From contig CADBYH010000001.1 in assembly GCA_902798815.1 (NCBI GenBank), positions 69,554-133,553 on the forward strand: a stretch of DNA of 64,000 bases, in the 5' to 3' direction. Positions 1 through 64,000 of this stretch are shown piece after piece (position 1 is the first letter of the stretch; each line of letters opens with the position of its first letter). The notes beneath the pieces were generated by a model, which ran no database searches, had not been told where the DNA came from, and saw only the letters and a program-made list of their open reading frames with translations. Position numbers and translations under genes: made by a program. The DNA is from an uncultured Erysipelotrichaceae bacterium (GTDB lineage: Bacteria; Bacillota_I; Bacilli_A; RF39; UBA660).

Positions 1-1276
1 CAAGTAGAGTAATTAAATGATTTCCATTATGTTTTCCTGTACCCATAGCACCATCATCAATAGTAATTAGTACTGACTTTTTAGGAAGATCTATCTTTCC
101 ATATATCCAATTAACAAATTCCTTCATAGTAAGAGTTTTATATCCATTATCTTTTAAATACTGTAAATGTTCTCTAAATTTGTTAACTTCTAGACATATT
201 GCTTCATCACATCTCTGACTATTAGGATCATAAAAGAAATGATAATTCAAAACTGCAATGCCAAAATCATTACTATTAATTTCTTCTTCAGATACATCTT
301 CACCATTTGCCATTTTTAAAATGTCATCAATAGAAGAATATGTTTTAATAACATATCTATTTAATTTATCTTTTTTATCCTTTGATGTAGACTTTTTATT
401 TGTATTTTGAAATTTAATATTATCTTTATCATTAATAATAGAAATATTTGCTTTATACTTATCATTTAGTAATTTAACTTCATCAGTCTCACTACCAGTA
501 GTTAAAAATACTGACTTTTCTTTTAATCTTATATAATCATTAATAAATGCAATATATTCATCTTTAGTGATTAAATTATATCCATTATTCTTTAATTCTA
601 TTATTTGTGTCTTAACATTTTCTATATCTAAGCAACCATTACCCTCACAATTGTTACCAATACCTTCATAATATAAAACACTAATATAATCTGTTGCTTT
701 ATCACTTGTATTATTTTTCTTAATAGTCTTTATTTTTTTATCTTTCTTAATACTAAATGTTTTATTCAAATATTTAACGTAATAGCTATCTTTATCCATA
801 TAAAGAATTTCTTTATTAATTCCATTAGTTAGGGTAATTACTTTCTTACCATTTCTATATAGATTTATCTTGTTATTTGACTTTATATTTTTATTAAAAA
901 CAATATAATTGTCATTAGAATCAATATCCGTTATTTTCTTAATCTTTTTTATATTTTTATATCCAATATAATTATCAGAATTTTTTACTTTTAAATACTT
1001 ATTCTTAATAGTAATATTTTTAATATCTTCTAATTCTATTTGAAGATCTTTATCAATATAACCAATTAGTTTTTTATTTTTATCATATAATTTAGTATTT
1101 CCTTTAGTAATAACGTATTTATTATAATTGTTCTTAATATTTTTAAGAATAATTTTATTGGAATTCTTAATTATTAAGAAAGATAAAACTCCACATATAA
1201 TCAATAAAATAACAATAATTAAAATAATAGATTTTTTATGTTTTACTTTAATTTTCTTTTTTCTTTTCTTTGTCAT
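1..1276 (-). CDS. membrane-anchored polysaccharide deacetylase (NodB fold), C-terminal part cut by window edge
   Basis: Absent from the ORF track because it runs off the window. Reverse-strand ATG at 1276-1274 follows a GAGGG SD. The N-terminus MTKKRKKKIKVKHKKSIILIIVILLIICGVLSFLII is a membrane anchor. Near the window edge the same frame reads ...IAVLNYHFFYDPNSQRCDEAICLEVNKFREHLQYLKDNGYKTLTMKEF...KKSVLITIDDGAMGT, which is the NodB TFDDG-type motif context. Confidence 0.6.
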   Translation of the reverse strand, partial: MTKKRKKKIKVKHKKSIILIIVILLIICGVLSFLIIKNSNKIILKNIKNNYNKYVITKGNTKLYDKNKKLIGYIDKDLQIELEDIKNITIKNKYLKVKNSDNYIGYKNIKKIKKITDIDSNDNYIVFNKNIKSNNKINLYRNGKKVITLTNGINKEILYMDKDSYYVKYLNKTFSIKKDKKIKTIKKNNTSDKATDYISVLYYEGIGNNCEGNGCLDIENVKTQIIELKNNGYNLITKDEYIAFINDYIRLKEKSVFLTTGSETDEVKLLNDKYKANISIINDKDNIKFQNTNKKSTSKDKKDKLNRYVIKTYSSIDDILKMANGEDVSEEEINSNDFGIAVLNYHFFYDPNSQRCDEAICLEVNKFREHLQYLKDNGYKTLTMKEFVNWIYGKIDLPKKSVLITIDDGAMGTGKHNGNHLITLL

Positions 1277-1386
1277 ATTAACCCTCACTAATATATATTT
1301 ATTCTCTCAAAGTAATTATAATATGTATTTTAAAAATTTAAAAGTAATTTTTTATGATATAATATGAGAGATTAGGAGTTGATTTT

Positions 1387-2604
1387 ATGACAACTATTGT
1401 AGTTGGTGGTGGAGCAAGCGGAGTAGTAGCAGCAATAAACGCTAAAACTAAGGATAATAAGGTTATTATTTTAGAAAGAAATAATACGCTTTTAAAGAAA
1501 TTATTATTAACTGGTAATGGTAGATGTAATTACTTTAATGAAAAATATAGTATTGATGATTACCATAGTGAAGATAAAAATATAGTAAACGAATTTATAA
1601 GTACAGAAAATATTGCCATAGCAAAAGATTTTTTTGATAAAATAGGAATCGTTCCAAAGATAAAGAATGGCTATTATTATCCATATTCAAATCAAGCATC
1701 TTCTATTAAAGATATTCTAGTTAATGAAGTAAATAGATTAAAAATAGAAGTAGTATATGATACTTATGTAACTGATATTAAAAAGAAAGATAAATTTATA
1801 ATCACAACTAATAAAAAAGAATATATATCAGATAATGTAATTATATCTACAGGGAGTTATGCATATCCAAAAACAGGTAGTGATGGAATAGGATATGAAA
1901 TATTAAAAAAACTAAGACATACAATAATTAAACCAGTACCAGCATTAGTTCAATTAGAATCAAATTCTAAATATCTTAAACAATGGGATGGAGTAAGAAG
2001 TGATGTTTATCTAGAATTATTTGAAGATGGAAAATATTTATCAAGTGAAGAAGGAGAAATTCAATTTACAAATTATGGATTAAGTGGAATATGTATTTTC
2101 AATCTAAGTCATTTTATAAGTAGAGGATTACTTGATAATAAAAAATATCTCATTAAAATTAACTTTGTTCCATTCATAAAAACACTAATCACTCCTTGGA
2201 TGGATAACTATTCTAAATTAAATCCTAATAAAGATATCTATGAATTATTAGAAGGGTTTCTAAATAAAAAATTGATTCCTATAATATTAAAGGAGTCAAA
2301 AATAAATAGTAATAGTAAATATAATGAATTAGCTAATGAAGAAAAAGTTAAATTATTTAATACTCTAAGACATTTTAAAGTAGAAATAACTTCTACTAAA
2401 GGATTTGATAATTCACAAGTTTGTAATGGTGGAGTAAAACTAGATGAAATAGATATTAAAACAATGGAATCAAGAAAAATAAAAGGTTTATATATAGTTG
2501 GAGAATTATTAGATATTACAGGTAATTGTGGAGGATATAATTTAACAGAGTGTTGGATTAGTTCTATTCTAGCAGGACAATCTATAAGGAGAAAAAATGA
2601 TTAG
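1387..2604 (+). CDS. HI0933/BaiN-family FAD flavoprotein
   Basis: N-terminal dinucleotide-binding VVGGGASGVVAA, an NGRCN motif, and C-terminal GELLDITGNCGGYNL typical of the HI0933-like family. SD TAGGAG lies upstream. Confidence 0.75.
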   Translation: MTTIVVGGGASGVVAAINAKTKDNKVIILERNNTLLKKLLLTGNGRCNYFNEKYSIDDYHSEDKNIVNEFISTENIAIAKDFFDKIGIVPKIKNGYYYPYSNQASSIKDILVNEVNRLKIEVVYDTYVTDIKKKDKFIITTNKKEYISDNVIISTGSYAYPKTGSDGIGYEILKKLRHTIIKPVPALVQLESNSKYLKQWDGVRSDVYLELFEDGKYLSSEEGEIQFTNYGLSGICIFNLSHFISRGLLDNKKYLIKINFVPFIKTLITPWMDNYSKLNPNKDIYELLEGFLNKKLIPIILKESKINSNSKYNELANEEKVKLFNTLRHFKVEITSTKGFDNSQVCNGGVKLDEIDIKTMESRKIKGLYIVGELLDITGNCGGYNLTECWISSILAGQSIRRKND

Positions 2605-4153
2605 AATAAGACAAGTAAAAATTCCGGTTAAAAAGGATTCTGAAGAATATATTAAAACTAAATTAAAAAAAATATTGAATATATCTAGTATAGTTAATTA
2701 TAAAATAATCAAAAAAAGCATTGATGCTAGAGATAAGAATAATATCTTATATGTTTATGAATTTGATATAGAAACTAAGGACGAAAACAAAATATTAAAA
2801 AATAAAGATGTATTTATATCTCCAAATACAAATTATGAATTTATAATTAATAAATCTAAAAAGTTTGATTCTAAACCAATTATAGTTGGTAGTGGTCCAG
2901 CAGGACTATTCTGTGCTTATATGTTAGCAACAGCAGGACTTAATCCAATCATTATTGAACGAGGAGAAAAAATCGAAGATCGAGTAAAAACAGTAGAAAA
3001 ATTCTTTGAAAAGAATATATTAAATCCTAATTCGAATATTCAATTTGGTGAAGGTGGAGCTGGAACATTCAGTGACGGTAAGTTAAATACTTTAACTAAA
3101 GATAAATTTAATCGTCATCAAAAAGTATTTGAAATATTTGTTGAAAATGGTGCTCCAGAAGAAATAATGTATTTAAATAAACCTCATATTGGGACAGATA
3201 TATTGAGAAATGTAATAATAAATATGAGAAATAAAATTATCTCATTAGGAGGAGAATTTAGATATAAATCTCAGGTAACAGACCTAATAATAGATAATAA
3301 TAAAATAAAAGGAGTAATTATAAACGATAATATTGAATTATTATCAGATATTGTTGTATTAGCAATAGGACATTCAGCAAGAGATACACTTTATATGTTA
3401 AATAATCACAATCTAAATATGAAACCTAAAAACTTTGCTATAGGAGTACGTATAGAACATCCAAGAGAAATGATTGATAAATCCCAATATAAAGATTTCT
3501 ATAAATTATTACCACCAGCAAGTTATAAACTAACATATCAAACAACAAAAGGAAGAAGTGTATATTCATTCTGTATGTGTCCAGGAGGATTTGTAGTAAA
3601 TGCATCATCTGAAGAGAATAAATTATGTATAAATGGAATGAGTAATTATAAAAGAAATGAAAATAATTCTAATAGTGCTTTAGTTGTAAATGTAAAAACA
3701 ACAGATTTTAATAATGAATTATTTGGAGGATTAGAATTACAAAGAGAATTAGAAGAAAAGGCATATAAACTAGGAAATGGATTTATTCCAATTCAAATAT
3801 ATAAAGACTTTAAAAATAATATAAAAACAACTAAATTGGGAGAAATCATTCCTAATACTAAAGGAAAATATACATTATCTAATTTAAATGATATTCTTCC
3901 AAATTATATTTCTGATTCTCTAAAAGAAGCTATACCAGAATTTGGTAAAAGAATAAAAGGTTTTGATCGAGAAGATGCAATTTTATTAGGAATAGAAACA
4001 CGCACAAGTTCACCAATAATAATTGAAAGAAATGAATATTTATGTTCATCTATAGAAGGATTATATCCATGTGGTGAAGGAGCAGGTTATGCTGGAGGAA
4101 TAACAACTTCAGCAATAGATGGAATAAAAGTAGCAGAGCAAATTGTAAAATAA
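2597..4153 (+). CDS. FAD-dependent dehydrogenase (COG2509-like)
   Basis: IIVGSGPAGLFCA Rossmann motif, GEGGAGTFSDGKL, and C-terminal PCGEGAGYAGGI. Start overlaps the upstream stop, with SD AAGGAG. Confidence 0.65.
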   Translation: MIRIRQVKIPVKKDSEEYIKTKLKKILNISSIVNYKIIKKSIDARDKNNILYVYEFDIETKDENKILKNKDVFISPNTNYEFIINKSKKFDSKPIIVGSGPAGLFCAYMLATAGLNPIIIERGEKIEDRVKTVEKFFEKNILNPNSNIQFGEGGAGTFSDGKLNTLTKDKFNRHQKVFEIFVENGAPEEIMYLNKPHIGTDILRNVIINMRNKIISLGGEFRYKSQVTDLIIDNNKIKGVIINDNIELLSDIVVLAIGHSARDTLYMLNNHNLNMKPKNFAIGVRIEHPREMIDKSQYKDFYKLLPPASYKLTYQTTKGRSVYSFCMCPGGFVVNASSEENKLCINGMSNYKRNENNSNSALVVNVKTTDFNNELFGGLELQRELEEKAYKLGNGFIPIQIYKDFKNNIKTTKLGEIIPNTKGKYTLSNLNDILPNYISDSLKEAIPEFGKRIKGFDREDAILLGIETRTSSPIIIERNEYLCSSIEGLYPCGEGAGYAGGITTSAIDGIKVAEQIVK

Positions 4154-4210
4154 GATTTGTCATATAAATACAAATGTGATACAATATACCACGCGTAAGG
4201 GGGAAAGTAT

Positions 4211-4738
4211 ATGGGAAAATATGTAGTAAAAAGAAAAGATGTATGTGCAGGTAAATTACAATTAACTGATAATTTATGTTTTGCTGTATATGATGAATTA
4301 GGATACGAATTAACAAGAGAAGAGTTACAAAAACAAGGATTTGACTTTGAATTAACAGGAACAATAGATTGTCGTGCTATGTTATTTAGATTAAATGAAG
4401 AAAAAATGTCTCAAGATTTAATATATGATACAAAAACACCATATCCAGTAGATGGAGTATCAAAAGAAAGTGATTCAAAATACAGTATAGAACAATATGT
4501 AGAATTAGATGAACTTTTAAAACTAATGAATTACAAAGAAGAATTAACTCAAGAAGATTTAAATGATATTTATAATAAATTAATAGCACATAGATTTTGG
4601 TTAAGAAGACACAAAAACTTATTTGGAGATAAACTTCCAATAGAAATGTATGAAAAATTAAGAGAAATTAATAAAAATGTAAGAGGAAGAGTATCAAAAA
4701 ATGAAGAAAATCATCAATTTATAAAAAGAATCAAATAG
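4211..4738 (+). CDS. hypothetical protein
   Basis: 175-aa ORF with a strong SD (AAGGGGGAA) and an upstream TTGTCA-17-TACAAT promoter-like sequence. A hairpin plus T-run follows. No motif recognised. Confidence 0.55.
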   Translation: MGKYVVKRKDVCAGKLQLTDNLCFAVYDELGYELTREELQKQGFDFELTGTIDCRAMLFRLNEEKMSQDLIYDTKTPYPVDGVSKESDSKYSIEQYVELDELLKLMNYKEELTQEDLNDIYNKLIAHRFWLRRHKNLFGDKLPIEMYEKLREINKNVRGRVSKNEENHQFIKRIK

Positions 4739-4859
4739 ATTCTTTTTTTTGTTCATGAAAACAATGATATCATTAACTATTAAGAAAAAATAAAACTATT
4801 CTTTAATTAGAATAATTTTTATGTTATAATTTATTTGCTATTTATAAGGAGATGATTTA

Positions 4860-5561
4860 ATGTACGATAATTATTTTTATTACAGTTACAGTTTCAATTA
4901 TTTATTAATTGCTTTAACGTTTGTTATAACTTTGGGAGCACAGTTTTATATAAATAGCAAATATAAAAGAACGAAAAAGATTGAAAATAAAAGAAATATA
5001 ACAGGATATGATGTTGCTAGGAAAATACTTGATAATAATGATTTAAAAAATGTCAAAATAGAAAAAACAGGCGGGTTATTAAGTGATCACTATGATCCAA
5101 GTAAGAAAGTAGTTAGATTATCAAGTGATATATATGATTCAACTTCAATAGCATCAATATCAGTAGCAGCACATGAATGTGGTCATGCAATTCAAGATAA
5201 AAACAACTATTTCTTTTTAAGATTTAGAAGTTTTATTCTTCCATTAGTAAATATAGCTTCATCTGCAGGATATATAGCAATATTGATTGGTTTATTTGCT
5301 GGGGCACTTGGTTTTATTAAAATAGGTATCGCAGCAGAATTAATAATTTTGCTATTTCAATTAATTACATTACCAGTAGAATTTAATGCATCAAGTAGAG
5401 GACTAAAACAAATAGAATTATTAAATATTGCAGATAAAGAAGAAAAAAGCAAATGTCGTGGTATGCTGACAGCAGCAGCTCTAACATATGTAGCAGCAGT
5501 GGCAACATCATTATTAGAAATTTTAAGATTAGTATTAATTCTTAATAGAAATAAGAGGTAA
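4860..5561 (+). CDS. YugP-like membrane zinc metallopeptidase
   Basis: HExxH motif (AAHECGHAIQD) flanked by hydrophobic segments, and the length is typical of the family. SD AAGGAG. Confidence 0.7.
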   Translation: MYDNYFYYSYSFNYLLIALTFVITLGAQFYINSKYKRTKKIENKRNITGYDVARKILDNNDLKNVKIEKTGGLLSDHYDPSKKVVRLSSDIYDSTSIASISVAAHECGHAIQDKNNYFFLRFRSFILPLVNIASSAGYIAILIGLFAGALGFIKIGIAAELIILLFQLITLPVEFNASSRGLKQIELLNIADKEEKSKCRGMLTAAALTYVAAVATSLLEILRLVLILNRNKR

Positions 5562-5563
5562 TT

Positions 5564-6469
5564 ATGTTAAAAGTAGTAGATAATATAGAATTAGCCAATT
5601 GCATTACTCATAATGGTTCAATGCATGCGGATGAAGTGTTTTCAAGTGCATTTTTAGAAATGTATTTAGGAGATGTAAAAGTCTTTAGAACAAGTAATAT
5701 TGATAATCTAAATATAGATGATAATATCTTAGTATATGATATTGGAAGAGGTAAATTTGATCATCATCAGCAAGATGCCTTAAAAAGAGATAATGATATT
5801 ATTTATTGTTCATTTGGATTATTATGGAAAGAATTTGGTAAAGATTTTTTAAAAAAATATGGAATAGAAGATATAGAACAAGTTTGGAAAGGCATTGATA
5901 AAGATCTTGTTGAGGGAATAGATGCCGATGATAATGGTCAATTTCCAAAAATAGAATCTAATTACAAAGTAAAAACTCTTCCTAATATAATTAAAATATT
6001 TAATCCAAGTTTAGAATCAGGAGAAGATGAATCAACTCAATTTGAAAAAGCATGTAAACTTGCAAAGTCAATATTAGAAGAAGAAATCTTATATATCAAT
6101 GGCAAAATAATTGCTGAGAATAAATTAAAAGAATATTTAGAAGATATCTCATTAGAAGATAAATTTGTTATATTGGATAAATATTTACCATATGAAGATA
6201 CTATTCTAAATGATGAAAAATATAATAATATTTTATTTGTTGCATATCCTTCAAATAGAGGAGGATACGCCATAAAAGTAGTTCCCAAAAGTGCAGAAGA
6301 AAAAACGGCTAGAATGTATTTTCCTGACCATTGGGCAGGTTTAGAAAAAGAAGAACTAGAAAAAGTGTCAGGAATAAAAGGATTAAAATTCTGTCATACT
6401 CAAAAATTTATAGTAAGTTGTGAAGATTTAGACACAGTATATAAAGTATTTGATACAATTTTAAAATAA
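5564..6469 (+). CDS. MYG1/UPF0160 family metal-dependent hydrolase
   Basis: N-terminal THNGSMHADEVFS and GRGKFDHHQ motifs are characteristic of MYG1-type proteins. Confidence 0.65.
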   Translation: MLKVVDNIELANCITHNGSMHADEVFSSAFLEMYLGDVKVFRTSNIDNLNIDDNILVYDIGRGKFDHHQQDALKRDNDIIYCSFGLLWKEFGKDFLKKYGIEDIEQVWKGIDKDLVEGIDADDNGQFPKIESNYKVKTLPNIIKIFNPSLESGEDESTQFEKACKLAKSILEEEILYINGKIIAENKLKEYLEDISLEDKFVILDKYLPYEDTILNDEKYNNILFVAYPSNRGGYAIKVVPKSAEEKTARMYFPDHWAGLEKEELEKVSGIKGLKFCHTQKFIVSCEDLDTVYKVFDTILK

Positions 6470-6498
6470 ATATTGTATAATTAATAAAGAGGTGCAGT

Positions 6499-7044
6499 AT
6501 GTATAAAAATAAATTAAGAAAAGAAATAATAAAAAATGTTATATATGTAGGAATAATACTATTAGTTGCATGTTTCTTTACATATAAAATATATAATAAA
6601 TTCCAAACTAATAGAGATGTTGATTATAATTCAGAATCATTAGATATTGTATATCATGATCAGGGAGATAAAATATCAATCACAAAACCAATACCAATGA
6701 CAGATTCTGTAGGTCTTTCAACTAATGGATATAGTATTAGTATTAAAAACAATTTAACTATAAACGCATATTATAAAATAATTATTGAAGATGACCCAGA
6801 ATATAGTGAATTAAATACTATTCCAAAAGAAGATATAAGAATTTCTATAAAAATCAATAAAAAAAATAACAAAATATATAACTATAATGAAATAGAAGAT
6901 GGATTAATATTAGAATCAGAATTAGAAGCATTAAAAAAAGATGATATTACTATTCGTATGTGGATTAATAAAGATAGTACATTACCAACAAATACTAATC
7001 TACAATATCATGGAATAATTAAGGTTTCAGAAGAAAAGGAATAG
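6499..7044 (+). CDS. hypothetical membrane-anchored protein
   Basis: 181-aa ORF with SD AAAGAGG. One N-terminal TM helix (VIYVGIILLVACFFTY) is followed by a beta-rich soluble part. Confidence 0.5.
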   Translation: MYKNKLRKEIIKNVIYVGIILLVACFFTYKIYNKFQTNRDVDYNSESLDIVYHDQGDKISITKPIPMTDSVGLSTNGYSISIKNNLTINAYYKIIIEDDPEYSELNTIPKEDIRISIKINKKNNKIYNYNEIEDGLILESELEALKKDDITIRMWINKDSTLPTNTNLQYHGIIKVSEEKE

Positions 7045-7048
7045 ATAT

Positions 7049-7516
7049 ATGGAAATTGATTTAAGTCTATTACATAGTAATAATTTAGACAATATTGATA
7101 TAACAGGAGAGTATGAATTACCTAAATTATATTATGAAAATAGTAATATTATTAAATTAGAAAAAGTAAAAGTAAATGGTACTATTGAAAGAAATGATGA
7201 TTTAACAGATAAAATAATATGTACTATAGAAGGTACAATGATTATACCTGATTCTATATCATTAGAGGAAATAAAATATGATTATAATATAGAATTTGAT
7301 GATATTATTGCAGATTCTATGAAAAAAAGTGAAAATATACTTGATATTTTTGAGTTTTTATGGGAAAATATTGTACTAGAGGTCCCCTTACAATTTACTA
7401 AGGTTGATGATCTCGGTAAATTTCATGGGGATGGATGGAAATTAATTAGCGAGGATGAACTAAAAGTCGCAAATAATCCATTTAGTGATTTATTAAAAGA
7501 TTTTGATAAGGAGTGA
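7049..7516 (+). CDS. yceD: YceD/DUF177 family protein
   Basis: Small acidic protein immediately upstream of rpmF, which is the conserved yceD-rpmF pairing. C-terminal ...CKEDC-like region is replaced by HGDGWKLISEDE. Confidence 0.6.
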   Translation: MEIDLSLLHSNNLDNIDITGEYELPKLYYENSNIIKLEKVKVNGTIERNDDLTDKIICTIEGTMIIPDSISLEEIKYDYNIEFDDIIADSMKKSENILDIFEFLWENIVLEVPLQFTKVDDLGKFHGDGWKLISEDELKVANNPFSDLLKDFDKE

Positions 7517-7522
7517 GATACT

Positions 7523-7732
7523 ATGATGAAATTAGATATTCAATTATTTGCTGTACCTTTCCGTAAAGTATCAAAGACAAGAAAAAGATTAAGAAGAAGT
7601 CATAATGCTTTAGAGGTTCCAGGAATGACTAAATGTCCTACTTGTGGGGAAATGATTAAACCTCATAGAGTTTGTCCTAAATGTGGAAGTTATAAAGGTA
7701 AAACAGAAGTTAGTAAGAAAGAAGCAGAATAA
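7523..7732 (+). CDS. rpmF: 50S ribosomal protein L32 with a 9-residue N-terminal extension
   Basis: [51 protein letters not shown] matches the canonical L32, including its CxxC...CxxC zinc ribbon. The ATG at 7523 lies 9 nt after SD AAGGAG, so the MMKLDIQLF extension is translated. Confidence 0.9.
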
Positions 7733-7744
7733 TCTGCTTTTTTT
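7722..7744 (+). terminator. intrinsic terminator after rpmF
   Basis: AAGCAGA / TCTGCTT hairpin followed by a T-run. Confidence 0.6.
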
Positions 7745-7754
7745 ATTTGATTTA

Positions 7755-7783
7755 TTGATTTAATTATGAATATACTTTATAAT
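7755..7783 (+). promoter_or_regulatory. sigma-A type promoter for the first giant pilin gene
   Basis: TTGATT - 17 nt - TATAAT. Confidence 0.4.
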
Positions 7784-7814
7784 TACTATTATAAAATAGA
7801 AAGATAGTGATAAA

Positions 7815-10307
7815 ATGAAGAGAATAAAAAAAGGATTTACACTAGTGGAACTACTTGCCGTAATAGTAATTATAGGTATCCTAGCAGTATCATCAGTAGT
7901 TGCATATACAAAATATATTGATAAGGCTAGAAATGAAAAAGAATTTCAAAACGAGAATACTATTATTTCCGCAACAAAACTATTTCTTCAAGCAAATAAA
8001 GATTATATGCCAAAAATAATTGGAGAATCAAGAATAATTAAAGTATCACTATTAAAAAATAATAATTATTTAAAAGAAGATATTGTAAATAAAAAGGGCG
8101 AATCTTGTATGGAATATTCTTACGTTTATGTATATAAGAATGACTATAACTCATATACATATAAACCATATATTTATTGTGGTTCAGAAACTCCAAATAA
8201 CACTACAACACTAGATTCTCCAGTAATTACAGATTTTAACTTTTCAAATTCAAGTAAAGTAAAAAAAGCGTCATTCTCAATGAAAATAAAAGGATCTAAC
8301 TCTGATTCAACTATAAAAATAGATAGTTATAATTACACTATTTATGTTAAAAAAACAGGAGAAACAAAATATACAGAATACTATTCATCAGGATCAATAT
8401 CTGGTAAAAAACAAACAACAATTAACGTTGGTCCAATATATCTAAAAGATTATATTGATATTACTGGATATACTTCTGTAAAAGTAAAAATATTTGTTAG
8501 AAATAACTTAGGAAAAACTGCTGAAGTAACAAAATCAACAGGAGATAATGGATTTATTGATACAACTGCTCCAAATAGTGAATGTAATGATATTACGGGA
8601 CAAGCAACATCAGAAAGTGATTGGATTAATAAAGGATCAGGAAGATCAAGAGTAATTACAATAAAGTGTAATGACGGAGATGGATCAGGATGTATTAGAG
8701 ATGAATTTATTAAGAGTTGGCCATCAGAAAATGAAAAAAGTGTAAAAACATCATCTATAGAAATAGAAGATAATACAGGTAATAAAACAACTTGTCCTGT
8801 ATTGGTAAATGTAGATACTATAGCTCCAACAATAAAAATAACTGCTATAAGTAAAAAATCAAAGTCATCATTACTTACAGAAAGAACAGCAACAGATGGA
8901 GAAGCAATTACAATAAATCCAACAGATTTTAAAGGTACAAATAATACAAATGGTTGGATTAATAAATCAATGGCAGAAGAAGGTATCCAATTCACAGTTA
9001 CTACAGAAGATGATATGTATTTATATAATTATACTTGGGAGACAAGTGATACAGATTCTTCATCTAAACAATTTAATAAAGTAGATTCTAAAAATGAACA
9101 ATTCACTATCTTCTTAAATAAAGAAGGAAGAAGATATGGAAGATTAACGGTATATGATAGAGCAGGAAACGCAACAGTAATTAATGTATATGCAAATATT
9201 GATTATGGACCTAAAAATTTAAAATTAACGATGACACATAGCTATGATTCATCAAAACCACAAGGAAGTAAAGCAACAGTATATTCAAATAATACATGGA
9301 TAGCAACAAATGTTTATATGACAGATGCTAGAACTGTTCCATATGTAGGTCCAACAGCAGATTCAATAAGCGGAATAGCAAAATATCAAATATCATCAGA
9401 TAATAAAAAATGGGAAGATTATAATTATGATTCTGATCAGGAATTATATAGAATTAGAACTAATGGTACAAGTACAAGATATATAAAAGCAATAGATAAT
9501 GCAGGAAATACTGCATCAATAACAAAAACAATTAAAATAGATAAAGAAGGACCAAAAAACTTAACATTAACAATGACCCATAGTTATGATTCATCAAAAC
9601 CGCAAGGAAGCAAAGCAACAGTATATTCAAATGGAACAAAAACATCAAATAATGTTTATATGACAGATGCAAGATATTATCCTTTTGTAGGTCCTTCAGC
9701 AGAATCATTATGCGGAATTAAAAGTTATGAAATATCAGATGATAACAAAATATGGACAATTTACAAATATGATTCCAGTAAAGAATTATATAGACTAACA
9801 ACAAACGGAACACACTATAGATATATAAAGGCAACAGATAATCTTAATAGAGAGATTACTATTACAAAGAAAATTGTCATAAGTAAGTGTAGTGCTTCAA
9901 ATCCATTTGGTTGTGATAAATATGGTGCATGTAGAAAAAATGGTAAAGAAACAGGTTCAACAACTACCTTTGATTGTCCACCATATACAAGTATATGTAC
10001 AAATACACATGGAAGTACTGATCCATGGTGGACAGGAACAATCAAACATTATAAAGGTGATTCATATGATGTAGTATATCCAGTAAAAGATAGTAATGGT
10101 AACAATATTACAAATGGAAACTGGATTCAAGTATGTGCAACAGGAGGAGATTTATATAACGATCCTGTAGATCATAGTTATCTAACAAATTATTGGAATA
10201 ATAATAAAGTAACTGTAGATGGAAAAACATGCTATAAACTATGGGTACATAAAAAATGTATAGAAAAAAATGGCGCAACATGTAGTACATCGGAATGTCC
10301 AGGATAG
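7815..10307 (+). CDS. giant modular type IV pilin-like protein (prepilin leader + Ig-like modules + Cys-rich C-terminal domain)
   Basis: N-terminus MKRIKKGFTLVELLAVIVIIGILA is a class III signal (G-1, F+1, E+5). Downstream modules are bounded by VNVDTIAPT and end in YDRAGN / IDNAGN motifs. There is a 114-aa tandem duplication and a Cys-rich tail. The first ~460 aa are paralogous to 11059..14337. Confidence 0.8.
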   Translation: MKRIKKGFTLVELLAVIVIIGILAVSSVVAYTKYIDKARNEKEFQNENTIISATKLFLQANKDYMPKIIGESRIIKVSLLKNNNYLKEDIVNKKGESCMEYSYVYVYKNDYNSYTYKPYIYCGSETPNNTTTLDSPVITDFNFSNSSKVKKASFSMKIKGSNSDSTIKIDSYNYTIYVKKTGETKYTEYYSSGSISGKKQTTINVGPIYLKDYIDITGYTSVKVKIFVRNNLGKTAEVTKSTGDNGFIDTTAPNSECNDITGQATSESDWINKGSGRSRVITIKCNDGDGSGCIRDEFIKSWPSENEKSVKTSSIEIEDNTGNKTTCPVLVNVDTIAPTIKITAISKKSKSSLLTERTATDGEAITINPTDFKGTNNTNGWINKSMAEEGIQFTVTTEDDMYLYNYTWETSDTDSSSKQFNKVDSKNEQFTIFLNKEGRRYGRLTVYDRAGNATVINVYANIDYGPKNLKLTMTHSYDSSKPQGSKATVYSNNTWIATNVYMTDARTVPYVGPTADSISGIAKYQISSDNKKWEDYNYDSDQELYRIRTNGTSTRYIKAIDNAGNTASITKTIKIDKEGPKNLTLTMTHSYDSSKPQGSKATVYSNGTKTSNNVYMTDARYYPFVGPSAESLCGIKSYEISDDNKIWTIYKYDSSKELYRLTTNGTHYRYIKATDNLNREITITKKIVISKCSASNPFGCDKYGACRKNGKETGSTTTFDCPPYTSICTNTHGSTDPWWTGTIKHYKGDSYDVVYPVKDSNGNNITNGNWIQVCATGGDLYNDPVDHSYLTNYWNNNKVTVDGKTCYKLWVHKKCIEKNGATCSTSECPG
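9207..9890 (+). repeat. tandem 342-bp (114-aa) in-frame duplication inside the pilin gene
   Basis: GPKNLKLTMTHSYDSSKPQGSKATVYSN... (from 9207) repeats as GPKNLTLTMTHSYDSSKPQGSKATVYSN... (from 9549). The first ~90 nt of each unit are nearly identical at the DNA level. Confidence 0.85.
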
Positions 10308-10315
10308 GAGTTAGT

Positions 10316-10966
10316 ATGACAAAGATAAAGAAAAGAAAAACAAATAATAATAAATATCTAATACCTATACTTATAGTAATAATTGTTATAGGAATTATCT
10401 TATTTTTTATCCTAAAACCAAAGAATTCATACAGTATTAAAACTAGATATACTATAAATAGTTGTAAAAAGGATTGTAATATTAAAGAAACAAACTATAA
10501 TCAACTAAAATCAAATATCCCAAAAAATGCATTTAAAAAAATAATAGATAAAGTTAATAAACAAGTAACAAAAAGTTATGAAGAGGATATTAATTCACCA
10601 TTAGATGGAAATGATTGTAAAAAAGTAAAAGATAATTTAAATAACAGATATATTACTAATATATATTATGATAATTATGAAAATGATAAATACATTTCAA
10701 TCCATATGGATATGGTAAGAATAGATTTATGTACTAAAAAGACAAGTAAATCAGATAATTATACATACATATATAGTAAAAAAGACAACAAAGAATTATC
10801 AACAAAAGATTTTATGAACAAAGAATCTATTCTAGAAGATATGATTAACACATCAATAGAAGATAAAACAAATAAATATAGTATATTTTATAATAGTAAA
10901 GGAAAGTTATTTATATCTTATAGTATTAATAATTCACATATAATAAAACCATTAAATAATAAATAA
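10316..10966 (+). CDS. hypothetical membrane-anchored protein
   Basis: ATG at 10316 follows SD GGATAGGAG, so the track start at 10295 is probably too early. N-terminal TM helix YLIPILIVIIVIGIILFFIL. Located between the two pilin paralogs. Confidence 0.6.
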   Translation: MTKIKKRKTNNNKYLIPILIVIIVIGIILFFILKPKNSYSIKTRYTINSCKKDCNIKETNYNQLKSNIPKNAFKKIIDKVNKQVTKSYEEDINSPLDGNDCKKVKDNLNNRYITNIYYDNYENDKYISIHMDMVRIDLCTKKTSKSDNYTYIYSKKDNKELSTKDFMNKESILEDMINTSIEDKTNKYSIFYNSKGKLFISYSINNSHIIKPLNNK

Positions 10967-10993
10967 TCTATATAAAAATATAGATTATTTTTT
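10962..10993 (+). terminator. intrinsic terminator
   Basis: Perfect 12-bp hairpin AATAATCTATAT / ATATAGATTATT followed by a T-run. Confidence 0.65.
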
Positions 10994-10994
10994 G

Positions 10995-11023
10995 TTGAAT
11001 AATAATAAAAAATACATTATAAT
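10995..11023 (+). promoter_or_regulatory. sigma-A type promoter for the second giant pilin gene
   Basis: TTGAAT - 17 nt - TATAAT. Confidence 0.45.
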
Positions 11024-11058
11024 TAATATGTAATAATAGGGCATAAGGTAGTGGTTAT

Positions 11059-14000
11059 ATGAAAAAAAATAAAGGTTTTACATTAATTGAATTATTAGCT
11101 GTAATAACAATAGTAGGGATCTTATCAGTAGGAGCAGTTACTGCATACTCAAGATATATAAAAAAGGCACATGATCAACAGGATGTTGAGAACGTAAATA
11201 CAGTAAAATCAGCTGCAAAACTCTTTTTGCAAGCAAACAAAGATTATATGCCAAAAACAATAGGTGAAACAAGAAAAATACCACTAAGTTTATTAAGAAC
11301 TAACAACTACCTAAAAGAAGATGTTATAGGCAGTAATGGAGAATCTTGTATGGAGTATTCATATGTAAAAGTTACTAAGAAAGACACTAGAAAGTATACA
11401 TATGAACCATTTCTTCATTGTAGTAGTGAAGCACCAACAGGAACCGAAGAAAGTACAATAAAACCATATATAGCAGTAAATTTCTCATCATTATCAAACG
11501 TAAAAACAGCATCATTCTCTTTAGAGATATATGGATCAAGTGCACGTAGATCAGATATAACAATTGAAAGTTATTCATATACAATATATGCTAAAAAGGC
11601 AAATGATACTAAATATACAGAATACTATACATCAGGAAATATTTCCGGAAAAAAACAACCTTCAATAACTGTAAATAATATAAAATTAAGAAACTATTTA
11701 GATATAACAAAAAGTACAAAAGTAAGAGTAAAAGTAATAGCAAGAAATAATTTAGGAAATACTGAAACAGTAACAAAAACAACATCAGCCGAAGGATTTA
11801 AAGATGATGTAGCACCAAGTTCTGAGGAATGTAAAAATATAATTCATGGTCAATCAACTGGAAATAGTGATTGGGTAAATAAAGCAGACGTTAATGCCGG
11901 AAGAAAAAGAACAATTGAAATGGATTGTAATGATAGAGAAGGATCAGGATGTGTCAGAGATAAATTTATCAAGAGTTGGCCAACTAAGAATGAAAAAAGT
12001 ATTAGAACATCAACAATAGAAGCAGAAGATAATTCTGGAAATAAAACAACATGTCAAGTATTAGTAAATGTAGATACAATTGCTCCAACAGTAAAAGTAA
12101 CTGCAAAAGATATCAAAAACAATAAAGTATTATTTACACAAAGAGCAGCAGTTGATGGAGCGAATATAACAATAGATGCTAATTCATATATTGGAGTAGT
12201 AGGAGGCTGGTTAAATAAATCAGTAGCCCCTGAGGGAGTAAAATATATATTTGAAATAAGTGATGATTTAGAATTAAAGAATTATAAATGGCAATATAAT
12301 AATTCAAGTCTTCCAGCAAATTCAACACAAGCATCTATCACTACAATAAAAGGAGAATCAACACAGAATTTAGCTAATAAAAAAACTCATAATGCAGAAT
12401 TAACTTTAACTGGAAACGGAATGAGATATGCCAAACTTACTGCAGTAGATATAGCAGGAAATACAACATCAGTAAATATCTATTTGAATTTAGATAACCA
12501 ATCTCCAATTTGTACACCTCAAATAAAAGATTTAAAAGGAAACGCATATACTCCAGGAAGATGGTTAAAAAAAGGTGAAGGAGTTAACATTTATGGAATA
12601 TGTTCAGATACAGGTGGATCATTATGTAAAGGAAATCTAACCCCAAAAACATATAATACAGATATGGAAGCATCAGTTGGATGGGATGCAACAGATTTAG
12701 TTTATGATAATGCTGGAAATAGTGCATCATGCGAAAAAAAATATCAAGTAAATATTGATACAATTCCACCAACACTTTCATTAGTTGCAAAACCAACAGG
12801 AAAAACAACTCAAGTTTTAAGTAAAACAGCTGAAGCTGGATCAACAACTCAAATTTTAGCAAATGAGTACTCAATAAAAGCAACAAATGATAACTGGTTG
12901 AATTCAGTAAGTTATCCATCTGGAATTAAATATTATTTGACTATAACAGATAACAAGTATTTATATAAAGAAATTTGGGAAGAAAATAAAAAAGATTTAC
13001 CAATAGGATCTGCACCCGCAACAATTACAAGTATACCATCTGGTAATAGTAAAACAACCATATATAGTCAACCATCATCAGGACACCTAACAAGTAAAAG
13101 TGTTGAACATGAATTAAGTGATGATGGAGTTAGATATGCTAATTTTATGGTATATGATAAAGCGGGTAATTCAACAACATTCCAGATTTATGCAAATGTA
13201 GATCATACTCCACCAAAATTAACAATTCATCCATATATAATTAAGACTTTAAATGGAACAACATACACCGATACAAATGGTGATGCTTATAGTAATAAAA
13301 ACAATTTGAGTAAAAAAGAGGTATCTGGAACAGGTTCAGTAGTAATTAATGCTAACCAATATGCAAATGTAAGAGACAACAATAATTGGATGAATTTAGA
13401 TTATTATCCAAAAGGAGTAGCATATAATATTGTTATGGAAGATACACTTTCAAAATTAAGTAAGTATCATTGGTTAACATCATCAAATGTAACATCAAAC
13501 AACACAACAGAACCAACAACTGGTTTTAATACATTAAGTTCACATCCAACAACATATGGAAGTAGTAATAAAGGATTTACATTGACAGGTAATGGAAAAA
13601 GATATGCTAGGATTACCGCATATGATCAAGCAGGAAACCATAGTTTTGGGCATATGTATGCAAACATTGATAATGTTGCTCCAGATTGTAGTTATAGTGA
13701 AGCAAGTTGCTCTAGAGGATCTGCTACAGGATGGACAAAAGGAAATAGAACAGTTAGTTTATATTGTTCTGATCCAACACCAAGTAGTGGTTGTGAAACT
13801 GCAAGATACTATCAAACATTTAGTAGTTCTAATTTTATTGATCATTTGAGTCCCGGTTCAGGAACTCGTGCAATATATGATAATGCTCAAAATGAAAGAC
13901 TATGTTCAACAGCGGTGTATACATGTATTGATAAAACTAAACCACATACTCCATACGTCAATTCCTCAAGTATTGTCATAAGAAGTGGTACAGGTTCTAT

Positions 14001-14337
14001 CACAAGCAATAATTGTTATACCTCAAGAAAAACAAGAAGTTATGATGAAGAAGAATGTGATGTATATTTCAATTTAAAAAGAGGACAAACAGTAACATGG
14101 ACCGTTCATTATTCAGGATATGATGAAGATTCAGGAATAAATAAATATCTAGTATCATTTAACTGTAATAATGGTGGTTCACCAAAAATATTCTACGATT
14201 CGGTAGATGCCAGTACAGTCGATTATTTAGATGCAAGCGGATATAAAAGTTGTACCGTTGTATACGAAGCAGTAGATTATTTAGGAAATGTCAGTGAACA
14301 ATTATTTATAAAAGAACATTTCACATATTATGATTAA
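11059..14337 (+). CDS. giant modular type IV pilin-like protein (prepilin leader + at least 6 Ig-like modules)
   Basis: MKKNKGFTLIELLAVITIVGILS prepilin signal with E+5. Module boundaries repeat as VNVDTIAPTVKV, LNLDNQSPICTP, VNIDTIPPTLSL, ANVDHTPPKLTI, ANIDNVAPDCSY and CIDKTKPHTPYV. Each follows a xYDxAGN strand (AVDIAGNTT, VYDKAGNST, AYDQAGNHS). Confidence 0.8.
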   Translation: MKKNKGFTLIELLAVITIVGILSVGAVTAYSRYIKKAHDQQDVENVNTVKSAAKLFLQANKDYMPKTIGETRKIPLSLLRTNNYLKEDVIGSNGESCMEYSYVKVTKKDTRKYTYEPFLHCSSEAPTGTEESTIKPYIAVNFSSLSNVKTASFSLEIYGSSARRSDITIESYSYTIYAKKANDTKYTEYYTSGNISGKKQPSITVNNIKLRNYLDITKSTKVRVKVIARNNLGNTETVTKTTSAEGFKDDVAPSSEECKNIIHGQSTGNSDWVNKADVNAGRKRTIEMDCNDREGSGCVRDKFIKSWPTKNEKSIRTSTIEAEDNSGNKTTCQVLVNVDTIAPTVKVTAKDIKNNKVLFTQRAAVDGANITIDANSYIGVVGGWLNKSVAPEGVKYIFEISDDLELKNYKWQYNNSSLPANSTQASITTIKGESTQNLANKKTHNAELTLTGNGMRYAKLTAVDIAGNTTSVNIYLNLDNQSPICTPQIKDLKGNAYTPGRWLKKGEGVNIYGICSDTGGSLCKGNLTPKTYNTDMEASVGWDATDLVYDNAGNSASCEKKYQVNIDTIPPTLSLVAKPTGKTTQVLSKTAEAGSTTQILANEYSIKATNDNWLNSVSYPSGIKYYLTITDNKYLYKEIWEENKKDLPIGSAPATITSIPSGNSKTTIYSQPSSGHLTSKSVEHELSDDGVRYANFMVYDKAGNSTTFQIYANVDHTPPKLTIHPYIIKTLNGTTYTDTNGDAYSNKNNLSKKEVSGTGSVVINANQYANVRDNNNWMNLDYYPKGVAYNIVMEDTLSKLSKYHWLTSSNVTSNNTTEPTTGFNTLSSHPTTYGSSNKGFTLTGNGKRYARITAYDQAGNHSFGHMYANIDNVAPDCSYSEASCSRGSATGWTKGNRTVSLYCSDPTPSSGCETARYYQTFSSSNFIDHLSPGSGTRAIYDNAQNERLCSTAVYTCIDKTKPHTPYVNSSSIVIRSGTGSITSNNCYTSRKTRSYDEEECDVYFNLKRGQTVTWTVHYSGYDEDSGINKYLVSFNCNNGGSPKIFYDSVDASTVDYLDASGYKSCTVVYEAVDYLGNVSEQLFIKEHFTYYD

Positions 14338-14348
14338 AGGAGAAACCT

Positions 14349-14675
14349 ATGAAGAAAAAAAAATTAATAATAATAACCATAGTATTTCTTATAATAATCC
14401 TAGGAATAATATTAATAACCTTTGGTGTAAATATAAATAATAAAGATTCAAAAAAAACATATATAACAAAAGAACAAGCAGAAAAAATTCTAAAAAAAGA
14501 TTTAGGACAAGAAGCCAAAGATATTAAATTTATAGAAGAAGCAGATGAATATTATAAATTTGATGTAGATAGTGATAATGAAGAAATAAAAGGAAATTAT
14601 TTGGTAGATAAAAGTAAAAAAAAGGTAATGAAAGAATACACTGGAACTACAACTTCTTCCTATAACGTTGAATAA
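14349..14675 (+). CDS. small membrane-anchored PepSY-like protein
   Basis: SD AAAGGAG. N-terminal TM helix, then ITKEQAEKILKKDLGQEAKDIKFIEEADEYYKFDV...YLVDKSKKKV, which resembles a PepSY domain. Confidence 0.5.
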   Translation: MKKKKLIIITIVFLIIILGIILITFGVNINNKDSKKTYITKEQAEKILKKDLGQEAKDIKFIEEADEYYKFDVDSDNEEIKGNYLVDKSKKKVMKEYTGTTTSSYNVE

Positions 14676-14707
14676 AACTAATTGAATAATTTTCAATTAG
14701 TTTTTTA
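14674..14707 (+). terminator. intrinsic terminator
   Basis: AAAACTAATTGAA / TTCAATTAGTTTT hairpin plus a T-run. Confidence 0.65.
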
Positions 14708-14734
14708 TTTGCTATAATATAAGAAGGTGATATT

Positions 14735-17026
14735 ATGAATAAAATAATAATTTGTCCAAATGAAGAGAAACTAAATATATTAAATAATTTAAGTACTACT
14801 AATACACTTCATAACTATAAATTTATGACTATAAATGAATTTATAGATAATTATTATTTTACTTATAATAATGATACATTGTATTATTTGATGAACAAAT
14901 ATAACTATGATATAGATGTATCTAAAGTATATTTAAAAAATCTATACTTTATTGACTTAAATAAAACATATAAAAATAAAAAACTTTCCCTTCTACAACA
15001 ATTAAAACAAGAATTAATAAATAATAATTTATTAGTCTTTAATAATGCATTTAAAGCCTATATAAAAGGAAAAGAAATAGAAGTAATAAATTACTATGAT
15101 TTAGATAAATATCAAGAAAAAATATTAGGTAATATTGAAATACCTAATACTAAATTGAATACTAAAGTATATGAATTTAAATCTATCGAAGAAGAATTAA
15201 ATTTTGTATGCATAGAAATAATTAAATTATTAAATAAAGGAATAGATATCAATAAAATATATTTATCTAATGTAACAGAAGAATATAATTATATTTTATC
15301 TAAAATATTTTCATATTATAAGATACCAATTAATATTAATTTTAAAGATTCGATTTTTTCAACCCCAACAGTAAAAGAATATTTAAATACAAATAAATTA
15401 GATTTAGAAAATGAATCAAAAATAACTATCAATAAAAAAATAATAAATATTATAAAAGATATACCATTAGATGATGATATATCTAAAAAAATATTGATAG
15501 ATAAATTAAAAAATACATATATACCTAATACTAAATTAATGAATGCAGTTAATGTAAAAGATTTAGATAAATATACATTTAATGAAGATGAATATGTCTT
15601 TGTATTAGGATTTAATTTAGATAGTTTACCTAAAACATATAAAGATATAAATTATTTAACTGATAAAGACAAAGAAGAAGTAGAATTATATGACACTTTA
15701 TATCTAAATAGAAGAGAAAAAGAAAAAATAAGATATTTATTAAGTAGAATAAAGAATCTAACTATCTCTTATAAATTATCATCTCCATTCCAAAAATATT
15801 ATCCATCAAACCTAATAAATGATTTAAATTTAGAAGTAATAAAAAACTATAATTCTAATTTAAATTACTCAAATACATATAATAAAATATTATTAGGAGA
15901 ATACCTAGATAATTACAATTTGTATGGAGAAATAAATGATAATTTAAAAATATTAAATAGTAATTATGATATAAACTATAATTCTTATTCCAATCAATAT
16001 ACAGGTATTAATGTAGATAAATATCATGAAAATTTAGCATATCCTTTAAGAATATCTTATACATCTTTAAATAATTATAATGAATGTAAATTTAAATATT
16101 ATATTAATAATGTTCTAAAACTAAATGAATATACTGATACATTTCAAGCATTTATAGGTTCTATGTATCATTATATTTTAACATTATATAAAAAAAATAA
16201 TTTTAATTTAGATATAGAGTTTAATAATTATCTAGAAAAAAGAGATTTATCTTTAAAGGAAAAACTATTATTAGTAAAAATAAAAAAGGATTTAATTGAA
16301 TTAATTAATATTTTAAATAAACAACAATCGTTAACAAAATATGATAATGAATTATATGAAAAAAAAGTACTTATACCATTAAGAACAGATATCTCAGTTG
16401 AATTCATTGGTTTCATAGATAAGATTATGTATTACAAGAATATGGATGATACATACTTTTCTATAATAGATTATAAAACAGGTTCTATAGATACAAATAT
16501 AGAATTAATGAAATATGGTCTACATATGCAATTACCAGTATATTTATATTTAATTAATTATTCTGATATTATATCAAATCCAATATTTACAGGTATTTAT
16601 TATCAAAATATCTTATTTAATTATCCAACATGGTCTAAAAATTTAGATAAAGATCTTAAAGAAAGATATTTATTAAAAGGATATTCAACAGATAAAACAG
16701 ATATCTTAGAAAGATTTGATATAACATATAAGGATAGTGAACTTATAAAAAGTATGAAATATAATCCAGATAAAGGATTTGGACCATATACTAAGTTAAT
16801 AGACGATAATACTATGTTTAATATGATTAAATTTGTAGATAAACACATAAAAGATAAAACAGAAGAAATATTAAATGCAGACTTTAAAATAGATCCTAAA
16901 GTCTATGATGGAAAAAACATTTCTTGTAGATTTTGTACATTTAAAGATTTATGCTTTATGAAAAGCGATGACATCAAATATTTAGATAAAGTAGAAGACT
17001 TAGATTTCCTAGGAGGTGATATGTAA
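14735..17026 (+). CDS. addB: helicase-nuclease AddAB subunit B
   Basis: Immediately upstream of and overlapping addA. C-terminal RecB-type nuclease region (IDYKTG...) and terminal cysteines (CRFCTFKDLC) match the AddB Fe-S cluster. Confidence 0.8.
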   Translation: MNKIIICPNEEKLNILNNLSTTNTLHNYKFMTINEFIDNYYFTYNNDTLYYLMNKYNYDIDVSKVYLKNLYFIDLNKTYKNKKLSLLQQLKQELINNNLLVFNNAFKAYIKGKEIEVINYYDLDKYQEKILGNIEIPNTKLNTKVYEFKSIEEELNFVCIEIIKLLNKGIDINKIYLSNVTEEYNYILSKIFSYYKIPININFKDSIFSTPTVKEYLNTNKLDLENESKITINKKIINIIKDIPLDDDISKKILIDKLKNTYIPNTKLMNAVNVKDLDKYTFNEDEYVFVLGFNLDSLPKTYKDINYLTDKDKEEVELYDTLYLNRREKEKIRYLLSRIKNLTISYKLSSPFQKYYPSNLINDLNLEVIKNYNSNLNYSNTYNKILLGEYLDNYNLYGEINDNLKILNSNYDINYNSYSNQYTGINVDKYHENLAYPLRISYTSLNNYNECKFKYYINNVLKLNEYTDTFQAFIGSMYHYILTLYKKNNFNLDIEFNNYLEKRDLSLKEKLLLVKIKKDLIELINILNKQQSLTKYDNELYEKKVLIPLRTDISVEFIGFIDKIMYYKNMDDTYFSIIDYKTGSIDTNIELMKYGLHMQLPVYLYLINYSDIISNPIFTGIYYQNILFNYPTWSKNLDKDLKERYLLKGYSTDKTDILERFDITYKDSELIKSMKYNPDKGFGPYTKLIDDNTMFNMIKFVDKHIKDKTEEILNADFKIDPKVYDGKNISCRFCTFKDLCFMKSDDIKYLDKVEDLDFLGGDM

Positions 17027-20000
17027 TGCCTTGGACAAAAGAACAACAATCTGCAATTAATGAAGAAGGAAAAAATATCATTGTCTCTGCAGGAGCAGGA
17101 TCAGGAAAAACAGCAGTCTTAACAGAAAGAGTAAAAAGAAAAATCCTAGAAGGAACACATATAAATGAACTATTAGTTCTCACCTTCACAAATGCCGCAT
17201 CAAAAGAAATGCAAGACAGAATACGGCAAACAATTAAACAGGTAAAAGGATTAGAAAACGAACTAGATTTGATTGATAGTGCCTATATAACTACATTTGA
17301 TGCTTTCTCACTTGCAATAGTAAAAAAATACCATACTAGACTTAATATAACTAATAATATTAAAGTATCAGATGAAGTACTAATTGATTTAAAGAAAAAA
17401 GAAATAATAAATAATATTTTTGATGAAAAATATCTATCACCAAAAAAATCATTTATAAAACTGATAGAAGATTTTTCTTTAAAAGATGATAAAGAATTAA
17501 AAGATTATATTTTATCAATCTATAAAAAAATAGAATTAAAATATGATAAAACATACTTTATAAATAATTATTTTAATATTTTTAATGAAGAAAAAACAAA
17601 CAATTTTATAGAAAATTATCTAAATATTATTAAAGAAAAACAACAAATAGTAATAAACTTAACCTCTGAATTATCTAATTATTTTGAATCAGACTTTGTA
17701 GCAAGCATCCAATCTAGTCTAAAGAAATTTTTAGAAGCATCTACATACGAAGAATTTGTAAATTCAATGGATTATAAAACAGTAAGAACCCCAAATAAAT
17801 CAGATGAACAAGGAAAGCAAATAAAAAATGAAATTTTTAATATTCTTAAAGAGTTAAAAGATACATATTTGATTTATGATTCACTTAATGAAATAAAAGA
17901 AGGGATTGAAAGTACAAAATCATCTACGGAAGAAATAATAGATATACTTAAAAAATTAGATAAAACACTTGATAACTATAAACTTGAAAATAATATTTAC
18001 AACTTTAATGATATTGCGAGATTTGCTATTAAAGTAGTAGAAGAAAACGAAGATATTAGAAAAGAATTAACAAATTCATTTAAAGAAATAATGATTGATG
18101 AATATCAGGATACATCAGATACTCAAGAAAAATTCATATCCCTTATTTCTAATAATAATGTTTATATGGTAGGAGATATTAAACAATCAATATATCGTTT
18201 TAGAAATGCTAATCCATATATATTTAAAGAAAAATATGATACATATAGAGATACAGATAAAGGAGAAAAAATTGATCTATTAAAAAATTTTAGGTCAAGA
18301 GATGAAGTGTTAAATAATATCAATATTATGTTTGATAATATTATGGATGATACTATTGGAGGAGCTAATTATCAAGAATCACATAGAATGATTTTTGGAA
18401 ATACATCATATATTGAAGATGGTAAAACGAATCAAAATTATGATTTAGATGTTATAACATATGATAAAGATAAGTTAGATAAGTTATCTTGTAGCGAACA
18501 AGAAGCGTTTATTATAGGAAATGATATAAAAGAAAAAATAAGAAACAAATTTCAAGTTTTTGATAAAGACAAGAAGATCTTAAGGGATTGTGAATACAAA
18601 GATTTTGTAATCTTACTGGATAGAGGAAAAGAATTCGATAATTATAAAAAGATCTTTGAGTATCTACATCTACCACTAACTATCTTAAAAGAGGAATCTC
18701 TAAGAAAAGATAATGATATTTTAATAATTAGAAATCTATTAAAATTAATATTATCAATAAAAAACAAAACCTTTGATATATCTTTTAAATATAGTTTTAT
18801 AAGTATAAGTAGAAGTTTTATCTTTAGAATCTCAGATGAAGAAATCTATAATTATTTTGTTAATAATAATTATGAGGAATCAAAAATATATAAATTGTGT
18901 TTAGAATTATCAGAATATATAGATATATATAATCCATCTAGATTTCTAAGACTTTTATTAAATAAAATAGATTATGATGTTAAATTACTAAATATTAATA
19001 ATATTAAATCTAATAGAGTAAGAATAGAATATATTTATAATTTAATTAAAGACTATGAAGATAAAGGTTATACTATTGAAGACTTTATTAACTACTTAGA
19101 AGAGATACTTGAAGAAGACTATGATTTGAAATTTAATGTTAATAGTGATACTAATAATAGTTCTATGATCATGACTATTCATAAATCAAAAGGATTAGAA
19201 TATCCTATCTGTTATTTTGCTGGTTTCACTTCTAAATTTAATTTAAATGAATTAAAAGAAAAAATAATTTTTGATAATGAATTAGGTATAATATTACCTG
19301 AAGTAAACAATTATTATAAAGATACAATACTAAAAATATTATTAAAAAGAAGAGTAAGGCAAGAAGAAATATCAGAAAGAATAAGACTTTTATATGTAGC
19401 AGTTACAAGAGCAAAAGAAAAAATAATTATAGTTATACCTAAAACAGATGAGGATAATGAAGTAGATAATATAATACCAGTATATAGAAGGGAAAAGTAT
19501 AATTCATTTTATAGTATTATAAAGAGTATATATAGTAATTTAATTCCATATATAAAAGAAACAAATATAGTTGGATCAAAAGAGTATCTAAATAATACTA
19601 AAAAATCTGGTTTAGAAAAAACAGATGAGAAGTTATTTGTAAAAGAAATTAATATAGATTCTAAAGAAATAATAGAGAGTCATTATTCAAAAGAAAGTTT
19701 AAGATTAATTTCTAAAGAAGAAAATGAATTGATGAAATTCGGTACTAAAGTACACGAGTTATTGGAAGAAATTGATTTTAAAGATATAAATTTAATCAAT
19801 ACAATTGAAGATAAATTCATTAAAGAGAAAATAGTCAAATTCATAAATAGTGATTTAATGAAAAATAAGTTAGATAAAAAAATGTATAAAGAATATGAGT
19901 TTATTTATGAGGAGGATAATAATATATCTCACGGAATAATAGATTTACTAATAGAAGATGAAAAAAATTATATTATAATTGATTATAAGTTAAAAAATAT

Positions 20001-20130
20001 CAATGATCCTTTATATGATAAACAACTTAATGGATATAAAAAATATATTGAAAATATAACTAAAAAGAAATGCATTTGTTACTTATATTCAATAATAAAT
20101 GAAGACTATAGGGAGATAATTTATGATTAA
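17026..20130 (+). CDS. addA: ATP-dependent helicase/nuclease AddAB subunit A
   Basis: UvrD/PcrA motifs: Walker A AGAGSGKT, IMIDEYQDTS, VGDIKQSIYRFRNA, TIHKSKGLEYP, LYVAVTRAK. C-terminal nuclease motif GIIDLL...IIDYKL. Confidence 0.85.
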   Translation: MPWTKEQQSAINEEGKNIIVSAGAGSGKTAVLTERVKRKILEGTHINELLVLTFTNAASKEMQDRIRQTIKQVKGLENELDLIDSAYITTFDAFSLAIVKKYHTRLNITNNIKVSDEVLIDLKKKEIINNIFDEKYLSPKKSFIKLIEDFSLKDDKELKDYILSIYKKIELKYDKTYFINNYFNIFNEEKTNNFIENYLNIIKEKQQIVINLTSELSNYFESDFVASIQSSLKKFLEASTYEEFVNSMDYKTVRTPNKSDEQGKQIKNEIFNILKELKDTYLIYDSLNEIKEGIESTKSSTEEIIDILKKLDKTLDNYKLENNIYNFNDIARFAIKVVEENEDIRKELTNSFKEIMIDEYQDTSDTQEKFISLISNNNVYMVGDIKQSIYRFRNANPYIFKEKYDTYRDTDKGEKIDLLKNFRSRDEVLNNINIMFDNIMDDTIGGANYQESHRMIFGNTSYIEDGKTNQNYDLDVITYDKDKLDKLSCSEQEAFIIGNDIKEKIRNKFQVFDKDKKILRDCEYKDFVILLDRGKEFDNYKKIFEYLHLPLTILKEESLRKDNDILIIRNLLKLILSIKNKTFDISFKYSFISISRSFIFRISDEEIYNYFVNNNYEESKIYKLCLELSEYIDIYNPSRFLRLLLNKIDYDVKLLNINNIKSNRVRIEYIYNLIKDYEDKGYTIEDFINYLEEILEEDYDLKFNVNSDTNNSSMIMTIHKSKGLEYPICYFAGFTSKFNLNELKEKIIFDNELGIILPEVNNYYKDTILKILLKRRVRQEEISERIRLLYVAVTRAKEKIIIVIPKTDEDNEVDNIIPVYRREKYNSFYSIIKSIYSNLIPYIKETNIVGSKEYLNNTKKSGLEKTDEKLFVKEINIDSKEIIESHYSKESLRLISKEENELMKFGTKVHELLEEIDFKDINLINTIEDKFIKEKIVKFINSDLMKNKLDKKMYKEYEFIYEEDNNISHGIIDLLIEDEKNYIIIDYKLKNINDPLYDKQLNGYKKYIENITKKKCICYLYSIINEDYREIIYD

Positions 20131-20629
20131 AATTGATTTAAGTCAAATAGAAAGAAAAAGACTAACAATTTATGAGATTGACAAATATTGCGAATTATTT
20201 AATAGTATAAAAGCAAACATAGAAAACCCTAATTTTTTAATAGAATTCACTAAAAAATCTATTTTAAATTTATTAATGACAGGTACTCAAATATATATTT
20301 ATAAGTATAATGATCAAATAGTATCAAGCGCTATGATGATACCTTGTAGCAAAGAATCAATAGAATATTATGGATTAGATATAGATTATAATGAAGCAGT
20401 TGATTTTGGTCCAGAATTTGTTTTACCTGAATATAGAGGGAATAAACTTCAAAGTTACATGATTAATGATTTAATAAATCTTACAAGAGAACAAGGATAT
20501 AAATATTATTTAGGTGCAGTCCATAAAGATAATGTATATTCTAAAAATAATGCAATTAAATATAGTGAATTGGTAAATACAATAAATCATAATGGTAATG
20601 AAATAAATATATATTTAGCCAAGGTATAA
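20123..20629 (+). CDS. GNAT family N-acetyltransferase
   Basis: Motif A-like FVLPEYRGNKLQSYMI. Size and layout are typical of GNAT proteins. Confidence 0.6.
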   Translation: MIKIDLSQIERKRLTIYEIDKYCELFNSIKANIENPNFLIEFTKKSILNLLMTGTQIYIYKYNDQIVSSAMMIPCSKESIEYYGLDIDYNEAVDFGPEFVLPEYRGNKLQSYMINDLINLTREQGYKYYLGAVHKDNVYSKNNAIKYSELVNTINHNGNEINIYLAKV

Positions 20630-20689
20630 AAAATATTGTTAAAAGCGAACAAATATTTGACAAATAAAAATATATATGTTAAAATGTAC

Positions 20690-20803
20690 TTGTCAGTGAG
20701 AGGATATAAGCATTTATGTGAGCTATCCTGGAAATTAATCTTACACGAGTTATCAAACACGGAGTCACTAGATAGAATAGTGGACTTCCGTGTTTTTGTT
20801 TTT
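20690..20803 (+). ncRNA. candidate small structured RNA or leader (unclassified)
   Basis: TTGACA(20657-62)-17 nt-TAAAAT(20680-85) promoter. Bulged hairpin AGGATA(TAA)GC / GCTATCCT (20701-20729). Flanking pairing GTGAG / CTTAC. Long terminator hairpin ACACGGAGTCACT / AGTGGACTTCCGTGT (20757-20793) followed by TTTTTGTTTT. Confidence 0.3.
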
Positions 20804-20891
20804 ATACGGAAATCCCAAAAAGGAGGGAGGGAAAACTTTTAAAAACAAAAAAGTTGACATTTAAAAAGATATGTAAAAAAGAATAATACTA

Positions 20892-21158
20892 ATTAATCTA
20901 TAAATTACTAAATAATTAAAGAATAAATCGGTTGAAAAAAGAATATAAGGGGGAATTTAGTATGTATAGATTAAATAGATATGATCGTAATAGACTAGCA
21001 AGAGAAAAATTATTAGAATTAAGACATGCTCTTGAAAATCGAAGATATAAACGTGAAGAAAAAGCATATAAAAGATTAGAAAAAGAATATGCAAGACGTG
21101 AAGAAAAGAATCAAAAAAATTACTAAAAAGAAAATAAAATAATAATTTATAGATTAAT
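20892..21158. repeat. 16-nt perfect inverted repeat pair flanking a mini-ORF
   Basis: ATTAATCTATAAATTA at 20892-20907 and its exact reverse complement TAATTTATAGATTAAT at 21143-21158. Confidence 0.6.
20962..21126 (+). CDS. small Arg/Lys/Glu-rich helical protein (54 aa)
   Basis: ATG at 20962 follows a strong SD AAGGGGGAA, so the track start at 20932 (TTG) is less likely. Sequence: MYRLNRYDRNRLAREKLLELRHALENRRYKREEKAYKRLEKEYARREEKNQKNY. Confidence 0.4.
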   Translation: MYRLNRYDRNRLAREKLLELRHALENRRYKREEKAYKRLEKEYARREEKNQKNY

Positions 21159-21210
21159 GTATATATTACTATTCAATAATTTACATATCTAAATATAATA
21201 TTTAAAATCA

Positions 21211-21246
21211 GATTCATATGAATTAAGTTCATATGAATCTTTTTTG
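21211..21246 (+). terminator. intrinsic terminator
   Basis: Perfect 12-bp hairpin GATTCATATGAA / TTCATATGAATC followed by TTTTTTG. Confidence 0.65.
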
Positions 21247-21337
21247 TTTTCACAGTAGAAAAGTTGAATAAATATCAAATAATTGATATTATAATATTAG
21301 TGTTATTAATTGTAATTAATAAATTGGAGGGTAAGGT

Positions 21338-22066
21338 ATGAAAGCATTAATATTAAACTCAGGTGTCGGTAGTCGTATGGGTGATATTACACATTCTCAT
21401 CCTAAATGTATGACTGAAATTGCTAATGATGAAACAATAATAAGTAGACAGTTAGAATTATTGAAAAAATGTGGTATTAATTCAGTAGTTATGACTACAG
21501 GTTATTTAGATAAAGTTTTAGAAGATTATTGTAATAATTTAGGACTAGACTTGGATATTGAATATGTTAAAAATCCAAGATTTAGAGAAACTAATGCAAT
21601 TTATTCTATATATTGTGCAAGAGATTATCTTCATGATGATATTGTTATGATGCATGGAGATTTAGTGTTTACCTTAGAAGTACTAAAAAAAGTTATTGGT
21701 GATAAGAGAAGTGTAATGACTGTTAGTTCAACAATACCCTTACCAGAAAAAGATTTTAAAATCGTCATCACAGGAGATACTATAGAAAAAATAGGTGTAG
21801 AGTATTTTGACAACGCTTTATCTGCCCAACCTTTATATAAAATAAAAAGAAAAGATTGGGAGATATGGTTAAACAGCATTATTAGTTATTGTGAGAATCA
21901 TAAAGTTAATTGTTATGCAGAAGAAGCATTTAATACGGTTTCTAATCAATGTCGTATATATCCATTAGATGTTAAAAATGAATTATGTTCAGAAATAGAT
22001 AATCCAGAAGATTTAGATAATATCAAACGAAAATTAAAACAATATAAGAGAGGAGACAATAAGTAA
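21338..22066 (+). CDS. sugar-phosphate/phosphobase nucleotidyltransferase (LicC-like NTP transferase)
   Basis: N-terminal KALILNSGVGSRMG (GxGxR nucleotidyltransferase signature). First gene of the phosphonate cluster. Confidence 0.65.
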   Translation: MKALILNSGVGSRMGDITHSHPKCMTEIANDETIISRQLELLKKCGINSVVMTTGYLDKVLEDYCNNLGLDLDIEYVKNPRFRETNAIYSIYCARDYLHDDIVMMHGDLVFTLEVLKKVIGDKRSVMTVSSTIPLPEKDFKIVITGDTIEKIGVEYFDNALSAQPLYKIKRKDWEIWLNSIISYCENHKVNCYAEEAFNTVSNQCRIYPLDVKNELCSEIDNPEDLDNIKRKLKQYKRGDNK

Positions 22067-23367
22067 TGGAAAAGACTGTATATATGGTTATGTCTACTGA
22101 CGTTATTCATGGTGGGCATATTGCTATTATTAATAAAGCAAAAAAACTTGGCAATTTAATTATAGGCGTTTTATCAGATGAAGCAGTTGCCGGTTATAAA
22201 AGATTTCCATTAATTCCTTATGAAGAAAGAAAAATATTATATAAAAATATTGATGGAGTATCTAAAGTAGTTAAACAAAATACTCTTAGTTATAAAAAAA
22301 ACATTTTAAAACTAAAACCAGATTATGTTGTTCATGGAGATAATTGGATTAATGGAAAACAAAAATTAATAAGACAAGAAGTAATTGAAACATTAGAAAC
22401 ATATGGAGGTAAATTAGTAGAATTTCCTTATTCTGATGATCCAAAGTATAAGGCAATTGATGATAGAACAAGATTTGAATTATCCCTTCCTGATTTTAGA
22501 AGAGCTAGATTAAAAAGATCTCTAGAATGTAAAGGTCTAATTACTGCTATGGAAGCACATAGTGGTATAACTGGTCTAATAGTAGAAAAAACAATGGTAG
22601 AAGAAAATGGTGGAATGAAACAATTTGATGCAATGTGGATTAGTTCTCTTTGTGATTCAACATCAAAAGGAAAACCTGATATTGAATTAGTAGATATGAC
22701 ATCTCGCTTTAGAACAATAGATGATATTATGGAGGTAACTACTAAGCCAATCATTTTTGATGGAGATACAGGTGGATTAAAAGAACACTTTGTATATACT
22801 GTAAGAACTTTAGAAAGAATGGGAGTTTCCATGATTATCATTGAAGATAAAATAGGATTAAAGAAAAACTCATTATTTGGAACAGAAGTGAAACAGATAC
22901 AAGATGATATAGATAGTTTCTGTGAAAAAATAAAAGCAGGAAAGGAAGCTCAAAAAAGTCAAGATTTTATGATTTGTGCTAGAATTGAGAGTTTGATTTT
23001 AGAAGCAGGAATGTCAGATGCATTAAAAAGAGCAAAAGCATTTGTGAAAGCAGGAGCAGATGCAATTATGATTCATAGCAGAAGAAAAGAACCAGACGAA
23101 ATATTTGAATTTGTTGAAAAATTTAGAAGCAAAGATAAAACAACTCCTATTGTAGTTGTTCCAACTTCATTTAATACAGTAACAGAAGAAGAATTCAAAA
23201 AACGTGGGGTAAATATAGTAATATATGCCAATCAATTAACAAGAGCTGGATTTCCAGCTATGCAGAATGCTGCAAAAAAAATCTTAGAAAATCATCGTGC
23301 TAAAGAAGTAGACGATATGTGTATATCAATTAAAGAAATAATCACATTAATTCCAGAAGATTATTAG
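22066..23367 (+). CDS. pepM: bifunctional cytidylyltransferase / phosphoenolpyruvate mutase (Fom1/PntC-PepM type fusion)
   Basis: The N-terminal ~130 aa carry the cytidylyltransferase HxGH motif (TDVIHGGHIAIINKAKKLG). The C-terminal domain carries the PEP mutase signature EDKxxxxxNS (IIEDKIGLKKNSLFG). Confidence 0.85.
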   Translation: MEKTVYMVMSTDVIHGGHIAIINKAKKLGNLIIGVLSDEAVAGYKRFPLIPYEERKILYKNIDGVSKVVKQNTLSYKKNILKLKPDYVVHGDNWINGKQKLIRQEVIETLETYGGKLVEFPYSDDPKYKAIDDRTRFELSLPDFRRARLKRSLECKGLITAMEAHSGITGLIVEKTMVEENGGMKQFDAMWISSLCDSTSKGKPDIELVDMTSRFRTIDDIMEVTTKPIIFDGDTGGLKEHFVYTVRTLERMGVSMIIIEDKIGLKKNSLFGTEVKQIQDDIDSFCEKIKAGKEAQKSQDFMICARIESLILEAGMSDALKRAKAFVKAGADAIMIHSRRKEPDEIFEFVEKFRSKDKTTPIVVVPTSFNTVTEEEFKKRGVNIVIYANQLTRAGFPAMQNAAKKILENHRAKEVDDMCISIKEIITLIPEDY

Positions 23368-23376
23368 GAGAATAAT

Positions 23377-24504
23377 ATGCAAAAAATACTAAGTTCAAAA
23401 AAAAATTATATTGATTTGAAAAAATATCTGCAAAATAATAAATATCAAAATATTTTATTAGTATGTGGTAACCATTTTTTAAAAAGTGATTTATATAAAA
23501 AAATTATTGAATATACAAATAATTTAAATATTAATATTCATATTTTTAAAGATTTTGAACCAAACCCAAGTTATGAATCAGTATGCTTAGGAGTAAAAAA
23601 GTTTATAGATAATAATTGTGATTTCATTATTGCTGTAGGTGGAGGAAGTAGTATTGATGTAGCAAAATGTATTAAACTATATTCTAATATGGATCATAGC
23701 AAAAATTATTTAAACCAAGAATTTATCCCAAATAATACAAAAATTTTAGCTATTCCTACAACCGCGGGAACAGGAAGTGAAGCAACTAAGTATTCTGTTA
23801 TTTACTATAAAGGAGAAAAACAATCTATAACTAGTGATAGTTGTATTCCTGAAATAGTATTATTTGATAATAATTCTTTAGAAACTCTTTCCATATATCA
23901 AAAGAAAGCAACTTTATTAGATGCTTTTAGTCATTCAATAGAATCATTATGGTCAATTAATTCAACAGAAGAAAGTATTAATTATGCGATAGAATCAATT
24001 AAATTAATTATTAAAAACATTAATAAATATTTAGAAAACGATTCAAGTATTTTTAAAGATATGTTTGAAGCATCTAATCTAGCAGGAAAAGCAATAAACA
24101 TTTCTAGAACAACAGCTGGACACGCTATGTGCTATAAATTAACAACTAAATATAATATTTCTCATGGGCATGCAGCAATGTTAATAAATTCAGAACTTCT
24201 TCCTTATATGATGGAAAACACTAATAAGTGTTCAGATCCAAGAGGAGAAAAACATTTAAAAGAAATATTTAGTATTATAAAAAAAACACTCAAATGTAAA
24301 AATAATAATGAATTAAAAAATTATTTTAGAAATCTATTAGATAAACTAGATTTATATAATGTTGAAGTAAATAAAAAAGATATTGATTTACTAGTTAAAT
24401 CAGTAAATGTAACTAGGTTATCAAATAATCCAATAAAATTAGAAAATAATGATATCAAAATAATCTATGAAAGATTATTTGATAGAATAGGTGATAAGCA
24501 ATGA
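23377..24504 (+). CDS. iron-containing alcohol dehydrogenase (phosphonoacetaldehyde reductase-like)
   Basis: Fe-ADH motifs AVGGGSSIDVAKC and HGHAAM. Sits between pepM and the phosphonopyruvate decarboxylase gene. Confidence 0.7.
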   Translation: MQKILSSKKNYIDLKKYLQNNKYQNILLVCGNHFLKSDLYKKIIEYTNNLNINIHIFKDFEPNPSYESVCLGVKKFIDNNCDFIIAVGGGSSIDVAKCIKLYSNMDHSKNYLNQEFIPNNTKILAIPTTAGTGSEATKYSVIYYKGEKQSITSDSCIPEIVLFDNNSLETLSIYQKKATLLDAFSHSIESLWSINSTEESINYAIESIKLIIKNINKYLENDSSIFKDMFEASNLAGKAINISRTTAGHAMCYKLTTKYNISHGHAAMLINSELLPYMMENTNKCSDPRGEKHLKEIFSIIKKTLKCKNNNELKNYFRNLLDKLDLYNVEVNKKDIDLLVKSVNVTRLSNNPIKLENNDIKIIYERLFDRIGDKQ

Positions 24505-25625
24505 AGGTATTAGACTTTATAAAAACATTAGGTTCAGACTTTTATACAGGAGTGCCTGACTCTCAATTAAAACCATTATGCAACTATTTAATGAATACAT
24601 ATGGTATTGATAATAAACATCACATAATTGCAGCGAATGAAGGTAATTGTGTTGGACTAGCAGCAGGATACTATTTAGCAACATCAAAAATACCAGTAGT
24701 ATATATGCAAAATAGTGGAGAGGGTAATATTATTAATCCCGTAGCCTCTTTATTAAATGAAAAAGTATACAGCATTCCAATGATATTTGTAATAGGTTGG
24801 AGAGGACAACCAGGAGTTCACGATGAACCTCAACATATCTATCAAGGGGAAATAACGATTAAATTGTTAGATGATATGAATATCTCATCATTTATAATAA
24901 AAAAAGATACAACAAAAGAAGAGATAAAAAACAAAATGAAGAATTTTAAAAAAAATCTAAAAGAGGGCAAACAAGTTGCATTTGTGATAGAAAAGAACGC
25001 TTTAGAATATGATCAAAAAATAGAATATAAAAATGATAATAAAATGAATAGAGAAGAAATAATTGAGCATATTGTAAAAGTAAGCAAAAATGATCCTATC
25101 ATATCAACAACAGGTAAAGCCTCTCGCGAATTATTTGAAATAAGAGAAAAGAATAATGAATCCCACGAATATGATTTTTTAACAGTAGGTTCCATGGGTC
25201 ATTCATCTTCAATTGCCTTGGGAATAGCAATAGAAAAACCAGAATCAAAAATATGGTGTATTGACGGTGATGGAGCATTATTAATGCATATGGGTTCAGC
25301 AGCAGTTATTGCATCAGTAAAACCTAATAACTTTATTCATATCTTAATTAATAATGGAGCTCATGAAACAGTAGGAGGTATGCCAACTGTTGCAAATAAT
25401 ATTAATTTACCTAAATTAGCTGAAGCATGTGGTTATAAAAAAATATATAGTGTAGATAATTTTAAAGACTTAGATAAAGTTTTAAAAGAAGCAAAGAAAA
25501 ATAATAAGTTGACATTTATCGAGGTGTTATCATCAATAGGAGCAAGATCTGATTTAGGAAGACCCACAACAACAGCAAAAGAAAACAAAGAAAACTTTAT
25601 GAAATACTTAAATAAAAATAATTAA
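24501..25625 (+). CDS. phosphonopyruvate decarboxylase (ThDP-dependent)
   Basis: ThDP-binding motif IDGDGALLMHMGSAAV...LINNGAHETVGG. Length (~375 aa) and adjacency to pepM fit this assignment. Confidence 0.8.
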   Translation: MKVLDFIKTLGSDFYTGVPDSQLKPLCNYLMNTYGIDNKHHIIAANEGNCVGLAAGYYLATSKIPVVYMQNSGEGNIINPVASLLNEKVYSIPMIFVIGWRGQPGVHDEPQHIYQGEITIKLLDDMNISSFIIKKDTTKEEIKNKMKNFKKNLKEGKQVAFVIEKNALEYDQKIEYKNDNKMNREEIIEHIVKVSKNDPIISTTGKASRELFEIREKNNESHEYDFLTVGSMGHSSSIALGIAIEKPESKIWCIDGDGALLMHMGSAAVIASVKPNNFIHILINNGAHETVGGMPTVANNINLPKLAEACGYKKIYSVDNFKDLDKVLKEAKKNNKLTFIEVLSSIGARSDLGRPTTTAKENKENFMKYLNKNN

Positions 25626-25650
25626 TAATAGGCTTCTTATGAAGTTAAAC

Positions 25651-25679
25651 TTGAAAAAAATCGAAAAATATGGTATAAT
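25651..25679 (+). promoter_or_regulatory. extended -10 promoter of riboswitch leader 1
   Basis: TTGAAA - 17 nt (containing TGG) - TATAAT. Confidence 0.55.
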
Positions 25680-25687
25680 ATACATTC

Positions 25688-25799
25688 GTAAGAGGGAGTA
25701 GTTCCATCTAAAGGTGTAGTAACTCAACACTATGATATTTATTATCTGGGTTACTTATAAAGAACAAGACTTTTATAGAAATATAAGAGTCTTTTTTTT
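25688..25799 (+). promoter_or_regulatory. yybP-ykoY (Mn2+)-type riboswitch-like leader with intrinsic terminator, copy 1
   Basis: P1 GTAAGAG (25688-94) abuts GGAGTAG (25695-701). P2 is CATC/GGTG. P3.1 is AGTAACTC/GGGTTACT, with internal loop AACACTAT, and P3.2 is GATA/TATC. CAAGA (25765-69) abuts P1' CTTTTAT. P1' overlaps the 5' arm of the terminator GACTTTTAT/ATAAGAGTC, which is followed by T8. Confidence 0.7.
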
Positions 25800-25828
25800 A
25801 TGACTCTTACAAAAGGGGTGATTTATTT

Positions 25829-26446
25829 ATGCATACAAAAAACTTAAGGAGAGTAGCTGAAGAATTAGAAAAAACACATAAAATAAGAAATCTAAAAATA
25901 TCTAGAGAAATGATAGATTATCATTGTGATAAATGTTGGTATTCCTGGGCAGAAACATCAACAGAAATAGAATTCAATGATAGATTATATAAAATTCTTC
26001 TTAAAATGTTACCAAAAGAAATTAGATTAACATTAAAAAAACTTGATAAAGAAATCTTTAAATTAAGAGTAGAAATTAAAAAATCAACCGGATGGGAATT
26101 ATTTGATAGAACAAGTATGTATCATGGATATAAACCAGAAAGACCATTCTTTAAAGAACCAGAAGTTAAACGTAATGAAAATGGTTTCTACGTAGAAATG
26201 CAAGAATCATATCTTTATCAAGAACATAAAGCAATAGATGAGAGAGCAAAACAGTTCTACGAAGAAAATAAAGAGACATTAAAAAAACTACATGATTTAA
26301 TGTCAACGAAAGAATTAATTTTAAATAAAACTATATCATTAGTTTCAGAAGAAAACAAAGATCTTACTAGAGAGATATTATTATTTCTAGGATATAATCC
26401 TAATGAAGAAAATGAAACAACATATAATAACAGATTTTTTATATAA
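25829..26446 (+). CDS. hypothetical cytosolic protein (paralog A), riboswitch-controlled
   Basis: SD AAAGGGGTGA. 205 aa with no TM segment. Shares ...LLKMLPKEIR...KKSTGW... and a C-terminal ...EILLFLGYNPNEENETTYN with the next gene. Confidence 0.7.
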   Translation: MHTKNLRRVAEELEKTHKIRNLKISREMIDYHCDKCWYSWAETSTEIEFNDRLYKILLKMLPKEIRLTLKKLDKEIFKLRVEIKKSTGWELFDRTSMYHGYKPERPFFKEPEVKRNENGFYVEMQESYLYQEHKAIDERAKQFYEENKETLKKLHDLMSTKELILNKTISLVSEENKDLTREILLFLGYNPNEENETTYNNRFFI

Positions 26447-26481
26447 AGTAGCTAATAGCTTAAAGAAGGGGTGTGATGTAT

Positions 26482-27051
26482 ATGAGTAATTACGAAAAAT
26501 TAGTTATAGAATTATGCAATATTAATAAAAAAGATTTAGCAGAAAGAATAATCAAAGTAGAGGAAAATCATGAATATCAAGAAAAAAGAAGAATAGATTA
26601 TGAATTATATTTATTATTATTAGATCTTGTTCCAGAAAGAATTAAAGATCAAATTGAAACATTAAGATTAGAAATAATTAATATGAAAAAGTCTATTATG
26701 GATCAATCTGGATGGTATGTAGATAACGATATATTTGAATTTAGTAATGGAGTATTCATGCATGACTTTAGTTATGACATGGGATATGATGTTGCTTATA
26801 TTGTTAGAAACAACAAAGAGTATAAGGTATTAGATGATTTCAAAACACCAAGTAGAGAACGTTTAGAAACTGATTTCTTTGAAACATACAAAGAACAATT
26901 AATAGGACTTAATGATATGATATGCTTATATGAATTATTATTAAGAACTTGTTCAAAATCAGTTAAAAACAACAAATCATTAGTAAATGAAATTGTTACT
27001 TACTTGGGATATAATGATTCTAAGAAAAAAAATAAAACCTATAATTATTAA
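26482..27051 (+). CDS. hypothetical cytosolic protein (paralog B)
   Basis: SD GAAGGGG at 26465-71. The ATG at 26482 has better spacing than the track GTG at 26473. Shares LLLDLVPERIK...KKSIMDQSGW...EIVTYLGYNDSKKKNKTYN with the previous gene. Confidence 0.7.
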   Translation: MSNYEKLVIELCNINKKDLAERIIKVEENHEYQEKRRIDYELYLLLLDLVPERIKDQIETLRLEIINMKKSIMDQSGWYVDNDIFEFSNGVFMHDFSYDMGYDVAYIVRNNKEYKVLDDFKTPSRERLETDFFETYKEQLIGLNDMICLYELLLRTCSKSVKNNKSLVNEIVTYLGYNDSKKKNKTYNY

Positions 27052-27056
27052 ATATA

Positions 27057-27085
27057 ATAGCAATGATTTCATTGCTATTTTTTTA
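27057..27085 (+). terminator. intrinsic terminator
   Basis: ATAGCAATGA / TCATTGCTAT hairpin plus T7. Confidence 0.7.
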
Positions 27086-27159
27086 TTAAAAAGAATGTAT
27101 TTTTATAGGAAATATGTTACAATTAAAATGGTATAGTATAGAAAAGGATGGTGATATAA

Positions 27160-28521
27160 ATGATAAATAATATTAATCAAAATATATCAAAACCATCCTT
27201 TTTATATACAGATAAAAATAACTATGAAGAATTTTTAAATGAAGCTAGAAATAACAATACATCTATTATTGGATTTACATCATTGCTACCAGAACCTGAT
27301 CTAGTCCTTCCAGATATTGATAAACCATCATTTAAAGATATTGATAAATTTATAGAATCAATTTCTAATTTAAAATACCAAGAAAAATTCATTCCAATTT
27401 TAACTGGTTTTGAAACAGAATATCATCCAATGAAAGAAGCATATCTTGCAGAAGCAAGAGAAAAAGTTGATTTCTTAATCTTATTTCAAAGACATGTTAA
27501 TAAAGGACTAATAAATACTAATCCAACAAACAATCCAAACTATCCAATTGAATACGCAAATACAGTTATTAAAGCACTTGAAAGTGGCTTGTTTGATATA
27601 GTTAAATTCCCTGATTATTTTACAAAATATGAGAGTACTATAACAGAAGAAAATCAAGAATTATATAAAGAAAATGTAGAAATTGCCAGTCAAGTAATAT
27701 GTGAAAAAGCAAGAGATTTAAATATTCCAATAGAATTAGACTTATCAAATGCAAACACTAGCCAAGTATTTGTAGAAATTGCCAGTGAGATAGATAATCT
27801 ACAAGTACTTATAAATTCATCACATAATGATAATAATCTATATAAATTAATTGAATCAAAAATTGTAAATAAATATTATAGCCCTGTAAGTAATAGACAA
27901 AATAATAAGAAACTTCAAAAACTATGTAGTAAGACATCAAATAATTCATTAACATATGAAACACATATGATTAATCAAATAATGAAAAATGCCTTTAAAA
28001 ACATAAAAGTATGGGACAATCCAGAAAATTTAGAAATAACAATAAGTTATATATTAGATCAAACCTTTAAAAATTGCGTAAAGGATGCAAATGAACAATA
28101 TAACTCAATTATAAATGATCCTGTATTAAAAAAATCTGAAAAACAACAGATTGCTAAAGAAATACTAGAAGTATTAGATAAACAAAAAATAGTTTTAGAA
28201 AACGCTAAAGAATATTTCTCTATAGCAGTTAATCTAGGGTGTAATTCAAAAAAAGAATATTTAAATATAATTACTCAAATTTCTCAATATAATTCAACTA
28301 CATCAGAACTACAAAAGTTAGATATAGAAGAACATCTTAATAGATATGCTGCTTCAAAAGGATTAATAAATATAGATAGACATGTATATACATTACGAAA
28401 AGAAAAAAACTTTTTAACAGAAAACGAAGGCTCAATAAGTATATTTGGAATTGTATTAATTTCAATAATATTATGTATTTTAGTTATTTGTTTAATTGTC
28501 TATAAAGTAATAATAATGTAA
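27160..28521 (+). CDS. degenerate PHP-fold (HisJ-like) protein with C-terminal membrane anchor
   Basis: The layout follows HisJ-type PHP phosphatases (GFETEY for GlEvDY, FQRHV for gSvH, KFPDYF for gHxD, IELDLSN for lElN). However, the N-terminal HxH and most other metal ligands are replaced. C-terminal TM helix IFGIVLISIILCILVICLIVY. Confidence 0.6.
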   Translation: MINNINQNISKPSFLYTDKNNYEEFLNEARNNNTSIIGFTSLLPEPDLVLPDIDKPSFKDIDKFIESISNLKYQEKFIPILTGFETEYHPMKEAYLAEAREKVDFLILFQRHVNKGLINTNPTNNPNYPIEYANTVIKALESGLFDIVKFPDYFTKYESTITEENQELYKENVEIASQVICEKARDLNIPIELDLSNANTSQVFVEIASEIDNLQVLINSSHNDNNLYKLIESKIVNKYYSPVSNRQNNKKLQKLCSKTSNNSLTYETHMINQIMKNAFKNIKVWDNPENLEITISYILDQTFKNCVKDANEQYNSIINDPVLKKSEKQQIAKEILEVLDKQKIVLENAKEYFSIAVNLGCNSKKEYLNIITQISQYNSTTSELQKLDIEEHLNRYAASKGLINIDRHVYTLRKEKNFLTENEGSISIFGIVLISIILCILVICLIVYKVIIM

Positions 28522-28534
28522 GAATGGAGAATAT

Positions 28535-28669
28535 ATGGAAGAAAATAAAGAAAAAACAAATAAAGAAGAATATGAAGTTCTTAAAGAATTAAATCAAAAG
28601 ATTATACTTTTTAAAAAAGATAGTGAGGAAAAAGATAAAAAAGATAATAATCAAACTATAAGGAGGTAA
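28535..28669 (+). CDS. possible 44-aa charged micro-ORF
   Basis: Below the track cut-off. ATG lies 5 nt after GGAG. It fills the gap between two operon genes and its stop is 4 nt before the next ATG. Sequence: MEENKEKTNKEEYEVLKELNQKIILFKKDSEEKDKKDNNQTIRR. Confidence 0.3.
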   Translation: MEENKEKTNKEEYEVLKELNQKIILFKKDSEEKDKKDNNQTIRR

Positions 28670-28673
28670 AAAT

Positions 28674-31600
28674 ATGAATTCATCTGATAATACATTTTTT
28701 ATAAGTAATATAGAAGATATAATGGATAGTTTAGAAGATGTGATTACAGAAATAGATGATCAATATAATGAAGATGCAGGAGAATTATTTGATAATTGTA
28801 ATTTCTCAGAATTAATAAATGTTTTAAACAAATATCGATCAGACTTTGTTACGAATAATCACATATCCGTTGAATCATTAAAAATGACATATGCTATTAT
28901 GAATCCTGAAGATAAAAATAAAGTATATTCAGATGAAGAATATAATAATCTCCTAAAGAAAATCGCTGATGTTCACGGTGATAGATTATATGAAATAATG
29001 GGAGTATCATACTATAGTTTTGATATGAGTAATCTAGATGGTTTATTGAATTATGATGATCCAAAGTATGCTAGTACATATAGAAATGTTCTTGGAAGAA
29101 AATTGATAGAAATACCAATTGATGATTCTATTAATATTTTGAAAAATATTAATAAAAATGCCATTGATCAAGATTTTATTATAAAGTTTATTGAACAAAA
29201 AAATGAATTAAAATTTGGGGATAAATTAATTGCTTTAGCAAGCGTTTTACCAAAAGAAATGTTGGAAGATGGAAAAATAGGTAAAGAAATGATTAAAAAA
29301 ATAGACTCCATTTATTTTGGATCTGAAAAACTACTTGATTATATCCCTGAAACTGCATATGATAGCGAATTAGTTGAAATGATACTTAATAAAACAACAG
29401 ATAATGGTTTTTATGCAATATTTCAGAAAATACCTAAACAACTAAAGACTAGAGAAATATATGAAAGAGTATGTAGTAATAATTCATATTTTATTCATGA
29501 ACTTCCAAAAGAAAGTATTGATCCTAATATATCTGAAGAAGAATATAACCTATGGGTAAATAAACTGATTGTTGATGCTATTAATACAGATCCTGAATCA
29601 TCATATTCATTTTTTAGAGAATTAGATGATTCAAGAAAAACTAAAGAGATATGCACAATGGTTGCTAAAAACTTATCATTTAGTAGTGAATATGAATATG
29701 GTTATTTTCTCGAAAAAGTTCCTAATAATTGTAGAAGTAAAGAATTATATGAAATTATATTAGAAAAAACTACTGAAATAATAAGAAATATTCCGCAAGA
29801 ATCATTTGATCCAAATATCTCACAAGAAGAGTATGATAAATGGTATAAATCTTTAGTAATGAATAGTATCGATAAATCAAATTCTATGATGAATATCAGA
29901 AAACAAATTCCACCATCAAAAATGGATGAAAAGCTTTGGAATAGAATGCTAGATAAATGTATTGAGACTAAGGAAGATAAAAGATGTGCATCACTTGAAT
30001 ATATAGATTATGAAAATCTAACTCCTCAGATGATAGAAAGAGCAATAAATGAAATTGATGAAACACAAATATATTATATTCCGTGTATTGATAGAAAATT
30101 AGATGGATTACCAGAACAAGAAAAAGAAAAATATGCTAGATGGCAATCATCACTATCAGAAGAAGAAAAAAAATCTTACAGAGATTTATACGAAAGACTA
30201 TGGATTGATTTTGTGAATAAAAATTCACCAGCATCATTATATGAAAGAGTTCCACGTGAAGGAATAACTCACAATATGCATATGACATGTATTGATAAAG
30301 ATAACTTTTTAGCAATCAAATGTATGCCATTACCTGAAACAGAACAAGAAAAAGAAGAATATCAAAAATTACTTATATATGCTATAAGTAAAATAGAACC
30401 AATTAATTATAATAAAGAACACTCAGATCTTATAGAAGAAAGAGATATTCTTGAAAATATACCTCAAGAATTAATAAATGAAGATGTTCTAAGAGCAGCA
30501 ATAGAAAAAAGCAGTATATATTTATCATATGCTAATGTTGATTCGGAAAATTTTGAAGAATTATTAAATATCGGATATAAAGGAAAATTAGAATCATTAG
30601 GAAGAGATAAACTAACAAAAGAGGAAATAGAATTAATTCAGAGATTTGCACACAGTAATAGTGATTTATTTAAAACATTGAAATTAGAAATATTAGACCC
30701 AAGAATTGTAAGTACAATTGGAGAAGATAGTTTAGAAATAATTACAAGATATAAAGATGTACAAAATTCAGTATTGAAATTAGCAAATAATGAAGATGCA
30801 CTAGCAACATTTGGCTTTGTTTTAGAAAACTTAAAAGAAGATAGTCAATTCATTGAACCAACAATTGAAAAATTATCTCGATCAATATCATATCAAGGAG
30901 AAACAGGATATGGAAATACAGGTTCACAATTTTTAAAATCTGTAAATAAGAGATTAAAAAGAAAAGATGTCCCTGTTACAGACTACGAAAAAGTAATTAT
31001 ATCTCATTTAGCTTTAAATACAAGAGAAGGTAAAAAAATAAATAATTACGAAGATGTTTTAACATATGTAGATAGAAAAAATAGTGAATTAGAAACTATA
31101 GTTTCCAATCCAAATGCATCATTAATAGATGTAAAAAATGCATATTTAGAAAGAGTCATCGGAATGGATTATGAAACTGCAAAAAATCTTGTTAGTACTT
31201 ATGGTAATGATCCAGAAGAGCTTTTAAGAAAATATGATAATTTAGATCCTAATGCTTATCAAGAACTTGCTGAAAAAGAAGCACTTGAAATCATTATAAA
31301 ATTAAAATCTATAATAGAAACAAATGATATTAATGCTTTAAGAAGTGAATTTCAAAAATATGTTAGTGAAGAAAAAAGAGAAGATTCATACAAAAGATAT
31401 AAAACAGCTCCAAAAATCGATTCTACATTAAGAAGAGCTTATGGAAGAGATATTACAGAATCATTATCAAAAACAGAAGGCCAGTTAGAAGAAAAAGAAC
31501 TTGAATCAGGTGAAAAATATTATGTAAGACGTGTCTCAGGTGATTTTAATAGAATGGTAAGTTTATTAGGAGCTTACAGAAAATCAGGTGCTACAGAAGG

Positions 31601-32567
31601 AGACATGTATGACAGATGGAATACCAGTGAAATGTCAGGTAATCATGCTTTATGTTACAGTTTAATTAATCAATCAAATCCTGGAACAGCTATGATTGAT
31701 GGTAAAAAAGGTGTAATTATATCTGTAAATGGTTTCAGCCCTGAAGCAGTATCTGCTGCGGCACCTTACGATTTATGCTCAGATAATAGATTTAATACGG
31801 TTCATACCTGGAGAGACCAAAGGTTTTTTAGTGCCAGAAATATGCCTAATCAAACAAGAGGAATGTATTCTGAATATGATATAGAAATTAAAGATGTAAA
31901 CGCTCCTAAAGGTACTTATAGAAAGATACAACCAGCATCAATTATCTGTTTTGAAGAAATTGATGAGGATAGTATAAATGCATCAATTGAATTATCAAAG
32001 AAATTAGTATATCCAGTGCCAATAGAATTAATTGATAGAAGAGAACTTGCAAGAAATGAAATGATCCAAATACTTGCTGCATACAATGAATTTAAAAAAG
32101 GTGATAATTTAGATCCAGCATTACTTGAACAAATTATCACAAGATTTAATAATGTCAGAAATGCCCATAGATATTCAAATTTATCTGACGAATTATTAGG
32201 TGAAAAAGAAGAAGAAAATAAACAAGCACCATTTAATAAAGAACATTTAAATCAAATAATCAAAGAATGTCTTAAAGTAATAGAGCAAAAGATAAAATCC
32301 GGAAAAGTAGAAGAAGGACTTCAAGTTTTAGAACAATTAAAAACTATAATTGCAAAAGAAAGAGAAAAAGCATACCTTATGCCAACTATGCACGATAAAC
32401 AAAGATGGACATCGATTGATATGGAAATTGATTATGCAATAGACTCTATGATAAGAACATACTCGCAACCAGTAATAACAGAGCAAAAGGAATCTCAATC
32501 GATTGATGTAGTAAGAAATTTACAAGGTCAAAGTCTTAACTCAGTCGTATATGATATTAGTTATTAA
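28674..32567 (+). CDS. giant cytosolic repeat protein (DUF4116-like helical repeats + unassigned C-terminal globular domain)
   Basis: Strong SD AAGGAGG. 1297 aa with no signal peptide or TM. Repeats include LPKESIDPNISEEEYNLWVNKLIVDAI / IPQESFDPNISQEEYDKWYKSLVMNSI and ...IPKQLKTREIYERV... / ...VPNNCRSKELYEII.... The C-terminal ~300 aa are non-repetitive. Confidence 0.8.
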   Translation: MNSSDNTFFISNIEDIMDSLEDVITEIDDQYNEDAGELFDNCNFSELINVLNKYRSDFVTNNHISVESLKMTYAIMNPEDKNKVYSDEEYNNLLKKIADVHGDRLYEIMGVSYYSFDMSNLDGLLNYDDPKYASTYRNVLGRKLIEIPIDDSINILKNINKNAIDQDFIIKFIEQKNELKFGDKLIALASVLPKEMLEDGKIGKEMIKKIDSIYFGSEKLLDYIPETAYDSELVEMILNKTTDNGFYAIFQKIPKQLKTREIYERVCSNNSYFIHELPKESIDPNISEEEYNLWVNKLIVDAINTDPESSYSFFRELDDSRKTKEICTMVAKNLSFSSEYEYGYFLEKVPNNCRSKELYEIILEKTTEIIRNIPQESFDPNISQEEYDKWYKSLVMNSIDKSNSMMNIRKQIPPSKMDEKLWNRMLDKCIETKEDKRCASLEYIDYENLTPQMIERAINEIDETQIYYIPCIDRKLDGLPEQEKEKYARWQSSLSEEEKKSYRDLYERLWIDFVNKNSPASLYERVPREGITHNMHMTCIDKDNFLAIKCMPLPETEQEKEEYQKLLIYAISKIEPINYNKEHSDLIEERDILENIPQELINEDVLRAAIEKSSIYLSYANVDSENFEELLNIGYKGKLESLGRDKLTKEEIELIQRFAHSNSDLFKTLKLEILDPRIVSTIGEDSLEIITRYKDVQNSVLKLANNEDALATFGFVLENLKEDSQFIEPTIEKLSRSISYQGETGYGNTGSQFLKSVNKRLKRKDVPVTDYEKVIISHLALNTREGKKINNYEDVLTYVDRKNSELETIVSNPNASLIDVKNAYLERVIGMDYETAKNLVSTYGNDPEELLRKYDNLDPNAYQELAEKEALEIIIKLKSIIETNDINALRSEFQKYVSEEKREDSYKRYKTAPKIDSTLRRAYGRDITESLSKTEGQLEEKELESGEKYYVRRVSGDFNRMVSLLGAYRKSGATEGDMYDRWNTSEMSGNHALCYSLINQSNPGTAMIDGKKGVIISVNGFSPEAVSAAAPYDLCSDNRFNTVHTWRDQRFFSARNMPNQTRGMYSEYDIEIKDVNAPKGTYRKIQPASIICFEEIDEDSINASIELSKKLVYPVPIELIDRRELARNEMIQILAAYNEFKKGDNLDPALLEQIITRFNNVRNAHRYSNLSDELLGEKEEENKQAPFNKEHLNQIIKECLKVIEQKIKSGKVEEGLQVLEQLKTIIAKEREKAYLMPTMHDKQRWTSIDMEIDYAIDSMIRTYSQPVITEQKESQSIDVVRNLQGQSLNSVVYDISY

Positions 32568-32630
32568 GAATCACAAGTAATTCCAAAACAACTATCACCT
32601 GATGAGATTTTAGAAATTAGTGATTTATCA

Positions 32631-33617
32631 ATGGTAGAATCAGAAATAAGAGAAGTTCATGATGCAGGATTTTATCAAAATAAAACAGCATATGGAGAAG
32701 AACATATCGCAAGAGTAATATTATATAGTTCTAATATTGCTAAAATGGAAGGACTAGATGAAAGAACTCAACAATTACTAACAGAAGCAGCTAAATACTC
32801 ATCATGTGGTAGACAAACTGATTCAGTAGAAAGACATGAAAAATACAGTTCAACCTTGGCAGCCAAACAACTAAAAGAAAAATACTCAGATGGCGATATA
32901 AGACTAATCCAAGCAGCGATAGAACTACAAAATATTGGAATGTCAATGGGAAGACAAGAAGATAAAGATAGAATAATATCTGAAATATGTACAAAATATC
33001 AAATTCCTGAAAATCAAAGAGATACAGTTCTAAAAATGTCTAATTGTTTAAATGATGCAATAGAATTAGATAGATTAAGATTTGTAGATAAGGCGCAGGC
33101 AAATAAAGAAGAGAAATTTTCTTTATTCAGATTACAAACAGATTCATCAAAAAAGTTGATTCAAAGTAGTTGTTACATTCAAGAACAATTAGCAGAACAA
33201 GAACTTGAAGAAAGAAAAAATCAAGCAAACATTACTTATGATTCATCAACTAAAAGAGATATTATGGATAAATTTTTTACTGAAAAAATTATGGGAATGC
33301 CACATCGTACTCAAGAAGAAAGAATTACAGAATCTCCATTAGTTAGACTTGAGTATTTTAAAACTAAATACCCAGAACTAGTAGATGTTGAGACAAATTC
33401 TATACCGGTAAAACAAGAAACTTCGTCTAAAGAAAAAGAAATATCAGAAAAACAAGAAAAAAGAAGGCAACAATATGAACAAAGAAAAAAACAGTTAGGT
33501 TTGAATGATGAACCTGTTATAGCGCTTGATACACTATTTCATGAACAAGAAATCTTAGAGCAGCTTGGAATTACAGAAGAAATGATAGAAGAAGCATCTA
33601 TTGGATATAGAAGATAG
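32631..33617 (+). CDS. degenerate HD-domain-like protein, in frame with the upstream giant ORF
   Basis: EEHIARVILYSSNIAKMEGLDERTQQLLTEAAKYSSCGRQ follows the HD-domain pattern H...(gld)...LHDIGR, but with HD replaced by SS. No SD precedes the ATG. It is in the same reading frame as 28674..32567, separated only by the TAA at 32565-32567. Confidence 0.6.
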   Translation: MVESEIREVHDAGFYQNKTAYGEEHIARVILYSSNIAKMEGLDERTQQLLTEAAKYSSCGRQTDSVERHEKYSSTLAAKQLKEKYSDGDIRLIQAAIELQNIGMSMGRQEDKDRIISEICTKYQIPENQRDTVLKMSNCLNDAIELDRLRFVDKAQANKEEKFSLFRLQTDSSKKLIQSSCYIQEQLAEQELEERKNQANITYDSSTKRDIMDKFFTEKIMGMPHRTQEERITESPLVRLEYFKTKYPELVDVETNSIPVKQETSSKEKEISEKQEKRRQQYEQRKKQLGLNDEPVIALDTLFHEQEILEQLGITEEMIEEASIGYRR

Positions 33618-33626
33618 GAGGTAATT

Positions 33627-35159
33627 ATGGATAATACGACAAACGACAAAAAAGAAGAAATATCTCAAAGTCAGAATAATACAATAAAAGAAGAATTAAA
33701 AGAACCAGAAGAAAAAGTTATAGAAGTAGGTTCGAAAATAAAAGATGGACAGTATAAATGTCCAAATTGTGGGTCAAGTCAAATTGAACCAAATCCCAAA
33801 ACAGGTAAATTAAAATGTGCTTATTGTGCCTGTGAATTTGATGGAAAAAATATAGAAAATACAGTTGCAGATTTAACTAAATTAAAAGGTCGTGTCAGAG
33901 GAAGTGGAACATCAAATATTAAAGCAGATGCCAATGATGTTGTAACATTAAAATGTGGAGGTTGTGGTGCTGAAGTAGTAATTGATACCGCAAATGCTCC
34001 TCACGCAAGATGTCACTGGTGCAGAAGTATTCTTTCCATAAATTCTCAAATAGAAAATGGTGCTATTCCAGATGTAATTCTGCCTTTTAAAGAAAAAAAA
34101 GAAGAAGCTAGAGAAAAAATAAATGATTTTGTAAAAAAAAGAACATTCTTTGCTAATCCTAGATTTAAAAAAGAATTTACAACAGAAAATATAATGGGAG
34201 TATATTTTCCTTATTTACTTGTAGATGCAAATTGTCATGCTAATTTTAAAGGACAAGGAGAACATAAAACAAGAGAATATCGAGTTCCTGCTGGAGATGA
34301 TGATTGGGTTACTGTTTATGATGCTGATTTATATAACGTTGAAAGAGAATATGATATGGTTGTAAAAGGATTGTCCATAGAATCTAATTCAACTAGATTA
34401 GATAAAACATCTAATAGTCAAACAAATAATATTATTAATAGTATAATGCCTTTTGATACAGAAAACTGTATTCAATATCAATCTAACTATCTTGTAGGAT
34501 ATACCTCTGAAAGACGTGATGTAAATATAGACGATATTGAACCACAAGTTGCTAAACAACTAAAAGATATTGCAAGATTTTCATCTAAAAAAGAAACAGA
34601 ATTGTTTTATGATCGCGGTATAAGATGGGACTATCAAGATTTAAAAATAATAGGTACACAATGGTTAGCAGCATACTTACCAGTATGGTTATATAGTTAT
34701 CAAGAAGTAAAAGGAAATAAAAAAGTACTTCATTACGTTGCCGTAAATGCAAGAACTGGTGAAACTATGGGAAGTGTTCCAATTAATAAACCATTACTAT
34801 TTGGAATATCTGCCATAATAGAATTTTTCTGTACTATTTTAGCATTCATCTTGTTCTTTGTAACATCAACTGGTAGTGATGATGATGATAGTGTAGGTTT
34901 CTTCTTATTATTACTAGGAGGATTTATTTTCTATGGAGTAATGTATTTAAGATATCGTAATAGTGATGCAAGACATGCCTATGAAGATGAAACAGAAAAA
35001 GAAATTTATAATATAAAAAGAAAAGATGAATTTGTTAAAAAAGAAAAAGAATTGCGTAATAGTCAAATAAAAGGGATTAATGATACCGTAATCGAAGGAG
35101 ATGTAATTGATTCAACATCAAAATTAGGAAATATAATTAAGAAAAACATAAACAAATAA
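33627..35159 (+). CDS. double zinc-ribbon protein with C-terminal transmembrane hairpin
   Basis: SD TAGGAGG. Zinc-ribbon cysteine pairs CPNCGS...CAYCAC and CGGCGA...CHWCRS. Two C-terminal TM helices (LLFGISAIIEFFCTILAFILFFV and FFLLLLGGFIFYGVMYL). Confidence 0.7.
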   Translation: MDNTTNDKKEEISQSQNNTIKEELKEPEEKVIEVGSKIKDGQYKCPNCGSSQIEPNPKTGKLKCAYCACEFDGKNIENTVADLTKLKGRVRGSGTSNIKADANDVVTLKCGGCGAEVVIDTANAPHARCHWCRSILSINSQIENGAIPDVILPFKEKKEEAREKINDFVKKRTFFANPRFKKEFTTENIMGVYFPYLLVDANCHANFKGQGEHKTREYRVPAGDDDWVTVYDADLYNVEREYDMVVKGLSIESNSTRLDKTSNSQTNNIINSIMPFDTENCIQYQSNYLVGYTSERRDVNIDDIEPQVAKQLKDIARFSSKKETELFYDRGIRWDYQDLKIIGTQWLAAYLPVWLYSYQEVKGNKKVLHYVAVNARTGETMGSVPINKPLLFGISAIIEFFCTILAFILFFVTSTGSDDDDSVGFFLLLLGGFIFYGVMYLRYRNSDARHAYEDETEKEIYNIKRKDEFVKKEKELRNSQIKGINDTVIEGDVIDSTSKLGNIIKKNINK

Positions 35160-35180
35160 GTATAACTTATTTGTTTTTTT
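35151..35180 (+). terminator. intrinsic terminator ending the 27160-35159 operon
   Basis: AACAAATAAG / CTTATTTGTT hairpin plus a T-run. Confidence 0.7.
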
Positions 35181-35320
35181 ATTTGATGATTATCAAAAAA
35201 ACATACTTATATATGGTATATTATCAAATAAAGTGTTAAATAAGTGTAAAGTAAAGTGACTAACCAATTGAAAAACAAACGAATAAAGTGTATAATATGT
35301 CATTGATTAAGGGGGATATT

Positions 35321-36385
35321 ATGAAAATAAAAGAAAATAGCGCAGTGAAAAAAATAATAAAAATGCCAGTAGGTTATACTATACTAACTATCTCTGATAA
35401 TTATGATCTAAAAAGAATTGCTATAAAGGGAAGTATATCAAAAGGCAGAAGATACATATACATGTATGACAAAGATACTGATTTAGTTAATAGTATTGAT
35501 GCAGAAGTAAAAATATCAAATGAAAATGGATTAAAAATTGTTGCCTATGGTGATTATATAATTCATGATGCAGAATATGTACTATTAGATTGTAAAAAGA
35601 AAATTCTTAATGATAATAGAATGTTCAAATCAATTGAAGATAGAGTAAAAGTAGACGAACAATCAAAAAGCAATTTAGAAATAGAAAGAATTACAAAACA
35701 AAAAGACAAAGAAATTGCTGATCTACAGCAAAAATTAAAAGAAAGAGAAAATTACTACACAGTTGATAGATTAACTAGACTTAGTGATATTAAGAAAGAT
35801 TTAGTATTAGGAGAAGTAACTTGCTATTCATATAGTTCTGGTATGAGAGACAGGGGAAGATATTTTGGTGGATATCAAATGACATCAACATCTAATGTAA
35901 CTAAAAAAGTAAAAAATAATGGAATAAAATTTGTAATTGAAAAATTAGAAATTATTTCTGAATTATATAACTCTGATGCATTTTCTAATAATAGATTACA
36001 TACTTTATTAGAAAAAATAGAATCTTTAGAAACAAAAGCAAGAACAAAATATGATGAAGAGACTTTAAACAGTATTCAATCTATATATGGTTTAATAGCA
36101 GAAGAGTTAACAATAAGATTGATTAATTTGTGTAATCATATAAGAAATAATAATATTAAAACTGATGAATTAACTTATGAAGAAACAATATATAGATATG
36201 GAACAAAGTTCTATGATGATGAAAGTGAATATGAAGAAATAGAAAAAATAGATAATTATTTTGATAGCATCATAGAAGGAGCATGTACATTTATAGAAAG
36301 AATTACAAATCAAAACATAAAAGATGAATTACATTCAAGATTACATCAAGAAATAGAAAAACCAAAAGAAAAAAGAATTGGATAA
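35321..36385 (+). CDS. hypothetical coiled-coil protein
   Basis: ATG at 35321 follows SD AAGGGGGAT, so the track GTG at 35288 is likely too early. The central region is heptad-rich. No motif recognised. Confidence 0.65.
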   Translation: MKIKENSAVKKIIKMPVGYTILTISDNYDLKRIAIKGSISKGRRYIYMYDKDTDLVNSIDAEVKISNENGLKIVAYGDYIIHDAEYVLLDCKKKILNDNRMFKSIEDRVKVDEQSKSNLEIERITKQKDKEIADLQQKLKERENYYTVDRLTRLSDIKKDLVLGEVTCYSYSSGMRDRGRYFGGYQMTSTSNVTKKVKNNGIKFVIEKLEIISELYNSDAFSNNRLHTLLEKIESLETKARTKYDEETLNSIQSIYGLIAEELTIRLINLCNHIRNNNIKTDELTYEETIYRYGTKFYDDESEYEEIEKIDNYFDSIIEGACTFIERITNQNIKDELHSRLHQEIEKPKEKRIG

Positions 36386-36422
36386 TTTATGAACAAAAAC
36401 GTATATATATGTTATTAACATA

Positions 36423-36451
36423 TTAACAAAAACAGCATAATATGGTATAAT
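36423..36451 (+). promoter_or_regulatory. extended -10 promoter of riboswitch leader 2
   Basis: TTAACA - 17 nt (containing TGG) - TATAAT. The spacing from -10 to GGAGTAG is the same 16 nt as in copy 1. Confidence 0.55.
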
Positions 36452-36459
36452 TATATACG

Positions 36460-36579
36460 TTGAAATGGAGTAGTTCTCATTTATAAAATGATTTTTAATT
36501 CGTCAACACAAGAATCTTATTCTTCGGATTAAAAATAAATAACAAGACTTTCACATTAAATAATGTGGGAGTCTTTTTT
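36460..36579 (+). promoter_or_regulatory. yybP-ykoY (Mn2+)-type riboswitch-like leader with intrinsic terminator, copy 2
   Basis: P1 TTGAAAT abuts GGAGTAG (36467-73). P2 is CATT/AATG. P3.1 is ATTTTTAATTC/GGATTAAAAAT (11 bp), L3 is GTCAACAC opposite C, and P3.2 is AAGAAT/ATTCTT. CAAGA (36543-47) abuts P1' CTTTCA. The terminator GACTTTCACATT/AATGTGGGAGTC plus T6 overlaps P1'. Confidence 0.7.
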
Positions 36580-36610
36580 GTATACCACAAAAAAAGGGGG
36601 AATATATTTT

Positions 36611-36901
36611 ATGATAAGAGAAATTTGTACAATTGATTTTATTAAAGGAGTTAGATTTATATCTGCTATAGAGAATGGAACAATAAAATTATTTTCATTA
36701 GATGAAGGAATTTCACTTTATATTGAAGCTGATGAAAATACAAGAAACATTAAAAGTATAAGAATTAATGGAAAATACTTTGATGTGACTATGAAAAATA
36801 TTAATGCTTTAAATAATTTTTATAGTAAAAATGGATTAGGTACAGATATAACAATAACAGAACCTACAAATACATATATTGATAAACCATCAATTAAATA
36901 A
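36611..36901 (+). CDS. hypothetical small protein (96 aa), riboswitch-controlled
   Basis: ATG at 36611 follows SD AAGGGGGAA. The track start at 36563 lies inside the terminator hairpin and is rejected. Confidence 0.65.
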   Translation: MIREICTIDFIKGVRFISAIENGTIKLFSLDEGISLYIEADENTRNIKSIRINGKYFDVTMKNINALNNFYSKNGLGTDITITEPTNTYIDKPSIK

Positions 36902-36924
36902 CATATCAAAAATAAAATTAGAAG

Positions 36925-36950
36925 GAATAATCAATTGATTATTCTTTTTT
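36925..36950 (+). terminator. intrinsic terminator
   Basis: Palindrome GAATAATCAA/TTGATTATTC followed by T6. Confidence 0.6.
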
Positions 36951-37035
36951 ATTTGTAAAATCAAGTAAAGAATATTTGTAAAACTTAAATATTTTCGTTA
37001 TAATAATTAATAGTGATAAATAGGAGTGATAGAAA

Positions 37036-38940
37036 ATGTCAGATAAATATGATGCAAAGTCGATTAAAATACTTGAAGGTTTAGATGCAGTAAGAAAAAG
37101 ACCTGGTATGTATATTGGATCAACTGATAAGAGAGGATTACATCATTTAGTATGGGAAATTGTAGATAATTCTGTTGATGAAGCTATTAATGGTTACGGA
37201 GACTATATTAAGATAATACTTCATTCTGATGGTTCTATAAGTGTTGAAGATCATGGACGTGGTGTACCAACTGGAATGCATGAATCTGGTAAATCAACTC
37301 CTGAAGTAATATTTACAATCCTTCATGCTGGAGGAAAATTTGAAAGCGATGGTTATAAAGTATCTGGAGGACTACATGGTGTGGGTTCAAGTGTTGTTAA
37401 TGCTTTATCTAAATGGATGGAAGTAACAATTAAAAGAGATAAAGAAGAATCATATATTAGATTTGAAAATGGAGGACATGTTGCAGTACCTCTTAAAAAA
37501 ATTGGAACAACTAATAAAACAGGAACAACCATTAGATTTATGCCAGATGATGAAATTTTTTCGACTACAAAATTCTCATATACAACTATTTGTGAGAGAA
37601 TGCAAGAATCTGCATATTTATTAAAAGGAATTACTATTGAGGTAGTAGATGAAGAAGATGAAAGAGATGCAAAATTCCATTATGAAAGAGGTATTGAAGA
37701 ATATGTAGAAGATTTAAACAAAAATAAATCAACATTACATAAAGTTCTAAGTTTTAATGGAATCAAAGATAAAATTGAAGTAGAAATATCAATGCAATAT
37801 ACAGATACTTATGAAGAAAAAATAGTAAGTTTCGTAAATAATGTTAAAACAATAGACGGAGGATCTCACGAAGTTGGATTTAAAACAGCCCTTACAAGAG
37901 TATTTAATGATTATGCTAAAAGTAATGGCTTTGTTAAAGGAAATGCAAAAGCATTTGAAGGAAGCGATGTTCGTGAAGGACTAACTGCTATTATTAGTTT
38001 AAAAATCCCAGAAGGAATTCTACAATTTGAAGGACAAACAAAAGGAAAATTAGGAACTCCTCAAGCAAAAAGCGCTGTAGATAATATTGTTTCAGAACAA
38101 TTAAGAGTTTATTTAGAAGAAAATAAAGCAATCGCAACGGAAATTATAAATAAAAGTTTAAAAAGTAAAATTGCAAGGGAAGCCGCAAGAAAAGCAAGAG
38201 AAGATGCAAGAAAAGGTACAAGTAGAAAAAAAGAAGAAAGGTCGCTTTCTGGTAAACTTGCACCTGCTCAAAGTAAGGATAAAACGAAAAAAGAATTATT
38301 TTTAGTCGAGGGTGATTCTGCAGGAGGTTCTGCAAAAGGTGGAAGAGATAGAAAATATCAAGCAATATTACCTTTAAGAGGAAAAGTATTAAATACAGAA
38401 AAAACAAAAGAAGAAGATATCCTTCGAAATGAAGAAATTAATACAATGATTTATACAATAGGAGCAGGATATGGTTCCACATTTGACTTAAATGATTGTG
38501 AGTATAGTAAAGTTATAATCATGTCAGATGCTGATGAAGATGGAGGACATATTCAATGTCTATTACTAACATTTTTCTATCGTTATATGAAACCATTAAT
38601 AGAAGATGGTAGACTATTTGTTGCACTTCCACCATTATTTAAAATTCAAAGTGGAAAAGAAATTCAGTATGCTTATACTGTAGAAGAAATGAAAGAATTA
38701 TCAAAAGGGAAAAAATGTGATATTCAAAGATATAAAGGTCTTGGTGAAATGAATGCAGATCAACTATGTGAAACAACTATGAAACCAGGATCAAGAACAT
38801 TAATAAGAGTAAATATTGAAGATGCCCAACTTGCAGAAAAACGTGTGTCTATTCTTATGGGAGATGAAGTTCCTCCTCGTAAAGAATGGATAGAAGAAAA
38901 TGTAGAATTTTCACTTGAAGATGATTACAAAATTGCATAA
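37036..38940 (+). CDS. parE: DNA topoisomerase IV subunit B
   Basis: Type IIA ATPase/Toprim motifs: LEGLDAVRKRPGMYIGS, HHLVWEIVDNSVDEA, LVEGDSAGGS, PLRGKVLN, IMSDADEDGGHI. Called ParE because the partner gene has ParC-type features. Confidence 0.75.
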   Translation: MSDKYDAKSIKILEGLDAVRKRPGMYIGSTDKRGLHHLVWEIVDNSVDEAINGYGDYIKIILHSDGSISVEDHGRGVPTGMHESGKSTPEVIFTILHAGGKFESDGYKVSGGLHGVGSSVVNALSKWMEVTIKRDKEESYIRFENGGHVAVPLKKIGTTNKTGTTIRFMPDDEIFSTTKFSYTTICERMQESAYLLKGITIEVVDEEDERDAKFHYERGIEEYVEDLNKNKSTLHKVLSFNGIKDKIEVEISMQYTDTYEEKIVSFVNNVKTIDGGSHEVGFKTALTRVFNDYAKSNGFVKGNAKAFEGSDVREGLTAIISLKIPEGILQFEGQTKGKLGTPQAKSAVDNIVSEQLRVYLEENKAIATEIINKSLKSKIAREAARKAREDARKGTSRKKEERSLSGKLAPAQSKDKTKKELFLVEGDSAGGSAKGGRDRKYQAILPLRGKVLNTEKTKEEDILRNEEINTMIYTIGAGYGSTFDLNDCEYSKVIIMSDADEDGGHIQCLLLTFFYRYMKPLIEDGRLFVALPPLFKIQSGKEIQYAYTVEEMKELSKGKKCDIQRYKGLGEMNADQLCETTMKPGSRTLIRVNIEDAQLAEKRVSILMGDEVPPRKEWIEENVEFSLEDDYKIA

Positions 38941-38964
38941 TTATAAATAGAAAGAGATGGTAAA

Positions 38965-41529
38965 ATGCCAAGAAAGAAAACTGAAACAGAAGAAGTAATT
39001 GAGAAGATATTTGACTATACTTTAGAAGATCTTATGGGAGAAAGATTTGGAAGTTATTCTAAATATATTATTCAAGATCGTGCTATACCAGATGCCAGAG
39101 ATGGTCTAAAACCAGTTCAAAGACGTATTCTATATTCAATGCATAAAGAACATAATACCTATGATAAAGGATATAGAAAGTCTGCAAAAACTGTTGGAGA
39201 TGTTATAGGTAATTACCATCCACATGGTGATACATCAATTTATGATGCGATGGTTAGAATGTCTCAAAGTTGGAAGACAAGAATTCCATATATTGATATG
39301 CATGGTAATAACGGATCTATTGATGGAGATTCTCCAGCAGCTTATCGTTATACAGAAGCAAGACTATCTAAGATAGCAAACGAAATGCTTAGGGATATCG
39401 ATAAGGATACTGTAGAGTTTGCTCCAAACTTTGATGATACTACTATAGAACCAACTGTTTTACCAGCAAGATTTCCAGCACTTCTTGTATATGGAGCACA
39501 AGGAATATCTGCAGGTTATGCCACAAATATTCCACCACATAATTTAAATGAAATAGTAAATGCCACAATTCATAGAATTGATTATCCAAACTCTCAACTA
39601 GATACCCTAATGAAATATGTAAAAGGTCCAGATTTTCCGACAGGAGGAATAGTTGAAGGAATTGAAGGAATAAAAGATGCATATAAAACAGGTAGAGGAA
39701 GAATAATTGTAAAAAGTAGATATGAAATAGTAAAAGATAAATCTACAACCCAAATAGTAATAACAGAAATACCATTTGAAGTTAATAAAGCCCAGATGGT
39801 TAAAAAAATAGATGATATTAGAATAGATAAAAAAGTAGATGGGATATTAGAAGTAAGAGATGAATCTGCTCAAGATGTAAGAATTGTAATTGATCTAAAG
39901 AAAAACGCTAATACAGAACTAATTATAAATTACTTATTAAAAAATACAGATATGCAGATAAGTTATAACTTTAACATGGTCTCAATTGTAAATAGAAGAC
40001 CAAAACTACTAGGATTAGAACAAGCATTAGATGCCTTTATTGCCCATCAAAAAGAAGTAGTAATAAGAAGAACAACATTTGATTTAAATCACGCTAAAGC
40101 AAGATATCATATCCTTGAAGGTTTAATTAAATGTATTTCTATCTTAGATGAAGTAATTAGAGTAATAAGAGCATCTAAAAATAAAGCAGACGCTAAAGAT
40201 AACTTAGTAAAAGAATTTGCTTTTACTATAGAACAAGCAGAAGCAATAGTAACATTACAATTATATAGACTAACAAATACTGATGTAGTTGCCTTAGAAG
40301 AAGAAATGAAAGATTTAGAGAAAAAAATTAGTATTTGGGAACAAATTTTAAATAATGAAGAAGCTCTAAAACATGTAATGAAAAGAGAACTACAAAATAT
40401 TAATAAAGAATATGAAACTCCAAGATTAACTGATATAAAAGAAGAAATAACAGAGATAAAAATAGATGAAGCTGCTATGATTCCAAAAGAAGATGTTGTT
40501 GTTTTAGTAACAAAAGATGGATATATTAAAAGAACATCATATAGAAGTTATTCGGCATCAGCAGAATCAGACCTAACTTTAAAAGAAAACGATTATATAA
40601 TTGGTTTATATGAAATGAATACAACCGATACAATTCTTCTATTCACTAATGGAGGAAACTATCTTCATATTCCTGTACATATTATTCCTGATTTAAAATG
40701 GAAAGATATGCCTAAACATGTAAGCAATGTTATTGAAATACCAGGAGAAGAAAATATTATAAGCGCAATTCCTGCTTATGATTTCTCAAGTGATAAAGAT
40801 ATTATAATTGCATCTAAGAATAGTATGATAAAAAGAACAAAACTAAAAGAATTTAAATTACAAAGATATACAAAAGCAAGTAGTTGTATGAAATTAAAAG
40901 AAGATGATGAAGTAATCTCTGTAATAAGAGAAGATTATGATACTATCTTTATGACAACAAATTCAGGATATGGATTAAGTTTCAAAACATCTGATATTCC
41001 AGAAGTAGGTGTAAAAGCATCAGGAGTAAAAGGAATGAAATTAAAAGATGATTATATAGTTTCAGTAAATAACTTCTCATATACAACTCATGAGTATATT
41101 TCAATAATCACAACAAAAGGTACTGGAAAAAGAGTTAGATTATCAGAATTTGATTTATCTACAAGAACAAGAAGAGGAGTTCAAGTAATAAGAGAAGTAA
41201 AATCAAATCCATATGTAATTTTAAAAACATTTATAAGTGACTCTAGAAATTATATTGGTTTAAAAAACGGTGATATAACTACTATAAAGTCAACAGAATT
41301 ATCAATTAATGATAGATATAGTACAGGAACATCAATATCTAAAAAAGAATTAAATGATGCCTTTATAGTCGCAACACTAACAAAACCAACAGAAAAACAA
41401 GAAGAACTAATAGAAGAATTAACTAAAGAAGAACCAAAAGAAGAAATAAAAAAAATTCCAAAGAAAGAACAAATTTCTTTAGAAGAAATAGACGATAGAT
41501 TAATGACAATAGATGACTTCTTAAATTAG
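38965..41529 (+). CDS. parC: DNA topoisomerase IV subunit A
   Basis: The N-terminus LEDLMGERFGSYSKYIIQDRAIPDARDGLKPVQRRILYSM is the ParC-type pattern; GyrA has ...[27 protein letters not shown]. Catalytic AAYRYTEARL is present. I saw no GyrA-box (QRRGGKG) in the C-terminal domain. Confidence 0.75.
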   Translation: MPRKKTETEEVIEKIFDYTLEDLMGERFGSYSKYIIQDRAIPDARDGLKPVQRRILYSMHKEHNTYDKGYRKSAKTVGDVIGNYHPHGDTSIYDAMVRMSQSWKTRIPYIDMHGNNGSIDGDSPAAYRYTEARLSKIANEMLRDIDKDTVEFAPNFDDTTIEPTVLPARFPALLVYGAQGISAGYATNIPPHNLNEIVNATIHRIDYPNSQLDTLMKYVKGPDFPTGGIVEGIEGIKDAYKTGRGRIIVKSRYEIVKDKSTTQIVITEIPFEVNKAQMVKKIDDIRIDKKVDGILEVRDESAQDVRIVIDLKKNANTELIINYLLKNTDMQISYNFNMVSIVNRRPKLLGLEQALDAFIAHQKEVVIRRTTFDLNHAKARYHILEGLIKCISILDEVIRVIRASKNKADAKDNLVKEFAFTIEQAEAIVTLQLYRLTNTDVVALEEEMKDLEKKISIWEQILNNEEALKHVMKRELQNINKEYETPRLTDIKEEITEIKIDEAAMIPKEDVVVLVTKDGYIKRTSYRSYSASAESDLTLKENDYIIGLYEMNTTDTILLFTNGGNYLHIPVHIIPDLKWKDMPKHVSNVIEIPGEENIISAIPAYDFSSDKDIIIASKNSMIKRTKLKEFKLQRYTKASSCMKLKEDDEVISVIREDYDTIFMTTNSGYGLSFKTSDIPEVGVKASGVKGMKLKDDYIVSVNNFSYTTHEYISIITTKGTGKRVRLSEFDLSTRTRRGVQVIREVKSNPYVILKTFISDSRNYIGLKNGDITTIKSTELSINDRYSTGTSISKKELNDAFIVATLTKPTEKQEELIEELTKEEPKEEIKKIPKKEQISLEEIDDRLMTIDDFLN

Positions 41530-41552
41530 ACTATTATACATAGTCTTTTTTT
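41528..41552 (+). terminator. intrinsic terminator after parC
   Basis: AGACTAT / ATAGTCT hairpin plus T6. Confidence 0.55.
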
Positions 41553-41587
41553 CTTTATATTAAGCATATAATATATAAGGTGATACT

Positions 41588-41869
41588 ATGAGTAAACAAA
41601 ATTTTATTTCTTATGCAAGAAATCATCCAGAACTAGCAAATTATGTTTTGAATGGTAAAGTTACTTGGCAGCAATTATATGAGATATATGAAATATATGG
41701 AGAAAACAACAATATATTAGAAAATTATACTAAAAATAATATTGATTTAAACTCTTTTAAAGAAGTTTTTAATGTCATAAAGAAAGTAGATTTAGAAAAT
41801 GTTCAAAATAGTATTAATAATATCCAAAAAACAATAGGTTTAATTCAAACTATAGGTACTAAAAAATGA
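41588..41869 (+). CDS. YlbD-like small protein
   Basis: The ...HPELANYVLNGKVTWQQLYEIYEIYGE... pattern resembles B. subtilis YlbD (recalled from memory). The position upstream of ylbE/ylbF/rsmD-like genes fits ylb synteny. Confidence 0.45.
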   Translation: MSKQNFISYARNHPELANYVLNGKVTWQQLYEIYEIYGENNNILENYTKNNIDLNSFKEVFNVIKKVDLENVQNSINNIQKTIGLIQTIGTKK

Positions 41870-42087
41870 CAAAAGAAATATTAAAGTATATAAGAACTCA
41901 TGAATATATTTATAATTTTTTAAGAGATGATTCTTCTCATTATATATATTTATATAAAGATAATAATTATATTAAGGTAATAAAAAGACTTGCCAAAGAA
42001 AAATATAAATTAAGATATATTGATAAACTTCAATCAATAGAAAATAAAATAAATCAAATAAATACAATTATTGAAGTATTTAAATAA
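41866..42087 (+). CDS. YlbE-like small protein
   Basis: The start overlaps the previous stop (ATGA). The N-terminal EILKYIRTHEYIYNFLRDDSSHY pattern is YlbE-like (recalled from memory). Confidence 0.4.
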   Translation: MTKEILKYIRTHEYIYNFLRDDSSHYIYLYKDNNYIKVIKRLAKEKYKLRYIDKLQSIENKINQINTIIEVFK

Positions 42088-42106
42088 AATGTGATAGAAT
42101 TAACTC

Positions 42107-42391
42107 ATGGAAGAGTTAATTTTATTAGTAGACAATTTAATTAAAAGTATAGATGACACAACTCTTGTATCTGAAATCAAAGAGTTAAATAAAGAATTAT
42201 TAAAAGATCAAGAATTAATGAAGTTATTAGAAGAGTATAAATATAACAAAAGTGATAGTTTAAAAGAAAAAATAATTTCAAATGACTTATTCTATAAATA
42301 CAAAGAAAAAGAAACAGATTTAAATATCTTAATAATGAGTATTAATCAAAGACTTAAAAGTATAAGTAGTAAGGATGGATGTCTAAAATGA
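42107..42391 (+). CDS. YlbF/YmcA-family helical protein
   Basis: A 94-aa helical protein of the form ...LIKSIDDTTLVSEIKELNKELLKDQELMKLLEEY.... Sits directly upstream of rsmD, as ylbF does in Bacillus. Confidence 0.45.
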   Translation: MEELILLVDNLIKSIDDTTLVSEIKELNKELLKDQELMKLLEEYKYNKSDSLKEKIISNDLFYKYKEKETDLNILIMSINQRLKSISSKDGCLK

Positions 42392-42933
42392 AAGTAATAA
42401 GTGGTATATATAAAGGAAGAAAAATAGATGGCTTTTCTATAGACGGAACACGTCCAACTATGGATAGAGTAAAAGAAAGTTTATTTGGTACAATTCAAAA
42501 TTATTTAGATAATTCGGTATGTCTAGATTTATTTTCAGGTAGTGGTAATCTTGCTATTGAAGCATTATCTGAAGGAGCAAAATATGCTTACCTAGTTGAT
42601 TATAATAAAAAAGCATATCAAACAATTACTAATAATATTAACAACATTGGTATTAATAACTGTAAAGTATTATTAATGGATTATAAAAAGGCACTAAGTT
42701 ATTTTAAAGACAATAATATAGAATTTGATATTATTTTTTTAGATCCGCCATATAAAACTAATTATATTGAAGAATCAATTAAATTAATAAGTAAGTACAA
42801 GTTACTTAAAGATAATGGAATAATTGTATGTGAAAGTGATAATATTGATAAAATAATCTATAATGAAGAATATAAATCAATTAAAGATAAAAAATATGGA
42901 GATAAATATATAGTTTTACTAAAAAAAATATGA
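42379..42933 (+). CDS. rsmD: 16S rRNA (guanine966-N2)-methyltransferase RsmD
   Basis: (M)KVISGIYKGRKI start, SAM-binding motif LDLFSGSGNLAIEALSEGA, and the catalytic DPPY motif (FLDPPYK). The alternative start at 42388 (ATGA overlap) is equally plausible. Confidence 0.75.
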   Translation: MSKMKVISGIYKGRKIDGFSIDGTRPTMDRVKESLFGTIQNYLDNSVCLDLFSGSGNLAIEALSEGAKYAYLVDYNKKAYQTITNNINNIGINNCKVLLMDYKKALSYFKDNNIEFDIIFLDPPYKTNYIEESIKLISKYKLLKDNGIIVCESDNIDKIIYNEEYKSIKDKKYGDKYIVLLKKI

Positions 42934-42960
42934 TAATATATATAGTAGGAGAAATATATT

Positions 42961-44439
42961 ATGAATAATAAGGGATTTGCAGTAACAACTTTAATATATG
43001 GTTTGGCAGTAATTGGAATATTACTTGTAAATATTGTTATGGCAACATTATCTACATCTAGAAAAAGTGTTAAAGACATGGCAAAAGTAGTAGAAGAAGA
43101 ATTAATTAATGCTAATCGTGCAAGTGTTGTTTTTGATGGTAATACAGGTGGTGTGGTAAATTATACAGTTCCAGAAGGACAAGGTGGTTTATATAGAATA
43201 GAAGCATGGCAACCACAAGCATCATCTGGATCAAATGCATGTAATAGAGAAAGAGGAGCCTATGAGGTAGGGTTTATTCTTTTAAAAGAAAACGAAAACC
43301 TTTATGTTAGTTCTGGAAAATGTGGAGAAGATACAATAGTATCATTACAGAATCCTATTGTTGATAATAAAATAATAATGAAACCTAAAAATACTGGTTA
43401 CGTATTAAAAGGATATACAGCAGCTGAAAATTTAGGTAGTGATGATAGAATTTGGGATTATATAACATTTAATAGTAAAAGATACTATTTTGTTAATGCA
43501 AGACATCAACCAGAAGTTAAAAGTGGAGAAGGGAAAGTTATTATAGAAAAAATCTATTCAACAACAAGCGATTCTCCATTTCAAGATTTAAGGTCACCAA
43601 AATGGAAAAATATTTCCGGCAAAACAGTAATACCATCAATGACTAATTCTGCTGCTTCATGTTCCTTTTATTATTCAAGAGATGGAGTAGTATTCAAAAA
43701 AAATATTTATACACATAGAAGTACAATTCAAGTAATGAATTATGATGCAATTGACGATGTATCTATAATTTGTAACCCTACAGATGATGGAAAAGGTAGA
43801 TTGCAGGCTACAATTGGAGTAGCATCAAATAATATTGTTTATAGTGATGTCACATTTAAGAAAGATCAAAAGATAAAAATACAATTATCAGCATATCAAC
43901 AAGATACAATGCAGCAACCTCCATCACATGGAAACTACTATATAATTCCATATAGTAATCAAGCAACAGCTATAACAGCAAATGATGCAAACAATACAGG
44001 AACTGCAATTTCAAATAATTTTATAAATGGTTCGGCTAGACAAAAATGGGCAATTGATTTAATTAATACACCAACAGATACAACTTATCCAAATATTACA
44101 AATAGTTCAGGAAAAAATGAATATCGTATTGTTGAACTAAATAGTTATAGAGCATTAGATATATTACATGATGAAAATAGAAATGGTAATGAAATATCAG
44201 CAAAATCAGCGTTTAATACATATGCTAAAAATACTCCACAAATATGGAATATAATTCCTAATGGAGATGGAACATATAAAATCGTTGCTATAGGAACACC
44301 AACAGATGTAAATGGTGCAGAACATTCTGGTTGCTTAAAAACGACAGGAACAACAACAACAATAGGAATGTGTAAAGAAGAATATGATGAAAATACAAGG
44401 TATATTTTATATCCTGTAGACTTCAGTACAACAAGATAA
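42961..44439 (+). CDS. pilin-leader protein with glycine-rich-domain-like module and C-terminal ricin-type beta-trefoil lectin
   Basis: The N-terminus MNNKGFAVTTLIYGLAVIGILLV is prepilin-like (G-F, but Thr instead of Glu at +5). The middle region YTVPEGQGGLYRIEAWQP...LYVSSGKCGED resembles Gly_rich domains. The C-terminus has QxW repeats (RQKWAI, PQIWNI) in a three-lobed trefoil pattern. Confidence 0.7.
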   Translation: MNNKGFAVTTLIYGLAVIGILLVNIVMATLSTSRKSVKDMAKVVEEELINANRASVVFDGNTGGVVNYTVPEGQGGLYRIEAWQPQASSGSNACNRERGAYEVGFILLKENENLYVSSGKCGEDTIVSLQNPIVDNKIIMKPKNTGYVLKGYTAAENLGSDDRIWDYITFNSKRYYFVNARHQPEVKSGEGKVIIEKIYSTTSDSPFQDLRSPKWKNISGKTVIPSMTNSAASCSFYYSRDGVVFKKNIYTHRSTIQVMNYDAIDDVSIICNPTDDGKGRLQATIGVASNNIVYSDVTFKKDQKIKIQLSAYQQDTMQQPPSHGNYYIIPYSNQATAITANDANNTGTAISNNFINGSARQKWAIDLINTPTDTTYPNITNSSGKNEYRIVELNSYRALDILHDENRNGNEISAKSAFNTYAKNTPQIWNIIPNGDGTYKIVAIGTPTDVNGAEHSGCLKTTGTTTTIGMCKEEYDENTRYILYPVDFSTTR

Positions 44440-44480
44440 AATAATAAGAGTAGTAAATAATTTTACTACTTTTTATTTTT

Positions 44481-44507
44481 TTAGCACTTTTTGTTGACAA
44501 GTGCTAA
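44481..44507 (+). promoter_or_regulatory. CIRCE operator 1 (HrcA binding site)
   Basis: TTAGCACTT-N9-AAGTGCTAA, compared with the consensus TTAGCACTC-N9-GAGTGCTAA. Confidence 0.85.
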
Positions 44508-44522
44508 GAGTAGGAGTATATT
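44494..44522 (+). promoter_or_regulatory. hrcA operon promoter
   Basis: TTGACA (inside the CIRCE-1 spacer) - 17 nt - TATATT. Confidence 0.6.
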
Positions 44523-44526
44523 ATTA

Positions 44527-44553
44527 TTAGCACTAAGATTTTATAAGTGCTAG
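44527..44553 (+). promoter_or_regulatory. CIRCE operator 2
   Basis: TTAGCACTA-N9-AAGTGCTAG, located between the -10 element and the SD. Confidence 0.85.
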
Positions 44554-44565
44554 GAGGTTGATGTT

Positions 44566-45555
44566 ATGTTGACTGATAGACAAAACAAAATCTTAAAACT
44601 AATAGTAGAAAGATATATTAAGGACCCAACTCCCGTTGGTTCTAAGGCAATTTCAAAAATACTTAATTGCTCTAGTGCTACGGTGAGAAATGAAATGGGA
44701 GAACTAGAACGTCTAAATCTATTAGAAAAAACGCATACATCTTCAGGAAGAGTTCCATCAGAAACAGGATATAGATACTATGTAGATAATCTAATGGAAA
44801 TGAAAAAGATGAATGCAGAAGATATGTTAAAGTTACAAATAGTCTTTAAAAATCAGCAACTTGCGTTATCTGATGTAATAACAAAGTCGTTGCAAGTTAT
44901 ATCAGATATAACTAATTATACAACAGTAGTACTAGGTAGTACCTCTCATGAGAATCTTCTTAAACAAATAGAAGTAGTTCCGATTGATGATGTTAGTATG
45001 ATAGTAATAATAGTTACTGATAAAGGTCATGTAGAACATAAAAATATAAAATTAGAAGATGTTTCACTTGAAGAAATAAAAAAGACTGTTGGTCTAATCA
45101 ATAACTTAATCTCAGGTACTCCAATTGATGAAGTAAGTCATAAATTGGAATTTGAAATTAAACCTATTATAGGAAAATATGTAAAACAACATGAACAATT
45201 ATACAACGCTTTCTATCATGTATTTACAGACTTCACTAATAAAGAAGTAAATGTAATGGGAAGAAGTAAAATGCTTGAACAACCTGAATTTTCAACCAAT
45301 ATTGATAAGATTAAAAATGTCTTCAATAAATTAGATAGTCCGGAATTGTTAAATAATATTACTGAAGATGATGATAATAATATCAAGGTATATATAGGTA
45401 ATGAAAATAATATTGATAGCGATGTAACAGTAATTAAAACAAAATTCAAAAAAAATGGAGAAGAAGGAACAATCGCTATAATTGGTCCAAAGAGAATGGA
45501 ATACGATAGAGTTGTTTCAATGCTAGAGTATATGAAAGAGAATATTGAAAGGTAG
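44566..45555 (+). CDS. hrcA: heat-inducible transcription repressor HrcA
   Basis: LTDRQNKILKLIVERYIKDPTPVGSKAISK... winged-helix N-terminus. The CIRCE sites and the grpE-dnaK context support the call. Confidence 0.9.
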   Translation: MLTDRQNKILKLIVERYIKDPTPVGSKAISKILNCSSATVRNEMGELERLNLLEKTHTSSGRVPSETGYRYYVDNLMEMKKMNAEDMLKLQIVFKNQQLALSDVITKSLQVISDITNYTTVVLGSTSHENLLKQIEVVPIDDVSMIVIIVTDKGHVEHKNIKLEDVSLEEIKKTVGLINNLISGTPIDEVSHKLEFEIKPIIGKYVKQHEQLYNAFYHVFTDFTNKEVNVMGRSKMLEQPEFSTNIDKIKNVFNKLDSPELLNNITEDDDNNIKVYIGNENNIDSDVTVIKTKFKKNGEEGTIAIIGPKRMEYDRVVSMLEYMKENIER

Positions 45556-45561
45556 GTTTGT

Positions 45562-46143
45562 ATGGCAAAAAAACATAAAACAAAAAAAGAAATAAAAGAA
45601 GAAATACAAGAAGAACCAGAATTGCTTGAAGAAACAAAAGAGTTAGAGCAAGATACAAAATTAAATAATGAAATGTTAAAACTAGAAGATGAAATCCAAA
45701 CTCTAACAGAAGATAATAAAAACTTATTAGCTCAAGTAAAACTTGCACAAGCTGAACTTGTAAACTATCGTAAAAGAAAAGATGAAGAAACAGCTAATAT
45801 GATGAAATATGCTAATCAAGATTTAGTTACAGAATTAATTTCAGTAGTAGATAATTTTGAAAGAGCATTAAAACAAGCAAGTACAAGTACTAATTCTGAA
45901 GTAAGTAAATATTTAACTGGATTTCAAATGATGTATACAAATATGTTAAGTATTTTAGAAAAATTTGGAGTTAGTGAAATAAATAGAGTTGGGGAAATAT
46001 TTGATGCAAACCAAGAACAAGCAATGGTAGCAGAAAATAATCCAGAACTTGAAGATGAAGTAGTAATAGAAGTACTACAAAAAGGATATAAATTAAAAGA
46101 CAGGGTTATAAGACCTGCATCAGTAAAAATTAATCAATTATAA
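45562..46143 (+). CDS. grpE: nucleotide exchange factor GrpE
   Basis: Acidic coiled-coil N-terminus, YRKRKDEE motif, ...FDANQEQAM...VLQKGYKL.DRVIRPA C-terminus, and position between hrcA and dnaK. Confidence 0.9.
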   Translation: MAKKHKTKKEIKEEIQEEPELLEETKELEQDTKLNNEMLKLEDEIQTLTEDNKNLLAQVKLAQAELVNYRKRKDEETANMMKYANQDLVTELISVVDNFERALKQASTSTNSEVSKYLTGFQMMYTNMLSILEKFGVSEINRVGEIFDANQEQAMVAENNPELEDEVVIEVLQKGYKLKDRVIRPASVKINQL

Positions 46144-46159
46144 AAAGGAGAGATAAATT

Positions 46160-48013
46160 ATGGGAAAAGTAATAGGAATAGATTTAGGAACAACAAATTC
46201 ATGTGCTGCAGTATTAGAAGCTGGAGCACCAAAAGTAATACCAAATCCAGAAGGAGGAAGAACAACTCCATCTGTAGTAGCTTTTAAAAAAGGAGAAAGA
46301 ATAGTAGGTGAAGCTGCTAAAAGACAAGCACTTACTAATCCAAATACAGTAAGTTCTATTAAAAGAAAAATGGGAACTTCTGAAAAAGTAGAATTAGAAG
46401 GAAAGAAATATACACCAGAAGAAATTTCAGCAATGATTCTTTCATATATTAAAGATTATGCAGAAAGTTATTTAGGAGAAACAGTAGATAAAGCAGTTAT
46501 CACAGTACCTGCATATTTCTCAGATTCACAAAGACAAGCAACTAAGAACGCTGGTAAAATTGCAGGACTTGAAGTAGAAAGAATTATCAACGAACCAACA
46601 GCAGCTGCATTATCATATGGTCTTGAAAAAGATGAAGGACAAACAATCCTTGTATATGACCTAGGTGGAGGAACATTCGATGTATCTATCCTAGAATTAG
46701 GAGATGGAGTATTTGAGGTTAAATCAACAAGTGGTAATAACCATTTAGGTGGAGATGATTTCGATCAAAGAATTATTGATTATTTAGTTAAGGAATTCAA
46801 GAAAGAAAATGATATAGACTTAACAGATGATAAAATGGCAATGCAAAGACTTAAAGAAGTTGCAGAAAAAGCTAAAAAAGATTTATCAGGAATGGTTTCA
46901 ACTCAAGTATCTGCACCATTTATTGCTAAAGGTGAAGATGGAGAACCAGTTCACTTAGATATGACATTAACTCGTGCAAAATTTGAAGATTTAATTTCTG
47001 ATTTAGTTGAATCAACTATAGATCCAGTTAAGAAAGCATTAAAAGATGCTAAATTAACTAAGAAAGATATTGATAAAGTTATCCTAGTTGGAGGATCAAC
47101 TCGTGTACCATTAGTATATGATACAGTAACTAAAGAATTAGGAAAAGAACCATCAAGAGAAGTTAACCCTGATGAAGTAGTTGCAATGGGAGCTGCAATT
47201 CAAGGTGGAGTACTTGCAGGAGATGTTAACGGAATCGTTTTATTAGACGTTACACCATTATCATTAGGACTAGAAACATTAGGTGGGGTAATGACAACAT
47301 TAATTCCAAGAAATACAACAATTCCAACACAAAAAACAGAAGTATTCTCAACAGCTGCAGATAATCAACCAGCAGTAGATATTCATATTCTACAAGGTGA
47401 AAGAAGTATGGCTGCTGATAATAAGACACTTGGAAGATTCCAATTAGGAAATATTCCACCAGCACCTAGAGGAGTACCACAAATTGAAGTTACATTTGAT
47501 ATTGATGCAAATGGTATTGTTAATGTAAAAGCAAAAGATTTAGGAACAAATAAAGAACAATCAATTACTATTACATCATCAACTAACCTTTCAGATGATG
47601 AAGTAGAAAGAATGAGAAAAGAAGCAGAAGAAAATAAAGAAGCAGATGATAAACGTAAGGAAGAAGCAGAAACAAGAAATGAAGCAGAACAAATGGTATT
47701 CCAAACTGAAAAAGCAATTAAAGATCTTGGAGATAAAGCAGATAAAAAAGAAGTAGAAAAAGCAGAAGATTTAATCAAAGACTTAAAGAAAGCACTTGAA
47801 GGAGACGACATAGAAAAGATTAAAGAAGAAAAAGAAAAACTTCAAGAAAAAGCTATGGCTTTAGCAGCTAAAGTATATGAAGAAGAAGCAAAAAAACACC
47901 AAGCAGAAGAATCATCAGATGAAAAAGATGATGACGAAAAAACAGAAAAAAAATCAAAGAAAAGTAAAAAGAAAGACGACGACGTAGAAGAAGCAGATAT
48001 TGAAGAAGATTAA
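46160..48013 (+). CDS. dnaK: molecular chaperone DnaK (Hsp70)
   Basis: [25 protein letters not shown] and [11 protein letters not shown] signatures, full length. Confidence 0.97.
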
Positions 48014-48017
48014 AAAA

Positions 48018-48049
48018 TTAGAAGTTCTATTTTAGAACTTCTAACTTTT
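48018..48049 (+). terminator. hairpin/terminator between dnaK and pepF
   Basis: TTAGAAGTTCT / AGAACTTCTAA 11-bp hairpin followed by CTTTTG. Confidence 0.55.
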
Positions 48050-48071
48050 GTATCATAAGAAGGAGAAACCT

Positions 48072-49889
48072 ATGCAAAAAGAAAAAACAAGAAATGAAAT
48101 AAAAGAAGAATATAAATGGGATCTTACTAAAATTTTTAAATCAGATGAAGAATGTTATAAAGAACTAAAAGATTGTGAAGAATTACTATCGAAATATACA
48201 AGTTTTAAAGGAAAAATAACTAAAAGTAGTAAAAACTTATTAGATTATTTAGAATTTAATGATACATATGAAAGAAAACTATATAAAGTATATTATTATG
48301 CACATCTTCACTTTGATGAAGATACAACAAACACAAAATATCAAGAATTAAAAGGAAAAGTAGATCAACTTCTTCAAAAAGTAGGGGATATCACTTCTTA
48401 TATACCAGAAGAATTAATGTCAACAGATTATGAGGTAATAAAAAAATATATAGATGAAGAACCTAAATTAGAGACATATAGACATTCATTAGATGATAAT
48501 TACCGTTTTCAAAAACATATATTATCAGAAGAACAAGAAAAAATTGTATCTGCATTCAGTCAAGTATTAAGTGCAAGTGAAGATATCTACGAAGCATTAA
48601 CAGATTCAGATTTAACTTTTGGAACCATTACCGATGAAGAAGGAAAAGAGATTGAACTAACTGAAAGTAATTATAATTTGTATATTAGAAGTAAAAATAG
48701 AGATGTAAGAAAACAAGCATTTGATAAATTATATGAAGCTTATAATAATCATAAAAATTCAATTGCTAAATCATTTGAAACATATGTTGAATATAAAACA
48801 AAGTCAGCTAAATTACATAATTTTACTTCCTCTATAGAAGCATCCTTATTTAAGGATAATATATCTACTGAAGTATACGATAATATTATAAATACTATTC
48901 ATGATAATCTTGAAGTAGCTTATAAATACTTTAGATTAAAAAGAGAATTATTAGGATTAGATGAATTACATAACTATGATTTATATTGTGAATTAATAGA
49001 AGATTATAATAAAAAATATACTTTCACCGAGGCAAAAGAACTAGTTCTAAAAGCAATGGAACCTCTAGGCAATGATTATATATCTAAGCTTAAACATGCA
49101 TTTTCCGATAACTGGGTTGATGTTTATCATAATAAAGGCAAACGAGGAGGAGCGTATTCCTCAGGATTTTATGATACAGTTCCATATGTATTATTAAATT
49201 TTGAAGGAACTTTAAATGACGTTTCTACACTTGCCCATGAGTTTGGACATTCAATGCATACACTATATTCTTGTGAAAACAATGATTATCCAAATAGTTC
49301 ATATCAGATTTTTGTTGCTGAAGTAGCATCAACAGTAAATGAATTATTATTAAGCAAATATCTTTTAAAAACATCGACATCTCCTGAAGAAAAATTAACA
49401 ATTTTAAATAATTTAATGGAGTTGTTTAAGGCAACAATAATTAGACAAACTATGTTTGCTGAGTTTGAAAGAGATGTTCATGCCGCAAGAGAAAATGGTG
49501 AAGTATTAACTCACGAATTTCTTGAAGATAAATATTTTGAATTAAATAAGTTGTATTTTGGAGATACAGTTAAACTTGATGATGAGATAAAATATGAATG
49601 GTCAAGAATTCCACATTTCTATTATGATTTTTATGTATATAAATATGTAATAGGACTATCATGTGCGTGCTATATAGTAGAAAATATCCTAGAAGGAAAA
49701 GAAAATGCCAGAGAAAATTATATTAAATTCTTATCATCAGGAGGATCAATGTATCCAAAAGATGAACTTTTAATTGCTGGAATAGATATAACAAAAAAAG
49801 ATGTAATCGAATCAGCAATCAATATGTTTGATGATGTAATTGAAGAATTTAAAACAATAAATGAAACTCAAAAAGTAAAGAAAAGATAA
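48072..49889 (+). CDS. pepF: oligoendopeptidase F (M3B)
   Basis: HEFGHSMH zinc motif and typical M3B length. The ATG at 48072 follows SD AAGGAG, so the track TTG at 48048 is rejected. Confidence 0.85.
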   Translation: MQKEKTRNEIKEEYKWDLTKIFKSDEECYKELKDCEELLSKYTSFKGKITKSSKNLLDYLEFNDTYERKLYKVYYYAHLHFDEDTTNTKYQELKGKVDQLLQKVGDITSYIPEELMSTDYEVIKKYIDEEPKLETYRHSLDDNYRFQKHILSEEQEKIVSAFSQVLSASEDIYEALTDSDLTFGTITDEEGKEIELTESNYNLYIRSKNRDVRKQAFDKLYEAYNNHKNSIAKSFETYVEYKTKSAKLHNFTSSIEASLFKDNISTEVYDNIINTIHDNLEVAYKYFRLKRELLGLDELHNYDLYCELIEDYNKKYTFTEAKELVLKAMEPLGNDYISKLKHAFSDNWVDVYHNKGKRGGAYSSGFYDTVPYVLLNFEGTLNDVSTLAHEFGHSMHTLYSCENNDYPNSSYQIFVAEVASTVNELLLSKYLLKTSTSPEEKLTILNNLMELFKATIIRQTMFAEFERDVHAARENGEVLTHEFLEDKYFELNKLYFGDTVKLDDEIKYEWSRIPHFYYDFYVYKYVIGLSCACYIVENILEGKENARENYIKFLSSGGSMYPKDELLIAGIDITKKDVIESAINMFDDVIEEFKTINETQKVKKR

Positions 49890-49900
49890 GGAGGTGTCAT

Positions 49901-51055
49901 ATGGCAGAAAAACGTGATTATTATGATGTCTTAGGAGTATCAAAATCTGCAACAGAGGCAGAGATAAAAAGTGCTTTTAGAAAAAAAGCAAAAGAATTCC
50001 ATCCAGACTTAAATAAAGATAATCCATCTGCTGCAGAAAAGTTTAAAGAAGCTCAAGAAGCATATTCTGTTTTATCAGATGAAAATAAAAGAAAAATGTA
50101 TGATCAATATGGACATGCTGGTGTAGGTGCTGGAGGTCCAGGAGGAGCAGGAGGTTTTGGAGGTTTCTCAGACTTTGGTGGATCAGGATTTGATTTTGGA
50201 GATATATTTGATTCTATCTTTGGTGGTGCCGGAGGTTTTGGAGGTTTCTCAGACTTTGGTGGAGGAAGAAGTTCAGGACCTAGACCATCAAGAGGTAGTG
50301 ACATTCTAATGAGAATGAATTTAACATTTGAAGAAGCAATTTACGGAACGGAAAAGAAATTTAATATTGATGTTGTTGAAGAATGTGATGAATGTCATGG
50401 GCACGGTGGTTTTGATAGGGAAGAATGTGATACTTGTCATGGAAAAGGAACAATAACTCAGCAACAACAAACTATTCTTGGATCTTTTATGTCCACAACA
50501 ACATGCCCAACCTGTCACGGACAAGGACATACATATAAAAGAAAATGTAGTGAATGTTCTGGAAAGGGTAAAGTAAAAATAAATAAAAAACTTACTATAA
50601 ATATCCCTGAAGGAATAAATTCTGGTGATAGACAAAGAGTATCAGGAAAAGGAAATCCTGGAACAAATGGTGGAGAAAACGGAGATTTATATATTGAATT
50701 TATAGTAGATGAACATGATTATTATATAAGAGATAATGATGATATTTACTTAGAAGTTCCACTAACACTAACAGAAGCAATATTAGGATGCAAAAAAGAA
50801 ATTCCAACACTATATGGAAATGTTAAATTAAATGTAAGTGCAGGAACAAATAGTGGAGATAAAGAAAGAATTAAGGGCAAAGGTGTAAATAATAAATATA
50901 GAAGACATAAAGGAGATATGTATGTAATATTTAAAGTATATACGCCTAATAAATTAACAAGAGAACAAAAATCTTTAATTGAAAAATTAAATAAAACTCC
51001 ACTAGAAACCGATGAAATTAAACGCTTTGATAAATTTACAAAAAAGAATGGATAA
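49901..51055 (+). CDS. dnaJ: molecular chaperone DnaJ
   Basis: J-domain with HPD (KEFHPDLNK), a G/F-rich region, and four CxxCxGxG zinc motifs. Confidence 0.95.
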   Translation: MAEKRDYYDVLGVSKSATEAEIKSAFRKKAKEFHPDLNKDNPSAAEKFKEAQEAYSVLSDENKRKMYDQYGHAGVGAGGPGGAGGFGGFSDFGGSGFDFGDIFDSIFGGAGGFGGFSDFGGGRSSGPRPSRGSDILMRMNLTFEEAIYGTEKKFNIDVVEECDECHGHGGFDREECDTCHGKGTITQQQQTILGSFMSTTTCPTCHGQGHTYKRKCSECSGKGKVKINKKLTINIPEGINSGDRQRVSGKGNPGTNGGENGDLYIEFIVDEHDYYIRDNDDIYLEVPLTLTEAILGCKKEIPTLYGNVKLNVSAGTNSGDKERIKGKGVNNKYRRHKGDMYVIFKVYTPNKLTREQKSLIEKLNKTPLETDEIKRFDKFTKKNG

Positions 51056-51122
51056 TAATTCATTCTTTTTTCTTGTAGCAAAAATAAAACTATTATATAA
51101 TCAATTATAGGAGGTAGAGTTG

Positions 51123-52301
51123 ATGAAGAATTTTAATTTAGATAGAATTAATTTAGAGAAAATTAGATTAAATGAACAACCATTAGTTTTAAAAACAAAA
51201 TCATATCAAGAACCAATTATAAGAGATGGATATTTACATGACTATACAGGTCGTAGAGTAGGAACAAAAGGCGATATGTACCAAAAACTAATAGTTGATA
51301 AAATATTACAAGGAGGATGTTTAGATCACAATCCTAGACCACTATATATTGATCATTATCCAAACGCAAAATATGATCATATAAAAGATGTAGTCACAAA
51401 AGAAGATGGAACAAAAGTTAAATTAAGTAAAAATTCAGGAGTAATAGTAAGAGATAACGAAGTAGAAGTAAAAACTCCTGCTCATACAATAAGTCTTAAT
51501 AACGGTATAGAATGTAATTATGATTTATCAAAGGGAGAAAGTCCAATAATTACCCTTAGACCTATCGCAATAAGAGCAAGTATTGCTGAAATATTATGGA
51601 TCTATCAAAAAGAAAGCAATGATTTAGTTGTGTTTGATGAATTATTAAATAGAAATACATGGGATAAAGATGGTAAAATTAATAACTGGTGGAAGGATTG
51701 GGCAATCACAAATACTGATAAGGAATATGTTTTAAATGCAGAAGGACATCCAACAATAGGAACATGTTATGGTGAAACTGTTAGAAGACGTCATATGCTT
51801 AAAGAAGAAGTAATCGAAGCAATTAGGAAAAATCCAGATGGAAGAAGAAATATCTCATGTATGTGGCAACAAGCTGATTTCTTAGAACCACATGGATTAA
51901 AACCATGTGCATTCTTAACAATTTGGAATGTAAGACATGACTGGGATGGAAAAGACTATTTAGATATGACATTAGTACAAAGATCAAGTGACTTCGCAAC
52001 AGCAGGATGTATAAATCAAGTTCAGTATTCTGCATTGTTATTAATGGTCGCAAGAGAATTGGGATTAGAACCAGGAGTATTTACTTGGAAACCAGTAAAT
52101 ATTCAATTATATGATAGACATATTGACCAAGCAATTGAATTATTAAACAGAAACCCCGTAGATTGTGCCGCCGAATTATTACTAGATAAAAAAGTAAAAT
52201 CATTTGAAGAAGTAACACCAGATGATATAAAAATAAAAGGATATCCAAAGGAATTAATTAAAAAAAGAAATCCCCAATTAAAGTTTGAGTTAGGAATATA
52301 A
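51123..52301 (+). CDS. thyA: thymidylate synthase (ThyA family), unusually long and divergent form
   Basis: Core motifs are present: DGRRNISCMW, LKPCAF (catalytic Cys), VQRSSDFATAGCINQVQYSALL, NIQLYDRH. The N-terminal third is expanded and lacks the usual RTGTGT segment. ATG at 51123 lies 8 nt after AGGAGG. Confidence 0.7.
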   Translation: MKNFNLDRINLEKIRLNEQPLVLKTKSYQEPIIRDGYLHDYTGRRVGTKGDMYQKLIVDKILQGGCLDHNPRPLYIDHYPNAKYDHIKDVVTKEDGTKVKLSKNSGVIVRDNEVEVKTPAHTISLNNGIECNYDLSKGESPIITLRPIAIRASIAEILWIYQKESNDLVVFDELLNRNTWDKDGKINNWWKDWAITNTDKEYVLNAEGHPTIGTCYGETVRRRHMLKEEVIEAIRKNPDGRRNISCMWQQADFLEPHGLKPCAFLTIWNVRHDWDGKDYLDMTLVQRSSDFATAGCINQVQYSALLLMVARELGLEPGVFTWKPVNIQLYDRHIDQAIELLNRNPVDCAAELLLDKKVKSFEEVTPDDIKIKGYPKELIKKRNPQLKFELGI

Positions 52302-52306
52302 ATATT

Positions 52307-52795
52307 ATGGAAAATATAACAATGATTGCCGCAGTAGGCAAAAACTTAGAACTAGGAAAAAATAATGATTTAATATGGCGCTTTAAAGAAGATTTACAAT
52401 TTTTTAAAGAACAAACAATGGGAAAACCAATGGTCATGGGATATAATACATTTTTATCATTACCAGGACTTCTTCCTGGAAGAAAACATATAGTGTTATC
52501 ATTTGAAAAATTAGATTTAGGAAAAGATGTAAAAGTAGTTACATCAATGGATGAATTATTAGATACAATTATTGATTATCCTGAAGTAATGATTATAGGT
52601 GGAGCGTCAATTTATAAACAAATGCTTGAACACTCAGGTAAATTAATATTAACTGAAGTAGAAGCAGAAGCAAAAGACGCTGATGTATATTTTCCAAAAT
52701 TTGATAAGAATGATTGGAATCGAGAATTATTATCAGAACAAGAAGAAAATAACATTAAATATAAACATTTGGTATATACAAGAAAGAGTAAATAA
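52307..52795 (+). CDS. folA: dihydrofolate reductase
   Basis: IAAVGKN..LGKNNDLIW....DLQFFKEQTMGKPMVMGYNTF and IIGGASIYKQ motifs. Adjacent to thyA. Confidence 0.85.
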   Translation: MENITMIAAVGKNLELGKNNDLIWRFKEDLQFFKEQTMGKPMVMGYNTFLSLPGLLPGRKHIVLSFEKLDLGKDVKVVTSMDELLDTIIDYPEVMIIGGASIYKQMLEHSGKLILTEVEAEAKDADVYFPKFDKNDWNRELLSEQEENNIKYKHLVYTRKSK

Positions 52796-52863
52796 TTACT
52801 CTTTTTTATTGACAATAATTAATAAAACTACTAGAATAATACTTCATAAATGGGGAGAGGTAT

Positions 52864-53754
52864 ATGAAAAAAATAGTATTAATAATTATTTTATTTGTAA
52901 TAAGTATTTCTAATGCTTCAGCATTAGGGTTAGATTGTACAACAACAGTATCAATGGGAGATCGTAATATTGATGTAAAAAGAGTTCAAAAAGCACTTAA
53001 TACAAGAATGAATTGCAACTTGGAAGAAGATGGAATATTTGGTTCAAAAACATACGCATGTGTTAAAGAATATCAACAAAAAAACAACTTAGAAGTTGAT
53101 GGGGTAGTAGGACCAATAACCTGTAATTATTTGCTTGGAAATACACCAGTAACTACATACAATGATTATGGTATTACATATGGTGTAGTTACAGGAGATA
53201 GAGTTAATATAAGAAAAGAAACAAATACATCTTCAAGAATTCTTTCTCAAACAACAGAAGGTAAATTATATAAAATAGAATCAAAAAATGGAAATTGGTA
53301 TAAAATAACTTATTCAGATAATAATCAAGGATATATTAATAGTAACTATGTATCAACAAATTTCGTTTTAGTAGATTTAAGTCTACAAAGATTATATTAT
53401 TATTCTAATGGAAAAAGACTATGGTCAACAAGTGTAGTAACAGGTATGAAAAATTCACATGACACACCTATAGGAGTATATAAATTAAGTAAAAATAATT
53501 TTAGTTATAAAACAGTTTTATCTGGTTATAATGATGATGGATCTACATATAATGCTCCAGTTGATTATTGGATGCCATTTATCTTATCATCAGGAATTGG
53601 ATTCCATGATGCAACATGGAGAAGTTATAGTGAATTTAATAAAACAGAATACTTAAATAATGGAAGTCATGGTTGTGTAAATATGCATCATGAGGCAGCA
53701 GAAAAATTATATAATGGAAATTTTAATACAATAGATGTAATTGTAAGAAATTAA
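52864..53754 (+). CDS. L,D-transpeptidase with PG-binding and SH3 domains
   Basis: Signal peptide, a PG_binding_1 repeat (VKRVQKALN...DGIFGSKT...YQQKNNLEVDGVVGP), an SH3b-like segment (RVNIRKETNTSSRIL...GNWYKI), and a YkuD catalytic motif SHGCVNM. Confidence 0.8.
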   Translation: MKKIVLIIILFVISISNASALGLDCTTTVSMGDRNIDVKRVQKALNTRMNCNLEEDGIFGSKTYACVKEYQQKNNLEVDGVVGPITCNYLLGNTPVTTYNDYGITYGVVTGDRVNIRKETNTSSRILSQTTEGKLYKIESKNGNWYKITYSDNNQGYINSNYVSTNFVLVDLSLQRLYYYSNGKRLWSTSVVTGMKNSHDTPIGVYKLSKNNFSYKTVLSGYNDDGSTYNAPVDYWMPFILSSGIGFHDATWRSYSEFNKTEYLNNGSHGCVNMHHEAAEKLYNGNFNTIDVIVRN

Positions 53755-53769
53755 ACTAAGGAGGATAAA

Positions 53770-54003
53770 ATGGTATTTGCACACGAGTATAAGGTAAAGC
53801 CTAGCGATGAAAAAGAAAAGAGAAGAAAAAGAAAATGGTACCCACAAGCACCACCAGCACCTGACAGAGTGGTATTTTATAACAAACAATTAAGTCAATC
53901 GTTTGGAAATAGATTTTCGTATGAAAAATTTATCAAAGATCCGCCAAAAAACAATACACCAGAAAAAGAAGGACCGGTATTAATCAAAAAAAGAGATAAT
54001 TAA
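53770..54003 (+). CDS. hypothetical small basic protein
   Basis: Strong SD TAAGGAGG 5 nt upstream. 77 aa. No motif recognised. Confidence 0.5.
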   Translation: MVFAHEYKVKPSDEKEKRRKRKWYPQAPPAPDRVVFYNKQLSQSFGNRFSYEKFIKDPPKNNTPEKEGPVLIKKRDN

Positions 54004-54015
54004 TTATCTCTTTTT
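53992..54015. terminator. bidirectional hairpin between convergent genes
   Basis: AGAGATAA / TTATCTCT hairpin flanked by an A-run and a T-run. Confidence 0.5.
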
Positions 54016-54925
54016 AATATATCATTGTATGAAGAATTCTATCTGTATTTTTAAAGTTAAGTTTACTTACTTTTTTTAATTTACCTTCACCATACTTTTC
54101 AACTATTTCTTCACCAATTTTATCAACATCACTTCCAGCTCCTTTAGGTAAAGGAATATGTAATGAATCACTCAATTTATCAAACTCTTTTAAGAATAAG
54201 TATCTACTTATAATTGATGCACAAGCTACCGCATTATTTTTATCTTCTGCCTTAGTTAAAAAGGTAATATCTTTTTGAATAAAACTTTGATCTCTCAAGT
54301 ATTCATAATATCTTGCTTCTCTAGCAAATTCATCAACAATAATATAATCATATTTAGGTTTTTCTTCGCTAACTAATTGATATAATACTTTATTATGTAA
54401 AATTGCCTTAATCTTATTCATATTAATATCTTTGCTATACTTTTCATTATATTCTTCATTAGTTAAAATAACACTTTTATATTTTATTTTTTTAGCAATT
54501 ATTGGAGCAATCTTAAGAATTTTTTCATCATCAATTTTCTTTGAATCACCAACACCTAATTCTTCTAAATCTTTAATATCATCTTTAGAAACAAAACAAG
54601 CAGTAACAACAATAGGACCATAGTAATCACCAGTACCAACTTCATCAGAACCAACTGCACTGCAATTATAATATTTTAAATCTTGTTTCTTCTTTTCTTC
54701 TTTCTTTTCTTTTGTATTTTCTAACACTGTTCCCCACATAGCAGCATCAACATCAGCACTAGTACCTTGAAACATTACTTTACCAGATTCATACATAGTA
54801 ATTACAGTATCTTCTTCCTCAGCTTGAAAAACAACATAAGGAATTACTTTATCACGTCTTTTATCTTTGTAGTACTCAATCATCTTCTCTTTAACTTCAT
54901 CATTAACTTTAATAACAACATTCAT
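54014..54925 (-). CDS. rnhC: ribonuclease HIII
   Basis: N-terminal TBP-like domain followed by the RNase HII/HIII catalytic motif GSDEVGTGDYYGPIVV. About 300 aa. SD AAAGGAG. Confidence 0.85.
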   Translation of the reverse strand: MNVVIKVNDEVKEKMIEYYKDKRRDKVIPYVVFQAEEEDTVITMYESGKVMFQGTSADVDAAMWGTVLENTKEKKEEKKKQDLKYYNCSAVGSDEVGTGDYYGPIVVTACFVSKDDIKDLEELGVGDSKKIDDEKILKIAPIIAKKIKYKSVILTNEEYNEKYSKDINMNKIKAILHNKVLYQLVSEEKPKYDYIIVDEFAREARYYEYLRDQSFIQKDITFLTKAEDKNNAVACASIISRYLFLKEFDKLSDSLHIPLPKGAGSDVDKIGEEIVEKYGEGKLKKVSKLNFKNTDRILHTMIY

Positions 54926-54938
54926 AATTTCACTCCTT

Positions 54939-55301
54939 TCATATTATATTACTTGAATTATAATAAAATAGTTTATTATCTAATTTATTGAGAATTCTTT
55001 TAATATCTTTACTGCTAATATTAAGAATAAAAGGATTAGAATCAAACAATAAATCTAAATCATTAACATTATTTTTCTTTAAAGTATCAATTAATCTTAA
55101 TACATCATCTATATTATTATTTAAATAAAATGGATTAGTTAATAATATATTTTTAATAATACTTAAATTACAATTATTATCTTTTAATATATTAATTAAT
55201 TCTTCTATATCATTATCTTCAATATTACCTATATCTTGATTGCAATCCATCATACATTTAATCTCTTCAATACTAAAACCATATCTTATCAAAATATCCA
55301 T
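54939..55301 (-). CDS. short mTERF-like repeat protein
   Basis: A 120-aa protein with the same ~30-aa repeat logic as the upstream gene (YGFSIEEIKCMM..., ...NPFYLNNNIDDVLRLIDTL..., ...NPFILNISSKDIKRIL). Confidence 0.5.
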   Translation of the reverse strand: MDILIRYGFSIEEIKCMMDCNQDIGNIEDNDIEELINILKDNNCNLSIIKNILLTNPFYLNNNIDDVLRLIDTLKKNNVNDLDLLFDSNPFILNISSKDIKRILNKLDNKLFYYNSSNII

Positions 55302-55305
55302 ATCA

Positions 55306-56445
55306 TCAATCCTTTATTATTCTAACATTATATTTTTTATAAAAATCACTATCATTCATAAATAAATCATCATATGATTCACTATTAATAATATTAAATC
55401 TTTCTTTAACTAAATCAAAATTAAATAATAAATACTCTGGATTATTAAAAATAATACCTAATATACCCTTACTTTTATAAAAAGATAATTTTTCTTTAAC
55501 AGAAATGTAATTATATCCTAAAAGTAAAGGAGTATCAATAATTATTTGTTTAATCTTTATACTATCAAAACCAAACTTTTTAAAATTATCAAAACAATTA
55601 TTAATATATTCAATAGAATACAATAATATATAAGGATTACTAATAGTGATTTCAACTATATCCTTATTAGTAAAAGACAACTTATTTAAATTGTCAATCT
55701 TTTTAGGTAATTCATTCCAATAATAATCTTTTAAAATAATAGGTATTTTTTTAATAATTCCCACAATATTCTTTTTAGAATATCCATAATCTAATAAGTA
55801 AACAATAATATTATTAATTCTATCATTATCAACAATAAATAAATTAGGAGAATATGTAGTAATTTTAATTACTTCATTTTTAGTAAAACCTAAATTACTA
55901 ATATCATTTAATCTTTTTTCAATATTCTTTAAAGATATATCTAATAGACTAGGGCACATTTCAAATAAATATGATAAATCGCTATAACCATATTCTTTAA
56001 AAAACTTTAGTCTTTTATCAATTAAAGAAATATCTACATTTAATAATTCTGGATAATTAATAAAAATATTATTAATTGCTTTATTAGTAAAACCAAAACT
56101 ATAAAAGAATTTATATTTATTATCAATCTTATTTATAGACATATCAATAATATAAGGATATTTATTAATTAATTCAAATATGTCAATTTTATTAAGACTA
56201 TAATTACTTAATTCAAATACTCTTACTTTAATATTTTCTAAACTTGTACAAATAATATTTGGAATAGTAATTGTAATATTAATAATATCTTCATTACTAA
56301 GTCCGTTTCTAGAAAAGTATGAATTAATACTTTTAAAATTATATAGTATGTCAGAATCAGATCTGTTTTTTAAAAAATATGAAGATTTAATTAATTTAAT
56401 TTGTTCACTGGAATATCCAAACGCTAACATATAATCATCCAACAT
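55306..56445 (-). CDS. mTERF-like helical repeat protein
   Basis: Ten or more ~30-35 aa repeats of the form [FL]G[FY][ST]xxx[IV]xxxIxxxPx[IL]Lxx[SD]xxx[IL]xx[KR]xxF. Examples: FGYSSEQIKLI, NGLSNEDIINITITIPNIICTSLENIKVRV, FGFTNKAINNIFINYPELLNVDISLIDKRLKFF, YGYSDLSYLFEMCPSLLDISLKNIEKRL, LGFTKNEVIKITTYSPNLF, FGFDSIKIKQIIIDTPLLL. Confidence 0.65.
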   Translation of the reverse strand: MLDDYMLAFGYSSEQIKLIKSSYFLKNRSDSDILYNFKSINSYFSRNGLSNEDIINITITIPNIICTSLENIKVRVFELSNYSLNKIDIFELINKYPYIIDMSINKIDNKYKFFYSFGFTNKAINNIFINYPELLNVDISLIDKRLKFFKEYGYSDLSYLFEMCPSLLDISLKNIEKRLNDISNLGFTKNEVIKITTYSPNLFIVDNDRINNIIVYLLDYGYSKKNIVGIIKKIPIILKDYYWNELPKKIDNLNKLSFTNKDIVEITISNPYILLYSIEYINNCFDNFKKFGFDSIKIKQIIIDTPLLLGYNYISVKEKLSFYKSKGILGIIFNNPEYLLFNFDLVKERFNIINSESYDDLFMNDSDFYKKYNVRIIKD

Positions 56446-56528
56446 ACATAAACACCTCGAAATTATTATAGCATAATTTTCATAAATAGTTTATAATGAA
56501 TATATAATATGAATAAGGAAGTGATTAA

Positions 56529-57236
56529 ATGCTTAATATATTTGATGTTGGTATTATTCTATTATTAATATTATTTATTATATTAGGAATAAAAAAAGGC
56601 GTTATTAAAGAATTAGTATCACTTGTAGGTATAATAATAGTATTTATATTATCTTGGAGTTTAAAAGGAATTATAGGTAATTTTTTATGCATAATATTAC
56701 CATTCTTTAAATTTACTGGAATAATTGAAGGGATGAGTTCGTTAAATATTCTCTTATATCAAGCAATTGCCTTTATAATAGTATTTAGTTTATTAATGGG
56801 ATTATATGGATTATCATTAAAATTATCAAGAGTTATTCAAAAAATAGTTAATATGACAATTATTTTATGGTTACCATCTAAACTATTAGGAGGAGTAGTA
56901 TCCTTTATAAAAGGATATTTAGTATTATTTATAGTATTTGTATTTTTAATGATTCCATTAGGAAAATTTTCAGTATTTAATGAAAGTAAAATAATAAATT
57001 ATATGTTATACGAAACACCTGTATTATCAAAATATACTAATTCATTTACAGAACCAATAGTAAATATATTTGATTTAGCAGAAGATGTCTCAAAAAATAA
57101 AACTAGTATTAATGATGCTAATGTAAAAGCAATTGGAATTATTTTAAAATATAATATTTGTGATGAAAAAACTATAAATAAATTAATAGAATTAAATAAA
57201 TTAGATAATATTAATGGTATTGAGAAAATATTATAG
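56529..57236 (+). CDS. cvpA: CvpA family membrane protein
   Basis: N-terminal MLNIFDVGIILLLILFIILGIKKGVIKEL and four TM segments. Neighbouring rnhC matches Bacillus synteny. Confidence 0.7.
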   Translation: MLNIFDVGIILLLILFIILGIKKGVIKELVSLVGIIIVFILSWSLKGIIGNFLCIILPFFKFTGIIEGMSSLNILLYQAIAFIIVFSLLMGLYGLSLKLSRVIQKIVNMTIILWLPSKLLGGVVSFIKGYLVLFIVFVFLMIPLGKFSVFNESKIINYMLYETPVLSKYTNSFTEPIVNIFDLAEDVSKNKTSINDANVKAIGIILKYNICDEKTINKLIELNKLDNINGIEKIL

Positions 57237-57244
57237 GAGGTATT

Positions 57245-57535
57245 ATGAATCATATAAAAACAGAAAATGAATTTAATGAAGTAATAAAAAAAGATAGAGT
57301 ATTAATAGATTTTTATGCAGATTGGTGTAATCCATGTAAAATGATGGAAATGATATTAGAAGATGTAGAAGATATAGAAATATATAAAGTAGATGTAGAT
57401 AGATTTAGAAAAATAGCAAAAGATTATAAAGTACTATCAATTCCAGCAATTAAAATATTTAGTAATGGAAAAGTAGAAAAAGAATCAGTAGGATTTATGT
57501 CTAGAGAAGAATTAAATAATTTTATAAAGGAGTAA
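57245..57535 (+). CDS. trxA: thioredoxin
   Basis: WCNPCK active site (WCxPC), ~96 aa, and IPAIKIF (cis-Pro loop). Confidence 0.8.
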   Translation: MNHIKTENEFNEVIKKDRVLIDFYADWCNPCKMMEMILEDVEDIEIYKVDVDRFRKIAKDYKVLSIPAIKIFSNGKVEKESVGFMSREELNNFIKE

Positions 57536-57541
57536 TGTATA

Positions 57542-57850
57542 ATGTTTTGTGTTAAGTGTGGTACTAAATTAGAAGAAAATGCTAAGTTTTGTGTTAAATG
57601 CGGAAAAGAAGTAGTTAAAGATATTAAAGTAAAGAAAACAACTTCAGATCAACCTATAAAAAAACAACCAGAACCAAAAATAGTATATATAAAAGATGAA
57701 CCAATAGAACCATTAATGGATACAAAAACAATAGTTGCAATAATGTTATCAATAGTAACAATTTCTATTATTTTAATAATATGCATATCACTTACATTAG
57801 GAGCAACAAGAGGAGCGTTACTTGGATTAACTAAAGGACTAGGAATATAA
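57542..57850 (+). CDS. zinc-ribbon membrane protein
   Basis: MFCVKCGTKL...KFCVKCGKEV zinc ribbon plus a C-terminal TM helix. Confidence 0.55.
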   Translation: MFCVKCGTKLEENAKFCVKCGKEVVKDIKVKKTTSDQPIKKQPEPKIVYIKDEPIEPLMDTKTIVAIMLSIVTISIILIICISLTLGATRGALLGLTKGLGI

Positions 57851-57859
57851 GGAGAGAAT

Positions 57860-58048
57860 ATGTATTGTAAAAAGTGTGGATGCAAGATAGATAAAGACTC
57901 AGTTTATTGTGATAGTTGTGGGGCATCTCTTATGAATAATAAATCAGAATTAAAAGAAAAAAAAGCAAGTAAAAGTATACTATTAATTATAGGATTAATA
58001 CTTTTAGGATTAATATTATTCTTTGTTTTTGGGGCATTAAAAAAATAA
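57860..58048 (+). CDS. zinc-ribbon membrane protein
   Basis: MYCKKCGCKI...VYCDSCGASL zinc ribbon plus a C-terminal TM helix. A terminator follows at ~58057-58078. Confidence 0.55.
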   Translation: MYCKKCGCKIDKDSVYCDSCGASLMNNKSELKEKKASKSILLIIGLILLGLILFFVFGALKK

Positions 58049-58161
58049 AAAATATTAAAGACCATGAAGGTCTTTTTTATTGACTATAGAACATATATAT
58101 GGTATAATATGCGATAGATTTAAATCACATTACATATATATGAGAGGGGGAAGTGATTTAA

Positions 58162-58938
58162 ATGAGAAGAAGATATTTAAATAGTTTAATAGATGATAAT
58201 AATGAAGAAATTTCAAGAATAGGAAAGACATCAGGTAAAAAAGAATCAAAACTAGGAGTTGCAGCATTATTATTAACAATTCTTGGTGGTATTGTATTAT
58301 GCGGTTCAGCAGCAGTAGGTATTCCAATTCTAGGTGCAGGTATTTCAATATTCAGTGCTAGAAATAAATCAATAAAAAGAAAAGAAGCAGAAATTGCTAG
58401 ATTAAATGCAGAAAATGATCATTTAAGATCAGTTGAAAGTAACGGAATAGATGCAAGAACTGAAACAAACCAAAGAAGACAAGAAAGATTAAGTGCATTA
58501 GAAACAGAAGCAAGAGAAGAGAAAGAAACATTAGATGCATGTAGAAAAAGAAATAGAAGAATAGCAATAGGAATTGGTGTTGCAGCGGCAGCAGGATTAA
58601 TATTTGGAGGATTAGCAATATGGGCAGCTCCAGTATTAGCATTTGTTAAATTTAGAAGAGATAAAGAAACTGCATTAAGACAAAAACATTATGAAGGTAC
58701 ATTAACTAAAATTAATAATATTAAAAACGATGTAAATATTATTAACTATTCAACAAATAATGGAGGAAATCAACCACAACAACAAACTAATAATAATCAA
58801 CAACAACCAGGAAGAAGATTTAGATTAAGAAGACGTTATACTCCTCAACAAGTAAGAACAGTAAATAACTATGTTAATAGTCAAGCAAATCCACAACCTG
58901 CCCCACAACAAGGAGGACCAAGGTTGGTAAGAAGATAA
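58162..58938 (+). CDS. hypothetical TM/coiled-coil/TM protein with Q/N/R-rich tail
   Basis: TTGACT...TGGTATAAT promoter and SD GAGGGGGAAG. Two Gly/Ala-rich TM regions flank a charged coiled coil. Tail sequence: NGGNQPQQQTNNNQQQPGRRFRLRRRY. Confidence 0.6.
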   Translation: MRRRYLNSLIDDNNEEISRIGKTSGKKESKLGVAALLLTILGGIVLCGSAAVGIPILGAGISIFSARNKSIKRKEAEIARLNAENDHLRSVESNGIDARTETNQRRQERLSALETEAREEKETLDACRKRNRRIAIGIGVAAAAGLIFGGLAIWAAPVLAFVKFRRDKETALRQKHYEGTLTKINNIKNDVNIINYSTNNGGNQPQQQTNNNQQQPGRRFRLRRRYTPQQVRTVNNYVNSQANPQPAPQQGGPRLVRR

Positions 58939-58939
58939 A

Positions 58940-59764
58940 ATGGGAAACTTAGATATAGAGTTTAATGTAGAAGATCCTAAAAACATCTCTAAAGATGAAA
59001 TGTTAAAAGGAATGGAAGCAGAAACTTTTGAAGAACTAGAAGAAAGAAAAGCATATAGAAAAAAACAAAAAACAAGAGATAATGTTATTCTTGGGTTATC
59101 TATAGCATTATCATCACTAAGTGCTTTAATAGGAAATATTCCATTAGCTATATCATTCTTAGGATATATTATTATTCATGCAACAGAAAAATTCAAACAT
59201 GAAGAAATATATAATAGTAATATTGATAGAATAAATAAAGAAATTCAGAATTATAAAAAGTTGAAAAAGCAAAATAATTCAACTGAATCAAAAGATGATA
59301 TAGAAGAACACTTAAAAAGAATAACAAATAGTACTTTGAGTACTATGTACCAAGAAAGTATAGCAAATGCAACAAATAAAGTAGATTCAATTGTTACTTT
59401 AATTGCAACACTTTCAATTCTTTTAGGAATATTACTAGGAGGAATGGTTACTCCAGCATTAGCACTTATTGGACCAGTAGTATCATGCGTTAAACTATTA
59501 ACAGATAAAATATCAGTAAAAAATTACAAATGCTTAGACGAATCACTATTAGATTTAAAAACAAAATTTGCAGAGTTGAATGTCGCAAGTATCAATTACT
59601 ATAATTCTTTAGAAAAAGAAAAAGCAAAAGAACAATCAGAATTAGATAAATCAGAAACTAAAGAAAAAACATATAGTGAAGAAGATATTAAGGTTGTAGA
59701 TGAATACGTTGAATCTTTAGCAAAAGATGAAACAGACATTAATAAATCAAGAGTAAAGAAATAA
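58940..59764 (+). CDS. hypothetical TM/coiled-coil/TM protein
   Basis: The start is 1 nt after the previous stop. It has the same TM-coil-TM topology as the upstream gene. A terminator follows at 59751-59780. Confidence 0.6.
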   Translation: MGNLDIEFNVEDPKNISKDEMLKGMEAETFEELEERKAYRKKQKTRDNVILGLSIALSSLSALIGNIPLAISFLGYIIIHATEKFKHEEIYNSNIDRINKEIQNYKKLKKQNNSTESKDDIEEHLKRITNSTLSTMYQESIANATNKVDSIVTLIATLSILLGILLGGMVTPALALIGPVVSCVKLLTDKISVKNYKCLDESLLDLKTKFAELNVASINYYNSLEKEKAKEQSELDKSETKEKTYSEEDIKVVDEYVESLAKDETDINKSRVKK

Positions 59765-59877
59765 CTTTACTCTTTTTTTTGTATATAAATAATTTTAATA
59801 CTAAAAAAGCATTGTTTTTCTTGTAACTACAACGTCTATTTGGTATACTATGTATTGTGATAAGGAGGAATCATATA

Positions 59878-62508
59878 ATGCACAAATATGTATATTTATT
59901 TAAAGAAGGAAATGCTGATATGCGTGAATTACTTGGTGGTAAGGGTGCAAACTTAGCAGAAATGACTAATATTGGTCTACCAGTTCCACAAGGATTTACA
60001 ATTACAACAGAAGCATGTACTCAATATTATGAAGATGGAAGAGAAATTAATAAGGATATCCAAAAACAAATTAATGAGTACATTGTAAAAATGGAAGAAA
60101 TCACTGGTAAAAAATTTGGTGATAAAGAAAACCCATTATTAGTATCAGTAAGATCAGGAGCAAGAGCTTCAATGCCTGGTATGATGGATACAATTCTTAA
60201 CTTAGGATTAAACGAAGAAGTTGTTGAAGTATTAGCAGAAAAATCTAAAAATCCTCGTTGGGCATGGGATTGTTATAGAAGATTTATTCAAATGTATTCC
60301 GACGTTGTTATGGAAGTTGGAAAGAAATATTTTGAAGAATTAATCGATAAGATGAAAGCTAAAAAAGGAGTTACTCAAGACGTTGAATTAGATGCTGATG
60401 ACTTAAAAGAATTAGCAACACAATTCAAGAAAGAGTATAAAAAGAAAATTGGTAGTGAATTCCCAACTGATCCAAAAGAACAATTAATGGGAGCTATCAA
60501 AGCAGTATTCCGTTCATGGGATAACCCAAGAGCAAATGTTTATAGAAGAGATAATGATATTCCATATTCATGGGGAACAGCTGTAAATGTTCAATCAATG
60601 GCATTTGGTAACATGGGAGACGACTGTGGTACAGGTGTTGCATTTACAAGAGACCCAGCAACTGGAGAAAAAGGATTATTTGGAGAATTTTTAACAAATG
60701 CACAAGGAGAAGATGTTGTTGCAGGAGTTAGAACACCAATGCATATATCTGAAATGGAAGATAAATTCCCTGAAGCATTTAAACAATTTACAGAAGTTTG
60801 TAAAACTCTAGAAAATCATTATAGAGATATGCAAGATATGGAATTTACAGTAGAACATGGAAAATTATTCATGTTACAAACAAGAAATGGTAAGAGAACT
60901 GCTCAAGCTGCTTTAAAAATTGCTTGTGACTTAGTAGATGAAGGAATGAGAACAGAAGAAGAAGCAGTAGCAATGATCGATCCAAGAAACTTAGATACAT
61001 TACTACACCCACAATTTGATGCAGATGCATTAAAGAAAGCTACACCTGCAGGAAAAGGTTTAGGAGCATCTCCTGGAGCTGCTTGTGGTAAAGTAGTATT
61101 TACTGCTGATGATGCAGTAGAATGGGCTGCAAAGAAAGAAAAAGTTGTATTAGTAAGACTTGAAACTTCACCAGAAGATATTACTGGTATGAAAGCTAGC
61201 CAAGGTATCTTAACAGTTCGTGGAGGAATGACTTCACACGCTGCAGTAGTTGCTCGTGGTATGGGAACTTGCTGCGTATCTGGATGTGGAGATATCCAAA
61301 TGAATGAAGATAAGAAAGAATTTAAACTAAATGGTAAAACTTACCATGAAGGAGATTATATTTCAATTGATGGATCTACTGGAAATATCTATGATGGAAT
61401 TATTAAAACAGTAGATGCTAAGATAGCTGGAGAATTTGGACGTGTAATGGAATGGGCTGACAAGATCAGAACATTAAAAGTTAGAACAAACGCAGATACT
61501 CCAAGAGATACAAAGAAAGCAATTGAATTAGGTGCAGAAGGTATTGGACTTTGCCGTACAGAGCATATGTTCTTCGATGAAGAAAGAATCTTCAACTTAA
61601 GAAGAATGATTTTATCTGAAACAGAAGAAGATAGAGAAAAATATCTTAACTTATTAATTCCATATCAAAAGAGCGATTTCAAAGCAATGTATAAGGAATT
61701 AAAAGGTCTACCAATGACAGTTAGATATATTGATCCACCTCTACATGAATTCATTCCAAAAACTAAAGAAGAAATTAAAGAATTAGCTGATGCTATGGGA
61801 ATGACTGCTGCTCATATTAAAGCAGTATGTGATGAATTACACGAATTCAACCCAATGATGGGACACAGAGGATGTCGTTTAGCTGTAACTTATCCAGAAA
61901 TAGCTAGAATGCAAACAAGAGCTTTAATTGAAGCTGCAATCGAAGTTAAGAAAGAAAAAGGATATGATATCGTACCTGAGATTATGATCCCACTTGTAGG
62001 AGAAGTTAAAGAGTTAAAATATGTTAAAAATATAGTAGTAGAAACTGCAGAATTAGTTAAGAAAGAAAAGAAATCAGACATTGAATATCATATTGGTACA
62101 ATGATTGAAATTCCAAGAGCAGCATTAACTGCTGATGAAATAGCAAAAGAAGCTGAATTCTTCTCATTCGGAACAAATGACTTAACTCAAATGACATTTG
62201 GATTCTCAAGAGATGATGCAGGTAAGTTCTTAGATGCTTACTATGACAAGAAGATCTTCGAAAATGATCCATTTGCAAAACTAGATCAAGTAGGAGTTGG
62301 AAAACTTGTTAAAATGGCTGTAGAAGCAGGAAAAGCAACTCGTCCTGATATCAAATTAGGAATCTGTGGAGAACACGGTGGAGATCCATCAAGTGTTGAA
62401 TTCTGTCATAATGCAGGATTAACATATGTATCTTGCTCACCATTTAGAGTACCAATTGCAAGACTTGCTGCTGCACAAGCTGCAATCAAAGCAAAAAACA
62501 ATAAGTAA
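59878..62508 (+). CDS. ppdK: pyruvate, phosphate dikinase
   Basis: MHKYVYLFKEG....LLGGKGANLAEM start, phospho-His motif GGMTSHAAVVARGMG, and C-terminal PEP-utilising motif GICGEHGGDP. ATG at 59878 follows AAGGAGG, so the track GTG at 59857 is rejected. Confidence 0.95.
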   Translation: MHKYVYLFKEGNADMRELLGGKGANLAEMTNIGLPVPQGFTITTEACTQYYEDGREINKDIQKQINEYIVKMEEITGKKFGDKENPLLVSVRSGARASMPGMMDTILNLGLNEEVVEVLAEKSKNPRWAWDCYRRFIQMYSDVVMEVGKKYFEELIDKMKAKKGVTQDVELDADDLKELATQFKKEYKKKIGSEFPTDPKEQLMGAIKAVFRSWDNPRANVYRRDNDIPYSWGTAVNVQSMAFGNMGDDCGTGVAFTRDPATGEKGLFGEFLTNAQGEDVVAGVRTPMHISEMEDKFPEAFKQFTEVCKTLENHYRDMQDMEFTVEHGKLFMLQTRNGKRTAQAALKIACDLVDEGMRTEEEAVAMIDPRNLDTLLHPQFDADALKKATPAGKGLGASPGAACGKVVFTADDAVEWAAKKEKVVLVRLETSPEDITGMKASQGILTVRGGMTSHAAVVARGMGTCCVSGCGDIQMNEDKKEFKLNGKTYHEGDYISIDGSTGNIYDGIIKTVDAKIAGEFGRVMEWADKIRTLKVRTNADTPRDTKKAIELGAEGIGLCRTEHMFFDEERIFNLRRMILSETEEDREKYLNLLIPYQKSDFKAMYKELKGLPMTVRYIDPPLHEFIPKTKEEIKELADAMGMTAAHIKAVCDELHEFNPMMGHRGCRLAVTYPEIARMQTRALIEAAIEVKKEKGYDIVPEIMIPLVGEVKELKYVKNIVVETAELVKKEKKSDIEYHIGTMIEIPRAALTADEIAKEAEFFSFGTNDLTQMTFGFSRDDAGKFLDAYYDKKIFENDPFAKLDQVGVGKLVKMAVEAGKATRPDIKLGICGEHGGDPSSVEFCHNAGLTYVSCSPFRVPIARLAAAQAAIKAKNNK

Positions 62509-62518
62509 TTAAATAAAT

Positions 62519-62544
62519 AAGACTAGAGAAATCTAGTCTTTTTT
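62519..62544 (+). terminator. intrinsic terminator after ppdK
   Basis: AAGACTAGA / TCTAGTCTT hairpin plus a T-run. Confidence 0.7.
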
Positions 62545-62599
62545 GTTATAATGAAAATGAATGTTATTAATATTCTGTTAAAATGAATGGAGGATTATC

Positions 62600-64000
62600 A
62601 TGAATAAAGAATTAGGTTATGTAAGAGTTGGTGCGTTAATACCAGAATTAAAAGTTGGTAATACAGTTTATAACACTAAAACAATTATTGAAAATATTAA
62701 AAAGATGGAAAAGGAAGGAGTAAATATTGTTGTTACACCAGAATTATCCATTACTGGATATACATGTGCAGATTTATTTTTTCAAGATGTGCTTCTAAAT
62801 GATGCACTTAAAGGATTAAAAAAAATAATAGAAGAAACAAAGGATTCTAAAATAATTAGTATAATAGGAATACCATTAAAGTGCGATAACCAACTATTTA
62901 ATGTAGCAGTTGTAATTAATAAAGGAAAAATTCTTGGAATTGTTCCTAAAACATATATTCCAAATTATAATGAATTTTATGAAAAAAGATGGTTTAAAAC
63001 AAGTCATTCTTTAATAAGTAAAACTATTAAATTGTTTGGGCATGAAGTTCCTATTGGAGTTGATTTATTGTTTAGAGATAGTAGCAATAACGATATGACA
63101 TTTGGAATAGAAATATGTGAAGACTTATGGAGTCCTAAGACACCAAGTACGGATGCAGCTCTAGCTGGTGCAACAATGATATTTAACTTATCTGCATCAA
63201 ATGAAATAATTGGTAAAAAAGAATATCGAAAAAGTTTAATAAGTAATCAATCTGCAAAATCAGTGTGTGCATATATCTATGCGTCGTCTGGAGTAAATGA
63301 ATCAAGTACTGATCTAGTATTTGGGGGATATGCAGGAATTTATGAAAATGGTAGTCTTCTAAAAGAAAATGAAAGATTCAATTTTGAAAGTAGTTATATA
63401 TATGAAGATGTAGATATTCAAAGAATTAGTAATAATAGAATAAAAGACATTAGTTATATGGGAGTTAAGCCAGATATTGATTATAGGATTATTGATATTG
63501 ATATAGAAGGAAACGATAAGGAATTAACTAGAAATTATGATATTTATCCATTCGTTCCAAAAGATAACAATAAGAGAGAAGAAAGATGTAAGGAAATAAT
63601 AACTATTCAAGCGTGTGGATTAGCAAAAAGGCTAAAACATACTAATATAAAAAAATGTGTAATTGGGGTAAGTGGTGGTCTAGATTCAACACTAGCATTT
63701 CTAGTAATTATAGATGCATATAAGAGACTTGGAATAAGTAATGATAATTTAATAGCAATTACAATGCCGGGTTTTGGTACAACAGGAAGAACATATCAAA
63801 ATGCAATTAATTTAATGAAGAGCTACAATGTTACTTGGAAAGAAATAAGTATCAAAGAAGCTTCATTACAGCACTTTAAAGACATTGGTATTAGTGAAAG
63901 CGATAGAAGTGTTACTTATGAAAATACGCAAGCAAGAGAAAGAACTCAAATATTAATGGACATTGCTAACAAAGAAGGAGCGTTAGTAATCGGAACAGGT
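62600..64000 (+). CDS. nadE: glutamine-dependent NAD+ synthetase (N-terminal CN-hydrolase + NAD synthase), 3' end beyond window
   Basis: Absent from the ORF track because it runs off the window. ATG follows GGAGGA. Nitrilase-type motifs are present (VVTPELSITGY, FGIEICEDLW). The ATP pyrophosphatase SGGxDS motif (GVSGGLDST) appears at ~63670. Confidence 0.85.
   Translation, partial: MNKELGYVRVGALIPELKVGNTVYNTKTIIENIKKMEKEGVNIVVTPELSITGYTCADLFFQDVLLNDALKGLKKIIEETKDSKIISIIGIPLKCDNQLFNVAVVINKGKILGIVPKTYIPNYNEFYEKRWFKTSHSLISKTIKLFGHEVPIGVDLLFRDSSNNDMTFGIEICEDLWSPKTPSTDAALAGATMIFNLSASNEIIGKKEYRKSLISNQSAKSVCAYIYASSGVNESSTDLVFGGYAGIYENGSLLKENERFNFESSYIYEDVDIQRISNNRIKDISYMGVKPDIDYRIIDIDIEGNDKELTRNYDIYPFVPKDNNKREERCKEIITIQACGLAKRLKHTNIKKCVIGVSGGLDSTLAFLVIIDAYKRLGISNDNLIAITMPGFGTTGRTYQNAINLMKSYNVTWKEISIKEASLQHFKDIGISESDRSVTYENTQARERTQILMDIANKEGALVIGTG

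Follow-up and report, generated by a model that had tools for sequence, protein, structure and literature searches.

A second, diverged yybP-ykoY-like leader without P4, very probably a riboswitch, ahead of an orphan gene in an uncultured Erysipelotrichaceae bacterium

Results

The leader at 36423-36610 of the window, i.e., of the whole 64,000-nt stretch of DNA that was analysed, is very probably a genuine riboswitch of the yybP-ykoY (Mn2+) family, of the transcriptional ON type and in the three-way-junction form without P4. This reading rests on what could be demonstrated, namely the sequence elements, the fold, the homology to the class, the class-wide covariation of all helices and the bases that P1 shares with the terminator. 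The region opens with a strong extended -10 promoter, followed by a P4-less aptamer, an intrinsic terminator, a ribosome binding site (RBS) and a 96-aa gene with a probable terminator of its own, and the leader is an ordinary element of its kind with three exceptions: the Rfam model is blind to it, its target is an orphan gene and an invariant base is altered. The first-pass annotation, made from the letters alone, had described it as a second, diverged copy of a yybP-ykoY-like leader with a P1-competing terminator, a description supported by the homologs and by the overlap of P1 and terminator; on direct reading of the sequence, all the elements it had listed are present where it had placed them. 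The leader (copy 2), its gene and the other leader (copy 1) comprise the following features.

25651-25828, + strand: copy 1 leader (promoter 25651-25679, aptamer 25689-25775, terminator 25768-25799)
36423-36451, + strand: sigma-70-type promoter, -35 TTAACA (36423-36428), 17-nt spacer, extended -10 TGgTATAAT (36443-36451)
36461-36466, + strand: 5' strand UGAAAU of the P1.1 switch helix; 36461-36465 form five pairs with 36549-36553, and U36466.C36548 is a mismatch
36467-36472, + strand: 5' side of L1, GGAGUA; G36467, G36468 and A36469 correspond to G8-G9-A10 of L. lactis (correspondence from PMC6649816)
36473-36476, + strand: 5' strand of P1.2, GUUC, pairing with A36541-C36543; C36476.U36540 is a mismatch here
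36477-36491, + strand: P2 hairpin UCAUU-UAUAA-AAUGA; P2 covaries among relatives
36492-36501, + strand: 5' strand of P3.1 (minimum-free-energy fold), closing pair C36501-G36526
36502-36509, + strand: 5' side of L3, GUCAACAC; C36504-A36505 correspond to C40-A41 of L. lactis, which are Mn2+ ligands (PMC6649816)
36510-36524, + strand: P3.2 hairpin AAGAAU-CUU-AUUCUU (minimum-free-energy fold and covariance-model match)
36525-36536, + strand: 3' side of L3, the single C36525, then 3' strand of P3.1, GGAUUAAAAAU (minimum-free-energy fold)
36537-36543, + strand: A-rich joiner AAAU (part of AUAAAU) at the place of P4, then 3' strand of P1.2, AAC
36544-36553, + strand: 3' side of L1, AAGA (invariant AGA 36545-36547), C36548 and 3' strand of P1.1, UUUCA, wholly within the terminator 5' arm
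36544-36579, + strand: intrinsic terminator with a 14-bp stem (terminator scan), arms 36544-36557 and 36562-36575, loop AAAU, T-run 36574-36579
36596-36613, + strand: RBS GGGGG (36596-36600) and start codon ATG (36611-36613)
36611-36901, + strand: putatively regulated gene, encoding a soluble-looking 96-aa orphan protein
36925-36950, + strand: AT-rich palindrome GAATAATCAATTGATTATTC followed by T6 (sequence reading)

Promoter and aptamer of copy 2

The promoter of copy 2 scores 11/12 with its TG and is among the top three promoter-like sites in 12.5 kb; that of copy 1 scores equally, and a 13-nt string of the copy 2 promoter region, AATATGGTATAAT, is identical in copy 1. Transcription of copy 2 would start near 36458, about 7 nt past the extended -10. 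The string GGAGTAGTTC begins at 36467 in copy 2 and at 25695 in copy 1, and promoter type and spacing are common to both copies, as had been claimed, with 15 bases intervening after the -10 in each. A composite pattern of the leader matched the window exactly twice, at the two copies, vs. no match in 100 shuffles. The aptamer had been taken as structured and not translated, in agreement with the lack of any + strand open reading frame of at least 20 aa over that of copy 2.

All the residues with mutagenesis or structure support (L1 GGA, L3 CA, the C-G above L3 and the 3' AGA) are kept in copy 2. Its L1 comprises GGAGUAG at 36467-36473 together with the 3' AGA, while L3 is made of the C36501-G36526 pair, a candidate A-minor receptor by analogy, followed by G36502, U36503, C36504 and A36505, with the C-A three bases past the closing pair and opposite the lone C36525. 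In line with the resemblance to the L. lactis aptamer first proposed, C36504-A36505 match C40-A41 and a single C stands on the 3' side. P4 is not present, the stretch that separates P3.1 from P1.2 being only about 4 nt long (36537-36540).

Comparison of the two copies

The helices of the two copies diverged to different extents. P2 reads CAUU/AAUG in copy 2 and CAUC/GGUG in copy 1, P3.1 has 11 bp in the former and 8 bp in the latter, and P3.2 is AAGAAU/AUUCUU vs. GAUA/UAUC, with both versions pairing in all three cases; one P1 position changes from A-U to G-C between the copies, as first described. The claim that every helix differs and still pairs was correct for P2, P3.1 and P3.2 and otherwise overstated, because P1.2 (GUU/AAC) is identical and P2 shares two of its four pairs. 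Likewise, the CAACAC loop element said to be the same occurs as a hexamer in both copies (36504-36509 and 25725-25730), where its structural register differs: counted from the closing C-G, the CA that contacts the metal falls at C36504-A36505 in copy 2 but at C25728-A25729 in copy 1. The string AACAAGACTTT is found at 36542-36552 and 25764-25774. Copy 2 also has two non-pairing positions that the first-pass annotation did not mention, U36466.C36548 (P1, beside L1) and C36476.U36540 (the fourth P1.2 pair). To regard the covariation of two copies as direct evidence of a functional fold was too strong, as two sequences give no statistical covariation and it is the homologs that supply the support.

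Class membership

A covariance model (R1) was built from 110 independent genome aptamers, with the window sequences excluded; its source set is formed by the P4-less loci of clostridial and gut bacteria (L018-L136), at least 119 species-level genome loci retrieved by one narrow pattern. With R1, copy 1 reached 67.4 bits (E 3e-15), vs. 42.0 bits (E 1.3e-8) for copy 2. A third window match (47462-47548, 19.6 bits) lies inside a dnaK-like open reading frame and was taken as chance, as were the near-matches to GGAGTAGTTC at 2555, 22637, 44971 and 46260, all within open reading frames. Most genes downstream of the listed genome loci (at least 119) encode MntP, P-type ATPase or CaCA proteins, and an RBS and a same-strand gene directly follow the leader in all the genome and metagenome relatives listed. 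The nearest relatives of the leader (L073, L104 and L106), together with the gene content of the window, point to a Bacillota host, possibly with affinity to Erysipelotrichales.

A structure-aware alignment of more homologs had been named as the test able to refute the fold, and over 110 sequences it revealed strong covariation. Cells were paired in 90.3% of cases vs. 31-49% when partners were slid, double-change cells amounted to 402 vs. 138 in shuffles (0 of 500 shuffles reached the observed value), and double changes occurred in 20 of the 27 pairs. In the subset of AT-rich relatives, 94.2% of the cells were paired vs. 38-50% with slid partners. The structure of this alignment was assigned manually on the basis of a pair-compatibility matrix; when run on the raw MAFFT alignment, RNAalifold found P1 and P1.2 only, because the hairpins are gapped in it.

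Rfam at gathering thresholds gave no match over the whole window, and cmscan with RF00080, which had been suggested as a check, listed neither copy even at E<=10. This test is insensitive to the P4-less architecture, because undoubted P4-less relatives upstream of mntP fail it as well (P4-less relatives, these included, scored 23.2, 26.7 and 35.3 bits vs. a gathering score of 45). Both window copies did match RF02617 (SSRC10), with 34.4 bits (E 7e-5) and 31.9 bits (E 2e-4), short of the 56 bits of its gathering threshold. SSRC10 is located upstream of a S. pyogenes 'calcium transporter' gene and was detected by Northern blotting as a stable RNA about 113 nt long (RF02617). Considering this position and the work of Martin et al. 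(2019; PMC6649816), SSRC10 appears to be the RNA left when the streptococcal P4-less Mn riboswitch terminates transcription.

Terminator and competition with P1

The terminator arms GACTTTCACATT and AATGTGGGAGTC (36546-36557 and 36562-36573, then T6) belong to the minimum-free-energy fold of -28.9 kcal/mol (z = -4.0). The overlap of the terminator with the P1 3' strand was confirmed, 36548-36553 falling inside the 5' arm 36544-36557. The aptamer fold in which P1 is enforced reaches -10.6 kcal/mol vs. the -28.9 kcal/mol of the terminator fold, and both need 36544-36553. Without the terminator, the fold stability of the aptamer was not above that of shuffles (z = -0.96); its helices are very AT-rich.

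Genes behind the two leaders

The proposed gene start at 36611 is correct, being preceded by the RBS, and five near-identical versions of the product are recorded. The 96-aa protein had no match in Pfam, NCBIfam, PHROG or PADLOC, and its structure model was unusable (pLDDT 43.8). An Asp23 identity was considered and rejected: protein P0002 shares the first 39 aa and continues as Pfam Asp23, which was read as an assembly chimera (contig of 660 nt at 1.18x coverage, where 145 nt equal the window at 96.6%, after which G+C moves from 25% to about 44%). On sequence reading, the GAATAATCAATTGATTATTC palindrome is the likely terminator of the gene, which would therefore constitute a monocistronic unit; the terminator scan did not call this hairpin because it has fewer than three G-C pairs. 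The gyrB-like gene comes with a promoter-like site of its own (36976-37004).

Copy 1 precedes paralogous orphan genes for proteins of 205 and 192 aa (25829-27051), ending at a terminator (27056-27079), and homologs of the copy 1 gene likewise follow such leaders in L140, L141 and L137. No PDB fold match at E<=0.001 was found for the AlphaFold model of the 205-aa protein (pLDDT 78.6). A profile search with this family of about 200 aa returned 81 clusters, and Pfam detected no domain in eight of its members, save for one marginal match (E 0.0099) in a member of 343 aa. For the orphan block and its leaders, an origin from phages or defence systems was discarded, with no matches to PHROG, PADLOC or NCBIfam families. 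The viral scan for the P4-less leader type found nothing; a looser one gave 13 loci, among which two distinct sequences (L009, and the identical L010 and L017) resemble real P4-less aptamers, while the remaining 10 appear to be chance matches or coding sequence.

No gene for Mn2+ or cation efflux (MntP, TerC, P-type ATPase etc.) was found directly after either window copy. The gene context of copy 2 gives Mn2+ no support, since what follows is a soluble-looking orphan and not a metal transporter; close relatives of the window leaders head operons with CDF or CaCA genes.

The U36466 allele and the sister strains

Position 36466 is U in copy 2 and G in 110 of the 110 genome relatives and 27 of the 27 metagenome relatives listed, as well as in L003 and L004. 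The pair closing L1 on top of P1.1 is thus U36466.C36548 in the window, L001 and L002, and G-C in the relatives, L003 and L004. In the folding model, the loss of this G-C costs about 3 kcal/mol in the P1-enforced fold as compared to the G allele. The C36476.U36540 mismatch is in turn a C-G pair in strain L003, from which the window differs at four positions over 561 nt, three of them inside the aptamer and two of these breaking pairs; such a distribution would not be expected under strong purifying selection. With R1, the copy 2 alleles of the sister strains scored 55.9 and 51.5 bits, vs. 42.0 here. The U36466 allele is a population variant rather than an error, because three independent assemblies (window, L001 and L002) share it. 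As U36466 and U36540 each break a pair kept in sister strains, they should weaken P1 and tilt the switch toward termination.

Discussion

In the mechanism that we propose, the nascent RNA would fold into P1.1, L1, P1.2 and P2 and into P3.1, L3 and P3.2, and a divalent cation, most likely Mn2+, would bridge L1 (GGAGUA / AAGA) and L3 (GUCAACAC / C), so that the two helical stacks dock. The docked stacks would hold P1.1 closed (36461-36465 with 36549-36553), keeping 36544-36553 away from the terminator 5' arm and letting the polymerase read into the 96-aa gene. With no ion, the far stabler terminator (36544-36575 and T6) would form and transcription would stop near 36580, releasing a small RNA of about 120 nt. 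The identity of the ion, the direction of control and the switching by the U36466 allele are inferred.

Three other explanations were weighed against an Mn2+-responsive ON switch. The leader might be a decaying or retuned Mn2+ riboswitch, in which U36466 and U36540 disable or strongly weaken P1 and leave a mainly constitutive attenuator, with the 96-aa gene silenced or expressed at a low level. The replacement of a G invariant in 137 independent relatives listed (and kept in L003 and L004), the concentration of three of the four SNPs vs. L003 in the aptamer, two of them breaking pairs, the drop in model score from 55.9 to 42.0 bits and the P1-enforced fold weaker by about 3 kcal/mol all point in this direction; nonetheless the metal-contacting residues are intact, five P1 pairs are left, many riboswitches tolerate a mismatch at a helix end and the U allele recurs in three independent assemblies, and we regard decay or retuning as unlikely. 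The same fold could also respond to another signal, i.e., to Ca2+ or a different divalent ion in vivo, or to a general cation or environmental cue that this AT-rich lineage uses for a broad set of non-transporter genes. The P4-less aptamer of S. pneumoniae binds Ca2+ tighter than Mn2+, its functional activator being however still Mn2+ (PMC6649816). CaCA exchangers follow some of the relatives, and 10 downstream gene families, nine without Pfam and one a PfkB kinase, occur among the AT-rich loci of a 27-locus metagenome scan. Conversely, the L1 and L3 residues behind Mn2+ selectivity in solved structures are conserved and the closest relatives include CDF and CaCA transporter operons, and we regard a change of signal as rather improbable.

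The third explanation, an independent small RNA gene whose terminated transcript of about 120 nt acts in trans, as Rfam files SSRC10, would fit a promoter and a terminator that delimit a short discrete transcript, and SSRC10 itself is stable on Northern blots at about 113 nt. A terminated RNA is nevertheless the expected by-product of transcriptional riboswitches generally, the leader directly precedes a same-strand RBS and gene in all the relatives listed and no target complementarity is known, and we consider this explanation very improbable. The Mn2+ riboswitch of the ON type is the reading that we retain for the 36423-36610 leader, and the G/U polymorphism at its otherwise invariant position offers a natural experiment on the effect of the L1-closing pair on switching.

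The P4-less form, which one narrow pattern retrieved from at least 119 species-level genomes, escapes the curated Rfam model of the Mn2+ riboswitch altogether; its streptococcal version is apparently filed as a small RNA, RF02617. Standard pipelines therefore leave such leaders unannotated.

To our knowledge, Mn2+ riboswitches are known almost solely upstream of exporters. The leaders described here and in related AT-rich genomes precede instead orphan soluble proteins, lipoproteins, an SPFH protein and the domainless family of about 200 aa, and these genes can be tested as candidates for new roles in metal homeostasis. As a tentative view, which we hold as possible and rather doubtful, a promoter-riboswitch cassette with yybP-ykoY aptamers may have spread in an uncultured and very AT-rich lineage of gut and rumen Bacillota (23-30% G+C), in three junction architectures, before many uncharacterised non-transporter genes including the recurrent family of about 200 aa, sometimes with two or more copies per few kb. 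Should these cassette leaders still respond to Mn2+, an Mn2+-dependent regulon not seen before would emerge, together with new Mn-handling proteins; otherwise, the aptamer would have been repurposed for another signal. A literature search for a link of yybP-ykoY to SPFH or Erysipelotrichia genes found nothing relevant.

Comparison with known systems

The published family already holds members without P4 (Streptococcus, PMC6649816) and without P2 (alx, PMC12153347). The closest described system is the Streptococcus mgtA riboswitch, a P4-less three-way junction with a terminator, activated by Mn2+ (Martin et al., 2019; PMC6649816). As in the window copies, P4 is there replaced by a short A-rich joiner, L1 consists of GGAGUAG / AGA, L3 of C|GUCAA...C opposite a single base with a C-G above it, and the intrinsic terminator extends over the 3' side of L1/P1, with ON-switch logic. 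The differences are in the joiner, UNAAA in Streptococcus vs. AUAAA(U/G) here (AAUAAAU in copy 2 and UAUAAAG in copy 1, with UUAAAG as the clostridial consensus, so that the UAAA core is kept while the U-N-AAA register is inexact), in P1.2, GC/GC there vs. GUU/AAC here, where the helices are AT-rich, and in the target, a P-type ATPase there vs. the 96-aa orphan here.

The P4-less aptamers of clostridial and gut bacteria (L018-L136) share with the window copies the architecture, GGAGUAGUU, UAAA-N-AACAAGAC and the terminator overlap, whereas metal transporter genes lie downstream of them. They close L1 with a G-C, and all have G where copy 2 has U36466. Their L3 register is mostly 'GUC|AACAUAC', like that of copy 1, while the register 'C|GUCAACAC' of copy 2 is that of L. 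lactis and Streptococcus.

The L. lactis yoaB aptamer, i.e., the canonical RF00080 form, has in common with the window copies the metal-site residues of L1 and L3, the P1.1 switch helix and Mn2+-dependent antitermination (PMC6649816 and the published structure), and differs from them in possessing P4 and a four-way junction. E. coli alx is likewise a three-way-junction variant of the yybP-ykoY family (PMC12153347); its junction however lacks P2, whereas P2 is retained and P4 absent in the window copies, and it acts as a translational, pH-coupled switch. Several AT-rich relatives, e.g., L141 and L148, are without P2 and with P4, as in alx.

Organization of the two leaders

The leader under study (copy 2, 36423-36610, + strand) precedes a gene for a 96-aa protein (36611-36901) and comprises the elements listed here.

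Elements of the copy 2 leader (read from the sequence unless stated)
From 36423, +, near-consensus promoter: TTAACA, 17 nt, TGgTATAAT ending at 36451
From 36467, +, GGAGTAGTTC, starting 15 nt past the -10
5' of the long hairpin, +, small hairpin UCAUU/AAUGA (sequence and fold)
36502-36509 and 36525, +, asymmetric internal loop of the long hairpin: 5' side GUCAACAC (36502-36509), 3' side the single C36525 (sequence and fold)
Between long hairpin and terminator, +, A-rich joiner followed by AACAAGAC
36544-36579, +, terminator, 14-bp stem and T6 (terminator scan and fold)
36596-36600 and 36611, +, GGGGG and ATG of the copy 2 gene start

Sequence comparison revealed the same plan and spacing in copy 1 (25651-25828, + strand), and a composite pattern matched the window at these two sites alone and never matched in 100 shuffles. 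All helices named in the first-pass annotation pair as claimed in both copies, and the ORF-track start at 36563, which it had placed inside the terminator, indeed falls in the terminator 3' arm. No ORF of at least 20 aa covering the aptamer was found on the + strand.

Relatives and covariation

A genome-collection scan with one narrow pattern, made from the elements common to both leaders, returned at least 119 loci from species-level genomes. The matches listed derive from Clostridia, Erysipelotrichales and gut Alphaproteobacteria MAGs, and all of them share, as judged by eye, one plan without P4 and with a terminator. Their first downstream gene mostly encodes an MntP-like protein (~188 aa), a P-type ATPase (~880 aa) or a CaCA exchanger (~310 aa), types assigned from length and N-terminal sequence and together the classical Mn riboswitch regulon.

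Of the genome aptamers in the matches listed, 110 were aligned with MAFFT, without fitting to any structure, and the 27 pairs of P1.1 (the switch helix), P1.2, P2, P3.1 and P3.2 were then supplied. Standard pairs occupied 90.3% of cells, vs. 31-49% when partners were slid by 1-3 columns; double changes occurred at 20 of the 27 pairs, in 402 cells vs. 138 ± 15 in shuffles, and the observed covariation was reached in 0 of 500 shuffles. For 12 AT-rich relatives aligned by fitting to a model, pairing was 94.2% (38-50% slid), with double changes at 18 of the 27 pairs. A structure-aware alignment with more homologs, in which missing covariation was to count against the fold, thus supports covariation and favors a conserved fold. 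A covariance model made from the 110-aptamer alignment, which left out the window sequences, was run on the window with filters off and detected copy 1, with all helices intact and a clostridial-type L3, at 67.4 bits (E 3e-15) and copy 2 at 42.0 bits (E 1.3e-8); the next match, 19.6 bits, lay inside a dnaK-like ORF.

Curated models

At gathering thresholds, Rfam gave zero matches in the whole 64-kb window, and the RF00080 scan that had been proposed as a check listed neither copy, even with permissive E-values. The top match for both copies was RF02617 ("Streptococcus sRNA 10," SSRC10), whose gathering score of 56 exceeds both matches (copy 2, 36483-36580, 34.4 bits, E 7e-5; copy 1, 25706-25798, 31.9 bits, E 2e-4). 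In its defining paper, SSRC10 lies directly upstream of a "putative calcium transporter" gene of S. pyogenes (PMC3675131), and its equivalent, the S. pneumoniae mgtA leader, is a yybP-ykoY riboswitch with a three-way junction, UNAAA in place of P4, a following terminator and activation by Mn2+ (Martin et al., 2019, PMC6649816). We read SSRC10 as the streptococcal mgtA riboswitch transcript in its terminated form; on this reading its matches indicate the very family proposed in the first-pass annotation. RF02617 appears to represent the 3' two-thirds and the terminator of this Mn2+ riboswitch, and would then be a cis-acting regulatory leader that Rfam lists among the sRNAs.

None of 18 relatives tested (L025, L028, L071 and 15 others) reached the RF00080 gathering score of 45; in E-value mode relatives scored 23.2, 26.7, and 35.3 bits, and such low scores (23-35 bits) hold even for leaders directly upstream of mntP. 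Matching RF00080 only below its gathering score, the P4-less class is akin to that family yet systematically missed by it.

Probable metal site and switching

The functionally critical positions of the riboswitch (Martin et al., 2019, PMC6649816) have the following equivalents in copy 2.

Putative metal-site residues of copy 2 (after PMC6649816; L1 and L3 are the metal-site loops)
G36467-G36468-A36469, +, L1 G8-G9-A10 (L. lactis numbering)
C36504-A36505, +, L3 C40-A41 (L. lactis numbering)
C36501-G36526, +, C-G pair above L3, receiver of the A-minor contact
A36545-G36546-A36547, +, 3' L1 AGA

From the alignment and PMC6649816 we infer an L3 register of closing C, two bases, CA, whose copy 1 equivalents would be C25725, AA and C25728-A25729. 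With the copy 1 CA placed there, the CAACAC motif, earlier regarded as the same loop element in both copies, is offset by three bases between them.

The terminator 5' arm (36544-36557) includes the 3' side of L1, C36548 and the P1.1 3' strand, and owing to these shared bases aptamer fold and terminator are mutually exclusive. Computed folding energies were -28.9 kcal/mol (copy 2) and -29.1 kcal/mol (copy 1) for the terminator, and -10.6 and -16.1 kcal/mol, respectively, for the aptamer with P1 enforced. Such an arrangement is typical of a kinetically controlled ON switch: a ligand-stabilized P1 would keep the terminator from forming, as demonstrated experimentally in L. lactis and S. pneumoniae (PMC6649816). 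By analogy, ligand and direction of control at copy 2 would presumably be the same.

Allele of copy 2 in this strain

Over 561 nt around the leader, the window differs from L003, the copy 2 locus of a sister strain, at four positions, and the ORF is identical. Three of the four fall in the ~100-nt aptamer (36466, 36515, 36540) and two break base pairs. The haplotype at 36466/36540 is U/U not only in the window but also in L001 and L002, whereas L004 has G/U and L003 G/G; G at 36466 (L003, L004) and G at 36540 (L003) each restore a pair, and the L003 and L004 alleles score 55.9 and 51.5 bits with our covariance model. The G before GGAGUAG, which the search patterns did not impose, is present in 110/110 genome relatives among the matches listed and in 27/27 metagenome relatives; given this invariance, the U allele at 36466 is derived. 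U36466 breaks the pair closing L1, at a cost of ~3 kcal/mol in the nearest-neighbor model, and may either retune the switch or cripple it.

Genes behind the leaders and their surroundings

An RBS precedes the 96-aa gene, an AT-rich hairpin with T6 (36925-36950) lies past its end, and the gyrB-like gene that comes next has a promoter-like site of its own; the copy 2 transcription unit therefore looks monocistronic. Searched against 5.8 billion cluster representatives, the orphan 96-aa protein matched only its own cluster and one chimeric sequence. The latter, P0002, sharing the N-terminal 39 aa, was rejected as a homolog: its low-coverage contig (L146, ENA ERZ28436101, 660 nt) matches window 36582-36727 over bases 1-145 at 96.6% identity and continues as ~44% G+C DNA encoding an Asp23-family C-terminus.

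Downstream of copy 1 are two orphan genes, paralogs of each other (205 and 192 aa, 25829-27051), closed by a bidirectional-looking terminator (27056-27079). A profile search assigned 81 clusters of ~200-aa proteins to their family; a Pfam scan of eight members found no domain, save one marginal match in a longer member, and the predicted model of the 205-aa protein matched no PDB fold. Elsewhere, in further organisms, a family member stands directly behind a Mn-riboswitch-like leader (L140, 61.2 bits with our covariance model) or behind an aptamer without P2 and with P4 (L141, L142), and in L137 and L138 (5042-6624) a P4-less leader is followed by an SPFH/Band_7 gene and a homolog of the 205-aa protein; members in L139, L143 and L144 lack a Mn-riboswitch-like leader. 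L106 and L073, among the closest copy 1 relatives in the matches listed, have leader operons including a CDF-like or CaCA transporter, L106 (2487-4916) comprising a P4-less leader, an SPFH/Band_7 gene, a small membrane protein and, by sequence appearance, a putative CDF-like protein.

Immediately upstream of copy 1 (21338-25625) lies an apparent phosphonate biosynthesis cluster, encoding a nucleotidyltransferase, a fusion of PEP phosphomutase with a cytidylyltransferase domain, an Fe-dependent alcohol dehydrogenase and a TPP enzyme, perhaps a phosphonopyruvate decarboxylase. The five genes between the leaders (27160-36385; 453, 1297, 328, 510, and 365 aa) had no significant match to any family in Pfam, NCBIfam, PHROG or PADLOC; the 453-aa protein has a weak PHP/histidinol-phosphatase-like N-terminus and a C-terminal membrane anchor, and the 510-aa protein weak zinc-ribbon matches. 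PHP-domain genes also adjoin the ~200-aa family in L137 and L139. Housekeeping genes occupy 37036-41529 and 41588-48013 (GyrB-like, 634 aa; GyrA-like, 854 aa; YlbD and YlbF-like genes, rsmD, hrcA, grpE, dnaK-like), which together with ~25% G+C points to an AT-rich Bacillota chromosome, not a mobile element. No phage or defense signal was found for the leaders and orphan genes.

A metagenome scan for copy-2-type leaders yielded 27 loci, ~19 of them on contigs of 23-30% G+C, where the downstream genes form 10 families, nine without a Pfam match and one of PfkB kinases. Two contigs carry paired leaders ~1.3 kb apart (L148, 815-903 and 2149-2237; L159, 1166-1254 and 2501-2594), those of L148 preceding a PfkB-family kinase and a member of an uncharacterized ~340-aa family. 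In light of these families and pairs, multiple leaders before non-transporter genes seem typical of the AT-rich lineage; nothing else in the finding is as unusual.

Comparison with known systems

The first-pass observation and its Mn2+-riboswitch interpretation were real and essentially right. What is new is confined to four points, namely that the curated model does not see the leader, that it occurs in several copies, that an invariant base is altered in this strain, and that orphan genes are apparently under its control, likewise for related leaders of the same lineage.

Related AT-rich contigs also carry yybP-ykoY-like aptamers of an alx-like junction type, lacking P2 and keeping a P4 hairpin (L141, 1149-1270; also L142, L148, L150, L159, L163, L168 and L171); they end in a terminator, their aptamer ends are GGAGUAGUUC / GAACAAGAC, as in the P4-less leaders, and our model detects L141 weakly (19.4 bits). 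On the register proposed above, with the closing C marking the break, L3 of copy 1 would be of the clostridial "GUC/AACAUAC" type and that of copy 2 of the L. lactis and Streptococcus "C/GUCAAYAC" type. Copy 2 is no new kind of RNA: it belongs to the known Mn2+ riboswitch family, in a form without P4, and has a standard antitermination platform.

What the first reader, a model, noticed from the sequence alone, without database searches (positions are those of the whole stretch)
54939..56445. Two adjacent bacterial mTERF-like repeat proteins upstream of rnhC
Seen in sequence: the 379-aa protein is built almost entirely of ~30-35 aa repeats following [FL]G[FY][ST]-x3-[IV]-x3-I-x3-P-x-[IL]L-x2-[SD]-x3-[IL]-x2-[KR]-x2-F. 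The next repeat starts ...G[FY].. again. The 120-aa neighbour continues the same repeat type.

Established knowledge: this matches the mTERF motif (Pfam PF02536 / SMART SM00733). That family of nucleic-acid-binding superhelical proteins is known essentially from mitochondria and chloroplasts. Bacterial members are rare and, to my knowledge, functionally unstudied.

The two genes are co-oriented with RNase HIII and separated from it by 13 nt. They are inserted into the otherwise conserved rnhC / cvpA neighbourhood, which hints at a DNA/RNA-related role.
Basis: partly seen in the sequence, partly recalled or inferred. Interest (0 to 1): 0.6.

Follow-up and report, generated by a model that had tools for sequence, protein, structure and literature searches.

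The report
Bacterial mTERF pair upstream of RNase HIII
An uncultured rumen bacterium carries two genuine members of the "mitochondrial" mTERF repeat-protein family, a large one and a small acidic partner; the pair is a cassette found in many gut Firmicutes, and in this one lineage it shares an operon with the RNA:DNA-hybrid nuclease RNase HIII.

Summary
ORFs 55306-56445(-) (379 aa) and 54939-55301(-) (120 aa) both pass Pfam mTERF (153 and 25.4 bits; cut-off 23.1). AlphaFold models are confident (pLDDT 91.5 and 89.4). Their top 17 PDB matches are all mTERF structures, led by DNA-bound human MTERF1 (TM 0.60/0.69).

Two genes, not a frameshift: large + small + rnhC is kept in all 17 species-level loci with all three genes and in 30 more metagenome loci. 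One invariant promoter precedes them, with 4-nt and 13-nt gaps here.

New here:
- The small acidic protein is its own conserved subfamily. It accompanies large mTERFs in other gut Firmicute lineages (45 of 51 loci).
- The rnhC link is confined to the rumen clade. Elsewhere the cassette lies by sigK, ssb, a SpoU rRNA methylase or cmk/alaS.
- The mTERF genes evolve several-fold faster than rnhC (34-54% vs 78-87% identity) but under purifying selection.

"Rare and unstudied" is outdated: DNA-binding prokaryotic "pTERF" proteins were reported in 2024, and an exhaustive search found 4,210 related clusters.

The most likely function is a two-subunit nucleic-acid-binding module. Cooperation with RNase HIII is possible but unproven. 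Verdict: a new variant of a known kind, moderately interesting.

The parts
56446..56528 (.). Divergent promoter region between cvpA and the mTERF operon. On the minus strand it holds an extended -10 (TGCTATAAT, 56473-56465), an RBS (GAGGTG, 56458-56453) and an invariant block CATTATAAACTATTTA (56498-56483). That block contains TATAAT on the plus strand, which is probably the cvpA -10.
   Evidence: Sequence read. The block and the TGCTATAAT element are nearly invariant in all 18 loci although the downstream proteins are only 34-46% identical. The block occurs once in the window, and near-matches are at chance level. Promoter function is inferred, not shown.
55306..56445 (-). Large mTERF protein (379 aa): about ten three-helix mTERF repeats plus a conserved C-terminal cap motif (...R.....LF..D.DFYKKY.).
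   Evidence: PF02536 at 153 bits. AF2 pLDDT 91.5, pTM 0.78. Foldseek top 17 hits are all mTERF, with MTERF1-DNA at TM 0.60/0.69. PDB profile hits: MTERF3 4e-20, MTERF1 about 1e-15 to 1e-14, MTERF4 1.6e-13. dN/dS is 0.17-0.30 for close pairs.
54939..55301 (-). Small acidic mTERF partner (120 aa, pI 4.4): three mTERF repeats plus a C-terminal helix. Signature: MD.LIR.GF ... C ... I.NI..NP ... D.NP..LN. It has a 9-codon in-frame deletion relative to its orthologues (125-129 aa).
   Evidence: PF02536 at 25.4 bits. AF2 pLDDT 89.4. Foldseek top 17 hits are all mTERF, TMq 0.49-0.77. hhalign to the large family: 96%, E 2e-9. Orthologue in an unrelated lineage: 99.4%, E 1.7e-21, 41% identity. Alignment.
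54014..54925 (-). rnhC (RNase HIII, 303 aa), the third gene of the unit. It starts 13 nt after the small gene and has its own AAGGAG RBS.
   Evidence: TIGR00716 at 236 bits (cut-off 161), full length; PF11858 + PF01351. It lies directly downstream of the pair in every rumen-clade locus with room.

Best explanation
The two ORFs encode a two-subunit bacterial mTERF module. The large subunit (about 380 aa, about ten repeats) has the same superhelical fold as human MTERF1. The small subunit (about 125 aa, three repeats, always acidic) is a dedicated, co-evolving partner. The pair is a cassette present in many low-GC gut and rumen Firmicutes.

In this rumen lineage (MAGs labelled Erysipelotrichaceae, Bacilli or Bacillales) the cassette sits between a strongly conserved promoter and rnhC. 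All three genes therefore form one tightly packed, probably translationally coupled, transcription unit.

Most likely mechanism (inferred): the large subunit binds a specific duplex nucleic-acid target along its concave face, as MTERF1 and the bacterial pTERF1/2 do with dsDNA. It would act as a site-specific roadblock, terminator or regulator. The acidic small subunit would cap the superhelix or compete with nucleic acid to modulate binding.

Shown: family membership, fold, two-gene architecture, operon packing and its conservation, purifying selection with fast divergence, and the clade-restricted rnhC link. Inferred: nucleic-acid binding, heteromer formation, co-transcription, and any functional tie to RNase HIII.
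For: Family and fold.

Real gene pair: large+small+rnhC is present in all 17 extracted loci, with junctions of -17 to +4 nt (large to small) and 2-20 nt (small to rnhC).

Purifying selection: dN/dS is 0.17-0.30 (large) and 0.08-0.28 (small) in close pairs.

Small as a separate conserved subfamily paired with large mTERFs in other lineages: L030. In the metagenome scan, 45 of 51 loci with room have an adjacent large mTERF.

Co-variation: r = 0.83 for large vs small; partial r = 0.76 given rnhC (p = 2e-4); small vs rnhC given large = 0.03.

Charge: the small protein is always acidic (pI 4.1-5.0), and the large paralogues in L030 are basic (pI 9.3-9.4).

Biochemical precedent: pTERF1/2 from Bacillota MAGs bind specific dsDNA with nanomolar Kd (PMC11417379). 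The best full-length structural match is DNA-bound MTERF1.

Single conserved promoter upstream and no room for an rnhC promoter.
Against: No binding data exist for this family, and its relation to pTERF1 could not be tested because that sequence was not obtainable.

In this clade the large protein is near-neutral overall (net charge -9 to +17, median 0; pI 5.0-9.3). That is less basic than expected for a protein that wraps nucleic acid.

Of MTERF1's three base-flipping residues only the aromatic F243 has a conserved counterpart. R162 does not, and Y288 is unaligned.

The best sequence matches include MTERF3 and MTERF4, which act on RNA and ribosomes, so DNA versus RNA is open.

The mirror-tree signal can arise simply because two fast-evolving genes track phylogeny better than a slow one.

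RNA evidence for co-transcription is weak.
Confidence: 0.6

Rival explanations
1. RNase HIII targeting complex. The large and small mTERF proteins would be specificity or recruitment subunits. They would bring RNase HIII to particular DNA or hybrid sites, such as transcription ends, R-loop-prone or head-on genes. This is analogous to MTERF4 recruiting the methyltransferase NSUN4 to mitochondrial rRNA.
For: The three genes are packed in one unit (4-nt and 13-nt gaps) behind one conserved promoter. This arrangement is kept in every rumen-clade locus examined: 17 species-level loci and 30 metagenome loci. mTERF proteins are known to act as enzyme adaptors: MTERF4-NSUN4 structures are among the fold hits. 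RNase HIII handles R-loops and primers in Bacillus (established knowledge; papers listed).
Against: The cassette exists without rnhC in all other lineages sampled; 0 loci outside the rumen clade have rnhC after the small gene. RNase HIII here is an ordinary full-length TIGR00716 protein with no extra domain. It is 78-87% conserved while the mTERFs diverge to 34-54%. Small-vs-rnhC co-variation is nil once the large protein is accounted for. A cassette inserted between rnhC and its promoter would be retained for expression reasons alone.
Confidence: 0.2
2. RNA-binding, ribosome-biogenesis-type factor. The module would bind structured RNA (rRNA, tRNA or intron RNA), like MTERF3, MTERF4 and many plant mTERFs, rather than DNA.
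For: The best sequence match in the PDB is MTERF3 (E 4e-20). MTERF4 and the ciliate mitoribosomal protein mS93 also match. In another lineage the small gene's 3' end overlaps a SpoU/MRM3-like rRNA methyltransferase gene, followed by rimM-trmD. Other lineages place the cassette between cmk and alaS.
Against: The only prokaryotic relatives tested bind dsDNA. The full-length structural superposition is best on DNA-bound MTERF1. Other contexts are DNA-related (ssb, rnhC). In small genomes most neighbours are housekeeping genes anyway, so context is a weak guide.
Confidence: 0.25
3. Protein-protein scaffold with no nucleic-acid ligand. The solenoid would serve only as a docking platform, and the operon with rnhC would be an accident of where the cassette inserted.
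For: The large subunit's net charge in this clade is near-neutral to acidic, and L+S sums to a negative charge in 16 of 17 loci. Few basic residues are invariant. The genomic contexts are unrelated to one another.
Against: Every characterised mTERF-family protein binds DNA or RNA (established knowledge). The large paralogues in the sister lineage are strongly basic (pI 9.3-9.4).
Confidence: 0.1
4. A recent frameshift or assembly artefact has split a single, roughly 500-aa mTERF gene.
For: The two ORFs are only 4 nt apart in different frames, and the small one continues the repeat type.
Against: The split is kept in every locus and in an unrelated lineage, with its own start codon and varied junctions from -17 to +4 nt. 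Both parts are under purifying selection. The small protein is a distinct subfamily. The same sequence is seen in many independent bovine and goat metagenome runs.
Confidence: 0.01

Closest known systems
Human MTERF1 (PDB 3MVA, 3N6S), mitochondrial transcription termination factor
   Same: Same Pfam family. Same repeat of about 35 residues with three helices and a conserved Pro. Same superhelical fold over about 340 aligned columns (TM 0.60/0.69). The aromatic residue aligned with F243 is invariant (Y272 in NPYILLYS).
   Different: Encoded in a bacterial chromosome with no targeting peptide. R162 is not conserved and Y288 is unaligned. It has a separate small acidic partner gene. The large protein is near-neutral rather than basic in this clade. 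Sequence identity is only about 18%.
pTERF1/pTERF2, prokaryotic mTERF-like DNA-binding tandem-repeat proteins (Nucleic Acids Res 2024, PMC11417379)
   Same: They come from Bacillota MAGs, with pTERF1 from the same ruminant MAG catalogue. They have tandem units of about 35 residues annotated as mTERF motifs and a three-helix unit. They are the only biochemical precedent, binding specific dsDNA with nanomolar Kd.
   Different: The paper reports that pTERF1 lacks the canonical Pro-8 and hydrophobic heptad features. The protein here keeps them and scores 153 bits on Pfam. The paper describes neither a small partner gene nor an rnhC operon.
MTERF4-NSUN4 complex (PDB 4FP9, 4FZV)
   Same: An mTERF solenoid that works as an adaptor for a nucleic-acid enzyme. 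It is both a fold hit and a sequence hit. It is the conceptual model for a possible mTERF-RNase HIII partnership.
   Different: The partner there is an rRNA methyltransferase and the substrate is rRNA. No interaction with RNase HIII is shown here, and the rnhC link is clade-specific.
MTERF3 (PDB 3M66) and plant mTERFs
   Same: MTERF3 is the best sequence-profile match (E 3.9e-20). Plant mTERF repeats align at 22-26% identity.
   Different: These are nuclear-encoded, organelle-targeted single-chain proteins with no small acidic partner gene.

Membership tests
mTERF (Pfam PF02536 / SMART SM00733) | Match to the family HMM above the curated threshold | tested here: met
   Large: 153 bits, E 1.2e-44. 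Small: 25.4 bits, E 7.9e-6. Cut-off 23.1.
mTERF (Pfam PF02536 / SMART SM00733) | Degenerate repeats of about 30-35 residues with a conserved proline and hydrophobic positions | tested here: met
   Nine Pro anchors, with 7 of 8 spacings at 33-36 residues; shuffle mean 0.0065.
mTERF (Pfam PF02536 / SMART SM00733) | Three-helix repeat units stacked into the mTERF superhelix, with structural similarity to solved mTERFs | tested here: met
   AF2 pLDDT 91.5 and 89.4. The Foldseek top 17 hits for both models are mTERF structures only; TALE and designed toroids are far weaker. Handedness was not measured separately.
mTERF (Pfam PF02536 / SMART SM00733) | Binding of DNA or RNA | not testable with these tools
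   Needs EMSA, SELEX or a complex structure.
MTERF1-type base-flipping terminator | The stacking triad R162 / F243 / Y288 | tested here: not met
   R162 aligns to a variable hydrophobic position (Y198 here). F243 aligns to the invariant Y272. Y288 lies outside the aligned region.
pTERF (prokaryotic mTERF-like, PMC11417379) | Prokaryotic (Bacillota MAG) protein with tandem mTERF-annotated units of about 35 residues | tested here: met
pTERF (prokaryotic mTERF-like, PMC11417379) | Sequence homology to pTERF1 (MBQ3414883.1) or pTERF2 | not tested
   The sequences are not in the held supplement, and accessions cannot be fetched with these tools.
pTERF (prokaryotic mTERF-like, PMC11417379) | Loss of the canonical Pro-8 / hydrophobic heptad motif, as reported for pTERF1 | tested here: not met
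   The canonical Pro and hydrophobic pattern is retained, so this is probably a different, more canonical bacterial branch.
RNase HIII (TIGR00716) | Full-length equivalog match with the N-terminal DUF3378 domain plus the RNase HII-type catalytic domain | tested here: met
   236 bits against a cut-off of 161, covering residues 4-293 of 303; PF11858 + PF01351.

The most novel reading that the evidence does not exclude
The large and small mTERF proteins are dedicated targeting subunits of RNase HIII in this rumen lineage. This would be a bacterial RNase H 'holoenzyme', in which an mTERF solenoid heterodimer recognises specific DNA or RNA:DNA-hybrid sites (for example transcription ends or conflict-prone genes) and directs hybrid removal there. 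A related bold reading is that such bacterial large+small cassettes represent the prokaryotic stock from which organellar mTERFs descend.
Probability: 0.15. Interest if true: 0.8.

Novelty: new variant of a known kind. Interest (0 to 1): 0.55.

Why it matters
Papers as recent as 2026 still state that mTERF proteins are absent from bacteria (PMC12977773). The only published exception, pTERF in 2024, covers atypical tandem-repeat proteins.

Here a canonical, Pfam-positive mTERF occurs as a conserved two-subunit cassette in abundant gut and rumen Firmicutes. In one clade it is hard-wired into the RNase HIII operon.

This gives a tractable bacterial system for three questions:
- What mTERF solenoids recognise.
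- What the unreported acidic partner does (cap, anti-factor or nucleic-acid mimic).
- Whether mTERFs can direct a nuclease, as MTERF4 directs NSUN4.

It also bears on whether the organellar family has a bacterial origin.

Tried and rejected
- **Code or frameshift artefact.** Reading TGA as Trp does not fuse the ORFs. The split is conserved everywhere.
- **Genome-wide search.** I could therefore not count paralogues in the whole genome or map presence and absence across taxa. A local HMM found no further mTERF in the 64-kb window.
- **Outgroups for the insertion claim.** The rnhC homologue search was saturated by the clade itself; the top 120 hits are all 84% identical or more. No outgroup locus was obtained. 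Only the B. subtilis zapA-yshB-polX-mutSB unit could be confirmed from the literature.
- **pTERF1 sequence.** It is not in the held supplements.
- **Viral contigs.** Two scans found no relatives. BFVD gave only a Megaviridae environmental protein.
- **Defence and phage libraries.** PADLOC and PHROGs gave no meaningful hits.
- **Invariant promoter block as a regulon motif.** It is unique in the window.
- **DGR template/variable repeat in the L026 mTERF genes.** None was found.
- **Promoter/terminator scan.** It is uninformative in this AT-rich DNA: 32 sites against 34 expected. The one terminator-like site lies inside the convergent 77-aa ORF.
- **RNA evidence.** There are only short, low-depth metatranscriptome contigs, plus one 580-nt junction-spanning contig in a run of unknown type. 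This is inconclusive.

Full report
**1. Observation**

The ORF map reproduces the finding exactly.
- A 379-aa ORF lies at 55306-56445(-).
- A 120-aa ORF lies at 54939-55301(-).
- RNase HIII (303 aa) lies at 54014-54925(-). It matches TIGR00716 at 236 bits against a cut-off of 161.
- cvpA lies divergently at 56529-57236(+) (PF02674).

The large-to-small junction reads GAT TGA tgat ATG: a 4-nt gap and a different frame. Reading TGA as Trp runs into a TAG, so the split is not a genetic-code artefact. The small-to-rnhC gap is 13 nt and contains AAGGAG.

Upstream of the large gene are an extended -10 (TGCTATAAT) and a GAGGTG ribosome-binding site.

The repeat register is real. Nine Pro-anchored units are present, and 7 of 8 spacings are 33-36 residues. 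In 2000 shuffles the mean was 0.0065 and the maximum 1.

The mTERF genes have 16-19% GC, against 23-28% for rnhC and roughly 25-30% for most of the surrounding region.

**2. Family and fold**

- Pfam PF02536 gives 153 bits (E 1.2e-44) for the large protein and 25.4 bits (cut-off 23.1) for the small one.
- A profile of 23 orthologues hits solved mTERFs by sequence: MTERF3 3.9e-20, MTERF1 about 1e-15 to 1e-14, MTERF4 1.6e-13, and Tetrahymena mS93 6e-13.
- The AlphaFold2 model of the large protein has pLDDT 91.5 and pTM 0.78, with about ten three-helix units. Its 17 best PDB matches are all mTERF structures. DNA-bound MTERF1 leads at TM 0.60/0.69 over about 340 columns. TALE and designed toroids follow only weakly.
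- The small protein has pLDDT 89.4. Its top 17 matches are also all mTERFs, with TMq 0.49-0.77.

These are mTERF-fold proteins.

**3. A conserved operon in one rumen clade**

The window is 100% identical to a contig of MAG RUG12877, labelled 'uncultured Erysipelotrichaceae bacterium'. Relatives are rumen and gut MAGs labelled Erysipelotrichaceae, Bacilli or Bacillales. DNA runs that hold the locus are bovine and goat gut metagenomes.

In every locus examined the order is cvpA, then divergently large (379-403 aa), small (120-129 aa) and rnhC (303 aa).
- Large-to-small junctions range from a 17-nt overlap to a 4-nt gap. Seven loci have 1-nt stop/start overlaps.
- Small-to-rnhC gaps are 2-20 nt.

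The intergenic promoter block CATTATAAACTATTT...TATGCTATAAT is almost invariant in all 18 loci. It is unique in the window. It reads as two back-to-back promoters.

There is no room for an rnhC promoter, so co-transcription is structurally implied. Direct RNA evidence is weak.

**4. Evolutionary behaviour**

Identity to the window's proteins across 16 other loci:

| Protein | Identity |
|---|---|
| rnhC | 78-87% |
| large mTERF | 34-46% |
| small mTERF | 38-54% |

For the closest pairs, dN/dS is 0.17-0.30 (large), 0.08-0.28 (small) and 0.03-0.06 (rnhC). Both mTERF genes are therefore functional but evolve several-fold faster than rnhC.

Pairwise distances of large and small correlate at r = 0.83. 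The partial correlation given rnhC is 0.76 (permutation p = 2e-4). Small vs rnhC given large is 0.03. This fits large+small as the co-evolving unit. The caveat is that two fast genes will track phylogeny better than a slow one.

**5. The small protein is a distinct partner, and the pair is a cassette**

- The small family is homologous to about 3.5 internal repeats of the large one (hhalign 96%, E 2e-9).
- It is always acidic (pI 4.4-5.0).
- The exhaustive profile search found 4,210 cluster representatives at E <= 1e-3 and 230 at E <= 1e-30.
- The longest hits are plant gene models. About 116 of the 141 top hits examined have low-GC bacterial-type composition. Composition is only a proxy.

One abundant human-gut cluster (777 members, contigs up to 730 kb) carries the operon sigK - mTERF307 - mTERF509 - mTERF481 - small130, with no rnhC.
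- Its small protein is orthologous to ours (99.4%, E 1.7e-21, 41% identity, shared LFDSNPYILN). It resembles the large family only weakly.
- There the large paralogues have pI 9.3-9.4 and the small one pI 4.1.

A metagenome scan with a small-protein profile returned 80 loci. Local HMMs gave the following:
- 45 of 51 loci with enough upstream sequence have an adjacent large mTERF. This is a lower bound.
- rnhC follows the small gene in 30 of 54 loci with enough downstream sequence. All 30 are in the rumen-clade group and none in the other lineages.

Elsewhere the cassette lies next to:
- a short SSB paralogue, in four lineages;
- a SpoU/MRM3-like rRNA methylase followed by rimM-trmD;
- cmk and alaS;
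- arrays of up to five large mTERFs.

**6. Mechanism**

The following are shown:
- mTERF membership and fold;
- the two-gene cassette;
- the operon packing and its conservation;
- purifying selection with fast divergence.

The following are inferred:
- The large subunit binds a specific duplex nucleic acid along its concave face. The precedents are DNA-bound MTERF1 as best structural match and pTERF1/2 from Bacillota MAGs, which bind specific dsDNA with nanomolar Kd (PMC11417379).
- The acidic small subunit caps or antagonises that binding.

DNA versus RNA remains open.
- MTERF3 and MTERF4 are the best sequence matches.
- One lineage links the cassette to an rRNA methylase.

Several points argue for caution.
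- The large protein of this clade is near-neutral (net -9 to +17).
- The MTERF1 base-flipping triad is not conserved: R162 has no counterpart, F243 aligns to the invariant Y272, and Y288 is unaligned.

The rnhC link may be functional, on the adaptor model of MTERF4-NSUN4. It may instead reflect insertion of the cassette between rnhC and its promoter. Three things favour the second view:
- The link is restricted to one clade.
- The RNase HIII is ordinary, with no extra domain.
- Small and rnhC do not co-vary once the large protein is accounted for.

I put functional cooperation at about 0.2.

**7. Comparison with what is known, and novelty**

The literature held here has one paper on prokaryotic mTERF-like proteins (pTERF, 2024). 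A 2026 paper still states that mTERFs are absent from bacteria.

The present proteins are more canonical than pTERF1 as that paper describes it: Pro and the hydrophobic heptads are retained. That paper mentions neither the small partner nor an rnhC operon. Homology to pTERF1 itself could not be tested.

Earlier notes of this scan are AI leads, not evidence.
- They describe the same rnhC-linked pair in another genome.
- They describe the acidic mini-partner in other lineages.

My own data reproduce both points independently.

Verdict: a real feature and a new variant of a known kind, of moderate interest.

**8. Limits**

Genome-wide paralogue counts, taxon-wide presence and absence, and outgroup synteny were therefore not done.
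- No complex prediction was possible.
- Taxonomy of the non-rumen lineages is unknown.

Noticed in passing
L026:700-5430 (Logan SRR29305861 contig): A distant mTERF pair (398 + 405 aa) lies directly downstream of MutS_I - bAvd - reverse transcriptase, which is a diversity-generating-retroelement cassette. It is followed by thymidine kinase, a thymidylate-kinase-like gene and a TrbL-like protein, so this looks like a phage or mobile element. No template/variable repeat pair was found within the mTERF genes.
   Followed up: partly
L030:3799-8822 (gut metagenome contig, 191 kb): The operon reads sigK (sporulation sigma K, 298 bits) - mTERF307 - mTERF509 - mTERF481 - small130. The 509- and 481-aa proteins each look like internal duplications of a module of about 240 aa, each with its own C-terminal cap motif. 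The cluster is abundant (777 members).
   Followed up: partly
L029:6001-14026 (467-kb contig, 48% GC): Three tandem mTERF-domain proteins of 812, 672 and 695 aa sit on a contig with sparse table-11 gene calls. Their composition is unlike the low-GC bacterial group. The contig may be eukaryotic, giant-viral or from a different bacterial phylum.
   Followed up: no
window 56483-56498 (and all 18 related loci): The 16-nt block CATTATAAACTATTTA in the cvpA|mTERF intergenic region is invariant across species whose mTERF proteins are only 34-46% identical. It is unique in the window. It may be more than a -10 element, for example an operator.
   Followed up: partly
L083, L090, L102, L103 (metagenome loci): A short SSB paralogue (109-112 aa, PF00436, no long C-terminal tail) sits next to the mTERF cassette in four lineages. 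In L107 and L108 a SpoU/MRM3-like rRNA methyltransferase overlaps the 3' end of the small gene and is followed by rimM-trmD.
   Followed up: partly
window 51120-52301 (+): Thymidylate synthase is unusually long (393 aa; 392-402 aa in all relatives), with about 100 extra residues compared with the usual ThyA of about 264-320 aa. It is followed by DHFR.
   Followed up: no
window 53770-54003 (+): A 77-aa basic ORF convergent with rnhC has no Pfam match, yet it is called as a 76-aa gene at the same position in relatives (L001-L004). The only terminator-like hairpin in the region (53855-53834, minus strand) lies inside it.
   Followed up: no
window 54939-55301 (-): This strain's small mTERF lacks 9 codons near the C-terminus relative to all orthologues (120 vs 125-129 aa). 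The deletion is in frame and the gene is otherwise intact.
   Followed up: yes
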